Shown in pieces: positions 1 to 64,000 of a stretch of DNA of 64,000 nt. The stretch's first letter is position 1. Each line of letters starts with the position of its first letter. Made by a program: the position numbers and the translations under genes. Source of the stretch: an uncultured Bdellovibrio sp. (lineage in GTDB: Bacteria; Bdellovibrionota; Bdellovibrionia; Bdellovibrionales; Bdellovibrionaceae). The notes beneath the pieces were generated by a model. The model searched no databases. It had not been told where the DNA came from and saw only the letters and a list, made by a program, of their open reading frames with translations. The stretch lies in the NCBI GenBank assembly GCA_963932905.1, contig CAWVRN010000013.1:1-64000 (forward strand), written 5' to 3'.

Positions 1-66
1 GGGAAACCAAGTGAACGGAAATCTTTTATCTTAAGGGCTTGCTTTCTTACAGAAGTTATTTTGATT

Positions 67-133
67 TTGTTCCATATGTGATCTCCTTTTACCCACGCCG
101 AAAGGCAGGAGAAGGAGTCGCATAGTGGGACAA
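67..133 (+). other. Long imperfect hairpin capped by a GAAA tetraloop (structured RNA or ssDNA element)
   Basis: ttgttccatatgtgatctcctttt..gcc-GAAA-ggc..gagaaggagtcgcatagtgggacaa pairs over ~25 bp with G-T wobbles that favour the + strand. Confidence 0.7.
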
Positions 134-495
134 GCACGATTTCTTGCTCATTAAAATCTGACTCTGACGTGGCTTAAGCGCTTGAATGACGTCAGGCCTT
201 TTGCGATTTTGAATCTGTTTTGGACAATGCTCTCCAGAGAAAGTCATTTGTAAGATCGCTCGCTACTCGCGTCTGCCTGATCCTCCCTTTGCATCGGTCT
301 GCGCCAGGGCCTAGCGGCCATTTCCTGTCACGCCCTCTGCCTCTACCGCACCTCTAGGGTGCTCTCGTGTGTCGGTCGGGGCAAACGCCTTCGCTCTCTT
401 GAAACTTCTCTCTTCGGGGCCTTGCCCTTTGTGAAAGGCCCACTCGATAGAGAGTGAAGTCAAAAAAACAAATAACTTTCACTAAGGAGAAAGTC

Positions 496-870
496 ATGGA
501 AACCACAGTTCAAAATAAACCCGCTCAGGCGACACGTATCACTCAAGGATTTAGCGCAAATCCACAAGTATATCTCAACTCTGATCGCGGCAGTATCACG
601 CACCGCTTGGGAGCTGATCTAAAAATAGAAATGCCCATCAATCTCTACAAAAAAATTCTTGGACTTCCTTTCGAAAAAAAGGCGTCAGTTCGATCGTCAG
701 AAACTACTCGTCCAAACATTTACGGCTTAGTTGCTCGGCCCGTGATTTTTCTGAGTCAAGACGGCAATTATCTCGTCCACAGCGTTCTTGGAATTCGCAT
801 TTCAAAGCATGTGAATTACTACAAACAAATCCTCGGAGCTGAATATACTCCGAAGACTCAGACTGCATAA
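496..870 (+). CDS. Hypothetical protein with two internal ~45-aa repeats
   Basis: ORF 454..870; AAGGAG RBS supports the ATG at 496. Repeats: NPQVYLNSD..INLYKKILG and RPVIFLSQD..VNYYKQILG. Confidence 0.75.
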   Translation: METTVQNKPAQATRITQGFSANPQVYLNSDRGSITHRLGADLKIEMPINLYKKILGLPFEKKASVRSSETTRPNIYGLVARPVIFLSQDGNYLVHSVLGIRISKHVNYYKQILGAEYTPKTQTA

Positions 871-874
871 TTAC

Positions 875-911
875 TTAAAGAGCCTGCGGGCGTCTGCCCC
901 AGGCTCTTTAA
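875..911. terminator. Intrinsic terminator-like hairpin
   Basis: ttaaagagcctg..caggctctttaa inverted repeat immediately after the 870 stop. Confidence 0.65.
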
Positions 912-1044
912 AATCTCATCTCAATATCTGAAAACAGATTCATTAGCGCCACGATAATGCACGCACCTAGGCGTTAGCTAAAGCTAGAGTTACTCTCGAA
1001 GTACAGATACACTAGCAATCTCAACGTAAAGAGGGGCTGCAACA

Positions 1045-1908
1045 ATGGCGGAATACAAAAAAAACCACTACATACCACGGGTGATTTTAAAAAATTGGGT
1101 AACAACTGGCCCTCTATACGAGGGCGTCCATGTTTTTGAAATCGATGCGAATAAATTTTCTTTTTCGGCATCAAAAGGGAGCTGTGGTTTTAGCTTTGCG
1201 ATAGTAAATGATCTCTATGTTCCGATCCTTGAGGGTGGTCGTGTTGTTAGTGCCGAAAAATGGTTGTCGGGACTTGAGGGTGCGATAGGCTCTGTGCTTC
1301 CAATGGTCCTTGCTGGCGGTGATATTCAATACGCTAGTCCATCAACTGCTATGAAGTTTGTAATGGGACTTTTGTCTTTAGAGTTTCGCGCAGAATATAT
1401 TTTAGACCGCTTTAAAGAAACTTTGGAAAAAGACCTCGATGTTCAATCGTTTCTTGGCCTGCACTCTTATCGCACAGTCCATCAAATCATCGTAGAAAAT
1501 ATTGTAAATTCAGTAGATGAGTACGCTCGGCGACTCCTCCCTGTTCGAATGACTATATTGCAGACCAACACCAGTGAGTTTATTGTCACGGATCGTCCTG
1601 TCGTTGATGAGCAATACGTTGGACAAAGAATTATTGTTGTCGCTCCAAACATAGCCATTGCTTTAGAACAAGGAACCCCTCCCTTTTCCTACAAATACTC
1701 CTCTGTGAAGGATGACCTTGTTCATTCGATAAACATCGCACTCGCGACAAACGCTCGGTCTTGGATTGCTGGAACCTCGGAAGAAAGCGTCAAAAAATAT
1801 AGCACTATTGTGGGATCAGATGTTTGGACGAAATCCAAATCTAGTGAAAAAGTTCACACCGTGCCGTTCAAACAGCTTTCCCAAGGATGGGAATTCAAGA
1901 AGTCCTAG
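1045..1908 (+). CDS. DUF4238-like protein
   Basis: N-terminal HYIPRxxLxxW and internal FIVTDRPV resemble the DUF4238 signatures HYVP...FITSDNPV. Confidence 0.65.
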   Translation: MAEYKKNHYIPRVILKNWVTTGPLYEGVHVFEIDANKFSFSASKGSCGFSFAIVNDLYVPILEGGRVVSAEKWLSGLEGAIGSVLPMVLAGGDIQYASPSTAMKFVMGLLSLEFRAEYILDRFKETLEKDLDVQSFLGLHSYRTVHQIIVENIVNSVDEYARRLLPVRMTILQTNTSEFIVTDRPVVDEQYVGQRIIVVAPNIAIALEQGTPPFSYKYSSVKDDLVHSINIALATNARSWIAGTSEESVKKYSTIVGSDVWTKSKSSEKVHTVPFKQLSQGWEFKKS

Positions 1909-2213
1909 AACTTAATTCTACGGCCATTTAACTGCATTCATCCCAATTTCCTCATCTGATGTAGTCGTCATTCTGCCGACTACTCTTATTTTTTGACTCG
2001 CACTTTTCACGTCTTGCAAATTCGATTTCTCTTTTCACTGAGTCCCGCCAGCCCCTTCGTGTCTGTCATGCCTCATGATCGGCCTGAAGGGCCTAAGCGA
2101 GAAATCGAGCAATCCGCGCCAACCACTCATAATTTTTCCCCCGCCAAGCAAGCTTGGGGCGTACCTGGCAGGCGAAAAATGTTTTTTTGAAACCATTAAA
2201 AGGAGAGCAATCC

Positions 2214-2759
2214 ATGAAGAACCAAGAACAACAAACCAGTCCTAGAATTTACGTCGCATGTCTAGCGGCCTACAACGCAGGACAACTGCATGGCGAATGG
2301 ATCAATGCTGACCGAAAAGCACACGAAATTTACGCCGACATCAAATCCATGTTGGAAAGATCGCCGGAACCCAGCGCCGAAGAGTGGGCAGTCCACGACT
2401 ACGAAGGCTTCAACTCCATTTCTCTAAGTGAGTGGCCCGATATAGAACGAGTCTCAACTCTTGCAAAACTGATTGGCGCACACAGTGAACCGTTTTCTAT
2501 CTGGTATCAAAACCAAGACGGAAGCAATTTTGATATTGCAGAGCTTGAAGAAATGTTTTTAGAACAATGGCAGGGCTCTTTTGAGTCTGAGACAGATTTC
2601 GCATATAAACTGCTCGAAGACTCAGGGCAACTGAGCGAACTTCCAACATGGGCACAGAATTACTTTGATTATGAAAGCTATGCTAGAGACCTACATTTAG
2701 GCGGCGATTTTTCTTTCACACGACATAATTGTCAGACCTACGTTTATCGCAATTGTTAG
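2214..2759 (+). CDS. ardA: Antirestriction protein ArdA (DNA mimic)
   Basis: RIYVACLAAYNAGQLHGEWI, EEWAVHDYEGF, YFDYESYARDL motifs; acidic; AAAAGGAGA RBS before the ATG at 2214. Confidence 0.93.
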   Translation: MKNQEQQTSPRIYVACLAAYNAGQLHGEWINADRKAHEIYADIKSMLERSPEPSAEEWAVHDYEGFNSISLSEWPDIERVSTLAKLIGAHSEPFSIWYQNQDGSNFDIAELEEMFLEQWQGSFESETDFAYKLLEDSGQLSELPTWAQNYFDYESYARDLHLGGDFSFTRHNCQTYVYRNC

Positions 2760-2795
2760 ATCGAGACTCTACTTTTCCTTCGGCAGAAGGATTCA

Positions 2796-2832
2796 AGGCG
2801 GACCGCATTTTCGCGCAGTCCGCCTTTTCTTT
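2796..2832. terminator. Terminator between convergent ardA and RHH-like genes
   Basis: aaggcggac..gtccgcctt followed by a T-tract. Confidence 0.7.
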
Positions 2833-3191
2833 TATGCAGCATTCGCCGTTTGCGACTGCTCTACTAGAAACCCAGAAAATTCTTTTGTAAGCATAAAGCC
2901 CGTGAATTCATCGCGAGAAATAGGTCCACGCATTTCGATATACCGCTGTCGCAGTTGCTCTTTGCGGTCTTCATTCGACAAGGACTGATCTTGCAGTTTT
3001 TTTATGTGTTCGTCAGATACAAGATCAAGTGCAAGACTGAGTAGCTGATCGACCTTAACCTTGCGACCGGCTTTCTTCTTATTTGCCGAAAGCAAAAGTT
3101 TTTCTGCCTTCTTTTGGACCTCGGGATTGATGCGAATTGATTTGGGTTTTTGATTCGATTTTAAGTTTGCTTTTGTGCTTTTAGATTCCAT
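2832..3191 (-). CDS. Small basic DNA-binding protein (ribbon-helix-helix-like)
   Basis: KSIRINPEVQKKAEKLL..VKVDQLLSLAL strand-helix-helix pattern; GGAG RBS. Confidence 0.55.
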   Translation of the reverse strand: MESKSTKANLKSNQKPKSIRINPEVQKKAEKLLLSANKKKAGRKVKVDQLLSLALDLVSDEHIKKLQDQSLSNEDRKEQLRQRYIEMRGPISRDEFTGFMLTKEFSGFLVEQSQTANAA

Positions 3192-3219
3192 TGATTGCTC
3201 CGTTTAATTTTATATTTTG

Positions 3220-3615
3220 TTAGTTCGTTTGAATTTCTTGCGACATATCGCCCTTGATTTCGATAACGCCTTGGCCTTTTGGTCGCCTCAACATCTGAGA
3301 CATGACTGCACGAATGGCTGCGAGCTGTTCGTCATCCATGAAACCAATCATTGATACACAGTCGTCTTTGAAACTGAGAACTGTCTTGTTGCCTGCGATC
3401 TTATCGAACTGCTCCATTGTGTAGCCATAGGCTCGCACCATCTGCTCCACTCGAAAACCTTCAACCGCACGTTTTCCGTTTTCAAAGTGGCTAATCGTTG
3501 TGTGGGTTACGCCCACGATGGATGCCGCCTGACGTGTTGTCAGACGTGCGTTTTCGCGCAAACGCTTTAAAACATTTGCGACACTTTCATTTTTGTTTTT
3601 GGTTACTGGCTGCAT
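3220..3615 (-). CDS. XRE-family HTH transcriptional regulator
   Basis: LKRLRENARLTTRQAASIVGVTHTTISHFENGKR; AAGGAG RBS supports the ATG at 3615. Confidence 0.88.
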   Translation of the reverse strand: MQPVTKNKNESVANVLKRLRENARLTTRQAASIVGVTHTTISHFENGKRAVEGFRVEQMVRAYGYTMEQFDKIAGNKTVLSFKDDCVSMIGFMDDEQLAAIRAVMSQMLRRPKGQGVIEIKGDMSQEIQTN

Positions 3616-3716
3616 GTTTCTTGTCTCCTTTGGTTGATGCTTTCCAGACATCGAACTTGGAAACTACGAAACGCTGTTGTTTTGAGAAGTTAGCTGGAGG
3701 TTTCCAGCTTTCCAGC

Positions 3717-3778
3717 TTCCTGAGTTTTTCTATTTTTCCGTAGCACAAAAGTAGCACTGAAATAGCATAACTCAGGAA
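3717..3778. repeat. Three 7-bp direct repeats with 11-bp period inside a 10-bp inverted repeat; candidate integrase arm sites or operator
   Basis: GTAGCAC 3740, GTAGCAC 3751, ATAGCAT 3762; flanked by TTCCTGAGTT 3717 and AACTCAGGAA 3769. Confidence 0.6.
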
Positions 3779-3942
3779 TTTTGGCGTATTCTCGCGTGAC
3801 GATGGACGAAATCGAACCGAATCGCTCGTTAAACTTTATCTCTTTGTAATTGCTGTTTTCTTTTTACTTTTCGCGGAGTTAGGAAGGTGAAGCGGAAGTC
3901 ATTTGCGGTTGATCCATTTTTTCATTTTACCCGAGAGTAAAA

Positions 3943-4033
3943 TGGCGGAGGATGCGAGATTCGAACTCGCGTTACTCTTTTGGAGTAAACTCGCTTTCCA
4001 AGCGAGCGCCTTCAGCCACTCGGCCAACCCTCC
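3943..4033 (-). tRNA. tRNA-Ser (GGA)
   Basis: Reverse complement GGAGGGTTGGCCGAGTGG..CTCGC-TTGGAAA-GCGAG..long variable arm..GTTCGAATC..ATCCTCCGCCA. Confidence 0.97.
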
Positions 4034-4116
4034 GTCTGATTGATTGAGTGGCTTTTTTAATATTTTTTGGCGACTTACTCAAACATTATTTGCAATGAAA
4101 TTATCTTCGTCGAGTA

Positions 4117-5109
4117 CTAGCTGCCGATTGCCACCGGTGGACGGTACCAGCAACGTGGACGGTAGCCATTGGATTCCACTTTACCAGGACCGCAGGCACC
4201 TTTTCTTGGATCCGCCGAGCTGAAGTCATCAGTGTCAGATACGCGACATGTAGCACCCGCTACGTACGTATCCAGACGACATTGGGCTGCGGGATGACCT
4301 TCGAAAGTTGTCGCCACAACTGATTTATCAACATTTGGAAAGTTAATACCTTTTGGATCACCTTTTAACGAACCTAAAGTTCTAGCCAATGCCAAACCGG
4401 CCATCGCAGATCTCATGCAGATACCAGCGGCTTCAGAATTAACACCGAACGCGTTTACGCACGAATTTCTAACTTCGAATGTCACTTGCGCACGTTGCGC
4501 CCATTGAGCATTGTTACCAATTGCTTTAAAAACCTTACGAGCACATTTTGCAGTAGCGAAGTAGTCGGATTGACCTTCCACCGCGGCCCATTGAGTGTTG
4601 GCACCATAACGAGGGTATCCAGCTAAGTGATGCCCGATTTCGTGACAGGCTACTAATACAAGTCCCTCTTGAGTCATTAATGGATGGCGAGCTAAACCAC
4701 CAAACATAGACACGATAGAAATCGGAGAATAAATACCAGGTGAGGTTTGCATACGAGCGCACTCTGGTGGGTAATTGGGAGTTCCGATCAATTTAGCATC
4801 GTTACAAACAAACGCATACGCATTCACTGTATCGTCTGTCCATCTAGGGAACAGAGCTAATTTTGGTCTGCCATTTTTGCGGAAAATTGGATCATACACT
4901 TGAGCCACGACTTGCAGAACACGTTTGAACTGAAGTTCACTCATTTGTCCTGTGGGACGAATCGGAATTCTTAAATTATTCGCTGGAAAGAATCCGCAAC
5001 CTGGTCCGTGTACGTGAGGTGCTGCTAACAACTCCGGCGTTTCAACATTCTTAGCGCTGTTAATGTTAAAACCAACTAATAAAACTAACCCTAATAAAAT
5101 TGACTTCAT
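4117..5109 (-). CDS. Secreted zinc metalloprotease-like protein (HExxH), Cys-rich
   Basis: Signal peptide MKSILLGLVLLVG; VNAYA..GGLARHP..CHEIGHH..EGQSDYFA. Confidence 0.75.
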   Translation of the reverse strand: MKSILLGLVLLVGFNINSAKNVETPELLAAPHVHGPGCGFFPANNLRIPIRPTGQMSELQFKRVLQVVAQVYDPIFRKNGRPKLALFPRWTDDTVNAYAFVCNDAKLIGTPNYPPECARMQTSPGIYSPISIVSMFGGLARHPLMTQEGLVLVACHEIGHHLAGYPRYGANTQWAAVEGQSDYFATAKCARKVFKAIGNNAQWAQRAQVTFEVRNSCVNAFGVNSEAAGICMRSAMAGLALARTLGSLKGDPKGINFPNVDKSVVATTFEGHPAAQCRLDTYVAGATCRVSDTDDFSSADPRKGACGPGKVESNGYRPRCWYRPPVAIGS

Positions 5110-5255
5110 ATTCCCCCCGGAAGATGTCAATCCAACCTCTCTAGGTAGTAGAGGCTGAAGTGGGCCCAACATCTTCCTTTCCAAAAGAAAAGACAAACCA
5201 ATTAATTCGCTAGGTTGTATAAGATATTTTTATATTAAGAGCTCAACCGCTGCGT

Positions 5256-7847
5256 CTACTGCAACTTTTCTAAGCTAAATTCCCAGATTTTAAGTTTCTC
5301 GAGTAAAATAATGCGTTCTGTATCCGCCAAATAAGGCGCCATCAAACGGAAAGTTCGTAGCATCTGTATTAATGTCGGCACGTTAGCGACTTTTAAATCC
5401 ATATCAAAGAAGTTCGTCTTCGGATTGTAATACTTCTGCAATAAAAAATAGGTTTCTTTAGCTGACCACAGATAGGTCTCGATTTTCGTAGACTCGTAAA
5501 CTTCTAGAAGACCTTCAATAACTAATAACTGATCCATCAATTCAGGATCTGCATCTACTTTTTCCATACCTGGCAATGTGATCACACCTGCCGCTAAGCC
5601 TGGCGCCGCACTATCCTTCTGATTTCTATATTTTGTTGCGATCGTATTACCCAATGGAACCAAAATTTTCTTCACCTCGTTAATTCGACGCCCCAGAACC
5701 TGAGCCAATGTTGGGCAATTCGGTGAATTTAAATCACGGCACTCAGGATCACTTTTGTCTTTTTTCAGAAGCTCGTTGAATTTAGTTCGCTCTATTCCGT
5801 CTATCACACCCTCGATATTTTTAAGCAATCGAATGACTTTCACGATGGGTTTGATAGAAACGTCCGGAGATCTTTGGCCGTTAACGATATCTACGTACAC
5901 ACCAAATAAGAAAGTTTTATCTTTGTTTTTGCTGTATTCATTCATCCAAACGACTTCGCCTTCGTTTGTGACTAAACCCAACTGAGAAAATTTCTTAGTC
6001 AAATTTGCGATCCAGTTAATGAACTGAGCCGTTGTTAAACCAAAAAATTCTGTTTTTGAAAATAGTGGAGTTCCATCACCGCTGCCGCCGGCTTCTGAAC
6101 CGAATACCGAGGAGGCTTTAAAGTTCCCAATGGACCTATCGAAGGAATTCTTTTCCCAATCGCGCAGGTATTTCATAGTCGCCAGCAACCCATTTCCAAT
6201 TTCAATTTGGGCATCGGCAGATAAGTTAGCCACGTCATTTACTTCTTTACGTAGAAACGGCGAAGACAATTCCGAGATATCCACTATTCCATAGGAAATT
6301 AAACTATCCACGGCTTCGCTAACGTCGAACGGAGTACGATCATTCTCGAAACTTTTCACGATACCCTTAGTCGGCGCCGGTTTACCAGGTACTCCACCAA
6401 AACCCAGGATGCGATTAATCTGCTCGATCAATGGCTTACGAATCGCAGAATCAGTTAACATGCCAGCATCAAAAATTTTTGCGTTCGAAGCTAATGATGC
6501 TCCTACCGATTTAGCGACCACAACTGATTTTTTTGTCATTGGTGGTTTAAATGTTACAATTTTCTTCTGAATATCAACATTGACCGTCGCATTCTCATAG
6601 GCTAGCGACATTTCGCTTTTGAAACCCATGTTTGAAGTCAGCCATTTCAAGAACTTTTCTTTAGTAAAACCTTGAGCATTTCTACGAGTTTTTTCCAATT
6701 CTGCCTTAGCTTTTATGACATTCTTGGTTACTTTCTTCTCTACGCGTGTATCAAGCGCCAATATCACACTCAACAATCGCTCTTCAAGAATCTCTAGCAC
6801 ATAACCATGTGTTTTTTCATTTAGAGTTATTTTGATTTTATCTGGTCCAAATTTTTTCAACTGAGGCAAAATGGCGACATCGCGAACAATCGCCGAGAAA
6901 AATTTCGGGCATGTGGTATCTACCAAGCAAACCAAATCCTGATCTTTCTTACCGCTTAAAAATTTATACAACGCCGCTGAAATCGGAGTAAAATACATTT
7001 CCCGCTCTTTTGGGCCTAAAGTTAACCAAACACCAACGATCGCAGAAAACGCGGTTGTTTCATCGGTGATCGCGTCTATTTTTTCGGCCAACGCCCGACC
7101 TGATTGAATTTTACCTTCGGTTTCTTTATCTAACGGAATTTCAAATTCCTTCACCATCGATTCCAAAATATTCAACATATTCGTCAACGTTTTAGTTCCG
7201 TCAATCAATGCCCATTGTTTTTTTAAATAGTCGGCGTTGATATCACGCTCGCTTTTAACTTCGTCCACCAAGGCTACTTCAAAGTCTTTCATTAACTTTA
7301 GCTTAGGAACAGCATCCAAAAATGTGTTTAAGAATCCCTCTAACAACGCAATAGATTCCAAAAACTTGGCTTTCTTTGGCCAAGGGTACGTCTCTTTTAA
7401 ATCTTTTACTTTTTTCTTAACTACGATCAGTCCCGCATCGATTTCTTTTAAAGCATCGTTGAATCCTTCACGGACGCTTGGCAAAGCTTCAGTTTGAAAA
7501 ATTTCATAATATGGAGTTTTGAAAAACGAAACATGAGTCCCAATGTTCTCCGCATAGTACTTTTTATATAAGCTAAACGCAGTGGCTTTTAATTTTTTAT
7601 TTTTAGTTTTTTCAGCCATATCCAGTATGCCTTGAATCACTTCATGGACTTCCGATGATGGGATTGATCCTTTCCATTCTAATTCGAATTGACTTGCTTG
7701 CTGCAAAAGCTTTGCGAATTCGCGATCATTTTCCATATCCGGCCGCAAGTCCATCAAAGGCGCATTGAAATCCTTGTTTTCAAGGTGCGGCGAGCATCCT
7801 GAGATCAGCAAGGACAATAAAACTAAAAATTTGAAAACTAGTTTCAT
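5256..7847 (-). CDS. Large hypothetical lipoprotein
   Basis: 863-aa ORF; lipobox LISGC. Confidence 0.75.
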   Translation of the reverse strand: MKLVFKFLVLLSLLISGCSPHLENKDFNAPLMDLRPDMENDREFAKLLQQASQFELEWKGSIPSSEVHEVIQGILDMAEKTKNKKLKATAFSLYKKYYAENIGTHVSFFKTPYYEIFQTEALPSVREGFNDALKEIDAGLIVVKKKVKDLKETYPWPKKAKFLESIALLEGFLNTFLDAVPKLKLMKDFEVALVDEVKSERDINADYLKKQWALIDGTKTLTNMLNILESMVKEFEIPLDKETEGKIQSGRALAEKIDAITDETTAFSAIVGVWLTLGPKEREMYFTPISAALYKFLSGKKDQDLVCLVDTTCPKFFSAIVRDVAILPQLKKFGPDKIKITLNEKTHGYVLEILEERLLSVILALDTRVEKKVTKNVIKAKAELEKTRRNAQGFTKEKFLKWLTSNMGFKSEMSLAYENATVNVDIQKKIVTFKPPMTKKSVVVAKSVGASLASNAKIFDAGMLTDSAIRKPLIEQINRILGFGGVPGKPAPTKGIVKSFENDRTPFDVSEAVDSLISYGIVDISELSSPFLRKEVNDVANLSADAQIEIGNGLLATMKYLRDWEKNSFDRSIGNFKASSVFGSEAGGSGDGTPLFSKTEFFGLTTAQFINWIANLTKKFSQLGLVTNEGEVVWMNEYSKNKDKTFLFGVYVDIVNGQRSPDVSIKPIVKVIRLLKNIEGVIDGIERTKFNELLKKDKSDPECRDLNSPNCPTLAQVLGRRINEVKKILVPLGNTIATKYRNQKDSAAPGLAAGVITLPGMEKVDADPELMDQLLVIEGLLEVYESTKIETYLWSAKETYFLLQKYYNPKTNFFDMDLKVANVPTLIQMLRTFRLMAPYLADTERIILLEKLKIWEFSLEKLQ

Positions 7848-7866
7848 TTAAAAAATTCCAGCCTGG

Positions 7867-9132
7867 TTAAAAAAACATTTTAAAATTAAATTCATGCAAT
7901 GTACGACGATTGACATTCTCGCCTTTAAATAAATCGCTAAATTCGTAATACACCATATAAGGAAACAAAGCTTTCTTTTTAAAATAAGCTTTTACTGTAT
8001 TGAAGGACACCTTTACAGAATAGGTTTCTTCACGAGTGTAAGTATTTTGGCTTAACAAGTCGTAGCGTGTACCTTTGCTGCCTGAAAATGAATCGGCGGC
8101 TTTTTGATTTTGAGTGTACGCCGAACTGAACGTCAGCGCGTCGCTCGCTTTCCATTCACCTTCTGATTTAAATGTCCATTTACCACCCGTATTACGCTGA
8201 ACATTTTCTTTCTGGCTTGCATCAGGCAAATTGTCGTCTTCGTTCAAAGGAACACGCGCCGTGATGGTATCTGGCAATACGTATTGATACCCGATATAGG
8301 GGGTAGCACTAAAACCATAGACGCCTTTGAACGTCGTAGCTAATGTGTTCTCGACACTAGCTAATCCAAACGTGTTCAAGGCAACTAAATCATCTGGATC
8401 ATATTGCGGACCTGTTGGTAATCCAACCGTCGTTAAATAGAAAAAGTCCACATACGGAGTCTGCTGTAACTTGTAAATAGAGACGATTTGCATATCTGAT
8501 AGAAACTGACTCTTCTGACTGATCAACGGTTTATATCCTCGTTGTTCGATGGTTTTCAGAGTTTCAGCTTTGATATCTAAATTAAGGGCCTTATCTAACT
8601 CATCACTGACACGTCCTTGATACACAGCCTTATAGGATTCCAAGTTGGAATTTACGGTGTGCAATTCGATATCAACCCCATAAGTAATGATAGGTGCACC
8701 CACTGCAATGGTCCAATTCTTAGTTACTCCATAGGCATAAATCGGTGCGAAGTATTGCATCGTCGGATCTATTTCAAACTTCAGGACACCGTAGTTAATA
8801 CTTTGCCCGTGACTCAAACCAAAGGCATTCAAGGCCGTAATCAGATTTTTAGCATCGGGGCTGACTTTCGTTAGATAACTGGCGTCGTATTCCACAGATC
8901 TTAGATCACCCATTTTCCATAGAGATCCGTTACTTTCGTACTTTTGCTCTAGGTTTTGGAAAACGCCGTAGTTAAACATCGGGCTATTGATCCCTGCGGG
9001 TAAAACATCGGGACCAGCTTGAACATTCAACGACAAAACAAGCGCGCAAAATGCGACAACAGGTGTATTAATTGTCTTCGAAATCAGACGCCAAGTGGAA
9101 TTCACCTGATTCTTATAAAAAGTGTTCAGCAT
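7867..9132 (-). CDS. Putative outer-membrane/exported protein (start uncertain)
   Basis: Long ORF with a signal-like segment and C-terminal alternating aromatic residues ending in FF; apparent operon with the lipoprotein. Confidence 0.6.
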   Translation of the reverse strand: MLNTFYKNQVNSTWRLISKTINTPVVAFCALVLSLNVQAGPDVLPAGINSPMFNYGVFQNLEQKYESNGSLWKMGDLRSVEYDASYLTKVSPDAKNLITALNAFGLSHGQSINYGVLKFEIDPTMQYFAPIYAYGVTKNWTIAVGAPIITYGVDIELHTVNSNLESYKAVYQGRVSDELDKALNLDIKAETLKTIEQRGYKPLISQKSQFLSDMQIVSIYKLQQTPYVDFFYLTTVGLPTGPQYDPDDLVALNTFGLASVENTLATTFKGVYGFSATPYIGYQYVLPDTITARVPLNEDDNLPDASQKENVQRNTGGKWTFKSEGEWKASDALTFSSAYTQNQKAADSFSGSKGTRYDLLSQNTYTREETYSVKVSFNTVKAYFKKKALFPYMVYYEFSDLFKGENVNRRTLHEFNFKMFF

Positions 9133-9144
9133 GATCGAAAACCA

Positions 9145-9161
9145 GAGCAAACTTAATACCG
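9145..9161 (-). promoter_or_regulatory. Candidate sigma54 (-24/-12) promoter
   Basis: Minus strand CGGTATTAAGTTTGCT fits GG-N10-GC just upstream of the ATG at 9132. Confidence 0.4.
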
Positions 9162-9251
9162 AAATTCAGTGTCTCAAATTAATACGACTGATTAAATTTA
9201 CTACTGGCAACTGAACCAAAGCAGCCCACTCAAAAGATGTAAATGCGAGGC

Positions 9252-12200
9252 CTATTTCATCTCGATTTCATCAATAATTTTGGCCCGTCCATCTCCAGCC
9301 TCGCTATAGAATGTAGCTGTAGTCTGAGCATCTGTTATTTTACTTATAACGATAAACCGACCGAACTGCTTTTTAATTTTTTCAATTTGCGCCGTCGTAC
9401 CTTTCGTGAAATTTAAGTCTATAACGTAAGACCAGGCAAAGTTGTGATGGGCCGGAGCATACAGTAGACCATTCTTATCTACAGAAAATATACCAGCATC
9501 TTTTGTTACTACATTTACACCGGTCACGTTTTTAAACATAGTCTTCTGAAGGGTTCCACCATTGATCAAAAGAGTATCCTCACTAAATGTAAATTCGAAT
9601 TTTCCATCGGATGACACTAATTTTTGTAGCTCTGACTGTGGTGTAACAACTTGATCATCTTTGACAGAGTAGCCTGCCTGGAATCTAGTGTTACTGCCAA
9701 ACTTTTGCGGCCATTTAGCAGCACTAAAATCTATAAAATACCGGTACTGTGAAGGATTTAAAATTGGTTGTGCTGTTTTTCCTGCGGCATCTACAGAAAA
9801 AATAAAATCACACGAAATGAATGTTTCGCCTAAAATCGGATGATTTACTTTAATCTGAACTGTAAGCTTGCGACCTTTTTGTGAAGTGCCACTTTCATAG
9901 TCTTCCAAGTTATAGCGCGTACCTAGAATTTTTAGATCAACAATGCCGGCATTACTTTCCGATTTAATTGATTTAACTAAAACTGAACCCGGTGTTTTCA
10001 AGTCTTCTAGGGAAATCGTGTTAATTTCCAAGTGAAGTCGTTTCGGCAACTGATAGACAAGAAGTCCTTCGGGATTTTCGGGTTGCGCTAGTTCCATTTT
10101 ATAGGATCCACCCAAGACAGTAACCGTTTTCTCAGGAAACCCAATGCGTTCAGGAACTGGACGAGCCTGCTTGAAGTACAGCTTGCGTCGTCCATTTTCG
10201 CTAACCACTTTCCATTCGAAATCAAGTCCATCCTCTGGCTTTTGATTTTTCGGCCAAGCGGCCATTAGAGTTTGCATCAAAGTGGTAAGTTGACGGTATT
10301 CATCCTCCAATAAAAGTGTGCGCCCCTCTGGAACTTCTGTGGATTTCGTTTTAATTTCTAATCTATAGGGTTCAGAAGGATCGTAAGCCTTTTGTACTAA
10401 CATAGTTTCAGGAACAACGCCCAACGGAGCCGCAGTAACCTCAAGGTCTTCGCCAGGAAAACCTGTAATTTCAGATAGGAAATCTTTGTTTGAATCCAAC
10501 TTCAAAATGGCGACTCCGTTAGCCAATTCACCTTTGAAAGATTTTTGCATCAATATCGCCATGCCCACCGATGCCTCAACAATTCCAAATTGTTTTCGCG
10601 CTAAGTAGGCTCGTTCGTTAAATACTGATGACCAAACTGTTTTAATCGCTTTTGAAATTGATTCAGGATCTGAAATTGACCCGCCTTTAGAGTCATACAA
10701 TCCCGCGCCATTGAAGCCCTTAAGATCTTCAACATTACTACTACTCCGAAATTTGATCTTTTCTACCCCAGGAAAATTATGTTTTAGATTTTTGACAATT
10801 GTTGCAAGAATCGGCTCGGGAATTTTAGCGGCCAGTATGGCCTCGCGGATTGATTTAAGTAAAATCGATGTGTCGCTTGAAGAAGCCGTTTCTAATCGAG
10901 CTATTCGTTGTTGAATAAAACTAGCTAACGACTCTGTTGTGGTACCGACTCGAGCTTCCGCTAAAAATTGTCTATAGTAGTAGATTGGTAGTCCTAGGGC
11001 AATCTCCGCAGAATTGTTCGGTAAAACTCTTTGAATTAGTCCTAAACCAACTGACTTGGCTCCGTAGGCTGCCACAGAATCCGCGGTTAGAGAACTCACA
11101 GGTACTATTCTGCTTTCGGTTAGATCAATTGCTGGCGATCCCAATTTGGACGGTGATTTCAGTTTTCTTAGAGAGTTTTCGTCTGAATCCTTGATCGGTT
11201 GTATTTCTATTTTTTGAGTTTGTGCTTCCGAGTGTTTTTCAGCCGAAAAATATACATTTTGGCCATCGAGATGAGCATATTTCAAAGATGCGTCTTTCTG
11301 GTAAGCAAAGGGAATTTGGTACATTTGACTTAATAGAGCAATGTGACTTGAGGGCGTAGTTGGCTCCTTTACGATTACCCCTGAAACTTGAGGTAACTCT
11401 CTAGGCGCTTCGTCTAAAATCAAAATGTCAGAACTAGAGATTGTCTTCTGGGCGACTGCCGCAGAAAACTCGGCTGGAGACAGGATTTTTATGCGCCCAA
11501 CTGACCAATTGGAAGAATAGACCTCAACTTGACTTTTGCTGACTTCTGGAAAGCTTAAATTAACTTTTGCAGACTTAAATAGATCCGCCTGCCTTGTGTA
11601 TTCCTCTGTTGCTTTTCGTGGAACTATCAATCTAATGTCATTCAAACCTTGAGTTGAACTGACCAACAGCTTCATAGCTTCGATTACGTCGGAAGCAGGC
11701 ATTACCCCATCGTTAACCCAATCAACATGATACTCTTGTGGCTTGCTATAGTCGCCCTCATTATTTTTCAATAGAACAGTGCCAAGCAAAAACTTTCGCC
11801 CTTTAGCATTCAATGTTATTTTATCTATCGCGTTGGTATCAGCTTGTGGAAAAAAACGTTCGATTAAAAACAAGGCATGAAATGGATATTTGTTAGTATC
11901 AAAGAAATAGACTTCTCCCAGCTTCCCATTTTCTTCAACGCGTACTGCGAACTTCAAAAACGAAGGATATGTCTGATCCGAGCTGTATTTAGCAAGACGA
12001 TAAAAATCTGTTTCATTTAATTTTGAAACTACCAAAGTATCTGATTCGAGCTTCACTACTTTTGGGGACTTTTTTTTAGACGCGCTCTTAGTATAAAACG
12101 AAATACATTTGTGGGATTGCTTCGTAGTTTCTCCAAATACAAGAGGACTTGTAATAAGGGCTGAAACAAAAAATTTAATCGAGTTTTGCAAAAGACTCAT
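9252..12200 (-). CDS. PEP/pyruvate-binding (ATP-grasp) dikinase-like protein with signal peptide
   Basis: FRSSSNVEDLKGFNGAGLYDS, AIKTVWSSVFNERAY, DFEW..KQARP; upstream PSSHIALLS phospho-His-like motif. Confidence 0.8.
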   Translation of the reverse strand: MSLLQNSIKFFVSALITSPLVFGETTKQSHKCISFYTKSASKKKSPKVVKLESDTLVVSKLNETDFYRLAKYSSDQTYPSFLKFAVRVEENGKLGEVYFFDTNKYPFHALFLIERFFPQADTNAIDKITLNAKGRKFLLGTVLLKNNEGDYSKPQEYHVDWVNDGVMPASDVIEAMKLLVSSTQGLNDIRLIVPRKATEEYTRQADLFKSAKVNLSFPEVSKSQVEVYSSNWSVGRIKILSPAEFSAAVAQKTISSSDILILDEAPRELPQVSGVIVKEPTTPSSHIALLSQMYQIPFAYQKDASLKYAHLDGQNVYFSAEKHSEAQTQKIEIQPIKDSDENSLRKLKSPSKLGSPAIDLTESRIVPVSSLTADSVAAYGAKSVGLGLIQRVLPNNSAEIALGLPIYYYRQFLAEARVGTTTESLASFIQQRIARLETASSSDTSILLKSIREAILAAKIPEPILATIVKNLKHNFPGVEKIKFRSSSNVEDLKGFNGAGLYDSKGGSISDPESISKAIKTVWSSVFNERAYLARKQFGIVEASVGMAILMQKSFKGELANGVAILKLDSNKDFLSEITGFPGEDLEVTAAPLGVVPETMLVQKAYDPSEPYRLEIKTKSTEVPEGRTLLLEDEYRQLTTLMQTLMAAWPKNQKPEDGLDFEWKVVSENGRRKLYFKQARPVPERIGFPEKTVTVLGGSYKMELAQPENPEGLLVYQLPKRLHLEINTISLEDLKTPGSVLVKSIKSESNAGIVDLKILGTRYNLEDYESGTSQKGRKLTVQIKVNHPILGETFISCDFIFSVDAAGKTAQPILNPSQYRYFIDFSAAKWPQKFGSNTRFQAGYSVKDDQVVTPQSELQKLVSSDGKFEFTFSEDTLLINGGTLQKTMFKNVTGVNVVTKDAGIFSVDKNGLLYAPAHHNFAWSYVIDLNFTKGTTAQIEKIKKQFGRFIVISKITDAQTTATFYSEAGDGRAKIIDEIEMK

Positions 12201-12384
12201 AATAAAGACACCTTTACAAATATTATTGGAAGAATTTCCCTTTATTCGAATGGAGACCGGTTGACAGCTTGCCGATAGAGCAAATCTCGCTCCGAAATGA
12301 AATCGCCATAAACTTGAAAGGAAGGTGCACTGGTGCCTAAATGATTTCCACTTAAGCCATTGAAAGGCACTGTAAAAAAGTTAG

Positions 12385-13644
12385 TCAGAGGGATGTTTGA
12401 ATCGTGCGGTCTTCTTTTTTTTGATGTGATTTTTGTACCCAATACAATAAACCCATTCCCGGTAATGCAATCAAGGCACAAGAATAAAAAAACCATTCCC
12501 ACCCAAATTCTTTAACCATGATTCCTGAAAATCCCGAAAAAAAGTTTCGACCTAATGTGGCGATACTAGAAAGAACAGCGAACTGAGTCGCAGTATAATT
12601 CCTGTTAGTAATCGAAGCTAGGTAGGCAATAAACGCCGAAGAACCCATCCCTGCTGTGATATCTTCGAAAATGACGGCGAATGCAAGCGCCCACTTCTCA
12701 GGACCCGTGTAGGTAATTAAAGCAAAAGAGGCGGTAGACAAAGCTTGTAGAACTCCAAAAATCCAAAGCGATCGCAATATTCCAATTTTATAGATTGTGA
12801 TCCCACCTATAAACAGACCCACCATGGAAGATATCAAGCCAAATGTCTTTGCAATCAACGCAATGTCTTCTTTTTGATAACCCATTTCTTTGTAGAACGG
12901 ACTCAGCATAGAACCTGAAAGCGCGTCTCCTAATTTAAAAAAGAATACAAATAGAAGAATTAACATTGCGCCATTTCGCTGAATAAATTCTTTGAATGGT
13001 TCAATCACAGATTCGCGTAATGTTTTTGATTTGTAATCTACATTTTTAGATTCTTTCGAATACAGAGTTGTTCCGATACCAACACCCATCAGCAGTGCCA
13101 TGATCCAGTATACTTGGGTCCATGACATATAGGCCGCCATCCCAAGGGCGACTCCGCTTGAAATCAACATACCGATTCGATAACCATACATATTCATAGA
13201 AGAGCCAAATCCTAGCTCTTTATCATCTAAATATTCTCTACGAAAAGCATCATAGGCGATATCTTGGGTAGCACTAAAAAAGGCGATCCAAACACTGATA
13301 GCCGCTACTAGCGCCAAAGATTCTTTGGGATCCAGAATACCTACAACCATTAAACCTAGGGCTATCGCGATTTGAGATAGCACCATCCAGGACCGTCTGC
13401 GTCCCATTCCAAAAAATGAATAACGATCAGCCAACGGTGCCCAAATAAATTTTAGGGAATAGGCCATTCCGACCCAACCAAAATATCCAATGGTTGTGAT
13501 ATCGACATTAGCTTCAGAAAGCCAAAACTTTAAAGTCGCGCCCGTTAACTGCAACGGCAATCCGCTGGAAAAACCCAACAGAAACGTGATTAGCATTTTT
13601 TTATTAAAAATAAGGGCCAGGAACCCATTTTGTTTTTCAGACAA
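12385..13644 (-). CDS. ampG: AmpG-family muropeptide MFS transporter
   Basis: LGFSSGLPL, KFIWAPLAD, GRRRSW, FSATQDIAYDA, ATQFAVLSS. Confidence 0.9.
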   Translation of the reverse strand: MSEKQNGFLALIFNKKMLITFLLGFSSGLPLQLTGATLKFWLSEANVDITTIGYFGWVGMAYSLKFIWAPLADRYSFFGMGRRRSWMVLSQIAIALGLMVVGILDPKESLALVAAISVWIAFFSATQDIAYDAFRREYLDDKELGFGSSMNMYGYRIGMLISSGVALGMAAYMSWTQVYWIMALLMGVGIGTTLYSKESKNVDYKSKTLRESVIEPFKEFIQRNGAMLILLFVFFFKLGDALSGSMLSPFYKEMGYQKEDIALIAKTFGLISSMVGLFIGGITIYKIGILRSLWIFGVLQALSTASFALITYTGPEKWALAFAVIFEDITAGMGSSAFIAYLASITNRNYTATQFAVLSSIATLGRNFFSGFSGIMVKEFGWEWFFYSCALIALPGMGLLYWVQKSHQKKEDRTIQTSL

Positions 13645-13661
13645 AGAAATCTCCTAGCCTT

Positions 13662-15308
13662 TTACGGTGAATGGATAGCTTGTAAATGATTACGCTTGTG
13701 CATTTTCCATAACAAGTGGCTGATATACGGGCGACGATTTTCGCCAGTCGTTACCATTAAAAGCTTGGTAATTTTTAAATCACCCGCGTCTGTATATAAC
13801 AAAATCATCATCTCTTCGATGTAGTTCGTGTTCAAAGTAATGTAGTTATCTGTTCCTACACCTAATTGAACACCTTTCTTTTCCCACCATGAAAATGGAT
13901 GATCTTTATAATCTTGGAAACGACCCGTTAGCTTGTTGTTTGATGACGGAAGGGAAATCAACGCCACATCTTTTTGAATCAAACGATTTAATACGTCATG
14001 CTGGTAATGTTCTACTTCACGTGCCGTATGGAATTTCGCCTTTAGGAACAGAATTTCTTCTTCAGAACTGAGTGTAACTCCGTTGAGCAGTTTCTCTAGA
14101 ACGAATTTTTTATCACCCCAGTCTAACTCTTTTACCTCTTGATAAACAGGATCTTTAACGTCGATTTTTTCTTCGTTTCTGTTTTTACGGATGACTTCTT
14201 GGTATAGGCGATGAAAATAGGTATTTGGATTAATACCCAAACTAATTCCATGCTCTAACGTATCGATATGCCAGATATTCATGGCGTTATCGACAGCTTG
14301 AATGCCTTTTTTCAATGTATGAAATGTTTCACCGTGGTGGGATCTGATTTTAAATCCACGATATTGCAATTTTCTAAAACCCGCCGACAATTCGTTGAAA
14401 TGTTCTTTTCGGTAGAGTTCTTTTTCATCACCGACCGTGTCGACGTCCGTCATCACCGTTTCCAAGAATGGGTATTTATCCATCATTGTTACAAGCTCGT
14501 CTACTTGCTGCATGAAATGTTCACGGCGTGAACTAAATTTTTCCTTATTGAAATGATGATGTTCTTTACGAAATGACGGCGACAAGGTGAATGTGAAATC
14601 AGGATTTTGCTTTTTGAACTTCATGAATCCTTCGTATAAGCCAAGTACCACATCTTCTGAGCTAACTTCACCCACACCCGGAATTTGTTCCGATGAACTT
14701 GATGTAGAACGCGATAACGAAAATTTCAAACGCACATGTCCTACATTGTATTTATGGTACAATTCACTCGCCATGTGATGAGCCGCATCGATATGTACTT
14801 GTTTGTTAATAAAGATTAACTGCGGAAGGTACAAAATTTTTAAATAGGTCATAAACCCTTCGTTCTCTTTCAAACGAATCAGTTTGTCGATGTCTTCCGG
14901 TGAAGTAATTGGTATGGCCATCGGACCGTAAACCTGCTTGATTTTATCTTCGTAAATTTTACGATTAGGTCCTTCCAACAATACTTTCAATCGAGGAAAA
15001 ATAAATTCGCCGGTGATCGAACCCGTTAAATGAATATGCTCTTCTCGGTATTTCAAAGGAAAGTTTTTAAAGAATTCAAATAAGGCGTTAGAAAAACTAT
15101 GCTCTAACAACTGATTGATCTGAATTTTATTGGTACGGAACAAATCCAGTAACTCGCGAAATTCTTTTATCTCGTTGTTTACTTCGGGATGTTTCTTATG
15201 CAAATCAGAATTTAATAATAAATTTAGAGTATCGATTAAACTAACACCATTGGTTTCACCAATCATGTTAGTCAGGTATTTGACTAAAACTTTTTGCATA
15301 TCGCGCAT
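13662..15308 (-). CDS. Adenosine/AMP deaminase-like amidohydrolase
   Basis: EHIHLTGS, HHGET, LEHG, LPSSN, VGTDN metal and catalytic motifs. Confidence 0.75.
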   Translation of the reverse strand: MRDMQKVLVKYLTNMIGETNGVSLIDTLNLLLNSDLHKKHPEVNNEIKEFRELLDLFRTNKIQINQLLEHSFSNALFEFFKNFPLKYREEHIHLTGSITGEFIFPRLKVLLEGPNRKIYEDKIKQVYGPMAIPITSPEDIDKLIRLKENEGFMTYLKILYLPQLIFINKQVHIDAAHHMASELYHKYNVGHVRLKFSLSRSTSSSSEQIPGVGEVSSEDVVLGLYEGFMKFKKQNPDFTFTLSPSFRKEHHHFNKEKFSSRREHFMQQVDELVTMMDKYPFLETVMTDVDTVGDEKELYRKEHFNELSAGFRKLQYRGFKIRSHHGETFHTLKKGIQAVDNAMNIWHIDTLEHGISLGINPNTYFHRLYQEVIRKNRNEEKIDVKDPVYQEVKELDWGDKKFVLEKLLNGVTLSSEEEILFLKAKFHTAREVEHYQHDVLNRLIQKDVALISLPSSNNKLTGRFQDYKDHPFSWWEKKGVQLGVGTDNYITLNTNYIEEMMILLYTDAGDLKITKLLMVTTGENRRPYISHLLWKMHKRNHLQAIHSP

Positions 15309-15316
15309 GGGGTACC

Positions 15317-15772
15317 CTACTTTCCAAGAATCCTTTTGTACATAACTTTGTGAGGACCAATATCGGGCAACTCGAACATTTCGCCACTAAATTGAAATCC
15401 ATTCGATTTATAAAAAGGAAATGCTTTGAATCGAGCGTTACACCACAACAGATCGCAACGTTTGTCTTTTAGATAATCGATCACTGACATTAATAGTGCA
15501 CCACCAAAACCCTGTCCTTGATATTTAATATCGCTGGCCATGCCACGCAGACGGTAAGGAAATCCACAATAAAGATCTTTATTTGATTCTGGAAAAACAG
15601 TCGCGACCGAAATGAGTTTGTCGGTATAAAATAGACCGAAGTGTTTCGTGGTCGGCAGCATATCCTCTGGATTAACACATTCTTTTTTGCTCAAGAACGG
15701 CTTCAAGATTTTTTGTCTCAAATCCAAAGTTTGCTCGGTGGTAATTAAATCAATTTTGTAATTAAAAATCAT
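15317..15772 (-). CDS. GNAT N-acetyltransferase
   Basis: RLRGMA..YQGQGFG..WCNAR..FY. Confidence 0.9.
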   Translation of the reverse strand: MIFNYKIDLITTEQTLDLRQKILKPFLSKKECVNPEDMLPTTKHFGLFYTDKLISVATVFPESNKDLYCGFPYRLRGMASDIKYQGQGFGGALLMSVIDYLKDKRCDLLWCNARFKAFPFYKSNGFQFSGEMFELPDIGPHKVMYKRILGK

Positions 15773-15811
15773 GCCTTAACAATCAGCTCTATTTTAAAAA
15801 CTCAATCGTCA

Positions 15812-16333
15812 TTATGACGCTTGTGTATTTAAATATTGAAGCCAATTATCAGGTATTTGTCCATGCCTGAATTCAAAATCGACAAATGGAAGCCATTGAG
15901 GTGCCTTTGGAATAGTTAGTAGAGGCATTTGAGCTTGAGCTGGAGTCCGATTTGCTTTTTTCTGATTACAGTCGCGGCATGCAGTTACTACGTTGGTCCA
16001 GCTTTTTTCGCCTTTTTTAGAGGCTGGGACCACATGATCTAAAGTTAATTGCTTGTATGAAAATTTTTCGGCGCAATATTGACAGATAAAATCATCTCTT
16101 AAATAAACATTTTCTCGGCAGAAACGAATTGAATTTTTATTCTTCAGGCGAACATAGGATTTAAGACGAAGTACGCTAGGTAGTTGGAATTTGTCCCTTG
16201 CGGAACGAGCGTAATCTTTATGATACTCAAGGATTTCAACTTTGTTTTGGAACCAAAGTATAATTGCCTTTTGCCAGCTAACGACCCGTATTGGTTCATA
16301 GCTAGAGTTCAATAACAGAGATCTAGAATTCAT
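15812..16333 (-). CDS. HNH endonuclease (McrA-like)
   Basis: LLLNSSYEP, RDDFICQYC, LTLDHVVP, WTNVVTACRDCNQKK. Confidence 0.92.
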   Translation of the reverse strand: MNSRSLLLNSSYEPIRVVSWQKAIILWFQNKVEILEYHKDYARSARDKFQLPSVLRLKSYVRLKNKNSIRFCRENVYLRDDFICQYCAEKFSYKQLTLDHVVPASKKGEKSWTNVVTACRDCNQKKANRTPAQAQMPLLTIPKAPQWLPFVDFEFRHGQIPDNWLQYLNTQAS

Positions 16334-16502
16334 TTCCCCCCCGTTTAAATGAGGCCAGCCGAATTTCGATCAGGCTTAAGCTTAATTCTATTATATTTGG
16401 TTTTTTTGTTGATTTTCAAGGGTGTTGGTTGAATAAAGACCTTATTAATTGTCTTCTGTTGGACTCATAAACCACAGCCAGACCCAACAATAAGGATTCT
16501 TT

Positions 16503-16979
16503 ATGTCGAAACGTGTATTCGCCTTTAACTACGTACTAAAATCAACCAATGGAGATCTATTAGATGCGTCTGAAAAGAACCAGCCATTACCGTTTTTAGA
16601 GGGGGCGTCTCAAATTCTACCAGCCCTTGAAAAAGAAATCTTAACAATGTCCGAAGGCGATAAAAAGCACGTTAAATTAAATCCCGAAGAAGCGTATGGT
16701 CCTCAGTCAGATAAAATGATTATGGACGTTGAGAAGCATGAATTAGCTCACATTCCCGACTTAAATATTGGCTCGTTTCTGCAACTCGATTTACAAAATC
16801 AAACGAAAGTTGTTCGCGTTTCTAAAATCACGGACACACACGTTACACTCGACGGCAATCACCCGCTGGCAGGCCAGTCTCTAGAGTTTGATATCGAGTT
16901 AGTTCTTGTACGTCCAGCGACACAAGTCGAACTAACACATGGTCATGCACACGGTTTGCATGGAACAAGTCATCACTAA
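16503..16979 (+). CDS. slyD: FKBP-type peptidyl-prolyl isomerase SlyD
   Basis: PEEAYG, LDGNHPLAGQSLEF, His-rich tail. Confidence 0.92.
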   Translation: MSKRVFAFNYVLKSTNGDLLDASEKNQPLPFLEGASQILPALEKEILTMSEGDKKHVKLNPEEAYGPQSDKMIMDVEKHELAHIPDLNIGSFLQLDLQNQTKVVRVSKITDTHVTLDGNHPLAGQSLEFDIELVLVRPATQVELTHGHAHGLHGTSHH

Positions 16980-17134
16980 ACTAGATCACTCGGTTACGAT
17001 TTTGGGTTTACTTATTTTTTTTTTTAATCTAGGCTAAATCTTGTCCGCGTTACTTATGTGTCTTTGCTAAAATGTGCACCATGGTTCCTGCGGGTGAATA
17101 ACCCATTTAGTTTACGTTTTGAAAAGGAGGAACG

Positions 17135-17503
17135 ATGGGAAAAAAGATTTATGTAGGTAATTTGTCTTTTTCTGTAAGTGAAGAATTATTGAATTCTACT
17201 TTCGCACAATTTGGCGCAGTAGATTCAGCTAAAATCATCACTGATCGCGAAACTGGCCGCTCTAAAGGTTTTGGTTTCGTAGAAATGGCATCTGATTCAG
17301 ACGCTGATCAAGCGATTGAAAAACTAAATGGACAAGACCTTAATGGTCGTAACATGAACGTTTCTGAAGCTCGTCCACAAGAGGATCGTCCTCGTGGTGG
17401 TGGTGGCGGACGCGGTGGCTTCGGCGGCGGTGGTCGTGGAGGCGGCGGCGGAGGCCGTGGTGGTTTCGGTGGTGGCGGCGGACGCGGTGGCGGCCGAGGT
17501 TAA
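17135..17503 (+). CDS. RRM RNA-binding protein with Gly/Arg-rich tail
   Basis: IYVGNL (RNP2), KGFGFVEM (RNP1), RGG tail. Confidence 0.95.
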   Translation: MGKKIYVGNLSFSVSEELLNSTFAQFGAVDSAKIITDRETGRSKGFGFVEMASDSDADQAIEKLNGQDLNGRNMNVSEARPQEDRPRGGGGGRGGFGGGGRGGGGGGRGGFGGGGGRGGGRG

Positions 17504-17557
17504 CACCTGACTACTTAGCTGGTAACTATACTTTTAGTATTGTTTTCTAACTAATAT

Positions 17558-17613
17558 GACCTTTGATTTTGCTAAACTCCTAACGGATCTTTAGAATAAT
17601 CAAAGGTCTTTTT
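17558..17613 (+). terminator. Intrinsic terminator
   Basis: gacctttgatt..aatcaaaggtc followed by a T-tract. Confidence 0.6.
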
Positions 17614-17630
17614 ATTTCTGGAGAACAATC

Positions 17631-18248
17631 ATGAATAAAATTTTTTCTAGTATTTTCTTTTCTCTTATTTTCATTTCAATGGCTGCTTACTCGGCAGAAA
17701 GATCATTAGTCTTCCTGGGAGACTCACTGACAGAGGGTTACGGGGTAGATCAGGAATCTGCTTATTCAAATTTAATTCAGAAAAAAATCAAAGACGACAA
17801 AATGGATTGGAAAGTGATCAATTCAGGAATCAGTGGTTCCACTTCGGCATCGGGCCCAAGTCGGGCTAAATGGTTACTGAAAGCAAAAGATAAACCCAGT
17901 TTAGTTGTCGTTGTGTTAGGTGCAAATGATGGTTTGCGCGGATTGCCAGTAGATAGTGTCAAAAAGAACTTAAACGAAACAGTAAAGATATTGACCGACG
18001 CCAAAGTTAAGACAGTGATAGCTGAACTTTATGTTCCACCAAATTATGGCAAAGACTACTCTGATAAATTCAAAAAAAGTTTCAGCGAAGTTGCTAAAAA
18101 AAATAAAATTCCATTAATGCCTTTCCTTTTAGAAAAAGTGGCTGGTAAAACAGATCTTAATCTATCTGACGGTATTCACCCCAATGAAAAAGGCCATCAA
18201 TTCATCGCGGACGGAATTTATAGCTTTCTAAAAAAATATCTGAACTAG
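17631..18248 (+). CDS. tesA: SGNH arylesterase / acyl-CoA thioesterase I
   Basis: GDSL, GANDG, DGIHPN; adjacent to a ybbAP-like pair. Confidence 0.88.
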   Translation: MNKIFSSIFFSLIFISMAAYSAERSLVFLGDSLTEGYGVDQESAYSNLIQKKIKDDKMDWKVINSGISGSTSASGPSRAKWLLKAKDKPSLVVVVLGANDGLRGLPVDSVKKNLNETVKILTDAKVKTVIAELYVPPNYGKDYSDKFKKSFSEVAKKNKIPLMPFLLEKVAGKTDLNLSDGIHPNEKGHQFIADGIYSFLKKYLN

Positions 18249-18273
18249 CTCTCTACACACGAAGGAAACACCC

Positions 18274-18942
18274 ATGATTCAAGTTGAAAATCTAAAGAAA
18301 AGTTTTAAGCAAAACGAAAATGCCATCGATATTCTAAAAAATTTAAATTTAGAAGTGAAGAAAGGGGAAAAAGTCGGTATTCTTGGTCAATCAGGCAGCG
18401 GCAAATCGACATTCTTAAGTTTGATGTCAGGATTAGATTTTCCAGATTCAGGTGATATTCGTATCAATGGAGTTAGCACCACGACCCTTTCAGAAAAGGA
18501 ATGGACGCAGTTTCGCGCAAAAAATATCAGTATCGTATTTCAACAATATCACTTGGTTGGCCACCTGACCGCGGTAGAAAACGTAATGCTACCTCTTGAA
18601 ATCCTTGGTGCCAGCGAAAAGCAAGCCCAAGAAAAAGCACTAAACCTGCTTGGCGAAGTCGGTTTAAAAGAACGAGCTCACCATTTTCCATATCAATTAA
18701 GCGGTGGTGAATCACAACGTGTTGCCATGGCCCGCGCGCTGATCACAACACCTAATCTTTTATTAGCCGACGAACCCAGCGGAAATTTGGATCAAGAAAC
18801 TGGCCAAAAAGTAATGAATTTGTTTTTTGATATCACGTCTAAATTCAATACGACGACGTTGCTAGTAACTCATAATGAACAGCTGGCTTCCCGCTGCGAC
18901 GTTGTTTACAAACTCAGCCAAGGCCGATTTGAGAAGTTATGA
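18274..18942 (+). CDS. ABC transporter ATP-binding protein (YbbA/LolD-like)
   Basis: GQSGSGKST, LSGGE, LLADEP. Confidence 0.93.
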   Translation: MIQVENLKKSFKQNENAIDILKNLNLEVKKGEKVGILGQSGSGKSTFLSLMSGLDFPDSGDIRINGVSTTTLSEKEWTQFRAKNISIVFQQYHLVGHLTAVENVMLPLEILGASEKQAQEKALNLLGEVGLKERAHHFPYQLSGGESQRVAMARALITTPNLLLADEPSGNLDQETGQKVMNLFFDITSKFNTTTLLVTHNEQLASRCDVVYKLSQGRFEKL

Positions 18943-21470
18943 TAATCAAACTAGCATTAAAAGAACTAGCTAATAAATGGCGATGGAGTTTGGTTTTTGT
19001 TTTGAACCTAGCTTTTGGATTTGTCGGGTTTACAACTGTCCTTTCCTTCCAAAATGCAATTGAAGAAAATGCGCAAGCCAACTCAAAACAAATTTTATCG
19101 GCCGATCTAGCCATCAGTGCACGCAAAAAAATTGCGGATACCGATATTCAAAAGGCTGAAGACTATTTAAAATCTAAAAATATACAATTTAAGAGAACAA
19201 AGGTGACCGAATTTTTTGCGATGATCTCACAAGGCGATCGCAGTCATTTGGTTTTGGTAAAAGCCATTGATAACCTATATCCTCTATATGGTGAACTTGC
19301 TTTAACGAAGTCCACAATCAAGGGCGATTCAACTAAAACTATCTTTAGTACGCCAACTTTGTGGGCTTATCCCGAACTCAAAGGAATTCTGAATTTAGAC
19401 ATCGGGACGAAAATAAAACTAGGCAGCCTAGAATTAACTGTTGATGATTTTATCACTAAGGACGGGACCCAAACGTTTCGTTTAGCTAGTTTAGCGCCTA
19501 GAATTTTCATCGATAGCACATGGATAGAGAAATCTAGGCTTCTGCAATTCGGTAGCACCTTTACTGAAGCCTACTTATATCAATTTGCAGCAGATTCAGC
19601 GGCCAGCATCCAAAAAGATTTGTTCACGATCATTAGTGATCCTGCAGTTCAAATCGATACGCCAACGACGGCATCGGAAGATTCAGCTCGTCAGTTAGGA
19701 TTCCTGACGGACTTCCTTAATCTTGTGGCCCTTGTTGCTATTTTACTTGCAGGGCTCGGTGCAAGTTATCTGTATCAAGTTTTCGCGCGCAAAAAAACTA
19801 AAGACTTTGCTATATTTAAAACACTGGGACTTGAATACTCGTCGCTATTAAAAATTTATATTCTGCAATTATTCGTACTCAGCTTATTCGTCTGCGGATT
19901 TTCCTACCTGGGTTCCATTGCCTTTATACCTTTCTTGCAATGGATTATAAGTTCGCTAGTAACACAGGAACTGCATGTTCATATTCCAATGTATGTCGTA
20001 GGATTGACTTTAGTTCTGACATTCATCGCTAGTTTAATTGTAGTCGGACCCTATATTCAAACTTTAAACCGAGTTCCTCCTGGAGTTTTATTTAAAGAAG
20101 AACAAAGCCAGATTTTCAATCCGTCGAAAAATTTTTTAACGTTTCTTGCAGCGTTGTGTTTAATGGGCTTTTTAACCTTGTTCCTGACAAAATCGGTAAT
20201 GATGACTTCGATCTTTATCGGATCAATCGCCGGTCTTGCGGTGTTATTTTTCGCCGTTGGCAACGGATTGATCTATATACTGGGATCTTTACCAATTCAT
20301 TTTTGGGTTTACAAATATGCCATTAGATCATTGCAACGCCGGAAATCCACAGCACTCGTATTGTTTTCCACAATTGGAACAGCCATTCTGTTGTTGAATT
20401 TACTGCCGCAGTTAAAACATTCTCTCAAAGATCAATTTTTAACAAATGGCACTAACCTGCCATCATTGTTTCTGTTCGATATTCAAGATGAACAGGTAGA
20501 CCCACTAAAAACTATTATTAAAGAGAATAACAAAGAAATCTCGCAATTGTCCCCGATTGTTCGCAGCCGTATTTTGAAAATCAATGATGTTCCTTATGAA
20601 CGTAAGGTTGACTTCAACGCATTTAAGACTCGCGAAGAAGAACGCGACGCCCGCTTTAGAAATCGAGGAGTAAATCTAACCTATCGAGATAAGTTATCCT
20701 CGTCAGAAACTTTAGTTGCCGGGGTTCCGCTCGGCGACTACAAAGGCGAAATTCCCGGCCTATCTTTAGAACAGAAATATGCAGATCGAATGGGTATCAA
20801 ACTAGGTGATGTTATCGAGTTCGATATTCAGGGCGTGGACATCAAAGGTAAAGTTGTAAATTTCAGAAAAATAAAATGGGCCAGCTTTCAGCCAAACTTT
20901 TTCATCACGTTTGGCGCCGGAGTATTAGATGATGCGCCAAAAACAAGTATCGGAATCGTAAATGGACTAAATGACGTGGAAGTTGCGTCGATTATTTCGC
21001 AAGTCGCCAAAGCGCTTCCCAATGTATCTATCATTGATGTTCGCCAATTGATTAAAGACCTTCTTAAGATGTCGGATCAAATGACCTTATCGCTAGAACT
21101 AATGGCCTACTTATCTTTGATTACAGGTTTTGTTGTGTTGATATCATTAATTTCCATTCAACTGCAGGACCGTAAGTGGGAAATCAACCTATTTAAAATA
21201 TTGGGATCACCAAATCAGTCAATTAATACGAATTTGCTTTTTGAGTACGGTACCATTGTTTTATTTTCCGTTTTTCTTGGGATCTCGTTTAGTTTTCTGA
21301 TGAGTTATTTAACATTAAAATATACATTTGATTCAGACTACTCGTTTAACTTGAAGGATGCCTTCTATATCGCAGTAGCGGTTATAGTGGTGGCTCTAAT
21401 CATTATTCAGTACATGGCTGGTATCTACTTGAAAAAACGTTCTAACGAAATTTTAAAAGATTCATTATAA
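18939..21470 (+). CDS. ABC transporter permease (YbbP-like, double FtsX)
   Basis: ADLAIS, KAID..YPLYG, LFLFDIQ, W..FQPNFF; 843-aa membrane protein. Confidence 0.85.
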   Translation: MIIKLALKELANKWRWSLVFVLNLAFGFVGFTTVLSFQNAIEENAQANSKQILSADLAISARKKIADTDIQKAEDYLKSKNIQFKRTKVTEFFAMISQGDRSHLVLVKAIDNLYPLYGELALTKSTIKGDSTKTIFSTPTLWAYPELKGILNLDIGTKIKLGSLELTVDDFITKDGTQTFRLASLAPRIFIDSTWIEKSRLLQFGSTFTEAYLYQFAADSAASIQKDLFTIISDPAVQIDTPTTASEDSARQLGFLTDFLNLVALVAILLAGLGASYLYQVFARKKTKDFAIFKTLGLEYSSLLKIYILQLFVLSLFVCGFSYLGSIAFIPFLQWIISSLVTQELHVHIPMYVVGLTLVLTFIASLIVVGPYIQTLNRVPPGVLFKEEQSQIFNPSKNFLTFLAALCLMGFLTLFLTKSVMMTSIFIGSIAGLAVLFFAVGNGLIYILGSLPIHFWVYKYAIRSLQRRKSTALVLFSTIGTAILLLNLLPQLKHSLKDQFLTNGTNLPSLFLFDIQDEQVDPLKTIIKENNKEISQLSPIVRSRILKINDVPYERKVDFNAFKTREEERDARFRNRGVNLTYRDKLSSSETLVAGVPLGDYKGEIPGLSLEQKYADRMGIKLGDVIEFDIQGVDIKGKVVNFRKIKWASFQPNFFITFGAGVLDDAPKTSIGIVNGLNDVEVASIISQVAKALPNVSIIDVRQLIKDLLKMSDQMTLSLELMAYLSLITGFVVLISLISIQLQDRKWEINLFKILGSPNQSINTNLLFEYGTIVLFSVFLGISFSFLMSYLTLKYTFDSDYSFNLKDAFYIAVAVIVVALIIIQYMAGIYLKKRSNEILKDSL

Positions 21471-21483
21471 AAGAGGTGAACAA

Positions 21484-21930
21484 ATGAAGCTACTCATCAC
21501 ACTACTACTATCAGGAACAGCATTGTTTGCACATGTACCAGCGCCCGAATTGCGCCTAACGTGTACAACCAATCAAGTTCCCACGATGTATGGCGAAGCT
21601 AGAATAACTTTTGATTTATTTAGCTTAGGAAATGACAAATACACATCAACAATGGAGGTCGTCGTTGACGGACAGCCAACTCTAAGATTTAAACAACCCG
21701 AATACATCGGCAGCCGATCTAATTTCGTGATGAATTTTCAGCCAACTGGTCCCGCAGTACAAGTCGCTCAAGATGGAACAGAAACTGTGCTACCTAATTC
21801 TAGATCAGATATTAATTACTCTGAACCCTTCGGAGTTTGGGGACTAACTGCTAGTATTAAATTCCAACCATCAACCGCCTCTGATCTTTCAATTGATTAT
21901 ATTACCACGGACTGCAAACTGAATCCTTAA
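21484..21930 (+). CDS. Small secreted hypothetical protein
   Basis: Signal peptide, GAGG RBS, two Cys. Confidence 0.7.
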   Translation: MKLLITLLLSGTALFAHVPAPELRLTCTTNQVPTMYGEARITFDLFSLGNDKYTSTMEVVVDGQPTLRFKQPEYIGSRSNFVMNFQPTGPAVQVAQDGTETVLPNSRSDINYSEPFGVWGLTASIKFQPSTASDLSIDYITTDCKLNP

Positions 21931-21973
21931 GGTATTAGATCACACAGTTTCAAATGCAGATGCCATTTTAGTT

Positions 21974-22011
21974 AAATAAAAAAACCCGGGGGTAACCCGG
22001 GTTTTTTATTT
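21974..22011. terminator. Bidirectional intrinsic terminator
   Basis: aaataaaaaaacccgg..ccgggttttttattt between convergent genes. Confidence 0.88.
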
Positions 22012-22062
22012 CCGCAGACAGTACAGCTACAACTGCGCTTGATACAGTTGCTGAGTACGTTT

Positions 22063-25000
22063 CTAATGCTGTTGAGGCTTATCTTGAGTGATCAATTTTG
22101 ATCCCACATTCTTAATCATCCACTGACGACCACGTTCAATATAACTAAATACCGCTGGAATTAACACAAGTGTAAGCAACGTTGAAATCAATACCCCACC
22201 CACAACTGCGATACCCAGTGATTTACGTTGCGAGGACGCTTCATTCAGACCGATAGCTACCGGTAACATACCGGCCACTAACGCCAAACTTGTCATCAAG
22301 ATTGGACGAAGACGTGTTTTACATCCCTGAACAATCGCATCGTTCAATGATAAACCTTCCTGAAGTTTCTGATTGATGTAGTCGACCAGAATAATTGAGT
22401 TCTTGGTCGCTAACCCCATTAACATAATACAACCAATCATCGAGAATAAATCCAGCGTCGATTGCATCACAAACAAACCAAAGAATCCGCCGAATACCGC
22501 AAACGGAATTACAAGCATAATTACAAACGGAGTCACAATCGATTCATACAACGATGCTAGAACTAGAAAGATAAAAATAATCGCAAAAAGACCAGCGTTC
22601 ACAATACTTTTTCCAAGCTCTTGGAAGTTCTCGGCCTGACCGACGAAACGATACGTAACGCCTTCTGGTAATTTAATCTGACCAGATGTAAACATCGTAT
22701 TGATATCTTGAATTGCGCCACCCATACCTGGGCCCTTTGGGGCCACGTCAGCTTCGATACTGACATAGCGAGCACGGTTCTCACGATTGATTGTTGCAAA
22801 ACCTACTTCTTTTACAGTCGTCGCAAAATCTTTGATATACACCGGTCGGAAATTCAAATTAGGTACAGTTGTTTTCGTAAAATATTTCTCTAAATCACGC
22901 TGATCATCTTGAAGTCGAACACGAATATCATACTCTAGACCATTTTCACGATACTTAGAAGCAACTAATCCTTCAATCTGCGCGCGTAATTCTGTTCCGA
23001 CCTGAATTGGTGTCACACCGTAAAGCTGTGCTTTTTCTTTGTCGACTTTGATTTGGAATTCAGGAAGACCTGGTTTATCAGTAATTTCTGGATCAACCAA
23101 AGCCGGATGCGTTTTCAATTTTTCGAAAAGTTGTTTCGAAACATCACGAACTTGATTTAAATCCTGACCAACAATATTGATCACGAACGGACGTTGACCG
23201 GCACCTACGAAATCCACATCCTTAACTTTAGGTTTTGCAAACGCCCATTTTTGAACAAGAGTACGCATTTGTTCTTTAATTGCTGTCGTTGTTTGCGAAC
23301 GGCTTTCAAAAGGAGTCAGTTTTACGTAGATATCGCCCACATAGGACCGGCCATTAACATCACCTGCCGTAGTTAACGTTAATTCAACCACAGGATTTTT
23401 TCTAATTTCAACTTCTACTTCTTTCACAAGTTCTGACATTTTATCTAATGTTGAACCTGGCTCCAACTCCAAACCGATGACAAATTCACCTGAGTCATTA
23501 GCCGGAATGAACGTTTTAGGGATAAAAGCAACTGTTGAAGCTAAACCAATGATTAAACCTATCATGCATAATAAAGTGATCAACGGGCGTCTTAGAATAC
23601 CTTTAACAAACGTTTCGTAACCATTTTCTAGTTTCGCCTGTAAACGATCGAACAACACCAAAAGCGACGTGATTGGATTCATGCTTAATGGCTTCCCAGT
23701 TAATGATACGTGACGTCCGCCGAAATATGCCGATAACATCGGTGCATTCGACAAGGCATCAAAAAGGCTGATTATCATCACAAAACAGACAGCCAATCCA
23801 AACGATTTAAAGAACTGACCAACCACGCCTGCAAGGAATGCAATCGGCGCGAATACCGCAAGAACGGCTAGTGTAACAGCGATAACAGCAACACCGACTT
23901 CAGCGGTTCCATCTAATGCGGCTTGAACTGGCGACTTTCCCATCTCCAAATGTCGGAAGATATTCTCTCGCACAACGATGGCGTCATCGATAAGTAGACC
24001 GACGGCAAGCGAGAAGGCTAGCAACGACATGATATTAATGGTCATGCCAGCTACGTTCATCAATGCGAATGAGCCAATCAAAGCAACTGGAATGGCAAAA
24101 CCAGTGATCAAGGTCGATCGTAAAGATCCAAGGAACAGGTACACAACTAAGACTGTTAGAATGATACCAAATACGATTGATTCACCTACGTCGAAAACGT
24201 TAGCCCAAACATATTTTGTCGTATCACGAACCAATTTAACTTCGAAATCTTTACCGTATACCTTTTTAAGTTCATCATTAATTTTAGCTAAACGTTTATG
24301 AATCCCGTTCGCCACGCTAATCGTGTTGGCGCCGGATTGTTTATAGATATTTAAGAAAATCGAATTTTCACCATTAATATACACGCGCAGCTTTTCGTCT
24401 TCAACAGTATCTAACACCGTTGCCACGTCACCAAGTTTAGTAATCGAATCATTACCAAAAAAGCTAACGATGGAATTTCTGATCTGATCAAGCGTGTTAA
24501 ATTCACCTAACGTACGGAACACCAATTCTGATTTCGACTGATCAACTTTACCAGCCGGAACGTTTTGGCCCGTATTTTTTAAGGCCCCTACAATCTGAGT
24601 CAATGACAGCTCGCGACCAGCGGCTTTATTTCTATCGACTTGCACTTGAACTTCACGTTTACGACCGCCAACAACCTCAACCAAACCGACTTGATTCACT
24701 TGCTCGAAGAGTGGACGAATTTGTTCATTCGCCAAGTCGTATAGTTTACCACCTGTTAAGTTAGATTGAATCGCCATAACCATAATAGGCTGCGCTGATG
24801 GGTCCACACGTCGAATAATTGGTTCGTCAACTGTGTCTGGTAGTTTTTTACGTGCACTTGCTGTTTTATCACGTACTTGTTGTTCAGCGTACTTGATATC
24901 TACATCCAAATTGAATTCAGCGATAACTACGCTCACTGATTCACGATTGACCGAACGGATATTTTTAATACCAGAGATTGTCGACATCTCTTCTTCGATC

Positions 25001-25197
25001 GGTTTTGATATCAGTGTTTCAACTTCTGTTGGACCAGCTCCCTGATAAATTGTTTGCACGGTCACAATAGGAAATGTGATATCCGGAAACAGTTCCACGG
25101 GAATTTTGGTGAACCCAAAATATCCAACCGCCATCAAAGCCGCAAGGATAGAGGACATGAACACAGGTCTTCTTACTGACAATTCCCAAATTTTCAT
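22063..25197 (-). CDS. RND efflux permease (AcrB/AcrD/AcrF family)
   Basis: 1044 aa; GLLIDDAIVVRENI, KNSIILVD, RLRPILMTS. Confidence 0.95.
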   Translation of the reverse strand: MKIWELSVRRPVFMSSILAALMAVGYFGFTKIPVELFPDITFPIVTVQTIYQGAGPTEVETLISKPIEEEMSTISGIKNIRSVNRESVSVVIAEFNLDVDIKYAEQQVRDKTASARKKLPDTVDEPIIRRVDPSAQPIMVMAIQSNLTGGKLYDLANEQIRPLFEQVNQVGLVEVVGGRKREVQVQVDRNKAAGRELSLTQIVGALKNTGQNVPAGKVDQSKSELVFRTLGEFNTLDQIRNSIVSFFGNDSITKLGDVATVLDTVEDEKLRVYINGENSIFLNIYKQSGANTISVANGIHKRLAKINDELKKVYGKDFEVKLVRDTTKYVWANVFDVGESIVFGIILTVLVVYLFLGSLRSTLITGFAIPVALIGSFALMNVAGMTINIMSLLAFSLAVGLLIDDAIVVRENIFRHLEMGKSPVQAALDGTAEVGVAVIAVTLAVLAVFAPIAFLAGVVGQFFKSFGLAVCFVMIISLFDALSNAPMLSAYFGGRHVSLTGKPLSMNPITSLLVLFDRLQAKLENGYETFVKGILRRPLITLLCMIGLIIGLASTVAFIPKTFIPANDSGEFVIGLELEPGSTLDKMSELVKEVEVEIRKNPVVELTLTTAGDVNGRSYVGDIYVKLTPFESRSQTTTAIKEQMRTLVQKWAFAKPKVKDVDFVGAGQRPFVINIVGQDLNQVRDVSKQLFEKLKTHPALVDPEITDKPGLPEFQIKVDKEKAQLYGVTPIQVGTELRAQIEGLVASKYRENGLEYDIRVRLQDDQRDLEKYFTKTTVPNLNFRPVYIKDFATTVKEVGFATINRENRARYVSIEADVAPKGPGMGGAIQDINTMFTSGQIKLPEGVTYRFVGQAENFQELGKSIVNAGLFAIIFIFLVLASLYESIVTPFVIMLVIPFAVFGGFFGLFVMQSTLDLFSMIGCIMLMGLATKNSIILVDYINQKLQEGLSLNDAIVQGCKTRLRPILMTSLALVAGMLPVAIGLNEASSQRKSLGIAVVGGVLISTLLTLVLIPAVFSYIERGRQWMIKNVGSKLITQDKPQQH

Positions 25198-25206
25198 AAT
25201 GATTCC

Positions 25207-26613
25207 TTATCTGTACAACTCAAGTGAAGTTAAAAATTTACGTACTTGCAGTTCTAAATTAATTTTTTGATTTCTAGAGTTAACGTAGTCCTGTTCAAAC
25301 ATTAATACTTGGTAAGTAGTCGATCGACCGTTGTTGTATTTCGATCGTTCTAAATCCACCTTATTTTTTTGAACTTGTTCTAAATCGCGAACTATCTTTA
25401 ATTGCTGAGCCAAGGTTTCCGCTTGATCTACAGTATTTTTCCATTGAACGGATTCGTTACGAACCCGCGCTTTCTCTGCAAGCACCTGGCTTTCCGCTAA
25501 TTTTGCATAACCCGCTTTAGAATCTGACAGATTGCTTAGATCCAACGGCATATTAAAGGTTAGCGCCACAGCAGAATAGTCTTTCGCATCCGAAATTTTT
25601 GTTTGGGCACCCGATGCCGTCGCGTCTCGACCTTGTTTTAAATAAGCCATACTTAAGTTAAGTGTCGGTTTATTTTTTTCACGTTGGGCGATATAAGACG
25701 ATTCCATCGATTTCAAATTTTCTTTTTGAAGCAACAAATCTAACCGCGCACGCGCCTGTTGCTCGCTGAGTTCAAGTTCTTTGGTGTCGATTTCCTCTGT
25801 CGTTAAGTGATAGTTAACCGAATCAGAATCCACCTCTAAAAACGAATTAAATAATCGAGCCGCTTCTTTTAACTTAACTTCAGCAGACATTAACTCCAAA
25901 CGACGAGCTGAAACTAATGCCTGGGTTTGAAACACATCACTTTTATCAGCTAAATTGCGTTTGGCACGTGATTCAGCCCAATTCAATATTTTCTCTGCGC
26001 GCTGCAAAGAGTCCTTCTGAATATCTACACTCTTTTGCTGGGTTGCTAAAGTATAGTAGGCATCCTTAATTTCGTTTTCTTTTTGAATACGGGCTAACTC
26101 AGAATTGATTTTCTGCACACCCACTTGAGTTTCAAGCTGACCTTGAGTTGCTCTCGTTTCTGAACCTAACCAGTTTCTCCACAAAGGTAGCGACAATTCA
26201 ATTTTTGGATACATATCATAGTATTCAGGCATCGGGATAATTGAAGCATTATGTATCTTTGTGTATTGATAATTTTGCGACAATGTCCAAGCTAAACCGA
26301 AACTTGTTTGCTGTTGTAATCCCACGGCTACACTTTGTACTTCCGTTTGATCCCCTTGAAATGAGGGCGCTGATGTCGGGCGACCATCGTTTAACAAATT
26401 ACCATTCGCAAAAAAGTTTAAACCCGTTAACAGACGGGCGTTATTTTCAATCAGTCGCGACCCTTCCAATGACATTTGGGCCGATTGAATCGATGGGTCC
26501 TTCGCCTGCGCCATCTCGATATACTGCTTCAGCGATAACGGATCGCTGGCCAGTGCCTGATTCGCACAAACACCAAAAATGAATATGAACTTTAAGTAAA
26601 TTGCCGATTTCAT
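25207..26613 (-). CDS. TolC-family outer membrane channel
   Basis: Signal peptide, LSLPLW, YNNGRST; located between tetR and the RND gene. Confidence 0.85.
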   Translation of the reverse strand: MKSAIYLKFIFIFGVCANQALASDPLSLKQYIEMAQAKDPSIQSAQMSLEGSRLIENNARLLTGLNFFANGNLLNDGRPTSAPSFQGDQTEVQSVAVGLQQQTSFGLAWTLSQNYQYTKIHNASIIPMPEYYDMYPKIELSLPLWRNWLGSETRATQGQLETQVGVQKINSELARIQKENEIKDAYYTLATQQKSVDIQKDSLQRAEKILNWAESRAKRNLADKSDVFQTQALVSARRLELMSAEVKLKEAARLFNSFLEVDSDSVNYHLTTEEIDTKELELSEQQARARLDLLLQKENLKSMESSYIAQREKNKPTLNLSMAYLKQGRDATASGAQTKISDAKDYSAVALTFNMPLDLSNLSDSKAGYAKLAESQVLAEKARVRNESVQWKNTVDQAETLAQQLKIVRDLEQVQKNKVDLERSKYNNGRSTTYQVLMFEQDYVNSRNQKINLELQVRKFLTSLELYR

Positions 26614-27248
26614 TTTTTTATTCCTTGTAAAAACAGATCTGTTAAAAAATCTATAAATTTATCTTTATCTTTTGGTAAATCAAAAGAGCCTTTGAGGGCG
26701 CTCAATCCGCACTCTTCCGACGTCATGTAGCCGATTATGGATTCGAACAAAATTCCTAGAAAGGCACGGACATCAAATCCACTGCGTATAATTTTCCTTT
26801 TCTGAGCTTCCTTAAACACAGCGATAACTTGTTCTGCGATGGGTCCTACCATTTTCTCGTGTAGCTCACGCGCAAACGGAAGACCGTTGACCTTTTCCCT
26901 TTGCATAATGCTGATCATTTCGGGATTGCCGTACTTCATGTTCACAATAATCGTAACCAATGATTTCAGCTCTATGCGGAATTGTTTCGGAGTTAACTCT
27001 TTGCCCGAACTGCTTTGAAAAAGCTTACTAATTTGACCACCGACCATTTGTATGTGTCCGCCGATGATTTCTTTGTAAAGACCTTCCTTGCTGCCAAAGT
27101 AGTAGCTGATCATAGAAATGTTCTGACCAGATTCTTTGGCTATTTCTCTGACGGAAATAGCTTCGAATCCTTTTTTCGCAAACAAGCTACGGGCCGTGTT
27201 TAGAATATCGAGTTTGGCTGTCTGTTCAACTTTTTGTTCTTCAGTCAT
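26610..27248 (-). CDS. TetR/AcrR family regulator
   Basis: ILNTARSLFAKKGFEAISVREIA..ISYYFGSKEGLY. Confidence 0.93.
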   Translation of the reverse strand: MTEEQKVEQTAKLDILNTARSLFAKKGFEAISVREIAKESGQNISMISYYFGSKEGLYKEIIGGHIQMVGGQISKLFQSSSGKELTPKQFRIELKSLVTIIVNMKYGNPEMISIMQREKVNGLPFARELHEKMVGPIAEQVIAVFKEAQKRKIIRSGFDVRAFLGILFESIIGYMTSEECGLSALKGSFDLPKDKDKFIDFLTDLFLQGIKK

Positions 27249-27255
27249 GCAAACT

Positions 27256-27312
27256 ATAGTAGTTCAAACGTTCGTTTAATTCAAGCGAAATTCTAAACGA
27301 ACGTTTGAACTA
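27256..27312 (-). promoter_or_regulatory. sigma70 promoter with twin TetR operators (19-bp perfect inverted repeat); leaderless tetR
   Basis: Minus strand TTGAAT-17nt-TACTAT-7nt-ATG; IR TAGTTCAAACGTTCGTTTA 27260-27278 / TAAACGAACGTTTGAACTA 27294-27312. Confidence 0.8.
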
Positions 27313-27417
27313 AGGCCTAGTCTGGTTTAATGATATTAGAGCATCGACCGTTGTCTTAGACTGGGATTGGGTTTCGCAAAAAAATTATGACATATTTATT
27401 CTATTTAAGAATTGGCT

Positions 27418-27975
27418 TTAGAGAACTTTATTTTCATGGAGGGTGTAAAGTTTGAAGTTATATTTCTTCAAAGATTTCACAAACAGAGGGTCTGTTTTTT
27501 CTTTTTCGACGTAGGAGTTAGTTTTTGAATTCCAAATCTTAATACGCATCTTATCATTACTGTATTGTGCCGATGGTTTTCGTTTACCTTTGATAAAAGT
27601 CTTTTCGCGCTGAACGATATCTAGGAATCCATCACCATCGATATCCTCAACCCAGCCCTCTTTTAAAATTCTAAGTTTCGAAGTCTTGGACATAACAGCA
27701 AAGTCATTTATGATTAGGGCTAACTGGTCATGACGCTTCACCGTCAGCGTATAAAAGGTCAGTTCTTTAGATTTAATTGCTTCAAGTTCGAAGGTTTGGC
27801 CTCGTGGGCCTTTGAATACGGTCACGTTATTTGAGTCTATATATTTATACTTTTTGGAGTCGACTTTGAACCGCCCAGAAGTAAAATGAAACGACTTAAA
27901 AAATCTATGCTCTTCGGACTTAGCGGTATTAAAAATTAAAAGAGCGAGACCCACATACAGTAGTTTCATTGTCAC
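27418..27975 (-). CDS. Secreted hypothetical protein
   Basis: Signal peptide; single DIDGDGFLDI Ca-binding-like motif. Confidence 0.7.
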   Translation of the reverse strand: MTMKLLYVGLALLIFNTAKSEEHRFFKSFHFTSGRFKVDSKKYKYIDSNNVTVFKGPRGQTFELEAIKSKELTFYTLTVKRHDQLALIINDFAVMSKTSKLRILKEGWVEDIDGDGFLDIVQREKTFIKGKRKPSAQYSNDKMRIKIWNSKTNSYVEKEKTDPLFVKSLKKYNFKLYTLHENKVL

Positions 27976-28062
27976 CTTACAATATGGTAAAAGATCCCTC
28001 CTTCATTTACAAATCATCTATTCTTGTTGACCTTGAATGAGACTCTCAAGTACACGATTTCA

Positions 28063-29091
28063 ATGATATTTACTGACTCAAAACTGGGCGTTCCCCAACT
28101 GATCCAATCACTGAACGAATCAGAGCCCGTAGTTATGCCGACGGAAACTGTTTACGGTTTGGCGGCCAAAATAGATGATTTAGAGTCTTTAAAAAAAGTT
28201 TTTATTTATAAAAAACGGCCCTTCTTTGACCCTCTTATTGTACATATTTATGATCGAAATCAGTTGCGGGAACTATCTCATTTCGAGTCCCCGTTAATTA
28301 ACGATTTAGTGACGAAGTTTTGGCCAGGACCTTTAACTTTGGTATTACCTAAACTTCCAACAGTGAATGATCTAGTAACCTCGGGCTTAGATTCCGTAGG
28401 CATACGCATGCCTAACCATCCACTAGCACTAGAACTTTTGAAAGGGGCCAAAGTTCCACTCGCTGCCCCCAGTGCCAATCTATTTGGGCAAACAAGCCCT
28501 ACGACGGCTCAGCACGTAGAGCGTGATTTTCCAAACTTAAAAATACTAGATGGTGGCCCATGCAACATTGGTATCGAATCCACCGTGTTAAAAGTGCAAC
28601 CATCCGAGAATGGAATCGCACTCCTGTCAGTTTTACGTAAAGGCGTTATTACTCAATCTGAAATCAACATCGCGCTTAAAGGCTCAACAACCAAATATCA
28701 ATGGATGCCGGACTTAGATAAAAAGCAATCGCCGGGGCATATGAAACATCACTATATGCCGGCAACGCCAATTGTATTTTTCGATCGCCCAATTCAAATA
28801 CAGGACTATCTTGTGACGATCCAAAAGGATTTTCTGAAAATCCCTGATACGGTGGAAGACGTAACCATAGTTAAACCAAATGGGGCTATCCTTCGCAGCG
28901 AAAAATTGGAATTCAGCAGCGATCCGACATTGGCTTGCCGTGAACTGTACGGCAAATTAAAACACTCCTCAGAATCCAATTCGCAAATACTAGTTTTTGA
29001 AAAGCAAAATTACATGGTTGGCGAAGTTTGGGATGCGTTTTTAGAACGAATTTCCAAAGCTTCTAGTTTACACTATACCGTCAGACCTTAG
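28063..29091 (+). CDS. tsaC: L-threonylcarbamoyladenylate synthase (Sua5/TsaC)
   Basis: PTETVYGL, KKRP..PLIVH, FWPGPLT, APSAN, SPG....HY. Confidence 0.93.
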   Translation: MIFTDSKLGVPQLIQSLNESEPVVMPTETVYGLAAKIDDLESLKKVFIYKKRPFFDPLIVHIYDRNQLRELSHFESPLINDLVTKFWPGPLTLVLPKLPTVNDLVTSGLDSVGIRMPNHPLALELLKGAKVPLAAPSANLFGQTSPTTAQHVERDFPNLKILDGGPCNIGIESTVLKVQPSENGIALLSVLRKGVITQSEINIALKGSTTKYQWMPDLDKKQSPGHMKHHYMPATPIVFFDRPIQIQDYLVTIQKDFLKIPDTVEDVTIVKPNGAILRSEKLEFSSDPTLACRELYGKLKHSSESNSQILVFEKQNYMVGEVWDAFLERISKASSLHYTVRP

Positions 29092-29173
29092 TCGACGGCC
29101 ATGGGGAAAATTCTTTTGTCAAACATCGAAAAAAGGTACCCAGAATTTCGTTACCGAACTAGTCTAAATACAC

Positions 29174-29842
29174 ATGATTGTTGAAGTTAAAAATTTATAT
29201 AAAACATATGAACTAGGTGAAACCAAAATCGAAGCGTTACGTGGCTTAAACCTGTCGCTTGAAGCTGGTGAATTTACAGCACTGATTGGCGCATCGGGAT
29301 CAGGTAAATCTACCTTGCTGAATTTGATTGGCTGCTTGGATAAACCTGATCAAGGCGAAATCATTATTGCGGGACAGAACACCAGTTCACTCAGCGAAGA
29401 TGAGCTCAGTGAAATCCGCAATCTGCGCATTGGCTACATTTTCCAAGCCTTCAATTTGGTGCCGGTTCTATCAGTGTTTGAAAATGTGGAATTGCCCTTG
29501 GTCCTTCGCGCCAATGTCACAGCAGCACAACGGAAAGACCGCGTGATCCGTGCCCTTGAAGATGTTGGCTTGGGCGAATTTATAAATCATTGGCCAAATA
29601 AACTCTCTGGTGGTCAACGTCAGCGTGTTGCTATTGCGCGGGCCCTGGTAACGGAACCTAGCTTAATCTTAGCCGATGAACCAACCGCCAATTTGGATTC
29701 TAAAACCGCCCATATGATTATTGATTTGTTACTTGAAATGAATAAGAAACGAAACGCGACTTTTCTATTTTGTTCACATGACGAAAAACTTATCAGCCGT
29801 GTTCAAAAAATCATTCGTATATCAGATGGAAAGTTAATTTAA
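29174..29842 (+). CDS. ABC transporter ATP-binding protein (LolD/MacB-like)
   Basis: GASGSGKST, LSGGQRQR, ADEPTANLD. Confidence 0.93.
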   Translation: MIVEVKNLYKTYELGETKIEALRGLNLSLEAGEFTALIGASGSGKSTLLNLIGCLDKPDQGEIIIAGQNTSSLSEDELSEIRNLRIGYIFQAFNLVPVLSVFENVELPLVLRANVTAAQRKDRVIRALEDVGLGEFINHWPNKLSGGQRQRVAIARALVTEPSLILADEPTANLDSKTAHMIIDLLLEMNKKRNATFLFCSHDEKLISRVQKIIRISDGKLI

Positions 29843-31144
29843 ATGTGGAGCTGGATACTAGCGTATCGAAATCTAGGTCGCAATAAACGTCGCAGCCTTG
29901 CTACGGGACTTGCCATCGGCGCCGGATTTATCGGTTTGCTGCTAATTTCAGCTTACCTTTACCGCGCCCAACGAGCACTGCAAGCAAGCACGGTTTATCT
30001 AAATCACAAAGGCCATTTAGCTCTTTTTAAAAAAGATAGCTTATTTGAATTCACCTATCGCCCGTCCCGTTACGTGATCACTATCGAAGAGCAAAATAAA
30101 ATCGCTGATATAATTAAAAGCTTAGATGCCGATATCGAATTCACTGGTCGCTACTTAACCGGTACGGGATTGATCAATAACCTAACTAAAAGTACACCGT
30201 TTATCGCAACTGCCGTTGAACCTGAAGTGTATAAACGCATTCTAAATCACACCGAAGTTCATACTTGGACCCCCGATTGGGTGTTTTCTGAAACCATTGC
30301 CAATTCTGGCAAGTTTATAGAAAACCCGAAACTTGTTTCCATCACCGAATCGATGGGAATACTGATTGGCAAGGAACCACCATTTGATAAGTACAACGAC
30401 GACGAACGTACAATTCAGTTAATTGGAAAAAGTTTTTACGGTGATCTAAACGCTGTCGACACGGAACTAGGTTTACGCCACACCACCGGAATGGCTTTGG
30501 CCGAAGACACTAGTTTGTATTTAAGCCTGTCACAACTTCAGTCTTTGTATGCCACTGATGGAATCCAGTATTGGGCGATTTTTTTAAAGGACCCGTCGAC
30601 TCTGGCCCGCGTTCAGACTGAATTTCAAAAGAAACTTAAGGAACGAAACCTAAATATCGAAGTGTTTCCCTTTAATCACGAAGAATGGGGCGCTTACTAT
30701 GTTGGCTCATTGGGTTTCTTATTTGTCATAGCCTGTTTTTTTGTTATTCTGATTTGCGGTGCAGTAGTACTATCTGTCGTTAACACCACTACCCTTGGAA
30801 TCTTTGAGCGACACAAAGAAATAGGTACTTTACGAGCGACGGGTTTTCCGCCTCGAGCTATTTATTCATTATTTTGGAAAGAAAACTTTATTCTAAGCCT
30901 AATAGCTCTAACAGCAGGCTATATTGCGGCTGAATGGATCGCTCGCATCGTTAACGCCGCTAATATCAAGTTTCAGCCACCAGGAACTCAAGGCGATATT
31001 CGGTTTGTATTAGTGACGCATTTTCAAATGACTCTTGCACTTGGTCTGATTGTTATTTTAATTAACTTTATCTCGACAATTGTGGCAGTACGACGCACTA
31101 CTAAAACCACTATTGTAAACTTGCTTACGGCTTCAGGAGGCTAA
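29843..31144 (+). CDS. FtsX/MacB-type ABC permease
   Basis: AYRNLGRNKRRS; ERHKEIGTLRATG. Confidence 0.88.
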   Translation: MWSWILAYRNLGRNKRRSLATGLAIGAGFIGLLLISAYLYRAQRALQASTVYLNHKGHLALFKKDSLFEFTYRPSRYVITIEEQNKIADIIKSLDADIEFTGRYLTGTGLINNLTKSTPFIATAVEPEVYKRILNHTEVHTWTPDWVFSETIANSGKFIENPKLVSITESMGILIGKEPPFDKYNDDERTIQLIGKSFYGDLNAVDTELGLRHTTGMALAEDTSLYLSLSQLQSLYATDGIQYWAIFLKDPSTLARVQTEFQKKLKERNLNIEVFPFNHEEWGAYYVGSLGFLFVIACFFVILICGAVVLSVVNTTTLGIFERHKEIGTLRATGFPPRAIYSLFWKENFILSLIALTAGYIAAEWIARIVNAANIKFQPPGTQGDIRFVLVTHFQMTLALGLIVILINFISTIVAVRRTTKTTIVNLLTASGG

Positions 31145-31145
31145 C

Positions 31146-31868
31146 ATGAAATATTTTTTGTTGCTCTTAATTTTTACGATCGCTGCTCGCGCAGAAAACG
31201 CTATAGAGCTACTAAAGGAATCAGACAAAGCTCGCGGCGCTGTGGGCGAAGGCTTAACCTGGGCACTGACTATCGATACGGAAGAAGATGGCGAAGCCAG
31301 TTCCCGCGAATTCGAGGTAAAAGCTAAAGGACCCGATGCTTTAGTTGAAGCGACGGCCCCTGCACGCAACAAAGGCGAAGTTTATATTTTTAACGACCGC
31401 AATATGTGGTTTTATAAACCGACATTAAAAAAACCTGTGGCCATTTCCGCTAGGCAAAAACTAACGGGACAGGCAGCGAACGGTGATATCGCCAGCACAA
31501 ACTATGCACGCGACTACGATCCTACGATTGAAAAAACGGAAGAGATCAACAAAGATAAATTTTTTGTTCTGATGCTGAAAGCAAAATCTGATAATTTAAC
31601 TTACGATAAAATTCGCTACTGGATTTCGTCTAAAACCAAGTTAGCCATGAAAGCTGAATTTCTAAATCTTCAAGGACAACCTTTCAAAGTTGGTGAAATG
31701 ACATATAAAAACTCGATTAAAGCTGATGGCAAATCTATTCCTTTTATCAGCGAATTAAAAATCACGGATGCTAAGTTCAACAAAAATTTCAGTATTATTA
31801 AATACAAAAGCCCAAAAGCAGAGAAACTTTCAGATTCTATCTTTAATGTAAACAATTTGAGCCGGTGA
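31146..31868 (+). CDS. Outer-membrane lipoprotein-sorting (LolA-like) protein
   Basis: Signal peptide; NMWFYKP..PVAIS.RQKL.GQAANGDIA.TNY..DY. Confidence 0.8.
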   Translation: MKYFLLLLIFTIAARAENAIELLKESDKARGAVGEGLTWALTIDTEEDGEASSREFEVKAKGPDALVEATAPARNKGEVYIFNDRNMWFYKPTLKKPVAISARQKLTGQAANGDIASTNYARDYDPTIEKTEEINKDKFFVLMLKAKSDNLTYDKIRYWISSKTKLAMKAEFLNLQGQPFKVGEMTYKNSIKADGKSIPFISELKITDAKFNKNFSIIKYKSPKAEKLSDSIFNVNNLSR

Positions 31869-33187
31869 AATATTTAATTCGAATTGCTTTTAGAAATGTC
31901 CGAGTCAATTTAAAGCCCTCTTTAGCGGCTCTGCTCTCTATTTCTGCCGCTTATATGACGATTTTAATTTTTGATGGCTATATCGAAAGCGTTTCTAGGC
32001 TGTATTTAAATTCGTATCGTTATCGTCAGATGTATGGTGATTTTATTATTCAAAATCCGCTACTGCGAGCCAAAGAAGGTAAAGAAAATCCTTACAATTA
32101 TTCCCTAACGCCAAAGCAACAAGAAATGGTCGATTCATTTATGAAATCTAGGTCACACGACGTTGTGGCTTCCGTGAAAAACCTAGAATTCGTGGGAACA
32201 ATCAGTAACGGCCGCGTTTCCACAATATTTATTGCGCGCGCATTTCAACAGCAAGAAGGATTGAAACTGCGACGTCAACTTTGGTCTTGGAATGCTTTGT
32301 ACGGAACACCTTTGCATTTGGGCGATCCTGGAAACAAAGTTCTTCTTGGGCAAGCACTAGCTCGCACATTAGGGTGCCGTCCTAAAGAAAGACAAAAAGT
32401 TTTAACGCCAGCGGGTGGATTCAAACAAGGTTATCGTGAATTTAGCTGCGACATCGACGATATTATGCTTTCAGTTACAACAGCCACTGGCCAAGTGAAT
32501 TCAATGGATTTTAAAGTATCGGGAATTACGGACGCCGGTTACCGCGATGTGGACGCGCGATTTGTGATGGCCGATTTCAACGACGCTCAAACGCTGATGC
32601 ATACGGATCGTGTGGGTTATTACACCGTGTTGCTTGAAAACGATGTTTCACGAAGTCAGTTTCTTCGTGACTTTGAAGCCGCTGTCACTATGACAGATCA
32701 CTCTATTAAAATTCAACGCTGGCAAGACCATCCCGTCGGCGACTTGTATAACAAAACAATGACCCTACTAGGAATTTTTCGTAATTTTGTAATTATTGTT
32801 TTGGTTGCGATTTCTGGTTTATCCATCGCCACCACATTTTCTAAAAACGTAAAAGAACGGACCCGTGAAATCGGTTTACTATTAAGCCTTGGATTTTATC
32901 GCCGTAAAGTTTTAGGCATTTTCCTTTATGAAAGTATTATTTTAAGTCTAGTGGGAATCGCGTTTGGTTTTGTCGGTGGCATTCTATTTTCACTTATTCT
33001 AAATGCTAGCCACATCTACTACAAAGCGGGATTACTTTCAGAGCCTGTCGTGTTTTACGTTATTCCAAATTGGTCATCATTGGCGTTTGGTGCCATTGGC
33101 TTGGTTATCCTTGCTATCGTTGCGTGCTACTTTAGCACACGATCAACTCTGAAAAAAAGTGTGGTGGAATGTCTTCAGCATTCTTAA
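31865..33187 (+). CDS. FtsX/MacB-type ABC permease (second)
   Basis: IAFRNVR; ERTREIGLLLSLG. Confidence 0.85.
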   Translation: MKYLIRIAFRNVRVNLKPSLAALLSISAAYMTILIFDGYIESVSRLYLNSYRYRQMYGDFIIQNPLLRAKEGKENPYNYSLTPKQQEMVDSFMKSRSHDVVASVKNLEFVGTISNGRVSTIFIARAFQQQEGLKLRRQLWSWNALYGTPLHLGDPGNKVLLGQALARTLGCRPKERQKVLTPAGGFKQGYREFSCDIDDIMLSVTTATGQVNSMDFKVSGITDAGYRDVDARFVMADFNDAQTLMHTDRVGYYTVLLENDVSRSQFLRDFEAAVTMTDHSIKIQRWQDHPVGDLYNKTMTLLGIFRNFVIIVLVAISGLSIATTFSKNVKERTREIGLLLSLGFYRRKVLGIFLYESIILSLVGIAFGFVGGILFSLILNASHIYYKAGLLSEPVVFYVIPNWSSLAFGAIGLVILAIVACYFSTRSTLKKSVVECLQHS

Positions 33188-34443
33188 CACACTTTTTTAC
33201 AGTTTTGATCACTTTGGTTTTCGGCTTTTTGCAGAATGCCTGGGGAAAGTTTGATTTTCGTTCTGAAAATTATTTTTCAGGTCGTCGTTATTCGTTAGAA
33301 TCCGTTCGGTTTGATCCCACTAATCGCATATTTAATCGTCCAGACTATCTTGGCAGCGTGGATATCAGACCAGAATTCAAACTGACAATTGAGATTCAAA
33401 AATTTATTCTGCGCCCCCGTTGGACGTACACGCACGAAAGCATTCATTACTCTGATACTAATACCGACCGGTCCATTAGTTCTGGGAAAATAGATTTGTC
33501 TGACGCCTATCTAGAATCTATTTGGTCCGAGGAAGTGCGCACGACTATTGGCCTTCAGGTCTATCAATGGGGACCCGCAGAATTTCTAAATGCCTCGAAT
33601 CCCATTTTCCATTTAAATACGCAGCAACGAAGCACCTTGTTTAAAGAAAAGGGCAAAGTACTACTTCGAATCAATATGGACTATAGCAAAAACTGGAATC
33701 AAGTATTCCTTTATGAACCCATCAGCAATGCTGAACGCCCTTGGATAGCCGATGAGACCTTTCAACCAAAAACCTTGGTAAAAACCGAATGGATCGGCGA
33801 ATCTGGAATCGATTCCTTCGGGTTTGTATTTGGTAAAGAAGAACGCGGCCAAGGTTTTTTTGGTGAGTACTTCAATTTTTCGCCGACAGAAGGATTTTCT
33901 TTTTATCTGGATTCAAAACATACCGAAACATCACCGGCATACTATCCCGATGCCAACGCTTATGGAACCGAGAGCCTAGTGTATAATAATAGAGTTCGCG
34001 GTGGCTGGGCAAGTTTCGGTGTCGCCGGTCTACGCAAAGAATGGAGCCATCTAGATTTTCGAGCAGAATATATCTACAATACGGGCGGCTGGACCACGGA
34101 ACAATTCCAAGATGCTAAAGTTATTCTGACTCAAAAAAATCCAGACACACCAAGCAACTATGCTCGATTTGCTAGCCCGGGCCTTGAGTTAATTGGACGT
34201 GGCTATGGTTATCTATCCATGCGGTTTTTCAATATTGGAAAGAAAGACAATCACAGCATTGCGTTTCGGTACTTGCTTTCGCAAGCCGACTCTTCGAGTA
34301 ATTTGACGATTACCTATGATTGGGATTTCAATAATTTCATCAATATATTTGCTGAATTCGCAGGTTCATTTGGGTCACAAGAAAGCGAACTTAATTTGTT
34401 ACAACAACAGTCTATGATGATCGGTTTTCGCTGGAGTTTGTAA
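33169..34443 (+). CDS. Putative outer-membrane beta-barrel protein
   Basis: Signal peptide; G.Q..QWGPAEFLNASNP; C-terminal GFRWSL. Confidence 0.65.
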   Translation: MSSAFLTHFFTVLITLVFGFLQNAWGKFDFRSENYFSGRRYSLESVRFDPTNRIFNRPDYLGSVDIRPEFKLTIEIQKFILRPRWTYTHESIHYSDTNTDRSISSGKIDLSDAYLESIWSEEVRTTIGLQVYQWGPAEFLNASNPIFHLNTQQRSTLFKEKGKVLLRINMDYSKNWNQVFLYEPISNAERPWIADETFQPKTLVKTEWIGESGIDSFGFVFGKEERGQGFFGEYFNFSPTEGFSFYLDSKHTETSPAYYPDANAYGTESLVYNNRVRGGWASFGVAGLRKEWSHLDFRAEYIYNTGGWTTEQFQDAKVILTQKNPDTPSNYARFASPGLELIGRGYGYLSMRFFNIGKKDNHSIAFRYLLSQADSSSNLTITYDWDFNNFINIFAEFAGSFGSQESELNLLQQQSMMIGFRWSL

Positions 34444-34525
34444 CTAAAGTCTAGGTATTTTATAAACGAAAAACCAATCATCTCCTAACACCACACTAAC
34501 AAATTTTGAGCTAACATAGTTACAA

Positions 34526-35428
34526 ATGTTAAACACTATCGCGCTTGAAACATGGAAACGGGCTTCACAGAATCTGATCTCGCTCTATCAGCTTCGCTTG
34601 AATAGAGTTCTTAGCCAAAACGCGAAGCATTTAGTTTTTGCGAAGAGTGATCGCTATGAAATAGAAACTATTCAACGGTCGACCGATTTCTACGCCGCTC
34701 TGAAACTACGGCGCTCAATTGAAAAATCAAATCATAGTTTACGAGTCGGCTTATCGGACTTCGCTTTAACAGACGATTTTGATATCCAAGCCGATCACGT
34801 CATGATTCGCGATACAAAGACAGGAACTCTAGTTGGCGGATTTAGATTGCTTTCTTCGCACCATACACAAAGTTTTTCGAATGAAATAGTTTTTAATATC
34901 GATAGTATCAAAAACCAATCAGTGGCAATTTTAGAACTCAGCCGTTTGTTTTTACTTCCGGAACACAATCACAAAGGCATGATGGCCATTGCAGCTCGCT
35001 TTCTATCTCAGTACAGCCTTCTAGCTCAAACTGATGTTATCATCAGCAATCAAAGTATTAATTCGGGCGCCAGTCGTAGTGCTGCGTTGGTAAATCAATA
35101 TTTCAATTCAATCGGTTTGCATAATTCATTTTTTAAATGTCAGGTTCAAAATCACTTTCAAATTCCAAATTATCAGCATTGGACTAACTATTTCAAAAGT
35201 GGATTGAATGATGGTGAGCTTTGTGAAAGCGCAGCTCTGTTGCCGACTGTCTTCCGCGATAGTTTGAATATTGGTGCTACGATTGCCGCCCCTCCCGGCT
35301 TTGATCGAACTACAAATCGTATAGATTTCTTGACGATTTTACATAAAGAAGATTTAAATAGATCACTGTGGAAGCAATCATCACCCCTTTCCGAGTTATC
35401 TATCGCGTTTTCCTATTCCTCGCAGTAG
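34526..35428 (+). CDS. GNAT acyltransferase, OlsB/hemolysin-like (ornithine-lipid type)
   Basis: DDFD..ADH..I.D..TG.LVGGFRL, LELSR; overlaps an acyltransferase gene. Confidence 0.65.
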   Translation: MLNTIALETWKRASQNLISLYQLRLNRVLSQNAKHLVFAKSDRYEIETIQRSTDFYAALKLRRSIEKSNHSLRVGLSDFALTDDFDIQADHVMIRDTKTGTLVGGFRLLSSHHTQSFSNEIVFNIDSIKNQSVAILELSRLFLLPEHNHKGMMAIAARFLSQYSLLAQTDVIISNQSINSGASRSAALVNQYFNSIGLHNSFFKCQVQNHFQIPNYQHWTNYFKSGLNDGELCESAALLPTVFRDSLNIGATIAAPPGFDRTTNRIDFLTILHKEDLNRSLWKQSSPLSELSIAFSYSSQ

Positions 35429-36156
35429 CGACGGTTTATTTCATTTCTGCATTTTATGTTCACTTGACAGTCAAAGGCGTGAATTCTCGTCGTCGTGCCT
35501 TTTCTGAAAATGCAGCTAAGTATACGAAACTGATTTGTCAGTTATATAATATTAAAATAGAGCTTCATAATTTTCCAAAAGGTAATGACCCTGGCCTAAT
35601 TGTAGGCAACCATTTAGGCTTTATCGATATTTTAGTTATGCATTCCTTAACCAAAGCACTATTTATTACTTCAGAAGAAATGCGCAAAACACCGTTGTTA
35701 GGCATCATCACTGAAATGGCTGGTTGCATGTATGTAGATCGCAAAAATCGATCTAACATCAAAGGCGAATTAGGCAGTATCGTCAGTACGCTAAAAGATG
35801 GTTTTCGCGTCACATTATATCCAGAAGCCACATCCCATAACGGCGAAGAAGTTCTGCCATTTAAGCGCACACTAATTAGCGCCGCGGCTCAGGCTGGCAC
35901 GGCGATATTTCCTTACTGCTTCAATTTTAAGTCGATAAACGGCGGTCCGTTCAACATGAAATATCGCGACTATGTTTGTTGGTATGGTGATATAACGTTT
36001 TTTACCTCGTTCATTCGATCATGTGCCCTAAAAGAAGTAGTTTGCGAGGTCATCTTTCTGGAACCTTACTACCCTAAACCAGATCAAGATCGCGGCGAAG
36101 TCGCCGACGAAATTCGCCGACGTATCGTTGAAAAATTTAAACCGGTACAAAAGTAA
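35368..36156 (+). CDS. Lysophospholipid acyltransferase (PlsC/OlsA-like)
   Basis: NHLGFID, YVDR, LYPEATS, LPFK. Confidence 0.88.
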   Translation: MEAIITPFRVIYRVFLFLAVATVYFISAFYVHLTVKGVNSRRRAFSENAAKYTKLICQLYNIKIELHNFPKGNDPGLIVGNHLGFIDILVMHSLTKALFITSEEMRKTPLLGIITEMAGCMYVDRKNRSNIKGELGSIVSTLKDGFRVTLYPEATSHNGEEVLPFKRTLISAAAQAGTAIFPYCFNFKSINGGPFNMKYRDYVCWYGDITFFTSFIRSCALKEVVCEVIFLEPYYPKPDQDRGEVADEIRRRIVEKFKPVQK

Positions 36157-37137
36157 TTAAACTTTCTGAACTGTTTGGAAAATGCGCCCGAAGAGATTTT
36201 CGCCTTTTTCGTTCTTCATTAGAATTTCAATCGTATCGCCGACTTTCATAAACGGAGTTTCGGCTTTTTCTTTTTCAATCACTTCGATCGTCCGTTTTTC
36301 AACAAGGCAGCTAGAACCTTTCGTGTGGTCTTCGTTGGATACGGTGCCGCTGCCAATCAGGCTACCTGCAGCCAAGGGACGTGTTTTCGCAGCGTGTGCG
36401 ATCAGCTGACCAAAATGGAAATACATTTCACCGGCATTGGCATTACCAAAAAACTGACCATTTAAATTTACCGTCAATGGCAAATGCAAACGCCCCTCTT
36501 TCCAGGCTGATCCAAATTCGTCCACTGTTAAAGCTAACGGCGACAGCGCGGAGTTTGGTTTACTTTGAAAGAATCCAAATCCAGAAGCCAATTCTTCGGG
36601 AATCAACCCGCGCAAAGACACGTCATTGATTAAAACAACAAGCTTGATATGTTTTAAAGCGGCTTCCGCAGTCACACCAATTGGTACGTCATCAACTATC
36701 ACGCCCACTTCACCTTCGAAATCAGTTCCGTGCGAAAAGTCTACTTGAGGAATCGCTTCCGTGGGCGCAAGAAATCTTCCGGCTTCCCCTTGATACATCA
36801 ACGGAACCGTTTGCAATGTTTCCGGCAATGGCGCTTTCCGTGCCTTACGAACCAGTTTTACGTGATAGATAAATGAAGATCCATCTGCAAACAACCATGT
36901 TCGCGGCAAAGCCGCAGCCATTGTGGATTCTGAGTACGGCTTGATATCTTTAGCCACACCGTCAATTAATTCTTGATAACGGGTTTCTAATTTTGGCTCG
37001 ACTTGATTCCAATTTTCAACGGCACTTAAAAGCGATGGAGCAATGTCACTCGCATCGACATAATTTTTAAGATCCTTAGAAACAAGGACCAAACGACCAT
37101 CTTTATTTTTTGAATCTTTTAATGAGCCTAGTTTCAC
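36157..37137 (-). CDS. Fumarylacetoacetate hydrolase family protein
   Basis: PLMYQG, DFEGEV, INDVSLR, QSKP, GSGTVSN. Confidence 0.9.
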   Translation of the reverse strand: MKLGSLKDSKNKDGRLVLVSKDLKNYVDASDIAPSLLSAVENWNQVEPKLETRYQELIDGVAKDIKPYSESTMAAALPRTWLFADGSSFIYHVKLVRKARKAPLPETLQTVPLMYQGEAGRFLAPTEAIPQVDFSHGTDFEGEVGVIVDDVPIGVTAEAALKHIKLVVLINDVSLRGLIPEELASGFGFFQSKPNSALSPLALTVDEFGSAWKEGRLHLPLTVNLNGQFFGNANAGEMYFHFGQLIAHAAKTRPLAAGSLIGSGTVSNEDHTKGSSCLVEKRTIEVIEKEKAETPFMKVGDTIEILMKNEKGENLFGRIFQTVQKV

Positions 37138-37139
37138 AA

Positions 37140-37691
37140 TTAATCCATTGTGAAAAGTAAGTTCGCGCCTACTGAACGATACGATTTCAAACCTTCAGCC
37201 ACATCGCCGAATTGTTCAAAGTACAGATTTAAACCCATTTCAGGCATAAATTTGAAAGTAACACCGAATTGAAACGGAACAACCATGGACTTCACATCTT
37301 GCAATTTAATAACGTTTGTATTGCTAGATGTTTTATCTAAATTAACAGACAAAGCCACACCGGCATAGGCTCCCATCCACTCTTCAAACTTCAGCATCAA
37401 GCCAACCGGAACATCAAAGTAAGTCATGTTTACATTTGAAGACTCTTTAGTTAAATCGCTCGTTACTTGCAAAGGACGTTGTGTGTACATTACACCGGAT
37501 CTAAAAGCCAATTTTTCTGAAATATCCATGTAACCAACGGCACCGAAGGTGTAACCAACTTGTGATGATGTTGAAAAACCCGTCGCTACATCACCTGACT
37601 GCTGACGGAATCCGCCTTCAACCCCAAAACCAATAGCCATCGAGTAAACAGAAATTAAAGACGTTAATGCAAAAACTTTTAGAAAATTCAT
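37140..37691 (-). CDS. Small outer-membrane beta-barrel protein
   Basis: Signal peptide; amphipathic strands; YFDVPV. Confidence 0.7.
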   Translation of the reverse strand: MNFLKVFALTSLISVYSMAIGFGVEGGFRQQSGDVATGFSTSSQVGYTFGAVGYMDISEKLAFRSGVMYTQRPLQVTSDLTKESSNVNMTYFDVPVGLMLKFEEWMGAYAGVALSVNLDKTSSNTNVIKLQDVKSMVVPFQFGVTFKFMPEMGLNLYFEQFGDVAEGLKSYRSVGANLLFTMD

Positions 37692-37740
37692 GAGACACCT
37701 CTTTTGGGTTCATCCTAACGAATCACCCAAGGACCGTCTA

Positions 37741-38442
37741 TCAATTTCTGACTTTGTCGATCAGCCACAGCGGGTTATTGGAGAGGGTATTTATCAGTGG
37801 ATTCTTATGCCAAACCGAGTCTTCATAACGCAGATGGTGCTCACCGACTTTGCCTCGCGCCATAAGGGCAAGTAGCACAAAAAACAACACTTCCCGCTTA
37901 GGGTTTAATTTGTCAGAAAAATATTTCCATTGCGAAACAAGACTGAACAAAATGAGTAGCATAATTAAACTGCTGACGATTTGTAGAGGATGAAGAGTCG
38001 ATTGATAATCTAAATCCCAATAACAAACCCGACAGTCCAAGAAAAACAAACTGCGGTAGTCGGGCCAGTGCATCCAATAAGGAATATCAAACGGAGCATT
38101 CTTAGCTAAAAAGGGAATATTCAAATGCAATACCACAAAAATAGCAACCAGCACAAAAGCTTTATAAAGCTGAATGATGACCGAACAAATAGTGCGTAGT
38201 CTCTGATTGTAGGAAACTAGATACAATAAAAACACAGGAATCAAAAGAAATCCAATAACGCATAAATCAAATCGCAAGCCCCAAAACAACATCCGCAAAA
38301 AATCCCAAATAACAAACTCATTCGCGGCGAAAAAATAATTAAAATAAAAATAAAGTCGAATCACCAAAAATGGAATAAGAAATAGAAGAAAGAAAAATAC
38401 GGAATTTAGAAAGAAATTAGCTGGGTTCAATTTTGTTTGCAT
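37741..38442 (-). CDS. Membrane protein resembling the N-terminal TM domain of LTA-synthase/sulfatase-family proteins
   Basis: GLRFDL, multiple TM helices, RG..N..SNNP near the C-terminus; no catalytic domain. Confidence 0.55.
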   Translation of the reverse strand: MQTKLNPANFFLNSVFFFLLFLIPFLVIRLYFYFNYFFAANEFVIWDFLRMLFWGLRFDLCVIGFLLIPVFLLYLVSYNQRLRTICSVIIQLYKAFVLVAIFVVLHLNIPFLAKNAPFDIPYWMHWPDYRSLFFLDCRVCYWDLDYQSTLHPLQIVSSLIMLLILFSLVSQWKYFSDKLNPKREVLFFVLLALMARGKVGEHHLRYEDSVWHKNPLINTLSNNPLWLIDKVRN

Positions 38443-38549
38443 ATAATAGAAATCGTTTTCATTGGACTCTTACCAGGCAAGGCTGTCAATAACTTACTTG
38501 ATTTATAGGGGTTTCCAGTTCTATTCTGCCTATCAAGGAGAACTCGACT

Positions 38550-39215
38550 ATGTCACAAGTTACACTTTACAATTATTTTCGAAGTTCAACTTCATACCGC
38601 GTTCGAATCGCTTTAAATTTAAAAAATATTGAATACAAATATTCTCCGGTTCACCTATTAAATAACGGCGGCGAACAATACAGCCAATCCTACAAAGCTA
38701 TCAATCCTATGTCGGAAGTTCCTACGCTTGAACACGATGGTTTAGTGGTCGGACAATCGATGGCGATTATTGAATATCTTGAAGAGCAATTTCCTAATCC
38801 AAGTTTGTTTCCCAGGGATTCTCAAAAACGCGCCAAGATTCGTCAATTCTGCGAAAATATAAATTCATTCATGCATCCACTTTCAAATTTGAAAGTTCTA
38901 AAATATTTAGAAGAAAACAACGGCTACGATCAAAGGCAAAAAGAAATTTGGATTAATCATTGGTATCAAAAGGGATTGACCGCTCTAGAAGCCTGGCTAC
39001 AAAAAAATATGGGCCAATACTCTTTTGCAGATCAAGTGACAGTCGCAGATTGTTTTTTAGTTCCGATGGTTTTTACGGCTGAACGCTTTAATGTCGACTT
39101 AAGTCCATATAAAAATGTTATGCTGGTGAATTCACACTGCCTTCAATTAGATGCATTTAAATCGGCGCATCCATTTAGACAGATAGATACACCCGCAGAA
39201 GTTAGAATTCCTTAG
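38550..39215 (+). CDS. maiA: Maleylacetoacetate isomerase (GST zeta)
   Basis: LYNYFRSSTSYRVRIALNLK, NP..VPTL, QSMAIIEYL, AHP..Q.D. Confidence 0.93.
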   Translation: MSQVTLYNYFRSSTSYRVRIALNLKNIEYKYSPVHLLNNGGEQYSQSYKAINPMSEVPTLEHDGLVVGQSMAIIEYLEEQFPNPSLFPRDSQKRAKIRQFCENINSFMHPLSNLKVLKYLEENNGYDQRQKEIWINHWYQKGLTALEAWLQKNMGQYSFADQVTVADCFLVPMVFTAERFNVDLSPYKNVMLVNSHCLQLDAFKSAHPFRQIDTPAEVRIP

Positions 39216-39319
39216 CAGTTACACTACATAAAAAACGCGCGACCATCGTCGCACTTTTTCACTATCTATTTACCCTGAAAAACAGTGGCGTAGACTATGA
39301 GAATGAAAAAGGAGCTACT

Positions 39320-40324
39320 ATGAAATGGAAATTATTGATCATAGCTACATTAACTGTGGCCCTCTCATTCTCTTGCAAAAAGAAAGACGAAGAAGAAGCC
39401 GAAGACACTGACAACACAGCTTATATCATGACTGAATCGATGTCAGAAGCCAGTGGGCAAGCTAGTGCTTCAGAAGGTGGGACAGCAGCTGTTGGCGCTA
39501 GTTTTACCAGCGGACAACTAGATATTTTAGAGGAAGAAGTTCAGTTCGCTAAAAGTCAAGTGACACAAGCTAGCGGCGAAGTGAATCAAGCAGCGAATGA
39601 ATGTAAATATTCGTCTGTTAGAACGTGCTCGGCAACCGTCGGCACAATAGCGTGGAATAGTTGCAATATTTCTGGTCCTCGAATTACGACGACAATGACT
39701 GGTGGCTGGACAGAAACATGGTCAAACAGCGGAGACTGCTCTCTTGGTTATTTATCACAAGATCATACTGTAAGTCGCTCCTCTACCGGATCCACAATTA
39801 GTCTTCCAGCCGGCGGCAATATTACGACAGATACCAAAGGTGGAACCGCTTACGACGGAACAGTCTTCGTATCGGGTGCCATTCTAACAACGCGATCAAA
39901 CACAACAAATCGCGCCATAGGGATGTCTCCCACAAATTCAGCCATTCACAAAGTTTATTCTGGCCGCCGAGGCGCGACCATTTTTGACTACTATGTACAA
40001 CCGACCCTAACAATAACTGGCGCTAAATCAAACGGCGCCACCAGCGGACTAGGCACATCATCAGCCAACCGCGCTGTTTCTGGAACAGTGACGTTGTATC
40101 ACAATTTAGCCAAGTACACGGCAACAAACACATTTAATGCCGTTACATGGTCAAACAGTGCATGTTGCTTCCCAGTATCAGGATCAATCACCACAACATT
40201 CTCTGGTTCTGGCGCGCCCACTGGCCCAATAACATTAACATTCACATCAAGCTGTGGTTCAGCAACGTTAACAACGCCATCAGATACTGCGGGTAGCACT
40301 GTTGAACTGAACAACTGCCAGTAA
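39320..40324 (+). CDS. Ser/Thr/Gly-rich, Cys-containing lipoprotein
   Basis: Lipobox LSFSC; AAGGAG RBS. Confidence 0.8.
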   Translation: MKWKLLIIATLTVALSFSCKKKDEEEAEDTDNTAYIMTESMSEASGQASASEGGTAAVGASFTSGQLDILEEEVQFAKSQVTQASGEVNQAANECKYSSVRTCSATVGTIAWNSCNISGPRITTTMTGGWTETWSNSGDCSLGYLSQDHTVSRSSTGSTISLPAGGNITTDTKGGTAYDGTVFVSGAILTTRSNTTNRAIGMSPTNSAIHKVYSGRRGATIFDYYVQPTLTITGAKSNGATSGLGTSSANRAVSGTVTLYHNLAKYTATNTFNAVTWSNSACCFPVSGSITTTFSGSGAPTGPITLTFTSSCGSATLTTPSDTAGSTVELNNCQ

Positions 40325-40347
40325 AATAAATTTAGATTTATAATCAT

Positions 40348-40378
40348 AAAGGCAAGGCGAACACCCTTGCCTTTTTTT
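40348..40378 (+). terminator. Intrinsic terminator
   Basis: aaaggcaagg-cgaacac-ccttgcc followed by a T7 tract. Confidence 0.8.
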
Positions 40379-40443
40379 CCAAAAACGCAACCAGGCCTAG
40401 AACGACAAGTATCACCAAATAAAAATGGCTGCGGCTTGGGTAA

Positions 40444-40678
40444 TTTTTGTAAGTGATGATCCTTCTTTCTTCTTAAGCGCAAATCAAGCTCGGTCTTCCA
40501 TTGAAGAGAATATTTTTAAAAGACATGAAAAAAATGAGTTCCGCAGACAGGCGTTCAGCGCCGGCGAGGACTGCCGAGGCTTTTTTTATGTCTTTTAAAA
40601 ATATTCTCTTCAATGGAAGTCCCCGCTCGAACCCCTAAACGAAGCTTAAGAAGAAAGAAGGATCATCACTTACAAAAA
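40444..40678. repeat. 235-bp nested inverted repeat (35-bp and 32-bp perfect arms)
   Basis: 40444-40478 is the exact reverse complement of 40644-40678; 40495-40526 is the exact reverse complement of 40588-40619; GC-rich structured core. Confidence 0.95.
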
Positions 40679-40688
40679 CGGGGGATTT

Positions 40689-41564
40689 TTAATTCGTATC
40701 GGTAAACAAGAAGTTCCACTTATCCAACGCAGGAACAATAAGGTAAATCAAAACACTAACGTTGATCCACATGAAGTACTTCAACCAACCCACTTGGCCT
40801 TTAGATTTAACAAACTTATACGTTTCAAATAAAAGTTTCGCCGAAGTTGGAATCACGAACAAAAGATAAAGCCATGAGGCCTTGTAAAAGGCCGGCGATA
40901 AAATCGCACAACCCACATACGCAAATGTGTACAAAGCCATTTGATACAAAGTACGCTCAAGCCCCAACGCTACTGGCAGAGTAGGGATTCCACCCTCGCG
41001 GTAATCATCTTTATAACGAATCGCTAGCGCCCAGAAGTGCGGCATCTGCCAAAGGAATAAAATCAAAAATAGGTAAATAGATTCCGGAGAAAGAAAATTA
41101 GAATTCACCGCCGTATAACCAATCGTCACCGGCAACGCGCCCGGAATAGCACCCGGAACCGCGGCGTAAATCCATTTAGGCTTCCACCAATAAGTGTAAA
41201 CGACATTGTACAGAACAACAGTCGCCAATCCAAAAACCAAAGCCAATGGCGAAACTAGATACAATAAATAGCATCCACCAAATAGAAATGAACACGCCAG
41301 AACCAAACCTGCCATCGGTGTGATTTGTCCCGCAGCAATTGGGCGCTTTGATGTTCTAGGCATCTGTGCATCTAATTTATATTCTTGAACTTGGTTCAGA
41401 GCCAGGCTGCCTGAACTTAAAAGAAATGTTCCACCGATTAATTTTAGAAAATGAATCGCATCAAAAACTCTTTCAGATTCAAAGCCGAGTGCGTACCCAG
41501 CAATAGCAGCTAGGACAACAAAGATCGTGATTCCTAGCTTGGTTAAATCAGAAAAGAGTTTCAC
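40689..41564 (-). CDS. ctaB: Protoheme IX farnesyltransferase (heme O synthase)
   Basis: DAQMPRTSKRPI, GAIPGALP, FLWQMPHFWALA, DY..GGIP.LP. Confidence 0.95.
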   Translation of the reverse strand: MKLFSDLTKLGITIFVVLAAIAGYALGFESERVFDAIHFLKLIGGTFLLSSGSLALNQVQEYKLDAQMPRTSKRPIAAGQITPMAGLVLACSFLFGGCYLLYLVSPLALVFGLATVVLYNVVYTYWWKPKWIYAAVPGAIPGALPVTIGYTAVNSNFLSPESIYLFLILFLWQMPHFWALAIRYKDDYREGGIPTLPVALGLERTLYQMALYTFAYVGCAILSPAFYKASWLYLLFVIPTSAKLLFETYKFVKSKGQVGWLKYFMWINVSVLIYLIVPALDKWNFLFTDTN

Positions 41565-41576
41565 TGGTTATAGACT

Positions 41577-41921
41577 TTACAGTGTGCTTGTTTCAGCAAC
41601 ACGTGTGTAGATATCTAGGACGCAAATGATGAATAACAAGGCCAAGAAGAAAAACCCCGTCGCAAAGATGGCGCGATTATCTGGCTTGTCATATTTTAGG
41701 CCCATGAAAAACATCAATACTAATGCTGCCTTAAACGCCGCAATTAGAAACGCGACCGGAGCCGCTAATACAGATCCATGCATTACATTGTGAAACAAGT
41801 AATGAAAACCAACAGTTAAAAGCGTGAACACGATCAGTGCCCACATTACCCGCGTGTAGATTTCTTTCGGGATAATGTGATGTGAATGATTTCCACCTGA
41901 ATGATTATTATTTGATCCCAT
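41577..41921 (-). CDS. Cytochrome c oxidase subunit IV family
   Basis: 3 TM; IA..KA.LV..FFM.LKY; operon context. Confidence 0.85.
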   Translation of the reverse strand: MGSNNNHSGGNHSHHIIPKEIYTRVMWALIVFTLLTVGFHYLFHNVMHGSVLAAPVAFLIAAFKAALVLMFFMGLKYDKPDNRAIFATGFFFLALLFIICVLDIYTRVAETSTL

Positions 41922-41936
41922 GATTATCTCCTAAGT

Positions 41937-42599
41937 TTAGCCTACCAAATATAGTAACGGGAAAAGGAAGATCCAAATTAAGTCGACGATATGCCAAAAG
42001 ATACCAACGCCCTCAACCGGTGTGAAATAATCCGCACCGAAATCCCCACGTTGTGCTCTGATGGCTAACCAAACGATTAATCCCATACCAATCAATACGT
42101 GTAGACCGTGAAGACCCGTCATACAGAAATAGAAACCATAATACATACCAAGGTTGGCATGTTGAGCCTGTGCATGAGCTACGTCCAACAAATGACCCGG
42201 CAATAAACCGTGTGAAAATTTGGAGTAGTATTCAAAGGCCTTAATACCCATGAAAACCAAACCACAAATAACTGTAATCCAAAGTTTTGTGACAGCTTCT
42301 GATTTTTCATTTTTCTGTAAATGATGAATCGACATCGCCATTGTATATGAAGATACAATCAGAACTAGCGTATTAACGAAACCCAATCTCCAGTCCAAAT
42401 GACTAGCACCTTCTGAAAACATTTCTGGATAGATCGTGTGGAAAATCGCGTAACCTACGAACAAACCACCGAACATAAGGATCTCGGTAACCATGAATAG
42501 CCAGATACCTTGTTTAGCACTGTCGAATTCATGTTCAGCATCGCGAAAATGGTGAGCGACGTGATGTCCACTACCGTGAGAGTGATTACTTGTACTCAT
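41937..42599 (-). CDS. ctaE: Cytochrome c oxidase subunit III
   Basis: WLFMVTEILMFGGLF, TGLHGLHV, FWHIVDLIW. Confidence 0.95.
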   Translation of the reverse strand: MSTSNHSHGSGHHVAHHFRDAEHEFDSAKQGIWLFMVTEILMFGGLFVGYAIFHTIYPEMFSEGASHLDWRLGFVNTLVLIVSSYTMAMSIHHLQKNEKSEAVTKLWITVICGLVFMGIKAFEYYSKFSHGLLPGHLLDVAHAQAQHANLGMYYGFYFCMTGLHGLHVLIGMGLIVWLAIRAQRGDFGADYFTPVEGVGIFWHIVDLIWIFLFPLLYLVG

Positions 42600-44184
42600 A
42601 AGGCCCCGCATTTACTGTTGGATCCACATCAAAGTTGAAATGAGGTGGAGGTGATGAAGTTTGCCATTCTAATGTTTTTGCGCCCCAAGGATTCGCAGAA
42701 GCTTTAGGACCTTTGCGAATACCCTCGATGAACACATATAAACCTAAGAAGAACCCGATACCAATTAGCCAAGATCCCATTGTCGAAATAGCATTCAGAG
42801 AATGGTAAGCCGGGATATAATCAAAATAACGTCGTGGCATACCCATCGCACCCAAAATGAATTGAGGGAAGAACGTTACGTTGAATCCAATAAAGATTAA
42901 AATGAATGTTAAACGGGCTAGTGTTTCATTGTACATTTTACCGAACATCTTCGGGAACCAATAGTACATACCCCCCATGATCGCCATCAAAGTACCACCC
43001 ACCATTACGTAGTGGAAATGGGCAACAACGAAATAGGTGTCATGGAAGTGAACGTCAATCGCCATAACTGCAAGCATAATGCCCGTTACACCACCGATAG
43101 CGAATAGGAACAAAAAGCCGAGCGCATATAACATTGGAGTCTCAAACGAGATATTACCTTTGTACAAAGTAGCCAACCAGTTGAACATTTTAATCGCCGT
43201 CGGCACACCCACAAGCATCGTCAGGAAAGAGAATACCACGCCAGCCACTTCTGATTGACCAGAAACAAACATGTGATGTCCCCAAACAAAGAACGAAACG
43301 GCCGCGATACCTAGCGAAGAGTAGGCAATGGCAGTATAACCAAAAATAGTTTTTCTTGCGAAGGCCGCGATAATTTCAGACACAATACCCATCGCAGGCA
43401 AGATCATGATGTAAACCGCAGGATGCGAATAGAACCAGAAGAAATGTTGGAATAGAACGGGATCGCCACCCAAAGTTGGATCAAAAATACCCACACCAAA
43501 AGTTCGCTCAACAGCAAGTAACAACAGAGTGATAGCAAGAACCGGAGTCGCTAAAACTTGAAGAATCGCTGTTGAATACAATGCCCAGATAAACAATGGA
43601 ATACGATGCATCGTCATACCCGGTGCACGTAATTTATGAGTTGTAACAATGAAGTTCAAACCCGTAAGGATTGACGACATCCCCATAACGAACGCTGCCA
43701 ATACCATAATGGTAGCTGCAGTTCCCGTTTTGATTGAGTAAGGAGTATAGAAAGTCCAACCCGTATCAATTTTACCCAAGAACAAAGTCGACATGGCGAT
43801 CAATGCACCCGCCATAAAAATATACCAGCTGGCTAAGTTAAGTCTCGGGAAGGCCACGTCTTTTGCACCGATTTGCAAAGGCAAAAAGAAGTTCCCCAAA
43901 ATCGCCGGAATACCCGGGACGATAACCATGAAAACCATGATGGCTCCATGATAAGTCATCACTTGGTTGTATTGATCTGGCGTTAAGAATTGAGAACCAG
44001 GCTTGAATAACTCTAAACGAATCAACAAAGCAAAGATTCCACCTAATAGGAAGAAAAAGAAAATCGAGCACATGTACAAGAGTCCGATTCTCTTGTGATC
44101 AAGGCTGGTAAACCAAGACTTAATACCTTTAAACTCTGTTATGTAGTTCACGTCGGGATTAGAACCATGAGTTGATGATGCCAT
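42586..44184 (-). CDS. ctaD: Cytochrome c oxidase subunit I (A2-type, YSHPAVY)
   Basis: DHKRIG, WFYSHPAVY, WGHHM, HDTYFVVAHFHY, GMPRR. Confidence 0.97.
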   Translation of the reverse strand: MASSTHGSNPDVNYITEFKGIKSWFTSLDHKRIGLLYMCSIFFFFLLGGIFALLIRLELFKPGSQFLTPDQYNQVMTYHGAIMVFMVIVPGIPAILGNFFLPLQIGAKDVAFPRLNLASWYIFMAGALIAMSTLFLGKIDTGWTFYTPYSIKTGTAATIMVLAAFVMGMSSILTGLNFIVTTHKLRAPGMTMHRIPLFIWALYSTAILQVLATPVLAITLLLLAVERTFGVGIFDPTLGGDPVLFQHFFWFYSHPAVYIMILPAMGIVSEIIAAFARKTIFGYTAIAYSSLGIAAVSFFVWGHHMFVSGQSEVAGVVFSFLTMLVGVPTAIKMFNWLATLYKGNISFETPMLYALGFLFLFAIGGVTGIMLAVMAIDVHFHDTYFVVAHFHYVMVGGTLMAIMGGMYYWFPKMFGKMYNETLARLTFILIFIGFNVTFFPQFILGAMGMPRRYFDYIPAYHSLNAISTMGSWLIGIGFFLGLYVFIEGIRKGPKASANPWGAKTLEWQTSSPPPHFNFDVDPTVNAGPYEYK

Positions 44185-44197
44185 ATATATTCCTTAC

Positions 44198-45154
44198 CTA
44201 TTTAATCGTTTTCACGTATTCGATGAGCGCCGCTAACTCTTCTTCGCTAATTTGACCCTGGAACGTCGGCATAACACCAGCATTAAAGCCTTTTACAACT
44301 TTAGCGTTCGGAGCCAAAATAGATTCACGGATGTAAGATTCATCCACATTGGCTTTAGAACCGTCTGCCAATTCTTCTTCAGTTCCAAATTTCTGGTACA
44401 ATGATGGTCCCGCTTTAACAGATTTGTCTGCTACCGAGTGACAACCAGAGCACGCTTTAATCTGGAATAATTTTTCACCCTTTTGAGCCAATGGCAATGT
44501 GCTGAATTTCGATTCTTCTTCTAACCATTGATCATACTCTTCTTGAGAAACCACATGCAACTTACCAAGCATACCCGAGTGCTGAGTTCCGCAGTATTCT
44601 GTACAGAAAATGTGGAATTCACCAAACTTAGTCGCTTTGAACGATAAAGCCGTGTAGCGACCAGGAATCACGTCTTGCTTAATACGGAAACTTGGAACGT
44701 AAAAGCTATGAATAACATCCGTTGATGTCATGATTAGTTTTACATCTTTATTGATAGGAACTTTGATCAAATTTGCAGTTTTAACACCGCTTTTGTATTC
44801 CGCTTCCCATGCCCATTGTTTACCACGAACGTGGATTTCAAGAGCATCTTTCGGCATTGAACGCATATCGTGGAATATCAACCAACCCCATGCAAACACC
44901 GCCAAGAAAATTACGAGTGGAATAAATGACCACAAGAATTCAAGGAAAACGTTGTGAGTGATGTATGCTGATTTGGCGTTAACTGATCTTCTTTTGTATT
45001 TTTGAGCGAAGAAAATCATCCCACCAATTAAAATAGCACACGCCACGAAGCTAGTTATAAGCAAGAAGTTGTACAAACTATCTACTTGATACGCGATATC
45101 GGTCGCTGCTGTAGGCATCAACTTTTCCGCGTGGGCCGAACTGATCCAGAACAT
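44198..45154 (-). CDS. ctaC: Cytochrome c oxidase subunit II with fused cytochrome c
   Basis: DVIHSF, CTEYCGTQHSGM (CuA), CSGCH heme c. Confidence 0.95.
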   Translation of the reverse strand: MFWISSAHAEKLMPTAATDIAYQVDSLYNFLLITSFVACAILIGGMIFFAQKYKRRSVNAKSAYITHNVFLEFLWSFIPLVIFLAVFAWGWLIFHDMRSMPKDALEIHVRGKQWAWEAEYKSGVKTANLIKVPINKDVKLIMTSTDVIHSFYVPSFRIKQDVIPGRYTALSFKATKFGEFHIFCTEYCGTQHSGMLGKLHVVSQEEYDQWLEEESKFSTLPLAQKGEKLFQIKACSGCHSVADKSVKAGPSLYQKFGTEEELADGSKANVDESYIRESILAPNAKVVKGFNAGVMPTFQGQISEEELAALIEYVKTIK

Positions 45155-45156
45155 GT

Positions 45157-46059
45157 CTATCTCCCCGTTGTTCCTTCGTGCTTACGTTTGCGAAGCCAGA
45201 AGGGTAAAAGCAATAACATTAAAATAATAACCATAGCGACCCCGCCCATTCTCACCAGATTAAATGCGGCAAGAGAGTACTTGTTTTCTTTTGGGTCGTA
45301 ATGAAAACAATAAAGTAACATTTTATCTACGAAGCTTCCGATTTTACCTTCGGTCGCCTCATTCAAAGCTAGCTTCAGGTCTTTTTGATCAAACATGATG
45401 CCGCCCAAATATCTTGAAATTACGCCTTTTGGAGTAGTAACGATGGCCGCAGAAGCATGTGCCCATTCTTTTTCTTTTTCATTCCATTTGGCTTTGAAGC
45501 CAACAGACGACATCATTTTGTCGATTGTTGCCTGATCACCGGTTAGAAAGTGCCAGCCATTTTCAGTTCCCGGACGGTCATAAACAGACATGTATGATTT
45601 CTTTTTATTTGCACCTAAATCGAATGTTTCTTTCGCATCGAAACTGATCGCAACGATCTGGAATTTTTCACCTGGATTCCAGTCTAATCCTTTAAGGCCT
45701 TCTGTTAATCCATTTAAATGAAAGTTACATAGTCCTGGGCACGAGTAATAAACTAACGAGATCACGACTGGGTGCTTACCGTCGTAAAAACTTCCCAATG
45801 TGACGTCTTCACCTTTTTCGTTTTTAAACGTTAAACCCATATCAACCGAAGAGCCTAATTTTTCTTCGATACCTACGCCGTCCAATTCAGTTGGACGCAC
45901 AGTTGATGTCTGAGGCGCGGGCTTGCCGTCATAGCCGCCATCCGGTTTGCCTTGATGTGAATACGATGCCACCGTGAACAACAACAAAAACAAAAATACG
46001 AAAACCATTTGGTTTTCGCATTTTGAAGATAAGTGTCTCAATCGGTCTGCAGTTGACAT
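45157..46059 (-). CDS. SCO family protein
   Basis: YYSCPGLC, WHFLTG, H; oxidase operon. Confidence 0.9.
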   Translation of the reverse strand: MSTADRLRHLSSKCENQMVFVFLFLLLFTVASYSHQGKPDGGYDGKPAPQTSTVRPTELDGVGIEEKLGSSVDMGLTFKNEKGEDVTLGSFYDGKHPVVISLVYYSCPGLCNFHLNGLTEGLKGLDWNPGEKFQIVAISFDAKETFDLGANKKKSYMSVYDRPGTENGWHFLTGDQATIDKMMSSVGFKAKWNEKEKEWAHASAAIVTTPKGVISRYLGGIMFDQKDLKLALNEATEGKIGSFVDKMLLYCFHYDPKENKYSLAAFNLVRMGGVAMVIILMLLLLPFWLRKRKHEGTTGR

Positions 46060-46074
46060 GATTTTCCTAAATTA

Positions 46075-46611
46075 CTATTGAGCCGTTTTCGCAAATTCAG
46101 CGACTTTAGCTGGATCGTCTTTAGATTTATTTTCAGTGATAGATTCGATGAAATGTAGAATGGCCCAACGGTCAGCAACTTTTAAATGTTTAAAAGCAGC
46201 CATAGAACTGTTTGGGATGCCATTGGCTACAACATTAAAGTGAGATATGAGACCGTTACCTTGAGTCCATTTACCTTCGACAAAGTTTCTTGGTTTTGGA
46301 GTCAAACCACCACCCGCAGGGCCATCACCCTTACCCGCGTCGCCATGACAAGTAGCGCAATTCATTTTGTACTGTTTGTGGCCGTACTCGACAAGTTCGG
46401 GAGTTGATACCCATGGTTCTTTAACGTCCGCGATTTTGAATGCGGGACCTGCCGCTTTATTTGAAGGCGCGTTTGGATCAACAACATTTTCACCAAGATC
46501 GACACCAGGATGTACAAAGGCAATGTATGCAAAAAAAGCAAACACAAAGATCATCGCAAAGATGAAGGCAGCAAATCCGCCTCTGTTATGGACATCAGAG
46601 GATTCAGACAT
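46075..46611 (-). CDS. Membrane-anchored cytochrome c
   Basis: CATCHG..GDGP..PKPRNF..SMAAF. Confidence 0.9.
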   Translation of the reverse strand: MSESSDVHNRGGFAAFIFAMIFVFAFFAYIAFVHPGVDLGENVVDPNAPSNKAAGPAFKIADVKEPWVSTPELVEYGHKQYKMNCATCHGDAGKGDGPAGGGLTPKPRNFVEGKWTQGNGLISHFNVVANGIPNSSMAAFKHLKVADRWAILHFIESITENKSKDDPAKVAEFAKTAQ

Positions 46612-46778
46612 AGATTCTCCAATTTATTTTAAGGGAAACGTTTACAGTATGGTTTGATTAGTAGCGTAAAAGAAAAGCCTGAGCAATAAAAAGCTGTTAT
46701 GAATGTTAAAAATTTTTGTGTTATGCCGCAGAATGATTTTTGCTTATTTTTCTAGCAAATATGCCAATTCAAGAAACC

Positions 46779-47615
46779 TTAATCTTTTTTCGGAAATAGA
46801 AAATCCATCGTCTTTGTCCAAAACAGAGGCGGATCTTCCAGATTCGGGCAATGCCCTTTACCAGCAAGGATTTCACAGCGAGCGCCCATAATTTTTTCGG
46901 CTAATTCTACTGACCCTTTAAACGGCAGAATCTGATCGTCTTCACCGTGCAGGATTAAAACATCACTTTGGATTGAAGCCAATCGAGACTCGATATTAAA
47001 TTCTCCAAATGCCTGCGCGATTTTGAATCCAATATTTTGCGCCGCACGAAAGGCATCCGGCACAACCACGTTAGAAAAAAAGCGAGCATTGATATTCGGA
47101 GCCTTAATTGTAGATTTCATAACCTCAGCCACCAAGTCTTTGTCCGTCTTCATAGATTCAAAGGCCTGCATAACCGCCGGTTCAAACCTTCGCCCACGCG
47201 GTCCAACCGGATCTAGCAATAGCACTTTATCTAATAGCACAGTTAATTCGGTCGCAAGAACAGTTGCAATACTGCCGCCGGTAGAATGACCGACAAGGTT
47301 CAATGATTTCAAATTCAGCGACAGTAAGAAAGATTTAAACTCGCTCGCTAACGATTCAATAGTAATAGATTCCGATGATTCAACGCTTGAACTTTTTCCA
47401 CAACCGCGAATTTCCGCCATAACCAAATCCCCTGCCAACCCGGGGTTTGTTTTTAATTTTGCAAAATCTAAAGACGGGTACCACCAACGATTGGAAGACA
47501 AATTGCCATGAATAAAAACAGTGGTTTTTGGTAGCACATTACGAAGAATTTCAAAGTGAATGAAATTCTTTTTATCATCGGTGAGGTAAAACTTATGCGA
47601 CTCAAAAATAGTCAT
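46779..47615 (-). CDS. Alpha/beta hydrolase
   Basis: FIHGN, GHSTGG, GEDD, GH. Confidence 0.9.
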   Translation of the reverse strand: MTIFESHKFYLTDDKKNFIHFEILRNVLPKTTVFIHGNLSSNRWWYPSLDFAKLKTNPGLAGDLVMAEIRGCGKSSSVESSESITIESLASEFKSFLLSLNLKSLNLVGHSTGGSIATVLATELTVLLDKVLLLDPVGPRGRRFEPAVMQAFESMKTDKDLVAEVMKSTIKAPNINARFFSNVVVPDAFRAAQNIGFKIAQAFGEFNIESRLASIQSDVLILHGEDDQILPFKGSVELAEKIMGARCEILAGKGHCPNLEDPPLFWTKTMDFLFPKKD

Positions 47616-47641
47616 GTTACCTCACCGTATTTTATTTCAGA

Positions 47642-48391
47642 TTAAAGTACAATCCCGCCATCTACGCTGATCACAGTACCTGTGATGTAAGACGCTTGTT
47701 CAGAAGAAAGGAATAAACATGCATTAGCGATGTCATCCACTTCACCTAAACGTTGCAAAGGAACTTTAGCTGCCATGCCATCAAGAACCTCTTTAGGCAT
47801 TGCGTTTGTCATTGCTGTTTTGATGAAACCCGGAGCAATCGCGTTCACCGTGAAACCTTTACGACCTAATTCTTTAGCCAAAGTTTTTGTGAAACCGATA
47901 ACACCCGCTTTGGTCGCCGCGTAGTTCGCTTGACCAAAGTTACCATAAAGACCAACGACACTTGAAATGTTGATCACGCGTTTATGTGAAGATGCTGGAT
48001 TGAATTTTTCCAATAAGCCTTTTGTTACATTGTAGATACCAGTTAAGTTTGTATTGATAACTGCATCCCAATCAACATCCGTCATTTTAGCGAATGATTT
48101 ATCACGAGTGATACCGGCGTTGTTGACCAGAACGTCAACGGGAGCTGGCAATGCTTTGATGGCTGTTTCAACTGATGTCCTGTTGGTCACGTCGACTTGT
48201 TGAAAAGTAACTTGTGACGCGTATTTTGATAATTCTTTTTGTGCGTTGTTAAGTGCGTCTTGAGAGTAATCCCAAACAACAACTTTACCGCCCGCTTCTA
48301 AATAAGACGATGTTAATTTAAAACCGATCCCAGCAGCACCGCCAGTAACTAGTGCTAATTTGCCTGTAAAATTAAAATTCAAGTTGGCCAT
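47642..48391 (-). CDS. fabG: SDR 3-oxoacyl-ACP/CoA reductase (FabG-like)
   Basis: TGGAAGIG, NNAGITRD, NYAATKAG, NAIAPG. Confidence 0.85.
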   Translation of the reverse strand: MANLNFNFTGKLALVTGGAAGIGFKLTSSYLEAGGKVVVWDYSQDALNNAQKELSKYASQVTFQQVDVTNRTSVETAIKALPAPVDVLVNNAGITRDKSFAKMTDVDWDAVINTNLTGIYNVTKGLLEKFNPASSHKRVINISSVVGLYGNFGQANYAATKAGVIGFTKTLAKELGRKGFTVNAIAPGFIKTAMTNAMPKEVLDGMAAKVPLQRLGEVDDIANACLFLSSEQASYITGTVISVDGGIVL

Positions 48392-48623
48392 GAAAGTTCC
48401 TTTTCAAAAAAGTTTCCAATTTGTATTTCACATCGACTTAAAATTGACAATAACTCTTTGCAGGGTTTCTGGAAGGAAAATAGGGTTTTTGCTCTATAAA
48501 CTTTTACTGGACAAAGATGATTTTCCAGCGCTAGACCATCAGAACTAGAGTGAATAGTTAAACGAAAAAACGTAACCGATTTTTGGAAAAATATTAAGTC
48601 AAGATTGCGAAAGGAATATTTAG

Positions 48624-49625
48624 ATGAGAACAATTTCTATCACAGGCACAGGAATGTACGCACCAGAACGCGTAGTAAAAAATTCGTATTTTGATGAATT
48701 ATATAAAAAAGATATCGGAACATTTTTAAAAAATAGCCGCAACATTTCTGAGCGTCGCTGGATGGAACCGTCGCAAACTACAAGCGATTTGATCGTTCCC
48801 GCGGCTGAAGAAGCAATGAAAAATGCCGGCATCACTGCAAAAGATTTAGATTTAATAATCGTTGCAACTGACACACCTGACTATTTATCCCCTTCGACGG
48901 CATCCGTAGTTTCTCACAAGCTTCAAGCGTTGAAAGCCGGGACTTTTGATATCAACACAGCCTGTGCCGGTTTCGTGACAGCGCTTGAAGTTGGTCAAAA
49001 AATGATGAAGACCGACAATCAGTTTAAATATGTATTAGTTGTTGGCGCCTACGCGATGAGTAAATGGTTAAATTTTGACGATTATAAAATTGCGTCTTTA
49101 TTTGCGGATGGCGCGGGTGCTGCAATTTTGACAGACGCCCCAGTAGGCACTCAAGGGTTCTTAGCTTCTACCTTCTATACAGATGCCCAGTATCATGATT
49201 ATATGGGGATCTATGCTGGTGGTAGTTACAAACCAGTGACTCATGAAGTGATTGAAAAGAAAGAACATCTTCTAGCGTTTCCTAAACGTATTCCACCGGA
49301 AACAAACGGAATTCACTGGCCACGACTAACTAATATAATCTTGGATAAAATCCAAAAACGCCCTGAAGATATTAAACATTTCTTCATGACTCAGTTCAAC
49401 GTTCAAAGTATTTACGAAACTATGGATACATTAAAATTACCTCGTGAAAAAGCTCACTACATCATGGATCGTTATGGCTACACGGGTTCTGCGTCTATTG
49501 GTATGTGTATGGCCGATGCGGCTCGCCAACATAAAGTTAAAAAAGGCGATTTAGTTTTGATGTTAGGATCAGGCGGCGGTATGTCTATGGTCGCTATTGC
49601 TATGGAATGGGGATTTAATACGTAA
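48624..49625 (+). CDS. KAS III/FabH-like thiolase-fold enzyme (atypical active site)
   Basis: ATDTPD, TACAGF, FADGAGA; TQFN and YGYT in place of HQAN and YGNT. Confidence 0.85.
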   Translation: MRTISITGTGMYAPERVVKNSYFDELYKKDIGTFLKNSRNISERRWMEPSQTTSDLIVPAAEEAMKNAGITAKDLDLIIVATDTPDYLSPSTASVVSHKLQALKAGTFDINTACAGFVTALEVGQKMMKTDNQFKYVLVVGAYAMSKWLNFDDYKIASLFADGAGAAILTDAPVGTQGFLASTFYTDAQYHDYMGIYAGGSYKPVTHEVIEKKEHLLAFPKRIPPETNGIHWPRLTNIILDKIQKRPEDIKHFFMTQFNVQSIYETMDTLKLPREKAHYIMDRYGYTGSASIGMCMADAARQHKVKKGDLVLMLGSGGGMSMVAIAMEWGFNT

Positions 49626-49646
49626 TTCGTCTTTTTAGGGGGGACT

Positions 49647-51173
49647 ATGATTGCGGAATTGGATTGGTTAAAAAAATGGAGCCAATACGCGCCGAAAACA
49701 ACCGCGGTTGTTGATGGTGACACAGGCAGAGAATTTACCTATCGCGAACTGTACGATATTTCGCAAAAAGGCGCGGCACTTCTGAGTGAAAAGTACAATG
49801 TCACTCGCGGAGACCGCGTTGCCATTATCTCTACGAACGAACTTGAATACATATTTTTATTATTTGCACTGAAACGATTGGGAGCTATCTTAGTTCCCAT
49901 CAATTTCCGTCTGACTCAACGAGAAGTCGAACATATCGTCAGTGACTGCGGACCGAAAGTAATCATTTATCAACAAACATACTCTAATATCATCGACGGT
50001 CTACCAGCTACCATTAAGCCCAAGCCCTATTCAATGGAGCAATGGACCCAAGATTTAGGAACACTGGGTCCGAAAAAAACTCACTATGCTGAAGGTGTTA
50101 AGCCTCGAGAATTTGTGAGCGATCCAGCAGATCCCGCGATGGTTATCTACACATCGGGAACAACGGGCTCACCTAAGGGCGCCATCATTTCACACGAAAT
50201 GTTGTTCTGGAATTCGATCAACACCAGCCTTCGTTTGAATATTTCACAAACCGATTCGACCGTTATCTTTTTACCATTTTTTCATACTGGTGGCTTGAAC
50301 GTTTTAACGACTCCATTTTTCCATCGCGGCGCTAAATTGATTTTTATCAAAAAATTTGATGGCGACCAAATTTTGAAACTTTCAGAGTCTCATAAAGCTA
50401 CCTTGTTGTTTGGAGTTCCAACGACGATGGATATGATGTCTCGGTCAAATATTTTTAAAACCGTGAATTTAAAAACTCTTCGTTATGCCATTGTAGGTGG
50501 CGAACCAATGCCAGTAGATTTAATCCATAAATGGAACGAAAAAGGCATTGCTATTCGCCAAGGTTATGGTTTGACTGAATTTGGACCTAACGTATTTTCC
50601 TTAAATGAAGAGGACGCAATCAGAAAGATTGGCTCGATTGGTTTTGCTAATTTCTATTCCGAAGCTAAAATCGTGGACGACGAGGGCAAGGAACTGGGTG
50701 CTGAACAGATTGGCGAACTCGTTTTAAAAGGCCCGATGTGCATGACGGGATACTGGAAAAACGAAAAGGCAACCAAAGAAACGATCAAGGATGGTTGGTT
50801 ACACACTGGTGATCTGGTCAAAAAAGACAGTGAAGGTTACTTTTATGTCGTGGGTCGCAAAAAAGACATGTATAAATCGGGTGGTGAAAATGTTTATCCT
50901 ACCGAACTGGAACAAGTTATGCGACACTTGCCAGGTGTACGCGAAGTGGCCGTCATTGGTGTTCCCGATTCTAAATGGGGTGAAGTTGGCAAAGCCTTCA
51001 TCGTTAAAGAATCAGCAACTACTGATTTAACGGTCGAAAAAATTAATGATTACTGCGCTAAAAATTTGGCCAAATTTAAGATTCCCAAGTACTTCCTCTT
51101 CGTATCTGACCTACCCAAAGGGGATTCCGGCAAAATCTTGAAGCGCAAACTTTTGGAATTGTATCCTAATTAA
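49647..51173 (+). CDS. Acyl-CoA synthetase / AMP-binding enzyme (MenE/FadD-like)
   Basis: YTSGTTGSPKG, GYGLTE, LHTGD, GRKKDM.KSGGENVYP, GKILK. Confidence 0.93.
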   Translation: MIAELDWLKKWSQYAPKTTAVVDGDTGREFTYRELYDISQKGAALLSEKYNVTRGDRVAIISTNELEYIFLLFALKRLGAILVPINFRLTQREVEHIVSDCGPKVIIYQQTYSNIIDGLPATIKPKPYSMEQWTQDLGTLGPKKTHYAEGVKPREFVSDPADPAMVIYTSGTTGSPKGAIISHEMLFWNSINTSLRLNISQTDSTVIFLPFFHTGGLNVLTTPFFHRGAKLIFIKKFDGDQILKLSESHKATLLFGVPTTMDMMSRSNIFKTVNLKTLRYAIVGGEPMPVDLIHKWNEKGIAIRQGYGLTEFGPNVFSLNEEDAIRKIGSIGFANFYSEAKIVDDEGKELGAEQIGELVLKGPMCMTGYWKNEKATKETIKDGWLHTGDLVKKDSEGYFYVVGRKKDMYKSGGENVYPTELEQVMRHLPGVREVAVIGVPDSKWGEVGKAFIVKESATTDLTVEKINDYCAKNLAKFKIPKYFLFVSDLPKGDSGKILKRKLLELYPN

Positions 51174-51227
51174 GACTGCTTAGAGGTAATCATTAAGTAG
51201 GGTACGGAAAAATCCGAAACGAGCTGA

Positions 51228-52697
51228 GTGAAAAATCTAAGTCTAACGCAAAGAATTTCCGTCTATTTATTTATAGTCGTCTGTGTATCGACGTTTATAT
51301 TAAATTCTGCTTTCTTTATCGTCTTACGTACTCAAAGTGAAGAGCAGTTCAAGATCCAAGCTAATGAAATTTTAAATAACGTTAGCCGTTATTACCAAAT
51401 TCCACTTTGGAATTTGGATTATAACGCGATCTCTGAGGTTACAAATACGTGGTTGCAAACTCGATCCGGTGTTGTGGCCATCAAAGTCACCGATGAAAAT
51501 GGCGGGTTGGTTATTGAGAAAACGAAAGACAATCAACTGCTAGCGACTTTGTTAAAAAAACCTTACACGCTTTTAAGAAAAGAAAAAATCATTCATGATG
51601 AACGACAGCACATCGGTTATATTGAAATTTTGTTTTCTAATGCCGAACGAGTCGAACAAAACAATCTGACATACATGAAGTCGATTTTATTTAGTTTGGT
51701 ATTTGCATTCGTCATCAGTCTTGTTTCAAATCATTTCTTGACGTTGTTCGTACATCGTCCCTTGAAAAATTTAATTGAAGGAACCCAATCAGCGCATAAT
51801 TCAAATTACACGATTCGTGTTCCTGAAAATGCTGCAGGCGAAATTGGTATTCTAGCAGCAGAATTCAACAAAACGATGAATCAAATCGAAGATCGGGATC
51901 GTCGTCTGCATAAACACAATGTCGCACTAGAAGAAGTTATTCGTGAACGTAACGTTGAGCTCGACAAGCAACGCGCGACGATGTTTAACTCGTCTCGATT
52001 AGCTGCGCTAGGTGAATTTTCTGCAGGAATGTCACATGAAATCAACAATCCTCTTTCAGTAATCATTGGTAAATCGTCTATCCTGCGAGGCTTCGTTTCC
52101 AAAGGAAAGATCGGACCGGAATTTGAAATTCATTTCATCAAGATTCACGAAATGTGTGATCGCATTTCAAAAATCATAAAAAATCTTCGGTCTTATGCTC
52201 GCGATGGTTCAAATGATCCATTTGATTTTTTCGAAATTGATCGATTCTTCACGGACATCGGCGAACTGACTCGGATCAAACTAGACAAACGCGGCGTTGC
52301 TTTTAAATTTGTAAATAATTCGAAGGCGACCCATCTTTACGGTAAAGAAATCCCACTTTCCCAAGTCATTATCAATTTAATAAACAACTCTGCTGACGCT
52401 GTGGAAAACCTGGAAGATAAAAAATGGGTTGAACTTAAGGTCGATGAAGATCCGCAAAATATCACGATTTCGGTCACTGATTCGGGAACAGGAATTCCAG
52501 AAGAAATTCAAAAGAGAATGCTAGTTCCTTTCTTCACTACAAAACCTATAGGTAAAGGCACTGGCCTAGGTCTAAGCATTTCGGCCACTATCATTGAAGA
52601 ACATGGCGGCAAACTTATTTACAATAAAGACTATCCAAATACTCAATTTATTGTCCACCTACCAAACAAACACCATCCAAATCGCAAACTGAGCTAA
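51228..52697 (+). CDS. Membrane sensor histidine kinase (HAMP-HisKA-HATPase)
   Basis: 2 TM, SHEINNPL, NLINNSADA, DSGTGI, PFFTTK, GTGLGL; no response regulator nearby. Confidence 0.93.
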   Translation: MKNLSLTQRISVYLFIVVCVSTFILNSAFFIVLRTQSEEQFKIQANEILNNVSRYYQIPLWNLDYNAISEVTNTWLQTRSGVVAIKVTDENGGLVIEKTKDNQLLATLLKKPYTLLRKEKIIHDERQHIGYIEILFSNAERVEQNNLTYMKSILFSLVFAFVISLVSNHFLTLFVHRPLKNLIEGTQSAHNSNYTIRVPENAAGEIGILAAEFNKTMNQIEDRDRRLHKHNVALEEVIRERNVELDKQRATMFNSSRLAALGEFSAGMSHEINNPLSVIIGKSSILRGFVSKGKIGPEFEIHFIKIHEMCDRISKIIKNLRSYARDGSNDPFDFFEIDRFFTDIGELTRIKLDKRGVAFKFVNNSKATHLYGKEIPLSQVIINLINNSADAVENLEDKKWVELKVDEDPQNITISVTDSGTGIPEEIQKRMLVPFFTTKPIGKGTGLGLSISATIIEEHGGKLIYNKDYPNTQFIVHLPNKHHPNRKLS

Positions 52698-54571
52698 ATC
52701 TGTAGACAAGTTTTTGGTTGCGTTAAAAAAGCGACTTTGTTTAGAAATGGTTGTGTAGCTAACTCAAATAATTCGCGTACATTCTTGTCCTTAAAGATAG
52801 TCGAATGCTTAAGCGATAGCGTATTTATGAAATCATGGCATTCACCAGGTAAAACTTGACCCAAGCATTGCATTAATTCGCGATGATATAAAAAATAGAA
52901 CATATTAAAATAGGCTTCCAGTTTAATCGTCATACTTGGAACAAACGGATTATCAAAGTAGGAAAATTGATTTTTTGATTTACCAGCTATCACCAAAAAT
53001 ATTTGTTCTTTTACACTTTCAATAAGTTTAGCCGGCTCATCCGGCAAATAATCCAATGATTTCCAAACGAATTTGTAAAAATCGGCTGCCGAGATTGAAA
53101 ACTGTTTTTGAACATGTTTTCTAATTTCGGTAAAAAATCCAGACAATTCCATTGCCCTAGTTAAGTGATCCATAAAATACATCTCTGCCCAGTCTTGTTG
53201 AGAATAAGAAGCCGTCGAGGTGACGATGGCATATTGGCTTTGATGGACTAAATTAGTTAGTAAATGAGTTTCACCTTTATTATAAACTTGCGCTCTTAAA
53301 TCTCCACCGACATGGAACCGGATTTGGCTTGTTTTTATTTTATATTGTTCGATATAGCTTGGCTCGCTGGCTGGAGTACCAGGCAGCAAAGACCACGCAT
53401 ATCTCTCCGTTGTCCAATCATCAACTCTATCCAACAGACATAATTCATCATAAAACGACTTTAAATTGCTTTCTGGCAAACCCAAAACAATTTCAAACTT
53501 CAATCTAAGATTGTACTTATTTTTTATTTGTAATGCTTTAGTTAGCAAAACATCCAAAGGAATATTTTTTCTTTTTATAGCAGACAAAATTCGATCGTTT
53601 GTTCCGTTTATTGCCAGATGATACGAGTCTCTCTCAGTAAGGCCCGCCTCAATCAGCAACGTATCTATTTCTTCATTTACATCCCAATTATTTTTTGACT
53701 TACCAAATAGGTAAATTTGTTTCAAATTTCCTTTTTTTGAAATCTCTACCAACTGCTTAATTATGTTTAAATCACGCTCTTTAAAGATTCCAAAATTTGC
53801 ATCTGTAATTCTAACTTCGTTGATGCCCATCGCATCTATATAATCCAGTTCGTTTTTAATAATATGATCGGGTTTAGTAAGAACCTTGGTATTTGTTCCC
53901 CCACCCCATTCACAATAAGTACAACGATAAGGACAACCTCGAGTTGTTTCCCAATTGGTGGCCAAATAACTAGATTTTTTATAAATTTTCTGAAGGTCGA
54001 TATCAAAATCTTTAGCCTCGTTAAATATGTTTTCCGGCCAATTGAACACAGTTTTTTTTTCCACTAAAGATTTTTTAATTTTTCTATCTTTGGAATCGAG
54101 ATAAAGAGAGTAGGGAATTTTTTCGGGCGAAATCTTGTCTTCTGCGATTTGATCTAACAAGGAAGTGAAAAACTCTTCTCCCCGTCCGGGATACTGGCAA
54201 ACAATGTCTACAAAACTATTTTCAATAAACCAGTTTTCATTTTCATGTACCGTTAAGTCAGGCCCACCGAAAGCAATCAATACGCCAGGGAGACGTTTTT
54301 TCACTTCTTTTGCCAAATCAAAATTTAGCTGCCGATTCCAAATCAAACAACTGAACCCAATTACGTCTGGCTGTATACTGACAATATGTTTTATTAGATC
54401 ATGAAATCCAAAAAAGGAAATATCTTCCAATGGAGGCAACCAATCCCAACTATCAAAATTCGCCCCATTTTCACGATAATAGGACTTTAGCAAAAGATAC
54501 AAAAAAGGCAGTTCAATCGATTCTGAAGGAATCGTGGGGTTAACAAGTAAAATCCTCTTTTTTGTTTTCAT
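52694..54571 (-). CDS. Cobalamin-dependent radical SAM protein
   Basis: PDVIGFS..WN..GGP B12-binding region; ETTRGCPYRCTYCEW; DANFG. Confidence 0.9.
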   Translation of the reverse strand: MKTKKRILLVNPTIPSESIELPFLYLLLKSYYRENGANFDSWDWLPPLEDISFFGFHDLIKHIVSIQPDVIGFSCLIWNRQLNFDLAKEVKKRLPGVLIAFGGPDLTVHENENWFIENSFVDIVCQYPGRGEEFFTSLLDQIAEDKISPEKIPYSLYLDSKDRKIKKSLVEKKTVFNWPENIFNEAKDFDIDLQKIYKKSSYLATNWETTRGCPYRCTYCEWGGGTNTKVLTKPDHIIKNELDYIDAMGINEVRITDANFGIFKERDLNIIKQLVEISKKGNLKQIYLFGKSKNNWDVNEEIDTLLIEAGLTERDSYHLAINGTNDRILSAIKRKNIPLDVLLTKALQIKNKYNLRLKFEIVLGLPESNLKSFYDELCLLDRVDDWTTERYAWSLLPGTPASEPSYIEQYKIKTSQIRFHVGGDLRAQVYNKGETHLLTNLVHQSQYAIVTSTASYSQQDWAEMYFMDHLTRAMELSGFFTEIRKHVQKQFSISAADFYKFVWKSLDYLPDEPAKLIESVKEQIFLVIAGKSKNQFSYFDNPFVPSMTIKLEAYFNMFYFLYHRELMQCLGQVLPGECHDFINTLSLKHSTIFKDKNVRELFELATQPFLNKVAFLTQPKTCLQI

Positions 54572-54640
54572 TGAATCAGTTTCAAAGAAAAACTACAATT
54601 TGACATCGATAAAACCAAGTCGACCAGGTGCGGCGGGTAA

Positions 54641-55501
54641 CTAGAAAATTGAAAGGGTCGACAAGTCCTCGATTTGCTTTTGATTGTAAAGATAAAAAAT
54701 GTGACGAAGCAATGCTGGGTTAGAAAAAGCGGTACATGAACTTAACGTAAAGTAGGCAAATGAAATCGGACAATTCATTTCACTTTCTAAATAGTCATCA
54801 ATCGAAATCTCGGAGTTAAAAAAATGACGTTCTGAAAATAATTTTAGAGAAAACCGTTTATACATTCTAGGAACTTCTTGATAAAATATATCCCTCAGTT
54901 CTTTCAAATTATATTTCGAAAGTATATATTTCTTCTGATTTCGATTAAACAGGGGATCGTGTAGAAAATTGTAACTTTGATTTAAATGTTGGTTACTTTG
55001 AACGATACGACTAGATAAATCGTCTTTCATTTCACAAAATAAATCTAAAGAAAACTCTACAACTGATTCACGAACTTTTTCAAGCAACAGCTGACTTACA
55101 GAAGTATTCAGCTGGTTACCCGTTAATTTACACGTTAAATAGGAGGCAACTAAAAATTCTAAATGCATTTCCATCATCGTCTCTTTTTCAAATCGGAGAT
55201 CATTACCAATGATCTCCGACGATTTAGAAAGATAACCATGCAAATATCTAAATTCTGACACGGAAATATTTCCTTCATAAAGCTTGGCATATAAGCGATT
55301 GCTGTAATGATTTATGTGCATAGATATAATTTTTTCTAAATGCTCCTCGGAAATATTTTTAAAATTTATTCTATACCAATTTTTTATACAGGATCGAAGC
55401 TGGGAAACACCATCTACTTTAAAATATAATTTGTTATGGCTAAAACCGTCCGCATTAGTTGAGTCAAATAACAGAAATGTTTTTTTTGAAAGTGAAATCA
55501 A
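54641..55501 (-). CDS. Hypothetical protein (paralog of 55498-56571)
   Basis: 286-aa ORF; shares the EF, DPLFN and NP motifs with its neighbour. Confidence 0.7.
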   Translation of the reverse strand: MISLSKKTFLLFDSTNADGFSHNKLYFKVDGVSQLRSCIKNWYRINFKNISEEHLEKIISMHINHYSNRLYAKLYEGNISVSEFRYLHGYLSKSSEIIGNDLRFEKETMMEMHLEFLVASYLTCKLTGNQLNTSVSQLLLEKVRESVVEFSLDLFCEMKDDLSSRIVQSNQHLNQSYNFLHDPLFNRNQKKYILSKYNLKELRDIFYQEVPRMYKRFSLKLFSERHFFNSEISIDDYLESEMNCPISFAYFTLSSCTAFSNPALLRHIFYLYNQKQIEDLSTLSIF

Positions 55502-56571
55502 TTGATACTCGCTCGGTGCATACTAAGTGCCCAATCCACAATAAAAGGATTAATCTGCCGATCATATTGAAATCGATTAAACAAGACTCGCGTAATTCCA
55601 GACTCTGCTTCGAATTTCAAAACGTCGCCAAATGAAAGATCTCTTTTGAACAGGCAAGATGAAATCCCTTTATAAACCTCGCCACTCGACATATCGGTCA
55701 AAGTTAAAAGGCTGTCCCGAACTGATACTAAATCATTTAAATCGTAATTGTTCCAAACATGACTAACGTTATCGGCATTAAAAAGCGGATCAGCCATCCA
55801 CAAGGGAAGATCGCCATTTCGTACGCGGTCGACAATATCACTCCAATTAAATTGGTTTTCATCCTTGAAGGTTATAATTTTTCCGTCTGAGATTCCTTGA
55901 ATTCTAAAATGATTTAAAGCTAAAACAGATCCAACTTCTCGAAGATAGTCCGTGATCAATTGCTTTTTAACAATATGCAAAGCTCGTTCTTCAAATTTCA
56001 AATTCTCATCACCACGGTCATTTTTTAACAGATGAAGCAATTGAAATTCAAAACCGATTTTGCTTTTTGGTAAGCTTTTAACCGAAGTTAGCTTAGACAA
56101 AACGTGTCTTACCTTTCCGTCTGAATGTCCATAGTACCCTATGTTTTTCACCCGTTCTTTCTCTACCTCTAAAAACTGTGCTGAATGCTTAATGTATAAT
56201 GTTGCTAGAACGCCTTGATCTTCTTCATTGAGGCCAAACAAAAAATAAAATAAACGTTTTAGAATCTTGAACGAGTCGTCCCAACTTGCAACGATAACGA
56301 AAACCGTTGTCTGATTTTGGCTAGTTTCTAACTGATGACTTAAATCAAGAAAAGTATTTGAGGAACTACCCTGATCCATATCGAACTCACCGATTTGATT
56401 TAAACCAGAGTCAATATTCTTAATAATATCTAAGACCGTGTTCTCACCCAGATAGGGATCCAATTCGTCTCTAAAATCTAAAACTGAAAATCGATGTATA
56501 CCAGGCGCCCTCGCTGAGCCTGTAATATTAGATTTTGGATAAAGAAACAGACCCTCTCGGAGAAAAATCAT
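55498..56571 (-). CDS. Hypothetical protein (paralog of 54641-55501)
   Basis: 357-aa ORF with a 4-bp overlap to the downstream gene. Confidence 0.75.
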   Translation of the reverse strand: MIFLREGLFLYPKSNITGSARAPGIHRFSVLDFRDELDPYLGENTVLDIIKNIDSGLNQIGEFDMDQGSSSNTFLDLSHQLETSQNQTTVFVIVASWDDSFKILKRLFYFLFGLNEEDQGVLATLYIKHSAQFLEVEKERVKNIGYYGHSDGKVRHVLSKLTSVKSLPKSKIGFEFQLLHLLKNDRGDENLKFEERALHIVKKQLITDYLREVGSVLALNHFRIQGISDGKIITFKDENQFNWSDIVDRVRNGDLPLWMADPLFNADNVSHVWNNYDLNDLVSVRDSLLTLTDMSSGEVYKGISSCLFKRDLSFGDVLKFEAESGITRVLFNRFQYDRQINPFIVDWALSMHRASIN

Positions 56572-56672
56572 ACCTTAGGGTACTTTACGATTATGCAGAT
56601 CGCATTTCCCAACGCAGTGTGTATTGTTTGATTTCCAAGCAACTCAAATCTAGCGTGTTATTTATATTGGCT

Positions 56673-57512
56673 ATGTCTTCAAATATTTCTATTCAAAATT
56701 TCCTATCACAAAAATATATTTTTGAAGAAAGATATAACCTAAATAAACGCCCGGAACTAATTCGACATTATTCAACTTTAAAGAGTGAAGCCGATAAATT
56801 GTTTTTCAACCAAACTATAGATTTTTCAAGTCTTTCATTCTATGCAAATAGCCAAAATTCAGATATTTGCCAGTGGTTTCTAAAAAATATTTCGACTGAA
56901 GCTCACTATTATGACTTTTCAATTCCTATGAGCCCCATTACACCTCTCGATTTCTATTTCGACGTTAGTCCCATAAATCACCGCCCTTGGAAAATGATAT
57001 TGTTTATTTACAGTCCGTATACCTGCGACTCCCATGGACCTCTTACGCACCCTACTCATGTACAAAAATTTTTTCAGGAAAAAGAGGAAGAATACTTACC
57101 CAAATCTTTCTTTATTGAAGATCTCGAACTTGGTTGGATTTGCTATGATGATTTCGACACATTTACTTTTGTCCATCATATTCAACTGAAGGGGAAACTT
57201 AAAAGCCTGCTTAACAACTACGATTTGAAATGGTTTTACAGATTTATGGCGCGAAGCTTACCACATTTTTTCTCAAAAAAAACAAATCCCATCATTATCC
57301 CCACGGCTTCCATGTACGATAAACTGATGAAACGGGCTACCAAAAATTCTGGAATCTGTATTCAACCATACAGCGAACGAATACTGGGAAGTTCGGGTTT
57401 TAAAAAAATAGACAGTCAAATATTTGATCTTCATTTTCCCGGAGAGCTCAAAAAAATGATTTTAAATAAATATCTCACTCCAAGTGAAATTGAGTTTTGG
57501 AGATATCCTTAA
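56673..57512 (+). CDS. Hypothetical protein
   Basis: ORF 56535..57512; first ATG clear of the divergent gene is at 56673. Confidence 0.65.
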   Translation: MSSNISIQNFLSQKYIFEERYNLNKRPELIRHYSTLKSEADKLFFNQTIDFSSLSFYANSQNSDICQWFLKNISTEAHYYDFSIPMSPITPLDFYFDVSPINHRPWKMILFIYSPYTCDSHGPLTHPTHVQKFFQEKEEEYLPKSFFIEDLELGWICYDDFDTFTFVHHIQLKGKLKSLLNNYDLKWFYRFMARSLPHFFSKKTNPIIIPTASMYDKLMKRATKNSGICIQPYSERILGSSGFKKIDSQIFDLHFPGELKKMILNKYLTPSEIEFWRYP

Positions 57513-57540
57513 GCCAAGAATCCAACTAAACTCTGCACGA

Positions 57541-58158
57541 TTAATCCAATATTCGAATTTTCTTATTTTGATGAAAATGACGTGCTTTAGTCATGAGTAC
57601 CGCGATTGTCATACGTGGTTGATCGCCAAAATACGGTCTCACAACGTGTGATAAAAACGCAGGAAAAATAGCCAATCTATTTTCTTTTGGCTTTACGTAT
57701 ACTATTCCATTTGGGTAGTCAGTCGCCGTCGAATTTTTATATACCGCCAATTCTCCTCCCAAATACCGATCATCTTTGGGCTCATCTATATTTAAATAAA
57801 ACGTGATGGCAAAATATCCCCCCTCGGCCTGGTCATGATGAGTGTGAGTAATATATTCATCTGCCATCGTCTCACCATAATGTAGGACTTGATGAACCTG
57901 AAAATGAATTATTTCAAATTGCGAGCTGTCTTCTCCTGCATTCTGACAATAGTTCGTGAATGCACTTAATAAAAAACGCCGAAACAAATCAACTTCGGTA
58001 GGTAACCGATCATGATCAAAATTAATCATGGGGAATTTTTTCTGTCTTTTAAACTCCTCGAACATGAAGTTCTTCAGCTTCGCAAATTCGATGTCTGGTA
58101 ATACGTTATCTTCTATTTGAATGTGTGTGGGCCAGAGGGTGTGAAAAGCCATGCTCAA
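57541..58158 (-). CDS. 2OG-Fe(II) oxygenase family protein
   Basis: LWPT, THHD, GGEL, IFPAFLSHVVRPY, RMTIA. Confidence 0.85.
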   Translation of the reverse strand: MSMAFHTLWPTHIQIEDNVLPDIEFAKLKNFMFEEFKRQKKFPMINFDHDRLPTEVDLFRRFLLSAFTNYCQNAGEDSSQFEIIHFQVHQVLHYGETMADEYITHTHHDQAEGGYFAITFYLNIDEPKDDRYLGGELAVYKNSTATDYPNGIVYVKPKENRLAIFPAFLSHVVRPYFGDQPRMTIAVLMTKARHFHQNKKIRILD

Positions 58159-58286
58159 TAGTGTCCTGGCCTGACTATAAAATCAATTTTGTCCTAACTT
58201 GACGCAAGATGCGAAAATAGTGCCGATAGCGTGTTTTACTTTATATAATTTCTATTTCTTGTTCGAATAAATGTTAGATTAAATTT

Positions 58287-59231
58287 ATGAAAAAACTTAT
58301 AGTGAGCGTAAACCCATCCTATCTTTGCAACTTAAAATGCAAGTTCTGTTATTTGACGAAAGAGCAACTTAGCGACCCACATAAGTTAGATATAAAAACC
58401 CTTGAACACAAAATTAAAGATTTAGCTGATGTATTTGAAATTACCAAGTTTGACTTATATGGCGGGGAATTTGCCGTTTTACCGCTGTCCTATCAAAATG
58501 ATGTAGTTTCAGTGTTACAGCACTATGCGCGTGACAAAGTAAACATAATTACGAATTTGACTAAACTCAGCGATATTTTTTTTGATGAAGCGTTGGATAT
58601 AAGCGTGAGCTTTGACTTTTCTGCGAGAGAACAACATGAACTAGTTTTAAAAAATATTGGATTTCTAAATCGTCCTATTTCCATACTTATGCTAGCGTCA
58701 CCGGATTTGATGAAACTCGATCATGAAATGATGATTCAAACATTTAATATTTTTAGAAACATTATCAGTGTAGAAATTAAGCCTTACTCGACGAACCAAG
58801 CGAATGCCTTAAGTACTAAATTTAGCTCTTTTGAAGAATTCGTAAAAAAATGGATTTCTGCAAAAACAAAAAAAAACTTCTCGTTTGAAAATGAAAATCG
58901 CATTCAAAAAAGTTTAAAAAGATCTTACTCTGCTTTTTCCGATGATCATATTTACATCACTCCTTCTGGAAAATACGCAGTATTGGAATTTGACAAAGCC
59001 GACAACGAATTCTTTCTTGAGCTAAATTCCATTGAAGACTATTTAAATTGGTGCCAGCAGGAACCAAATAAACTGACTCCCATCTGTCAGTCTTGTGAAT
59101 ATTTGGGCAATTGTTTAACAGAGCATTATCGACAAGTAAAATCCTTGGAAAACAGCTGCAATGGTTTTAAATTCTTACTGGATTGGTATCGAAATGAAAA
59201 AATGGAAAATAAATCAGCAGATTTATCATAA
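58287..59231 (+). CDS. Radical SAM protein with C-terminal Cys cluster (SPASM/twitch-like)
   Basis: CNLKCKFC, YGGE, CQSCEYLGNC..SCNG. Confidence 0.9.
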   Translation: MKKLIVSVNPSYLCNLKCKFCYLTKEQLSDPHKLDIKTLEHKIKDLADVFEITKFDLYGGEFAVLPLSYQNDVVSVLQHYARDKVNIITNLTKLSDIFFDEALDISVSFDFSAREQHELVLKNIGFLNRPISILMLASPDLMKLDHEMMIQTFNIFRNIISVEIKPYSTNQANALSTKFSSFEEFVKKWISAKTKKNFSFENENRIQKSLKRSYSAFSDDHIYITPSGKYAVLEFDKADNEFFLELNSIEDYLNWCQQEPNKLTPICQSCEYLGNCLTEHYRQVKSLENSCNGFKFLLDWYRNEKMENKSADLS

Positions 59232-59607
59232 ACTCACAGACAAACATTCGGACGACTTAAACACCTTAAGCATACGTTATGATAGCAATATTGCCAAATC
59301 GACGGTTTCCTATTTTCGAGGAAAAACGACGGGTCTAGTTTATCCCGCTAAAAGCTATTTCGTGGGAATTTGTTACGCCAAATGGATACAGCAAGACTTT
59401 GGAGATAGTTTTAAAGACAACCTAGACGATGCGGAGCTTTTATTCAAAAATGACCCTTACTTTAAACGGTATTCAGAAGCAAAAGATGTTTATGACCAGA
59501 TTCTTAGTATCGTTGGGCTTAACTTCGATGAATCGGTAGGTATTATTCCCGTGGTGCGACAATATTACCTAAATGAAATTCAACTCAAAGGATTTGATAA
59601 TCCATAA
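59194..59607 (+). CDS. Hypothetical protein overlapping the radical SAM gene
   Basis: ATG at 59194 lies inside the 3' end of the rSAM gene; VYPAKSY, NDPYF motifs. Confidence 0.7.
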   Translation: MKKWKINQQIYHKLTDKHSDDLNTLSIRYDSNIAKSTVSYFRGKTTGLVYPAKSYFVGICYAKWIQQDFGDSFKDNLDDAELLFKNDPYFKRYSEAKDVYDQILSIVGLNFDESVGIIPVVRQYYLNEIQLKGFDNP

Positions 59608-59672
59608 AACTTCTTTGTAGAAATACCGAAGTAAGTATTAATATAAATATAGATAGGAGCATCGGAGGAAGC

Positions 59673-60281
59673 TTGGAAATTCAAACTCAGTTTATCAATC
59701 CGTTTCCAGTTGAGTTACTTGTACGAGATTTCGAAATGCCTCCAAACTGGAATGAGAATTTGGATTTATTTATTCGCACCCAAGTTTTCAAAAACCAACA
59801 AATATATAATCCGAACAATCCTAGCATGTTTGATGAAATCAATATCTTTGCAAATGAATATGTTGATAAAAGTGAAGAACTGCAAATCCTCTATAAAATG
59901 TTTTACGACGGCTTTAAAGATCTTGCCCTACATAGTGACCCGAACATTTTACCTGAATCTATTTCTAAAATGGATTTTAAGGGAAAAGTCCCTTTCATGA
60001 AGTCTGGCGACTTTAAGAAAGTTCACAATCATGTTAAGGCGGATGCCTACGGAATTTTTTATTTGAATGAAATCGCACCCAAGTCTGGTGGCCAACTGAT
60101 CTTGCACCATCCTGTTTTTCACAATCAAGTATATTATACCGCTCCTGCAGAGTATCCTATTCCTCATAAAAAAAATCGCCTCATTGTTGGTCCTAGCTAT
60201 GTATGGCACGAAGTGAGCTATTATTCGGGTAAAACGGAACGGCAGGTTATATCTGCTGACTGCAACCTATTTTGGACATAA
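59673..60281 (+). CDS. 2OG-Fe(II) oxygenase-like protein (HxH...H)
   Basis: PFPV, VHNH, GIFYL, GGQL, PSYVWHEV, RQVIS; GGAGG RBS with TTG start. Confidence 0.8.
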   Translation: MEIQTQFINPFPVELLVRDFEMPPNWNENLDLFIRTQVFKNQQIYNPNNPSMFDEINIFANEYVDKSEELQILYKMFYDGFKDLALHSDPNILPESISKMDFKGKVPFMKSGDFKKVHNHVKADAYGIFYLNEIAPKSGGQLILHHPVFHNQVYYTAPAEYPIPHKKNRLIVGPSYVWHEVSYYSGKTERQVISADCNLFWT

Positions 60282-60293
60282 AATTTTACGCGA

Positions 60294-60845
60294 GTGAGTA
60301 TCACAATGATTACAAAAAAATATATTGGCGCCGGTGCCTATGAAGTTCAAGGTTTGGGTAATGAAATTCTTTTTCCCATTCAAAGCCTCATACCAGGGGA
60401 TGAAATTAAATTCGAACGCGAAAACGATCGCCTAATTACGGCTGCAGTTAGCCACTTACCTAGCTTATTGGGACTTTTTATCTTAAATTCTGATTACGCG
60501 CAGACCAACGTTGACCATAATCAACTTACCCGAGCCTGGGCCTGGGAGTGGCATAGTGACTCGGTAAATAACCCTCAAGTAGATTGTAAAGTAATACTCT
60601 ACTTCGTCAGTGAGGACCTTACGGAAGAAACTGGAAATCGAATTTGCTTTAGAAAAAAAACAGAAAATAATGAATACACTTACGATATAAAAAATAACTC
60701 ATTGATCGTCCAACGTTCAGATCCACACGGAGTGTATCAACACAAAAGGGAACCAAGTCGAAAACCTATCAAAAGCAGAATTATTTTGTCAATGAATTGC
60801 CTGGGCTTCGATACTTTTTTAAAAAGTGTCCCCGATGCCATATAG
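60294..60845 (+). CDS. 2OG-Fe(II) oxygenase-like protein
   Basis: WHSD..ILYF..G..I.F..YQHK..RI. Confidence 0.7.
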   Translation: MSITMITKKYIGAGAYEVQGLGNEILFPIQSLIPGDEIKFERENDRLITAAVSHLPSLLGLFILNSDYAQTNVDHNQLTRAWAWEWHSDSVNNPQVDCKVILYFVSEDLTEETGNRICFRKKTENNEYTYDIKNNSLIVQRSDPHGVYQHKREPSRKPIKSRIILSMNCLGFDTFLKSVPDAI

Positions 60846-60856
60846 CACAAACTCTG

Positions 60857-61726
60857 ATGACACAATTTAAAGTCTTTATTTTTTCTATATTTTTCGGCTC
60901 TACTACGTTGTTCGCAACCGAGGAATTTCAGTTCTTTTTTCAAAATGATTTATTTATCAGAAAAAATTCTTGCGGTGAAAAAGAAATAGGATATCCAAAA
61001 GCCATAAGAATTGAAACACATTTACCCAAAAGTATTATAAAAAATAATTTGAAAATAACCGTCAAAGAGGCGAACTCCAATTTTAGCCAAACAATTATAT
61101 ACAATGGAAGTTCATTTTTTTATCCTGGGGTGTTTGGGGAAAAGGGACATTCTGAATACGGAATGCCTTTGTGTGAAGCTCATTTGGCTGGCTGTAGTTT
61201 TTTCTTTTTTGTATTCGACTTTGAAAAGCTGTCTTCTAGAAGTATTTGGAAACTTGATATCAGAATAGAAGAACTCGATTCAAAAAAAATTGTCATCGAA
61301 AAATCTAAAATTCTAGTTAAAAACGAGTTTTCAAAAAAAAAGGACGCCTATTTAATAAATGAAATCGATTTTATAGATGCCACCCCCAGCAAAAACGCGG
61401 TTGCTTTGGTTAGTCCCCAAAAAATAAAAAAAATATTAAAAGAAGGATATAATGTGGACTTCATTTTTTCGTGGAGAAGCACAGAGGAACAAATTGGCTA
61501 TTCGGAAAAATTTCATAATATAAAATTAGATAGTGAATGGATAAAACAAAATAACCCGAAATTTCCATTTAACGAAGATCCAACGAAGCCGAAAACCTAT
61601 TTGAGCTTTATGGTTTATTTGACAAAAAAAAATGTCGCTTTTGAAACAAAAATTGTTATTTTAGATAACAAGTACTCAGATTTTTTTTCTAAGTGCAAAA
61701 ACCCGACTTCATCAGGTGGAAAATGA
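60857..61726 (+). CDS. Secreted hypothetical protein (paralog of next gene)
   Basis: Signal peptide MTQFKVFIFSIFFGSTTLFA; four Cys conserved with its neighbour. Confidence 0.7.
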   Translation: MTQFKVFIFSIFFGSTTLFATEEFQFFFQNDLFIRKNSCGEKEIGYPKAIRIETHLPKSIIKNNLKITVKEANSNFSQTIIYNGSSFFYPGVFGEKGHSEYGMPLCEAHLAGCSFFFFVFDFEKLSSRSIWKLDIRIEELDSKKIVIEKSKILVKNEFSKKKDAYLINEIDFIDATPSKNAVALVSPQKIKKILKEGYNVDFIFSWRSTEEQIGYSEKFHNIKLDSEWIKQNNPKFPFNEDPTKPKTYLSFMVYLTKKNVAFETKIVILDNKYSDFFSKCKNPTSSGGK

Positions 61727-62646
61727 AAAAGCTATTTTTTGTATGTTTTTCGGTTGTTATAATGATACTTCTTATCTGGACATTAAGTCCAAACCCTAGC
61801 AATTTGGTTATAACGCAGCAACAGGTAAAGGAACTTTCACCTAACCAACCACCTCAGGTTGACCATGTCAGGTTTCACAATATTATCTTAACTGAGAAAA
61901 ATGAGTGCGGGCAAACCCGAGAAAGCACTATTAGGGTATTTGATTTAGTATTTTTTGCTCCTCTGGAATTGACTAGGGACAAATTGAGAATCATCGTCAC
62001 AGAAGAGGTATCGGGCAACCAGCAAGAGATTTTTTTTGATGGAAACTCATTTTTGTATAAAAAATTAAATGCCAATTCCGATGTCCAAGACTTTGGAGTT
62101 CCTGAAAAATGCATAAGCCGCGATCCGTGTCCATTTTTTGTCAAAGTAAAACCCGAATATTGGAAAAATTTGAAAAGGGAAGTTCGGTTTTCCGTGAATA
62201 TATTTAACTCAAACAACCAATCCGAACCTGCACTGGTAAAAAAATATGACACAGAAGAGAATCAATTTTTAACTTCTTTTGCCGCCCCTCGAAACGAAAT
62301 CAGTGTTTTGTCTTCATTTGATCCAAAGACAAAGACAGTTTACGCTTATTTACCTAAAACCCCCGTCATTGACCAATTGAATAAAAGTACTGAGCTGTAT
62401 TTGGTCATACAGACAAAGAACAAAGTAGAGCAAAATTTTCTAGATAAATTTGAGTTCGATGTAAACCTTTTTGGACTAGAAAAGCGCATACGTGGAGACA
62501 ATTTTGAATACAAGACTAAGATAAATTCATCAGACCCTGCTTACCTCAATACAAGCTTTTATATGATTAGAAAAAACTTGTCCGAGGCCCACAGCGTAAT
62601 TTCTATAAACAAATCTGATCCATTTTTCAATTGTTCACAACAGTAG
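61723..62646 (+). CDS. Membrane-anchored/secreted hypothetical protein (paralog of previous gene)
   Basis: ATGA overlap; N-terminal hydrophobic helix. Confidence 0.7.
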   Translation: MKKLFFVCFSVVIMILLIWTLSPNPSNLVITQQQVKELSPNQPPQVDHVRFHNIILTEKNECGQTRESTIRVFDLVFFAPLELTRDKLRIIVTEEVSGNQQEIFFDGNSFLYKKLNANSDVQDFGVPEKCISRDPCPFFVKVKPEYWKNLKREVRFSVNIFNSNNQSEPALVKKYDTEENQFLTSFAAPRNEISVLSSFDPKTKTVYAYLPKTPVIDQLNKSTELYLVIQTKNKVEQNFLDKFEFDVNLFGLEKRIRGDNFEYKTKINSSDPAYLNTSFYMIRKNLSEAHSVISINKSDPFFNCSQQ

Positions 62647-63667
62647 ATCGATCGATGTATGCAAAAGTTGCTTTAAACGGACAGTCCGCGGTGCTTGCGC
62701 GTTTTGTAAAGCTATGCTTTACAAAACAGCCCAAAGTGCATCGATTAAAATACTTACACTCTAGGCAATTGTATTTTTCCATAAAATTCATTTCCACAGC
62801 ACTGTTGTCATTTGATTCAATTACGACGTCAAATAGCGGCGATACAGATTTGTTTTGTAAAATCAAATTACCACATTTACATTCGGTTCCATCACCAAGT
62901 AAAAGTTTTGAACTACGACAAGACATCGTATTATAGGAATTTTCAATCCATTCCCTGATGGGATTTACTTTTGGAAAGTTATCTACAAGGTATTTAAAAA
63001 ATACAACCAAATCATCATCATTTGGCATCATTAGCTGGTAATCATCTGCCGGAGAATAATAGTCAAAATAGATATAAAAGTTTTTTTCGTACAAATATTC
63101 AAAATATCGATCGCCAGAGTTCAACATCAAACTTATAAGTGGCTTCGTAATAAGCATACTAATACAACTAATTTCGTCGGAAAAAAATTCGACGTTGCTT
63201 TTAAAAAGTTCAAAATTGCTGTGACTAAAGCGCCCCCTCGGATCATAAGATGTGACCAGGTTATATGCGATGTTATTCTTTTTAAGATCGGCGAAGAGAG
63301 CCCGTATTTGGCTCTGTCTATTATTTACTAAGTTTGAAACAAAATTGAAAACTACTTTTTTATTGTTCTTCCGAGTGAATCTATCGACTTCGTCGCAGAG
63401 GTAAAAATAGTCACTTTGCAAATTTTCGTCAAATAGGTCATCGGCAAAAATCTCGCCACCCATTATATTTATTGTAAATTCAAACCGCTCGTCTTTATCC
63501 AGCATTGCGATTAACTGTGGTACTTTATTTCTAACTTCGGCTACCCCTTTTAACGCAGAATGATCTTGCCAACAAAACTTACAGGCCAAGTTACACTTTT
63601 CAAATAGGTGCAAGGTGTACTCTTGATTGGGGCTTCGTTTGTTTTTCAAAACAAAATCGCTTATCAT
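62627..63667 (-). CDS. Radical SAM protein with SPASM-like C-terminus
   Basis: CNLACKFC, MGGE, SCRS, CKCG, CLECKYFNRCTLGC..CPF. Confidence 0.9.
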   Translation of the reverse strand: MISDFVLKNKRSPNQEYTLHLFEKCNLACKFCWQDHSALKGVAEVRNKVPQLIAMLDKDERFEFTINIMGGEIFADDLFDENLQSDYFYLCDEVDRFTRKNNKKVVFNFVSNLVNNRQSQIRALFADLKKNNIAYNLVTSYDPRGRFSHSNFELFKSNVEFFSDEISCISMLITKPLISLMLNSGDRYFEYLYEKNFYIYFDYYSPADDYQLMMPNDDDLVVFFKYLVDNFPKVNPIREWIENSYNTMSCRSSKLLLGDGTECKCGNLILQNKSVSPLFDVVIESNDNSAVEMNFMEKYNCLECKYFNRCTLGCFVKHSFTKRASTADCPFKATFAYIDRSTVVNN

Positions 63668-64000
63668 AGTCGAACCTCAGGTTGTCTCTTTTTTACAAGA
63701 ACATTTCCGGCTTCTTTTTTATTTATTTCGATTACTTTTTTTGCTATCTCTTTCATTCCCGAACAGTGGCGTTCTATCGAGTCGTGTTGCTTCAGGTCGT
63801 GGATTGTTTTTTTACATCCGTTGCAAATATTAAACATCGGACATGTGTAACATTCAATTTTAAGTGCATTCAGTTCCGTCTGATTTAGAAGAGGTCGATG
63901 GACATTGACATCTGACATTTCCTGCTCAAAAGAAATGGGATAAAGTCGGTCATCCGCAAATGCCCCACAACTATAGTAGTCACCGGATGGCTGCAAACAT
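63664..64000 (-). CDS. Radical SAM/SPASM protein, C-terminal part (5' end outside the window)
   Basis: Frame open to the window edge; PSGDYYSCG, CYTCPMFNICNGC..HC. Confidence 0.8.
   Translation of the reverse strand, partial: CLQPSGDYYSCGAFADDRLYPISFEQEMSDVNVHRPLLNQTELNALKIECYTCPMFNICNGCKKTIHDLKQHDSIERHCSGMKEIAKKVIEINKKEAGNVLVKKRQPEVRL

Follow-up and report, generated by a model that had tools for sequence, protein, structure and literature searches.

The nearest characterised analogue of the locus described here is the HXS defence system. In the portion of the published account drawn on here, this antiphage system has an effector, HxsA, that carries His-Xaa-Ser repeats; two radical SAM (rSAM) enzymes, HxsB and HxsC, mature it together with HxsD (Li et al., Nat Commun 2026, PMC13128918). 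In Bdellovibrio, mosaic adhesive trimer (MAT) fibres of an S74 subfamily have been proposed, in the sections drawn on here, to handle the prey surface (Caulton et al., Nat Microbiol 2024, PMC10769870). The parts of three phage papers used here give annotations only for cassettes of the kind we describe (PMC8066314, PMC5468394, PMC11898562), and we found no published description of the cassette as a system.

Extent and enzyme content of the island

The window, that is the whole 64,000-nucleotide stretch of DNA analysed, corresponds to positions 1-64000 of contig C13, so coordinates beyond 64000 are given in the same frame. The preliminary description had pointed to an AT-rich island at 52694-64000. 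This segment has a G+C content of 35.3%, compared with a mean of 40.7% (s.d. 1.3%) for the 11.3-kb windows of the genome, and none of 3951 such windows reaches so low a value, making it the most AT-rich stretch of that length. The island does not stop at 64000 but runs on along the same contig to ~76.7 kb, and the window contains about half of it. Likewise, the four rSAMs described within 52694-64000 (a B12 type and those starting at 58287, 62627 and 63664) are present, with CX3CX2C motifs or SPASM/PF04055 matches in support, but the whole island encodes six, together with three Fe/2OG-type oxygenases:

52694..54571, minus strand: B12-binding rSAM of class-B type, 625 aa; CX3CX2C at 213; PF04055 33.2 bits against 29.5, PF02310 31.7 against 32.1
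57541..58158, minus strand: 2OG-Fe(II) oxygenase, 205 aa; H-x-D; PF13640 36.9 bits against 27
58287..59231, plus strand: rSAM with five C-terminal Cys, 314 aa; CX3CX2C at 14
59673..60281, plus strand: 2OG-Fe(II) oxygenase, 202 aa; H-x-D; PF13759 26.5 bits against 27, borderline
60294..60845, plus strand: 2OG-oxygenase-like protein, 183 aa; H-x-D as H-S-D at 87; PF13640 20.3 bits against 27, weak
62627..63667, minus strand: rSAM/SPASM-like protein, 346 aa; CX3CX2C at 25, CX2CX5CX3C at 301
63664-64710, minus strand, cut by the window end: intact rSAM/SPASM protein, 348 aa; PF04055 33.3 bits
64710-65804, minus strand: cryptic rSAM missed by the Pfam search, 364 aa; C-x3-C-x2-C at 24; phrog_31457 E 8.1e-24
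69364-70521, minus strand: rSAM/SPASM protein, 385 aa; 55% identity to Atu_ph07 and Phosso genes

The three oxygenases and the six unassigned ORFs of the preliminary description were all recovered, and its statement that NRPS/PKS, transporter and peptidase families are lacking was upheld by profile searches of the island. Judging from its sequence, the B12-binding enzyme is probably a C-methylase; its best NCBIfam match is the KedN5-type C-methyltransferase, at 115 bits against a cut-off of 700. The other five rSAMs carry extra Cys clusters, and the 111-aa fragment of the 63664 enzyme inside the window scores 27.4 against 27 with the SPASM model TIGR04085. The best curated NCBIfam families for the island rSAMs are RiPP maturases (DarE, 47.5 bits; DynA, 45.6 bits; PapB; cyclophane formers), a weak resemblance with top scores of 45-48 bits against cut-offs of 450-650. 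None of the rSAMs falls into a characterised family with an unrelated role, all NCBIfam matches lying far below their cut-offs.

The island is flanked by housekeeping genes (cytochrome c oxidase, FabH, acyl-CoA ligase, histidine kinase, a BamE-like protein and SecA). No tRNA was found in the flanks, and Pfam and PHROG searches of them revealed no phage capsid, terminase or integrase. On these grounds a prophage was rejected; the island represents a conserved cassette, elsewhere known from phages, that here resides in the chromosome of a predatory member of the family Bdellovibrionaceae. Its gene order differs both from that of the phage cassettes and from that of its nearest relative, the same-genus genome G077, in agreement with the rearranged chromosomal copy that had been suspected.

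The tailed protein and its operon

According to the preliminary description, the gene for the substrate probably lies past position 64000 and upstream of the 63664/62627 pair. A candidate was identified there in the same operon:

68707-69354, minus strand: probable substrate, 215 aa, single copy; C-terminal (C-H-x-S)x3-R-G-R-R

The operon comprises 12 co-directional minus-strand genes from 74352 to 62627, with gaps of at most 88 nt and the 62627 rSAM last. Besides the tailed protein it holds four rSAMs (62627, 63664, 64710, 69364), accessory proteins, and three S74 proteins with a 203-aa protein:

70610-71614, minus strand: prepilin-like fibre protein with Peptidase_S74 domain
71580-72191, minus strand: phage-appendage-like protein, 203 aa; viral neighbours in Atlas
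72201-73241, minus strand: prepilin-like fibre protein with Peptidase_S74 domain
73231-74352, minus strand: prepilin-like fibre protein with Peptidase_S74 domain

The three S74 proteins (334-373 aa) begin with a prepilin-type motif, match PF13884 at 40.2, 49.7 and 45.1 bits against 22, and also match tail-fibre PHROGs.

In an alignment of 64 tailed proteins, the tail never varies at its C, H, S and R positions, while the bodies share only 17-49% identity with the 68707 protein. An AlphaFold2 model of the latter (pLDDT 75.7, pTM 0.73) predicts a folded body, which suggests a folded protein rather than a leader peptide. An invariant tail on a body that varies is what peptide-derived cofactors show and typical structural proteins do not, and it counts against a structural product. 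The tail could accordingly be read as the source of a small redox or metal cofactor for another enzyme, comparable to PQQ or mycofactocin, and the many oxidative enzymes devoted to one short sequence would suit such a pathway. We nevertheless regard it as very improbable, as we found neither a cofactor-dependent dehydrogenase nor a peptidase or carrier protein in the island or the phage cassettes, and the fibre-gene linkage and the virion incorporation described below would be left unaccounted for.

Searching 185,579 species genomes for the tail motif gave 26 matches, 15 of them labelled Bdellovibrionota; in this set of genomes, motif and enzymes together are nearly confined to that phylum. 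Homologues of the B12-binding rSAM occur in eight of these 26 genome loci, and the remaining proteins of the island are distributed unevenly between bacteria and phages (phage counts refer to the 80 loci defined in the next section):

54641..55501, minus strand: 286-aa protein; homologue only in G077; no Pfam, NCBIfam or PHROG match
55498..56571, minus strand: 357-aa accessory protein of the 356-aa family, paralogue of 65785-66855; 34 jackhmmer matches, RSF1 ORF072 at E 1.5e-34; 6/80 phage and 13/26 genome loci
56535..57512, plus strand: putative orphan, 325 aa, seen as an ORF only; no homologue in local sequence sets, Pfam, NCBIfam or PHROG
59161..59607, plus strand: 148-aa cassette protein; phrog_20737 E 1.8e-39; matches in 15 cultured-phage records at 30-43% identity
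60797-61726 and 61693-62646, plus strand: two paralogues with hydrophobic N-termini, E 1.3e-7 between them; homologues only in Bdellovibrionota loci (G095/L164, L161, L014), 0/80 phage loci
65785-66855, minus strand: 356-aa accessory family; 78 jackhmmer matches; 48/80 phage loci; AlphaFold2 pLDDT 88.3
66848-67930, minus strand: 360-aa protein, operon member
67934-68710, minus strand: 258-aa cassette protein; phrog_20767 E 8.2e-26; 37/80 phage loci
74404-74751, plus strand: 115-aa bacterial-only protein; 11 matches, all in genome loci
75891-76733, minus strand: third secreted paralogue of 60797/61693, 43% identity to 60797

Of 400 further Bdellovibrionota genomes sampled, 18 were positive for the cassette; within the family Bdellovibrionaceae it was detected in 9 of 120 further genomes, and in genus g9 in none of 26. 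Being this rare in the phylum, it is not needed for predation in general. Such patchy spread, together with the lowest G+C among the genome's 11.3-kb windows and the rearranged gene order, might suggest a decaying phage or horizontally acquired remnant that has no function in the bacterium today. This seems extremely unlikely, however: every cassette gene is intact and full length, capsid, terminase and integrase genes were not found nearby, and the Bdellovibrionota copies form a clade of their own, whose members come from several families and share 50-64% identity, implying that the cassette has long been retained. In the tree of the 63664 rSAM, 14 Bdellovibrionota sequences and one from a Flavobacteriaceae-labelled MAG are separated from 44 phage-like sequences with an SH-aLRT value of 97.

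Phage cassettes and virion data

Among phages, the tail motif and the enzymes recur in at least 121 contigs of IMG/VR, and 11 cultured jumbo phages carry them with up to 55% identity. The order rSAM, tailed protein, 258-aa protein is common to the island and the jumbo phages. To the four cultured-phage loci examined, the 63664 rSAM shows 51-55% identity, and the 58287 rSAM has counterparts in all four (45-48%); the 62627 rSAM shares 28-39% identity with phage genes. The preliminary description had also mentioned multi-rSAM cassettes that lie close to tail genes of phages and accompany a protein with Cys/His repeats; such cassettes were confirmed in RSF1, Atu_ph07, Phosso, pPa_SNUABM_DT01 and the IMG/VR contigs.

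For co-occurrence, IMG/VR was searched with a DNA pattern for the tail motif, which gave at least 121 stretches; 80 loci, picked by this motif alone, were fetched and homologues were counted within 8 kb. An ORF ends exactly in the tail motif in 80/80 loci, and all 80 contain at least one rSAM-like ORF (median 4). Homologues of the rSAMs were present in 61 (69364), 54 (62627), 45 (63664), 31 (64710), 28 (58287) and 17 (52694) loci. By jackhmmer, the oxygenase families reached 42 (57541, including RSF1 ORF080/082), 39 (59673) and 34 loci (60294, including RSF1 ORF083/084). That the enzymes turn up again and again close to one tailed protein supports the multi-enzyme post-translational modification system proposed at the outset, and the 68707 protein is, on sequence grounds, the probable substrate of the rSAM/oxygenase set.

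Virion presence is established in one phage. The tailed protein of Atu_ph07 is gp170, and the masses we computed for gp170, gp176 and gp177 equal those of the published table exactly (PMC6102473). According to Supplementary Table S5 of that paper, 8 peptides covering 35% of gp170 were recovered from purified virions. Although gp170 has a mass of 31.9 kDa, the band in which it was most abundant was gel band 1, which holds proteins of 75-139 kDa, far above the size of its monomer; the enzymes encoded next to it (gp164-169, gp171 and gp172) are absent from the virion list in the table. The slow migration, which comes from one published table, could reflect aggregation.

These data bear on a classical RiPP-like product, with the tail as core and the ~200-aa body as a long leader, in which the tail would be released as an antibiotic, metallophore or signal acting on prey or host. 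The affinity of the rSAMs to RiPP maturases, the C-terminal position of the core and the occurrence, in many phage loci, of tailed genes as a tandem pair (124-140 aa), an arrangement frequent among RiPP precursors, would all agree with it. Against it, a protease or exporter is neither found in the island nor annotated in four phage cassettes, the body is predicted with confidence to be a folded domain, and an invariant core behind a varying leader is the reverse of most RiPPs. The whole protein, moreover, was recovered from Atu_ph07 virions. We thus consider a released peptide unlikely, and the evidence favours a tailored structural protein as the product.

The tail, with three H-x-S units followed by R-G-R-R, also recalls HxsA, in which two rSAMs mature basic H-x-S repeats that are reported as essential in the portion of the HXS account used here (PMC13128918). 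A matured basic Cys-His-Ser tail could then be a gatekeeper blocking entry of foreign DNA, so that it would defend the bacterium and, in phages, exclude superinfecting phages. The 63664 rSAM does match HxsC and HxsB (E 1.6e-8 and 2.8e-4), but weakly, at 33.8 and 19.8 bits against cut-offs of 267.9 and 370. No island protein matches the HxsA or HxsD model, PADLOC matches only generic rSAM and 2OG entries, and neither a recognisable signal peptide nor a peptidoglycan-binding domain is present in the tailed protein. A structural role accords better with its fibre-gene surroundings and its occurrence in virions, and a gatekeeper appears decidedly unlikely.

Proposed product and comparison with known systems

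We propose that the chromosomal phage-type cassette chemically finishes the 68707 protein and that the product most likely serves in a prey-contact surface fibre or pilus-associated device, a reading to which we give a probability of roughly 60%. In the cytoplasm, the five rSAMs with extra Cys clusters would abstract hydrogen atoms from tail residues and, as their weak resemblance to DarE, DynA, PapB and the cyclophane-forming maturases suggests, form thioether and/or carbon-carbon cross-links. The B12-dependent rSAM would add methyl groups and the three oxygenases would hydroxylate, with the 258-aa, 356-aa-family and 148-aa proteins as putative accessory or substrate-handling factors. Instead of a free peptide, this would yield a structural protein with a rigid C-terminal knot, probably metal-binding or covalently linking. 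In phages, the tailed protein would enter the virion beside the tail fibres. The surface-fibre role in the bacterium seems most likely because the gene shares one operon with three S74 prepilin-like proteins and a phage-appendage-like protein, and because of this virion entry in phages.

Evidence on the fibre link points both ways. The flanks of the phage cassettes hold 203 ORFs of 250 aa or more that are not part of the cassette; of the 30 longest, 10 match tail-fibre PHROGs, and eight giant ORFs beside phage cassettes end where the tail-protein gene starts. On the other hand, only 8/26 genome loci have the 203-aa (51-62% identity) and S74 genes within 10 kb of the tail gene, which counts against the link, and these queries gave no homologue in any of the 80 phage loci. 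The same-genus genome G085 has the 203-aa gene, and the two rSAMs searched for there are absent. Furthermore, the tailed protein's lack of a recognisable signal peptide and the absence of an export gene from the island count against a surface location.

Compared with known systems, the island shares with HXS a whole protein with H-x-S repeats in a basic context and adjacent dedicated rSAMs for its maturation. It differs in that the repeat is C-H-x-S, occurs three times and stands at the extreme C-terminus, in having six rSAMs and three oxygenases where the HXS account drawn on here gives two rSAMs, and in its fibre-gene and virion setting in place of a defence island, without an HxsA/HxsD homologue or the signal peptide and peptidoglycan-binding domain.

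Cross-linking RiPP maturases (DarE, DynA, PapB; XyeB, GrrM, YhhB, AmcB) resemble the island rSAMs in their N-terminal CX3CX2C and C-terminal auxiliary-cluster Cys, although these families score at most 47.5 bits against cut-offs of 340-650, and RiPP systems differ from the island's folded 215-aa substrate with its invariant core and from its lack of a protease or transporter. Three-residue cyclophane formers act on repeated three-residue motifs, possibly His-first, which H-x-S would fit.

The MAT proteins, like the island S74 proteins, are phage-tail-fibre-like proteins of a predator with an autoproteolytic S74 chaperone domain (PMC10769870). MAT construct numbering exceeds 1,000 residues, in contrast to 334-373 aa here, and the island proteins differ by their prepilin-type start and rSAM-cassette neighbours; the part of the MAT paper used here does not mention radical SAM enzymes.

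Finally, jumbo phages with the cassette include Ralstonia RSF1 and RSL2, Burkholderia FLC6, FLC8 and SURPRISE13, Agrobacterium Atu_ph07, Sinorhizobium Phosso and Pseudomonas pPa_SNUABM_DT01. Phage cassettes start with a cupin gene, for which no counterpart was found in the island, whereas the bacterial copy has in addition the prepilin-like S74 genes, the 203-aa and 115-aa proteins and the secreted paralogues, and lies in the chromosome. Both have orthologous rSAMs, 2OG oxygenases, 148-, 258- and 356-aa proteins and the same 16-residue tail, partly in the same order, and the linkage of cassette and fibre genes hints at a tool for attacking bacteria that is common to phages and predator.

Composition, enzymes and setting of the island

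The region 52694-64000 has a G+C content of 35.3%, and none of 3951 windows of 11.3 kb across the genome (4.55 Mb, 58 contigs) is as low (mean 40.7%, s.d. 1.3%), in agreement with the AT-rich island of the preliminary description. The end of the window at 64000 splits this island, and its remaining genes, to about 76.7 kb, were read from the contig beyond that point. Low G+C runs on past 64000 to ~69 kb and picks up again until ~79 kb, with about 5 kb of genome-typical composition in between (69355-74352, 41.8%). This mosaic, in which fibre-like genes and the radical SAM (rSAM) gene 69364 (genes are named by start coordinate) lie at 41.8% G+C and both sides, including 74353-79000, at 35.4-35.8%, suggests two or more sources for the DNA of the island.

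Twelve co-directional genes, separated by gaps or overlaps of at most 88 nt, form an operon that includes the fibre-like genes.

Genes of the operon, in order from 74352 to 62627
Gene 1, minus strand: fibre-like protein, 373 aa
Gene 2, minus strand: fibre-like protein, 346 aa
Gene 3, minus strand: 203-aa protein
Gene 4, minus strand: fibre-like protein, 334 aa
Gene 5, 69364-70521, minus strand: rSAM/SPASM protein
Gene 6, 68707-69354, minus strand: tailed protein, 215 aa
Gene 7, minus strand: 258-aa protein
Gene 8, minus strand: 360-aa protein
Gene 9, minus strand: 356-aa protein
Gene 10 (64710), minus strand: cryptic rSAM, 364 aa, with C-x3-C-x2-C at residue 24 and a C-terminal Cys cluster, missed by Pfam
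Gene 11, 63664-64710, minus strand: complete rSAM/SPASM protein, 348 aa
Gene 12, 62627-63667, minus strand: rSAM protein, 346 aa

A substrate gene had been predicted beyond 64000, upstream of 63664 and 62627, and the sixth gene of this same operon encodes a Cys/His-repeat protein that fits the prediction. Its C-terminus reads C-H-x-S three times, then R-G-R-R, followed by the stop codon; we refer to the last 16 residues as the tail. The genome carries a single tail gene, and the island genes have no second copy. A promoter scan gave 36 matches (41.3 in shuffled sequence) and a terminator scan 14 (11.7 in shuffled sequence), neither standing out from the shuffles.

Pfam and NCBIfam recovered the four rSAM enzymes announced for 52694-64000: the putatively B12-binding 52694-54571, 58287-59231 and 62627-63667 with their Cys-rich C-termini, and a SPASM-type C-terminal fragment from 63664 to the window end. 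Since two more rSAM genes (69364 and 64710) lie beyond 64000, the whole island encodes six. All six contain the CX3CX2C motif of the radical SAM superfamily, at residues 213, 14, 25, 11, 24 and 45. PF04055 scored above its gathering threshold on 52694 (33.2) and 63664 (33.3) and below it on 58287 (27.7), 69364 (22.8) and 62627 (17.3), with no match on 64710. The SPASM/twitch model TIGR04085 matched 63664 (27.4 against a cut-off of 27), the auxiliary-cluster motif CX2CX5CX3C was found in 62627 and 69364, and 58287 and 64710 have four to five C-terminal Cys but lack the complete motif. Class B (B12-dependent) rSAM methylases carry a cobalamin-binding domain N-terminal to the rSAM core; on 52694, the model of that domain, PF02310, reached 31.7 bits against a cut-off of 32.1, and a KedN5-type model 115 bits against 700.

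The three proposed 2OG-Fe(II) oxygenases fared unequally: 57541-58158 is well above the cut-off of 27 (36.9), 59673-60281 is borderline (26.5) and 60294-60845 falls short by score (20.3). The H-x-D motif is present in all three.

A cofactor as the product of these enzymes is one rival to the finishing of a fibre protein, the reading developed below. The closest curated rSAM families are maturases that form cross-links (DarE, 47.5 bits; DynA, 45.6 bits; PapB; cyclophane formers), all scoring far under their cut-offs. The equivalogs of three-residue cyclophane formation, XyeB, GrrM, YhhB, AmcB and FxsB, gave at best 17.8-23.9 bits against cut-offs of 310-450. H-x-S may fit the motif of such cyclophane-forming rSAMs (triceptide maturases).

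The six further ORFs listed without assignment are present in 52694-64000, two of them paralogues. Three paralogues of ~280-317 aa (60797-61726, 61693-62646 and 75891-76733) bracket the island; they have hydrophobic N-termini and conserved Cys and matched no known family, and their homologues were seen only beside the cassette, i.e. the tailed-protein gene with its enzyme and accessory genes, in other Bdellovibrionota (G095/L164, L161, L014). The 325-aa ORF 56535-57512 (plus strand) diverges from 55498-56571, overlapping its start by 37 nt. Homologues were absent from all sets searched, so that it must be confined to this lineage or else be no gene at all.

The flanks of the island are of housekeeping type. 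To the left lie genes for a glutathione S-transferase, UbiA, cytochrome c oxidase subunits, an SDR, FabH, an acyl-CoA ligase and a histidine kinase, and to the right a BamE-like protein, SecA, an EamA transporter, a hybrid kinase, a cation-efflux protein, an M13 peptidase and an AcrB pump. No integrase, terminase, capsid, portal or tRNA gene was found in ~38-100 kb of the contig. The copy suspected to be chromosomal is, judged by this stretch of contig, in a chromosomal setting in a predator and is not a prophage.

Linkage of the cassette to an invariant tail in phages and bacteria

Searching 50,697 phage records with tblastn, we found the 258-aa protein in 14 records, the 148-aa protein in 15 and rSAM 63664 in 15 (51-55% identity), the latter counted as 11 distinct phages, all jumbo. 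These are the Ralstonia phages RSF1, RSL2, FLC4-4C, FLC4-5C, FLC4-11C and RsoM3USA, the Burkholderia phages FLC6, FLC8 and SURPRISE13, Agrobacterium phage Atu_ph07, Sinorhizobium phage Phosso and Pseudomonas phage pPa_SNUABM_DT01. Four cultured-phage regions share a set in which a 'hypothetical protein' of 178-306 aa comes after the first of several rSAMs and two 2OG oxygenases are also encoded. Identity to the island is 55% for 69364, 51-55% for 63664, 45-48% for 58287 and 28-39% for 62627, and all four hypothetical proteins terminate in the same 16-residue tail. The suggestion of the preliminary description that multi-rSAM cassettes accompany a Cys/His-repeat protein in phages holds for these four regions. 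In their accessible parts, the phage papers merely give annotations of the cassette genes (PMC8066314, PMC5468394, PMC11898562). The phage cassettes differ from the island in opening with a cupin gene, for which we found no island counterpart; 60294 was considered and rejected, as its family matches ORF083/084 of RSF1 and not the cupin. The cassettes of RSF1 (L003, 20330-21619) and its relatives are interrupted midway by a gene for an HNH endonuclease together with two genes for dihydrofolate reductase.

Using a degenerate DNA pattern back-translated from the tail, we found at least 121 matching stretches in IMG/VR. Each of the 80 loci fetched contained an ORF ending precisely in the tail motif; there were 101 such ORFs, of 124-309 aa and often in tandem pairs. 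The two IMG/VR tailed proteins compared with cultured phages gave no match, in a search whose low-complexity filter may mask the tail. Many loci (L025, L036, L041, L042, L045, L056 and others) carry two tandem tail genes of 124-140 aa, ~385 bp apart, and these proteins have an I-E-G-R-like motif ~14 residues ahead of the tail.

The 80 loci had been picked by the tail alone, without regard to enzymes. Homologues of island proteins were counted within 8 kb of the tail gene (blastp, E <= 1e-5).

Island proteins with homologues near the tail gene in 80 IMG/VR loci, many of them cut by contig ends
rSAM 69364: 61/80
rSAM 62627: 54/80
rSAM 63664: 45/80
258-aa protein: 37/80
Cryptic rSAM 64710: 31/80
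rSAM 58287: 28/80
B12-rSAM 52694: 17/80
Oxygenase 57541: 11/80
148-aa protein: 11/80
Oxygenase 59673: 8/80

At least one rSAM-like ORF was present in every locus (median 4, maximum 6). Iterative profile searches placed the 356-aa family (65785 and 55498) in 48/80 loci, the 60294 family in 34/80 and two oxygenase families in 42/80 and 39/80; most of the ORFs listed without assignment are therefore regular cassette members. This statistical linkage of the enzymes to an invariant tail supports the proposed multi-enzyme modification system. The three fibre-like proteins, the 203-aa protein, a 115-aa protein (74404-74751) and the secreted paralogues (60797, 61693, 75891) had, as queries, no match in the 80 phage loci.

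Among 185,579 species represented by one genome each, the tail pattern occurred in 26 stretches. Fifteen bear a Bdellovibrionota label (Bdellovibrionaceae, Pseudobdellovibrionaceae, Bacteriovoracaceae, Halobacteriovoraceae and Bacteriovoracia), three of these being genomes of the window's own genus and family (G060, G095, G097), which puts the host in Bdellovibrionaceae, and 11 are MAGs or bins of other taxa. Of 120 other genomes sampled within the family, 9 have rSAM 69364, among them 5 of the 9 from the same genus; of 400 others sampled within the phylum, 18 have rSAM 63664, across five families (0/26 in genus g9). The cassette is hence a minority trait in the phylum as sampled, and a dead remnant is another rival to fibre-protein finishing.

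We then built a quick, unrooted tree of 59 orthologues of rSAM 63664, leaving out rows with fewer than 280 aligned residues. A branch with an SH-aLRT of 97 separates the 14 rows from Bdellovibrionota, together with a MAG that bears the label Flavobacteriaceae, from 44 others, comprising 37 from IMG/VR, four from cultured phages and three from MAGs (Marinovum, Methanobacteriota, Rickettsiales). As these three are nested among phage rows, they are probably phage contigs in bins. By this tree, the bacterial copies are a lineage of their own and not recent strays from the sampled phages.

Gene order has been reshuffled within the genus: in the nearest relative (G077; L022, C59:1-10857), which shares three rSAMs on one contig at 74-75% identity, homologues of 60294, 54641 and 55498 stand directly upstream of rSAM 69364, in place of the fibre genes. 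In G095, G045 and G090 (L014, L015, L016), the open frame around the rSAM 69364 match contains one in-frame TGA; that of G095 is probably outside the gene, since an intact 358-aa ORF covers the match. Two Bacteriovoracia MAGs (L161, L165) have a tail of four C-H-x-S units, not three. A contig of the Bacillota isolate Dysosmobacter segnis (L160) contains a 119-aa ORF (3907-4266) with two consecutive (C-H-x-S)x3 units, adjoined by homologues of rSAM 62627 and of the 258-aa and 356-aa families, possibly a Gram-positive or prophage form of the cassette.

The tailed protein and its candidate fibre-like partners

The C, H, S and R residues of the tail are invariant among 64 aligned tailed proteins, and the bodies are 17-49% identical to that of the island protein. 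The last 21 residues of the latter match phrog_35144 (E 6.5e-4). The body is predicted as a folded α/β domain (pLDDT 75.7, pTM 0.73), with low confidence for the tail itself. Foldseek gave no PDB match at E <= 0.001, matches in BFVD were limited to the protein's own uncharacterised phage family, no Pfam domain was found at E <= 5, and the N-terminus is not signal-like. A predicted complex with the 258-aa protein scored 0.01, and the latter had no usable match in the ESM Atlas. The model of the 356-aa family is confident (pLDDT 88.3), with nothing in the PDB at E <= 0.001 by Foldseek; a PTP-phosphatase-like N-domain and a helical domain were considered and rejected, the VIA-align Z being at most 6.2, in the noise range, and the CX5R motif not seen. 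The 148-aa protein matches phrog_20737 (E 1.8e-39), the 258-aa protein phrog_20767 (E 8.2e-26) and the cryptic rSAM phrog_31457 (E 8.1e-24), which are, like phrog_35144, families of unknown function.

For Atu_ph07, the proteome of purified virions includes its tailed protein, gp170, covered to 35.16% by 8 unique peptides (Attai et al. 2018, PMC6102473, Supplementary Table S5). The masses we computed for gp170, gp176 and gp177 (31.89, 66.07 and 21.66 kDa) are exactly the values in that table, so its numbering is that of RefSeq. The cassette enzymes and accessories gp164-169, gp171 and gp172 are absent from Table S5 (PMC6102473). Going by this table, the tailed protein of Atu_ph07 is structural and the cassette enzymes are not. 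According to the same material, gp170 is present in gel bands 1-9 with its peak in band 1, where the other peaking proteins are mostly of 75-139 kDa, and ~30-kDa proteins peak in band 8 (PMC6102473). Migration so far above the monomer size would fit covalent cross-linking but could also be aggregation.

Tail-fibre genes also lie beside the phage cassettes. The cassettes are flanked by 203 ORFs of 250 aa or more that are not part of them. Among the 30 longest, which we scanned, 10 match tail-fibre PHROGs, 12 have the C-terminal part of phrog_22593 in common, 17 belong to giant proteins of unknown function (phrog_358/877/5986) and one is without a match. Eight giant ORFs stop exactly at the start of the tail-protein gene.

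In the island, all three fibre-like proteins carry a Peptidase_S74 domain, an intramolecular chaperone of the tail-fibre and endosialidase type (PF13884; 40.2, 49.7 and 45.1 bits against a cut-off of 22) and have many tail-fibre PHROG matches. Each contains S-D-x3-K, presumably the Ser-Lys autocleavage motif of Peptidase_S74. The class III signal of type IV pilins and pseudopilins is a G|F-x-x-x-E methylation motif ahead of a hydrophobic helix. The N-termini of the three proteins are prepilin-like, reading R-G-F-T-L-I-E, R-G-I-S-L-T-E and K-G-F-S-I-I-Q before a hydrophobic helix, with PF07963 (N_methyl) at 16.0 and 16.9 bits against a cut-off of 21.2. Among 12 distinct cassette-adjacent homologues in Bdellovibrionota, five have a strict prepilin-type N-terminus and three more a near-motif, judged by eye. 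The 203-aa protein is the best-conserved non-enzyme (51-62% identity in 8 of the 26 genome loci) and resembles viral clusters, some with a Peptidase_G2 appendage domain; it had no match in cultured phages. Its gene is present in all five cassette-positive genomes of the genus (three times on the cassette contig), in one of four cassette-negative ones and in 0/1 of genus g9, these genomes being few and related.

Bdellovibrio bacteriovorus handles its prey with phage-like MAT fibres, 13 of which have S74 domains (PMC10769870). In contrast to these fibres as described there, the island S74 proteins are far shorter (334-373 aa) and pilin-like, and the likeness seen is the S74 domain alone. The MAT superfamily is itself marked by a conserved N-terminal domain and a long shaft of trimeric beta-prism.

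In the mechanism we propose, the rSAMs would cross-link or otherwise rebuild the tail, the B12-rSAM 52694 would methylate, the three oxygenases would hydroxylate, and the finished tailed protein would join a fibre. This mechanism does not account for the exit of the signal-less tailed protein from the cytoplasm, nor for an invariant tail on a variable body. More broadly, predators and large phages may share an undescribed way of building attack organelles, in which six rSAMs and three oxygenases turn the unvarying Cys-His-Ser tail on a small folded protein into a cross-linked knot, perhaps metal-loaded or covalently stapling, by which the protein is held fast in a fibre. The predator's fibre would be a new hybrid, its anchor resembling a type IV pilin and joined to a self-cleaving S74 module of phage type. 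We regard this broader reading as tentative, with a probability of roughly 0.3. Were it true, enzymes would for the first time be seen to install a radical cross-link in a structural protein of a virion or cell surface, and a phage virion-maturation pathway would have been kept for bacterial predation, or the reverse.

Relation to known modification systems

Six rSAMs and three oxygenases appear to serve one 16-residue tail that does not vary across soil jumbo phages, marine phages and predatory bacteria. If fibre-protein finishing is the right reading, the chemistry done on the Cys-His-Ser motif would be new to proteins, and the organelles with which phages adsorb would undergo a finishing step not so far sought. 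Phage infection and bacterial predation would also be tied together at the molecular level by more than the phage-like fibres known in Bdellovibrio. The system is easiest to test in its bacterial form, with the adjoining pilin-like S74 fibre genes: this copy is compact, lies on the chromosome and brings candidate fibre partners along, so that the question can be put to co-expression and mass spectrometry.

PADLOC returned generic rSAM and 2OG matches only for the island, and we found no account of the cassette or the tail in the literature covered, mostly outside subscription journals. A released RiPP would be a further rival to fibre-protein finishing. Classical RiPP clusters have a short leader precursor, which is absent here, the candidate precursor being a 215-aa protein with a predicted fold. 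No NRPS/PKS family was found in the island, and the initial impression that transporters and peptidases are missing extends to the whole of 52.7-76.7 kb, unlike in a classical RiPP cluster.

Maturation of peptides by rSAMs is well known. For an entire effector protein, the first demonstration came in 2026 with HXS, where two rSAMs mature a protein with H-x-S repeats (PMC13128918). An HXS-like gatekeeper is the remaining rival reading. The tailed protein had no NCBIfam match, HxsA included, at E <= 0.001, the HxsB and HxsC models reached 19.8 bits against 370 (TIGR03978) and 33.8 against 267.9 (TIGR03977), and no island protein matched HxsD. The HXS effector also has a peptidoglycan-binding domain and an export signal, neither of which is found in the tailed protein. 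By these comparisons the island is not a member of HXS. HXS is nevertheless the closest characterised system, and the island would work somewhat like it, as a variant of rSAM-dependent protein maturation that has not been described before and whose set of enzymes is unusually large.
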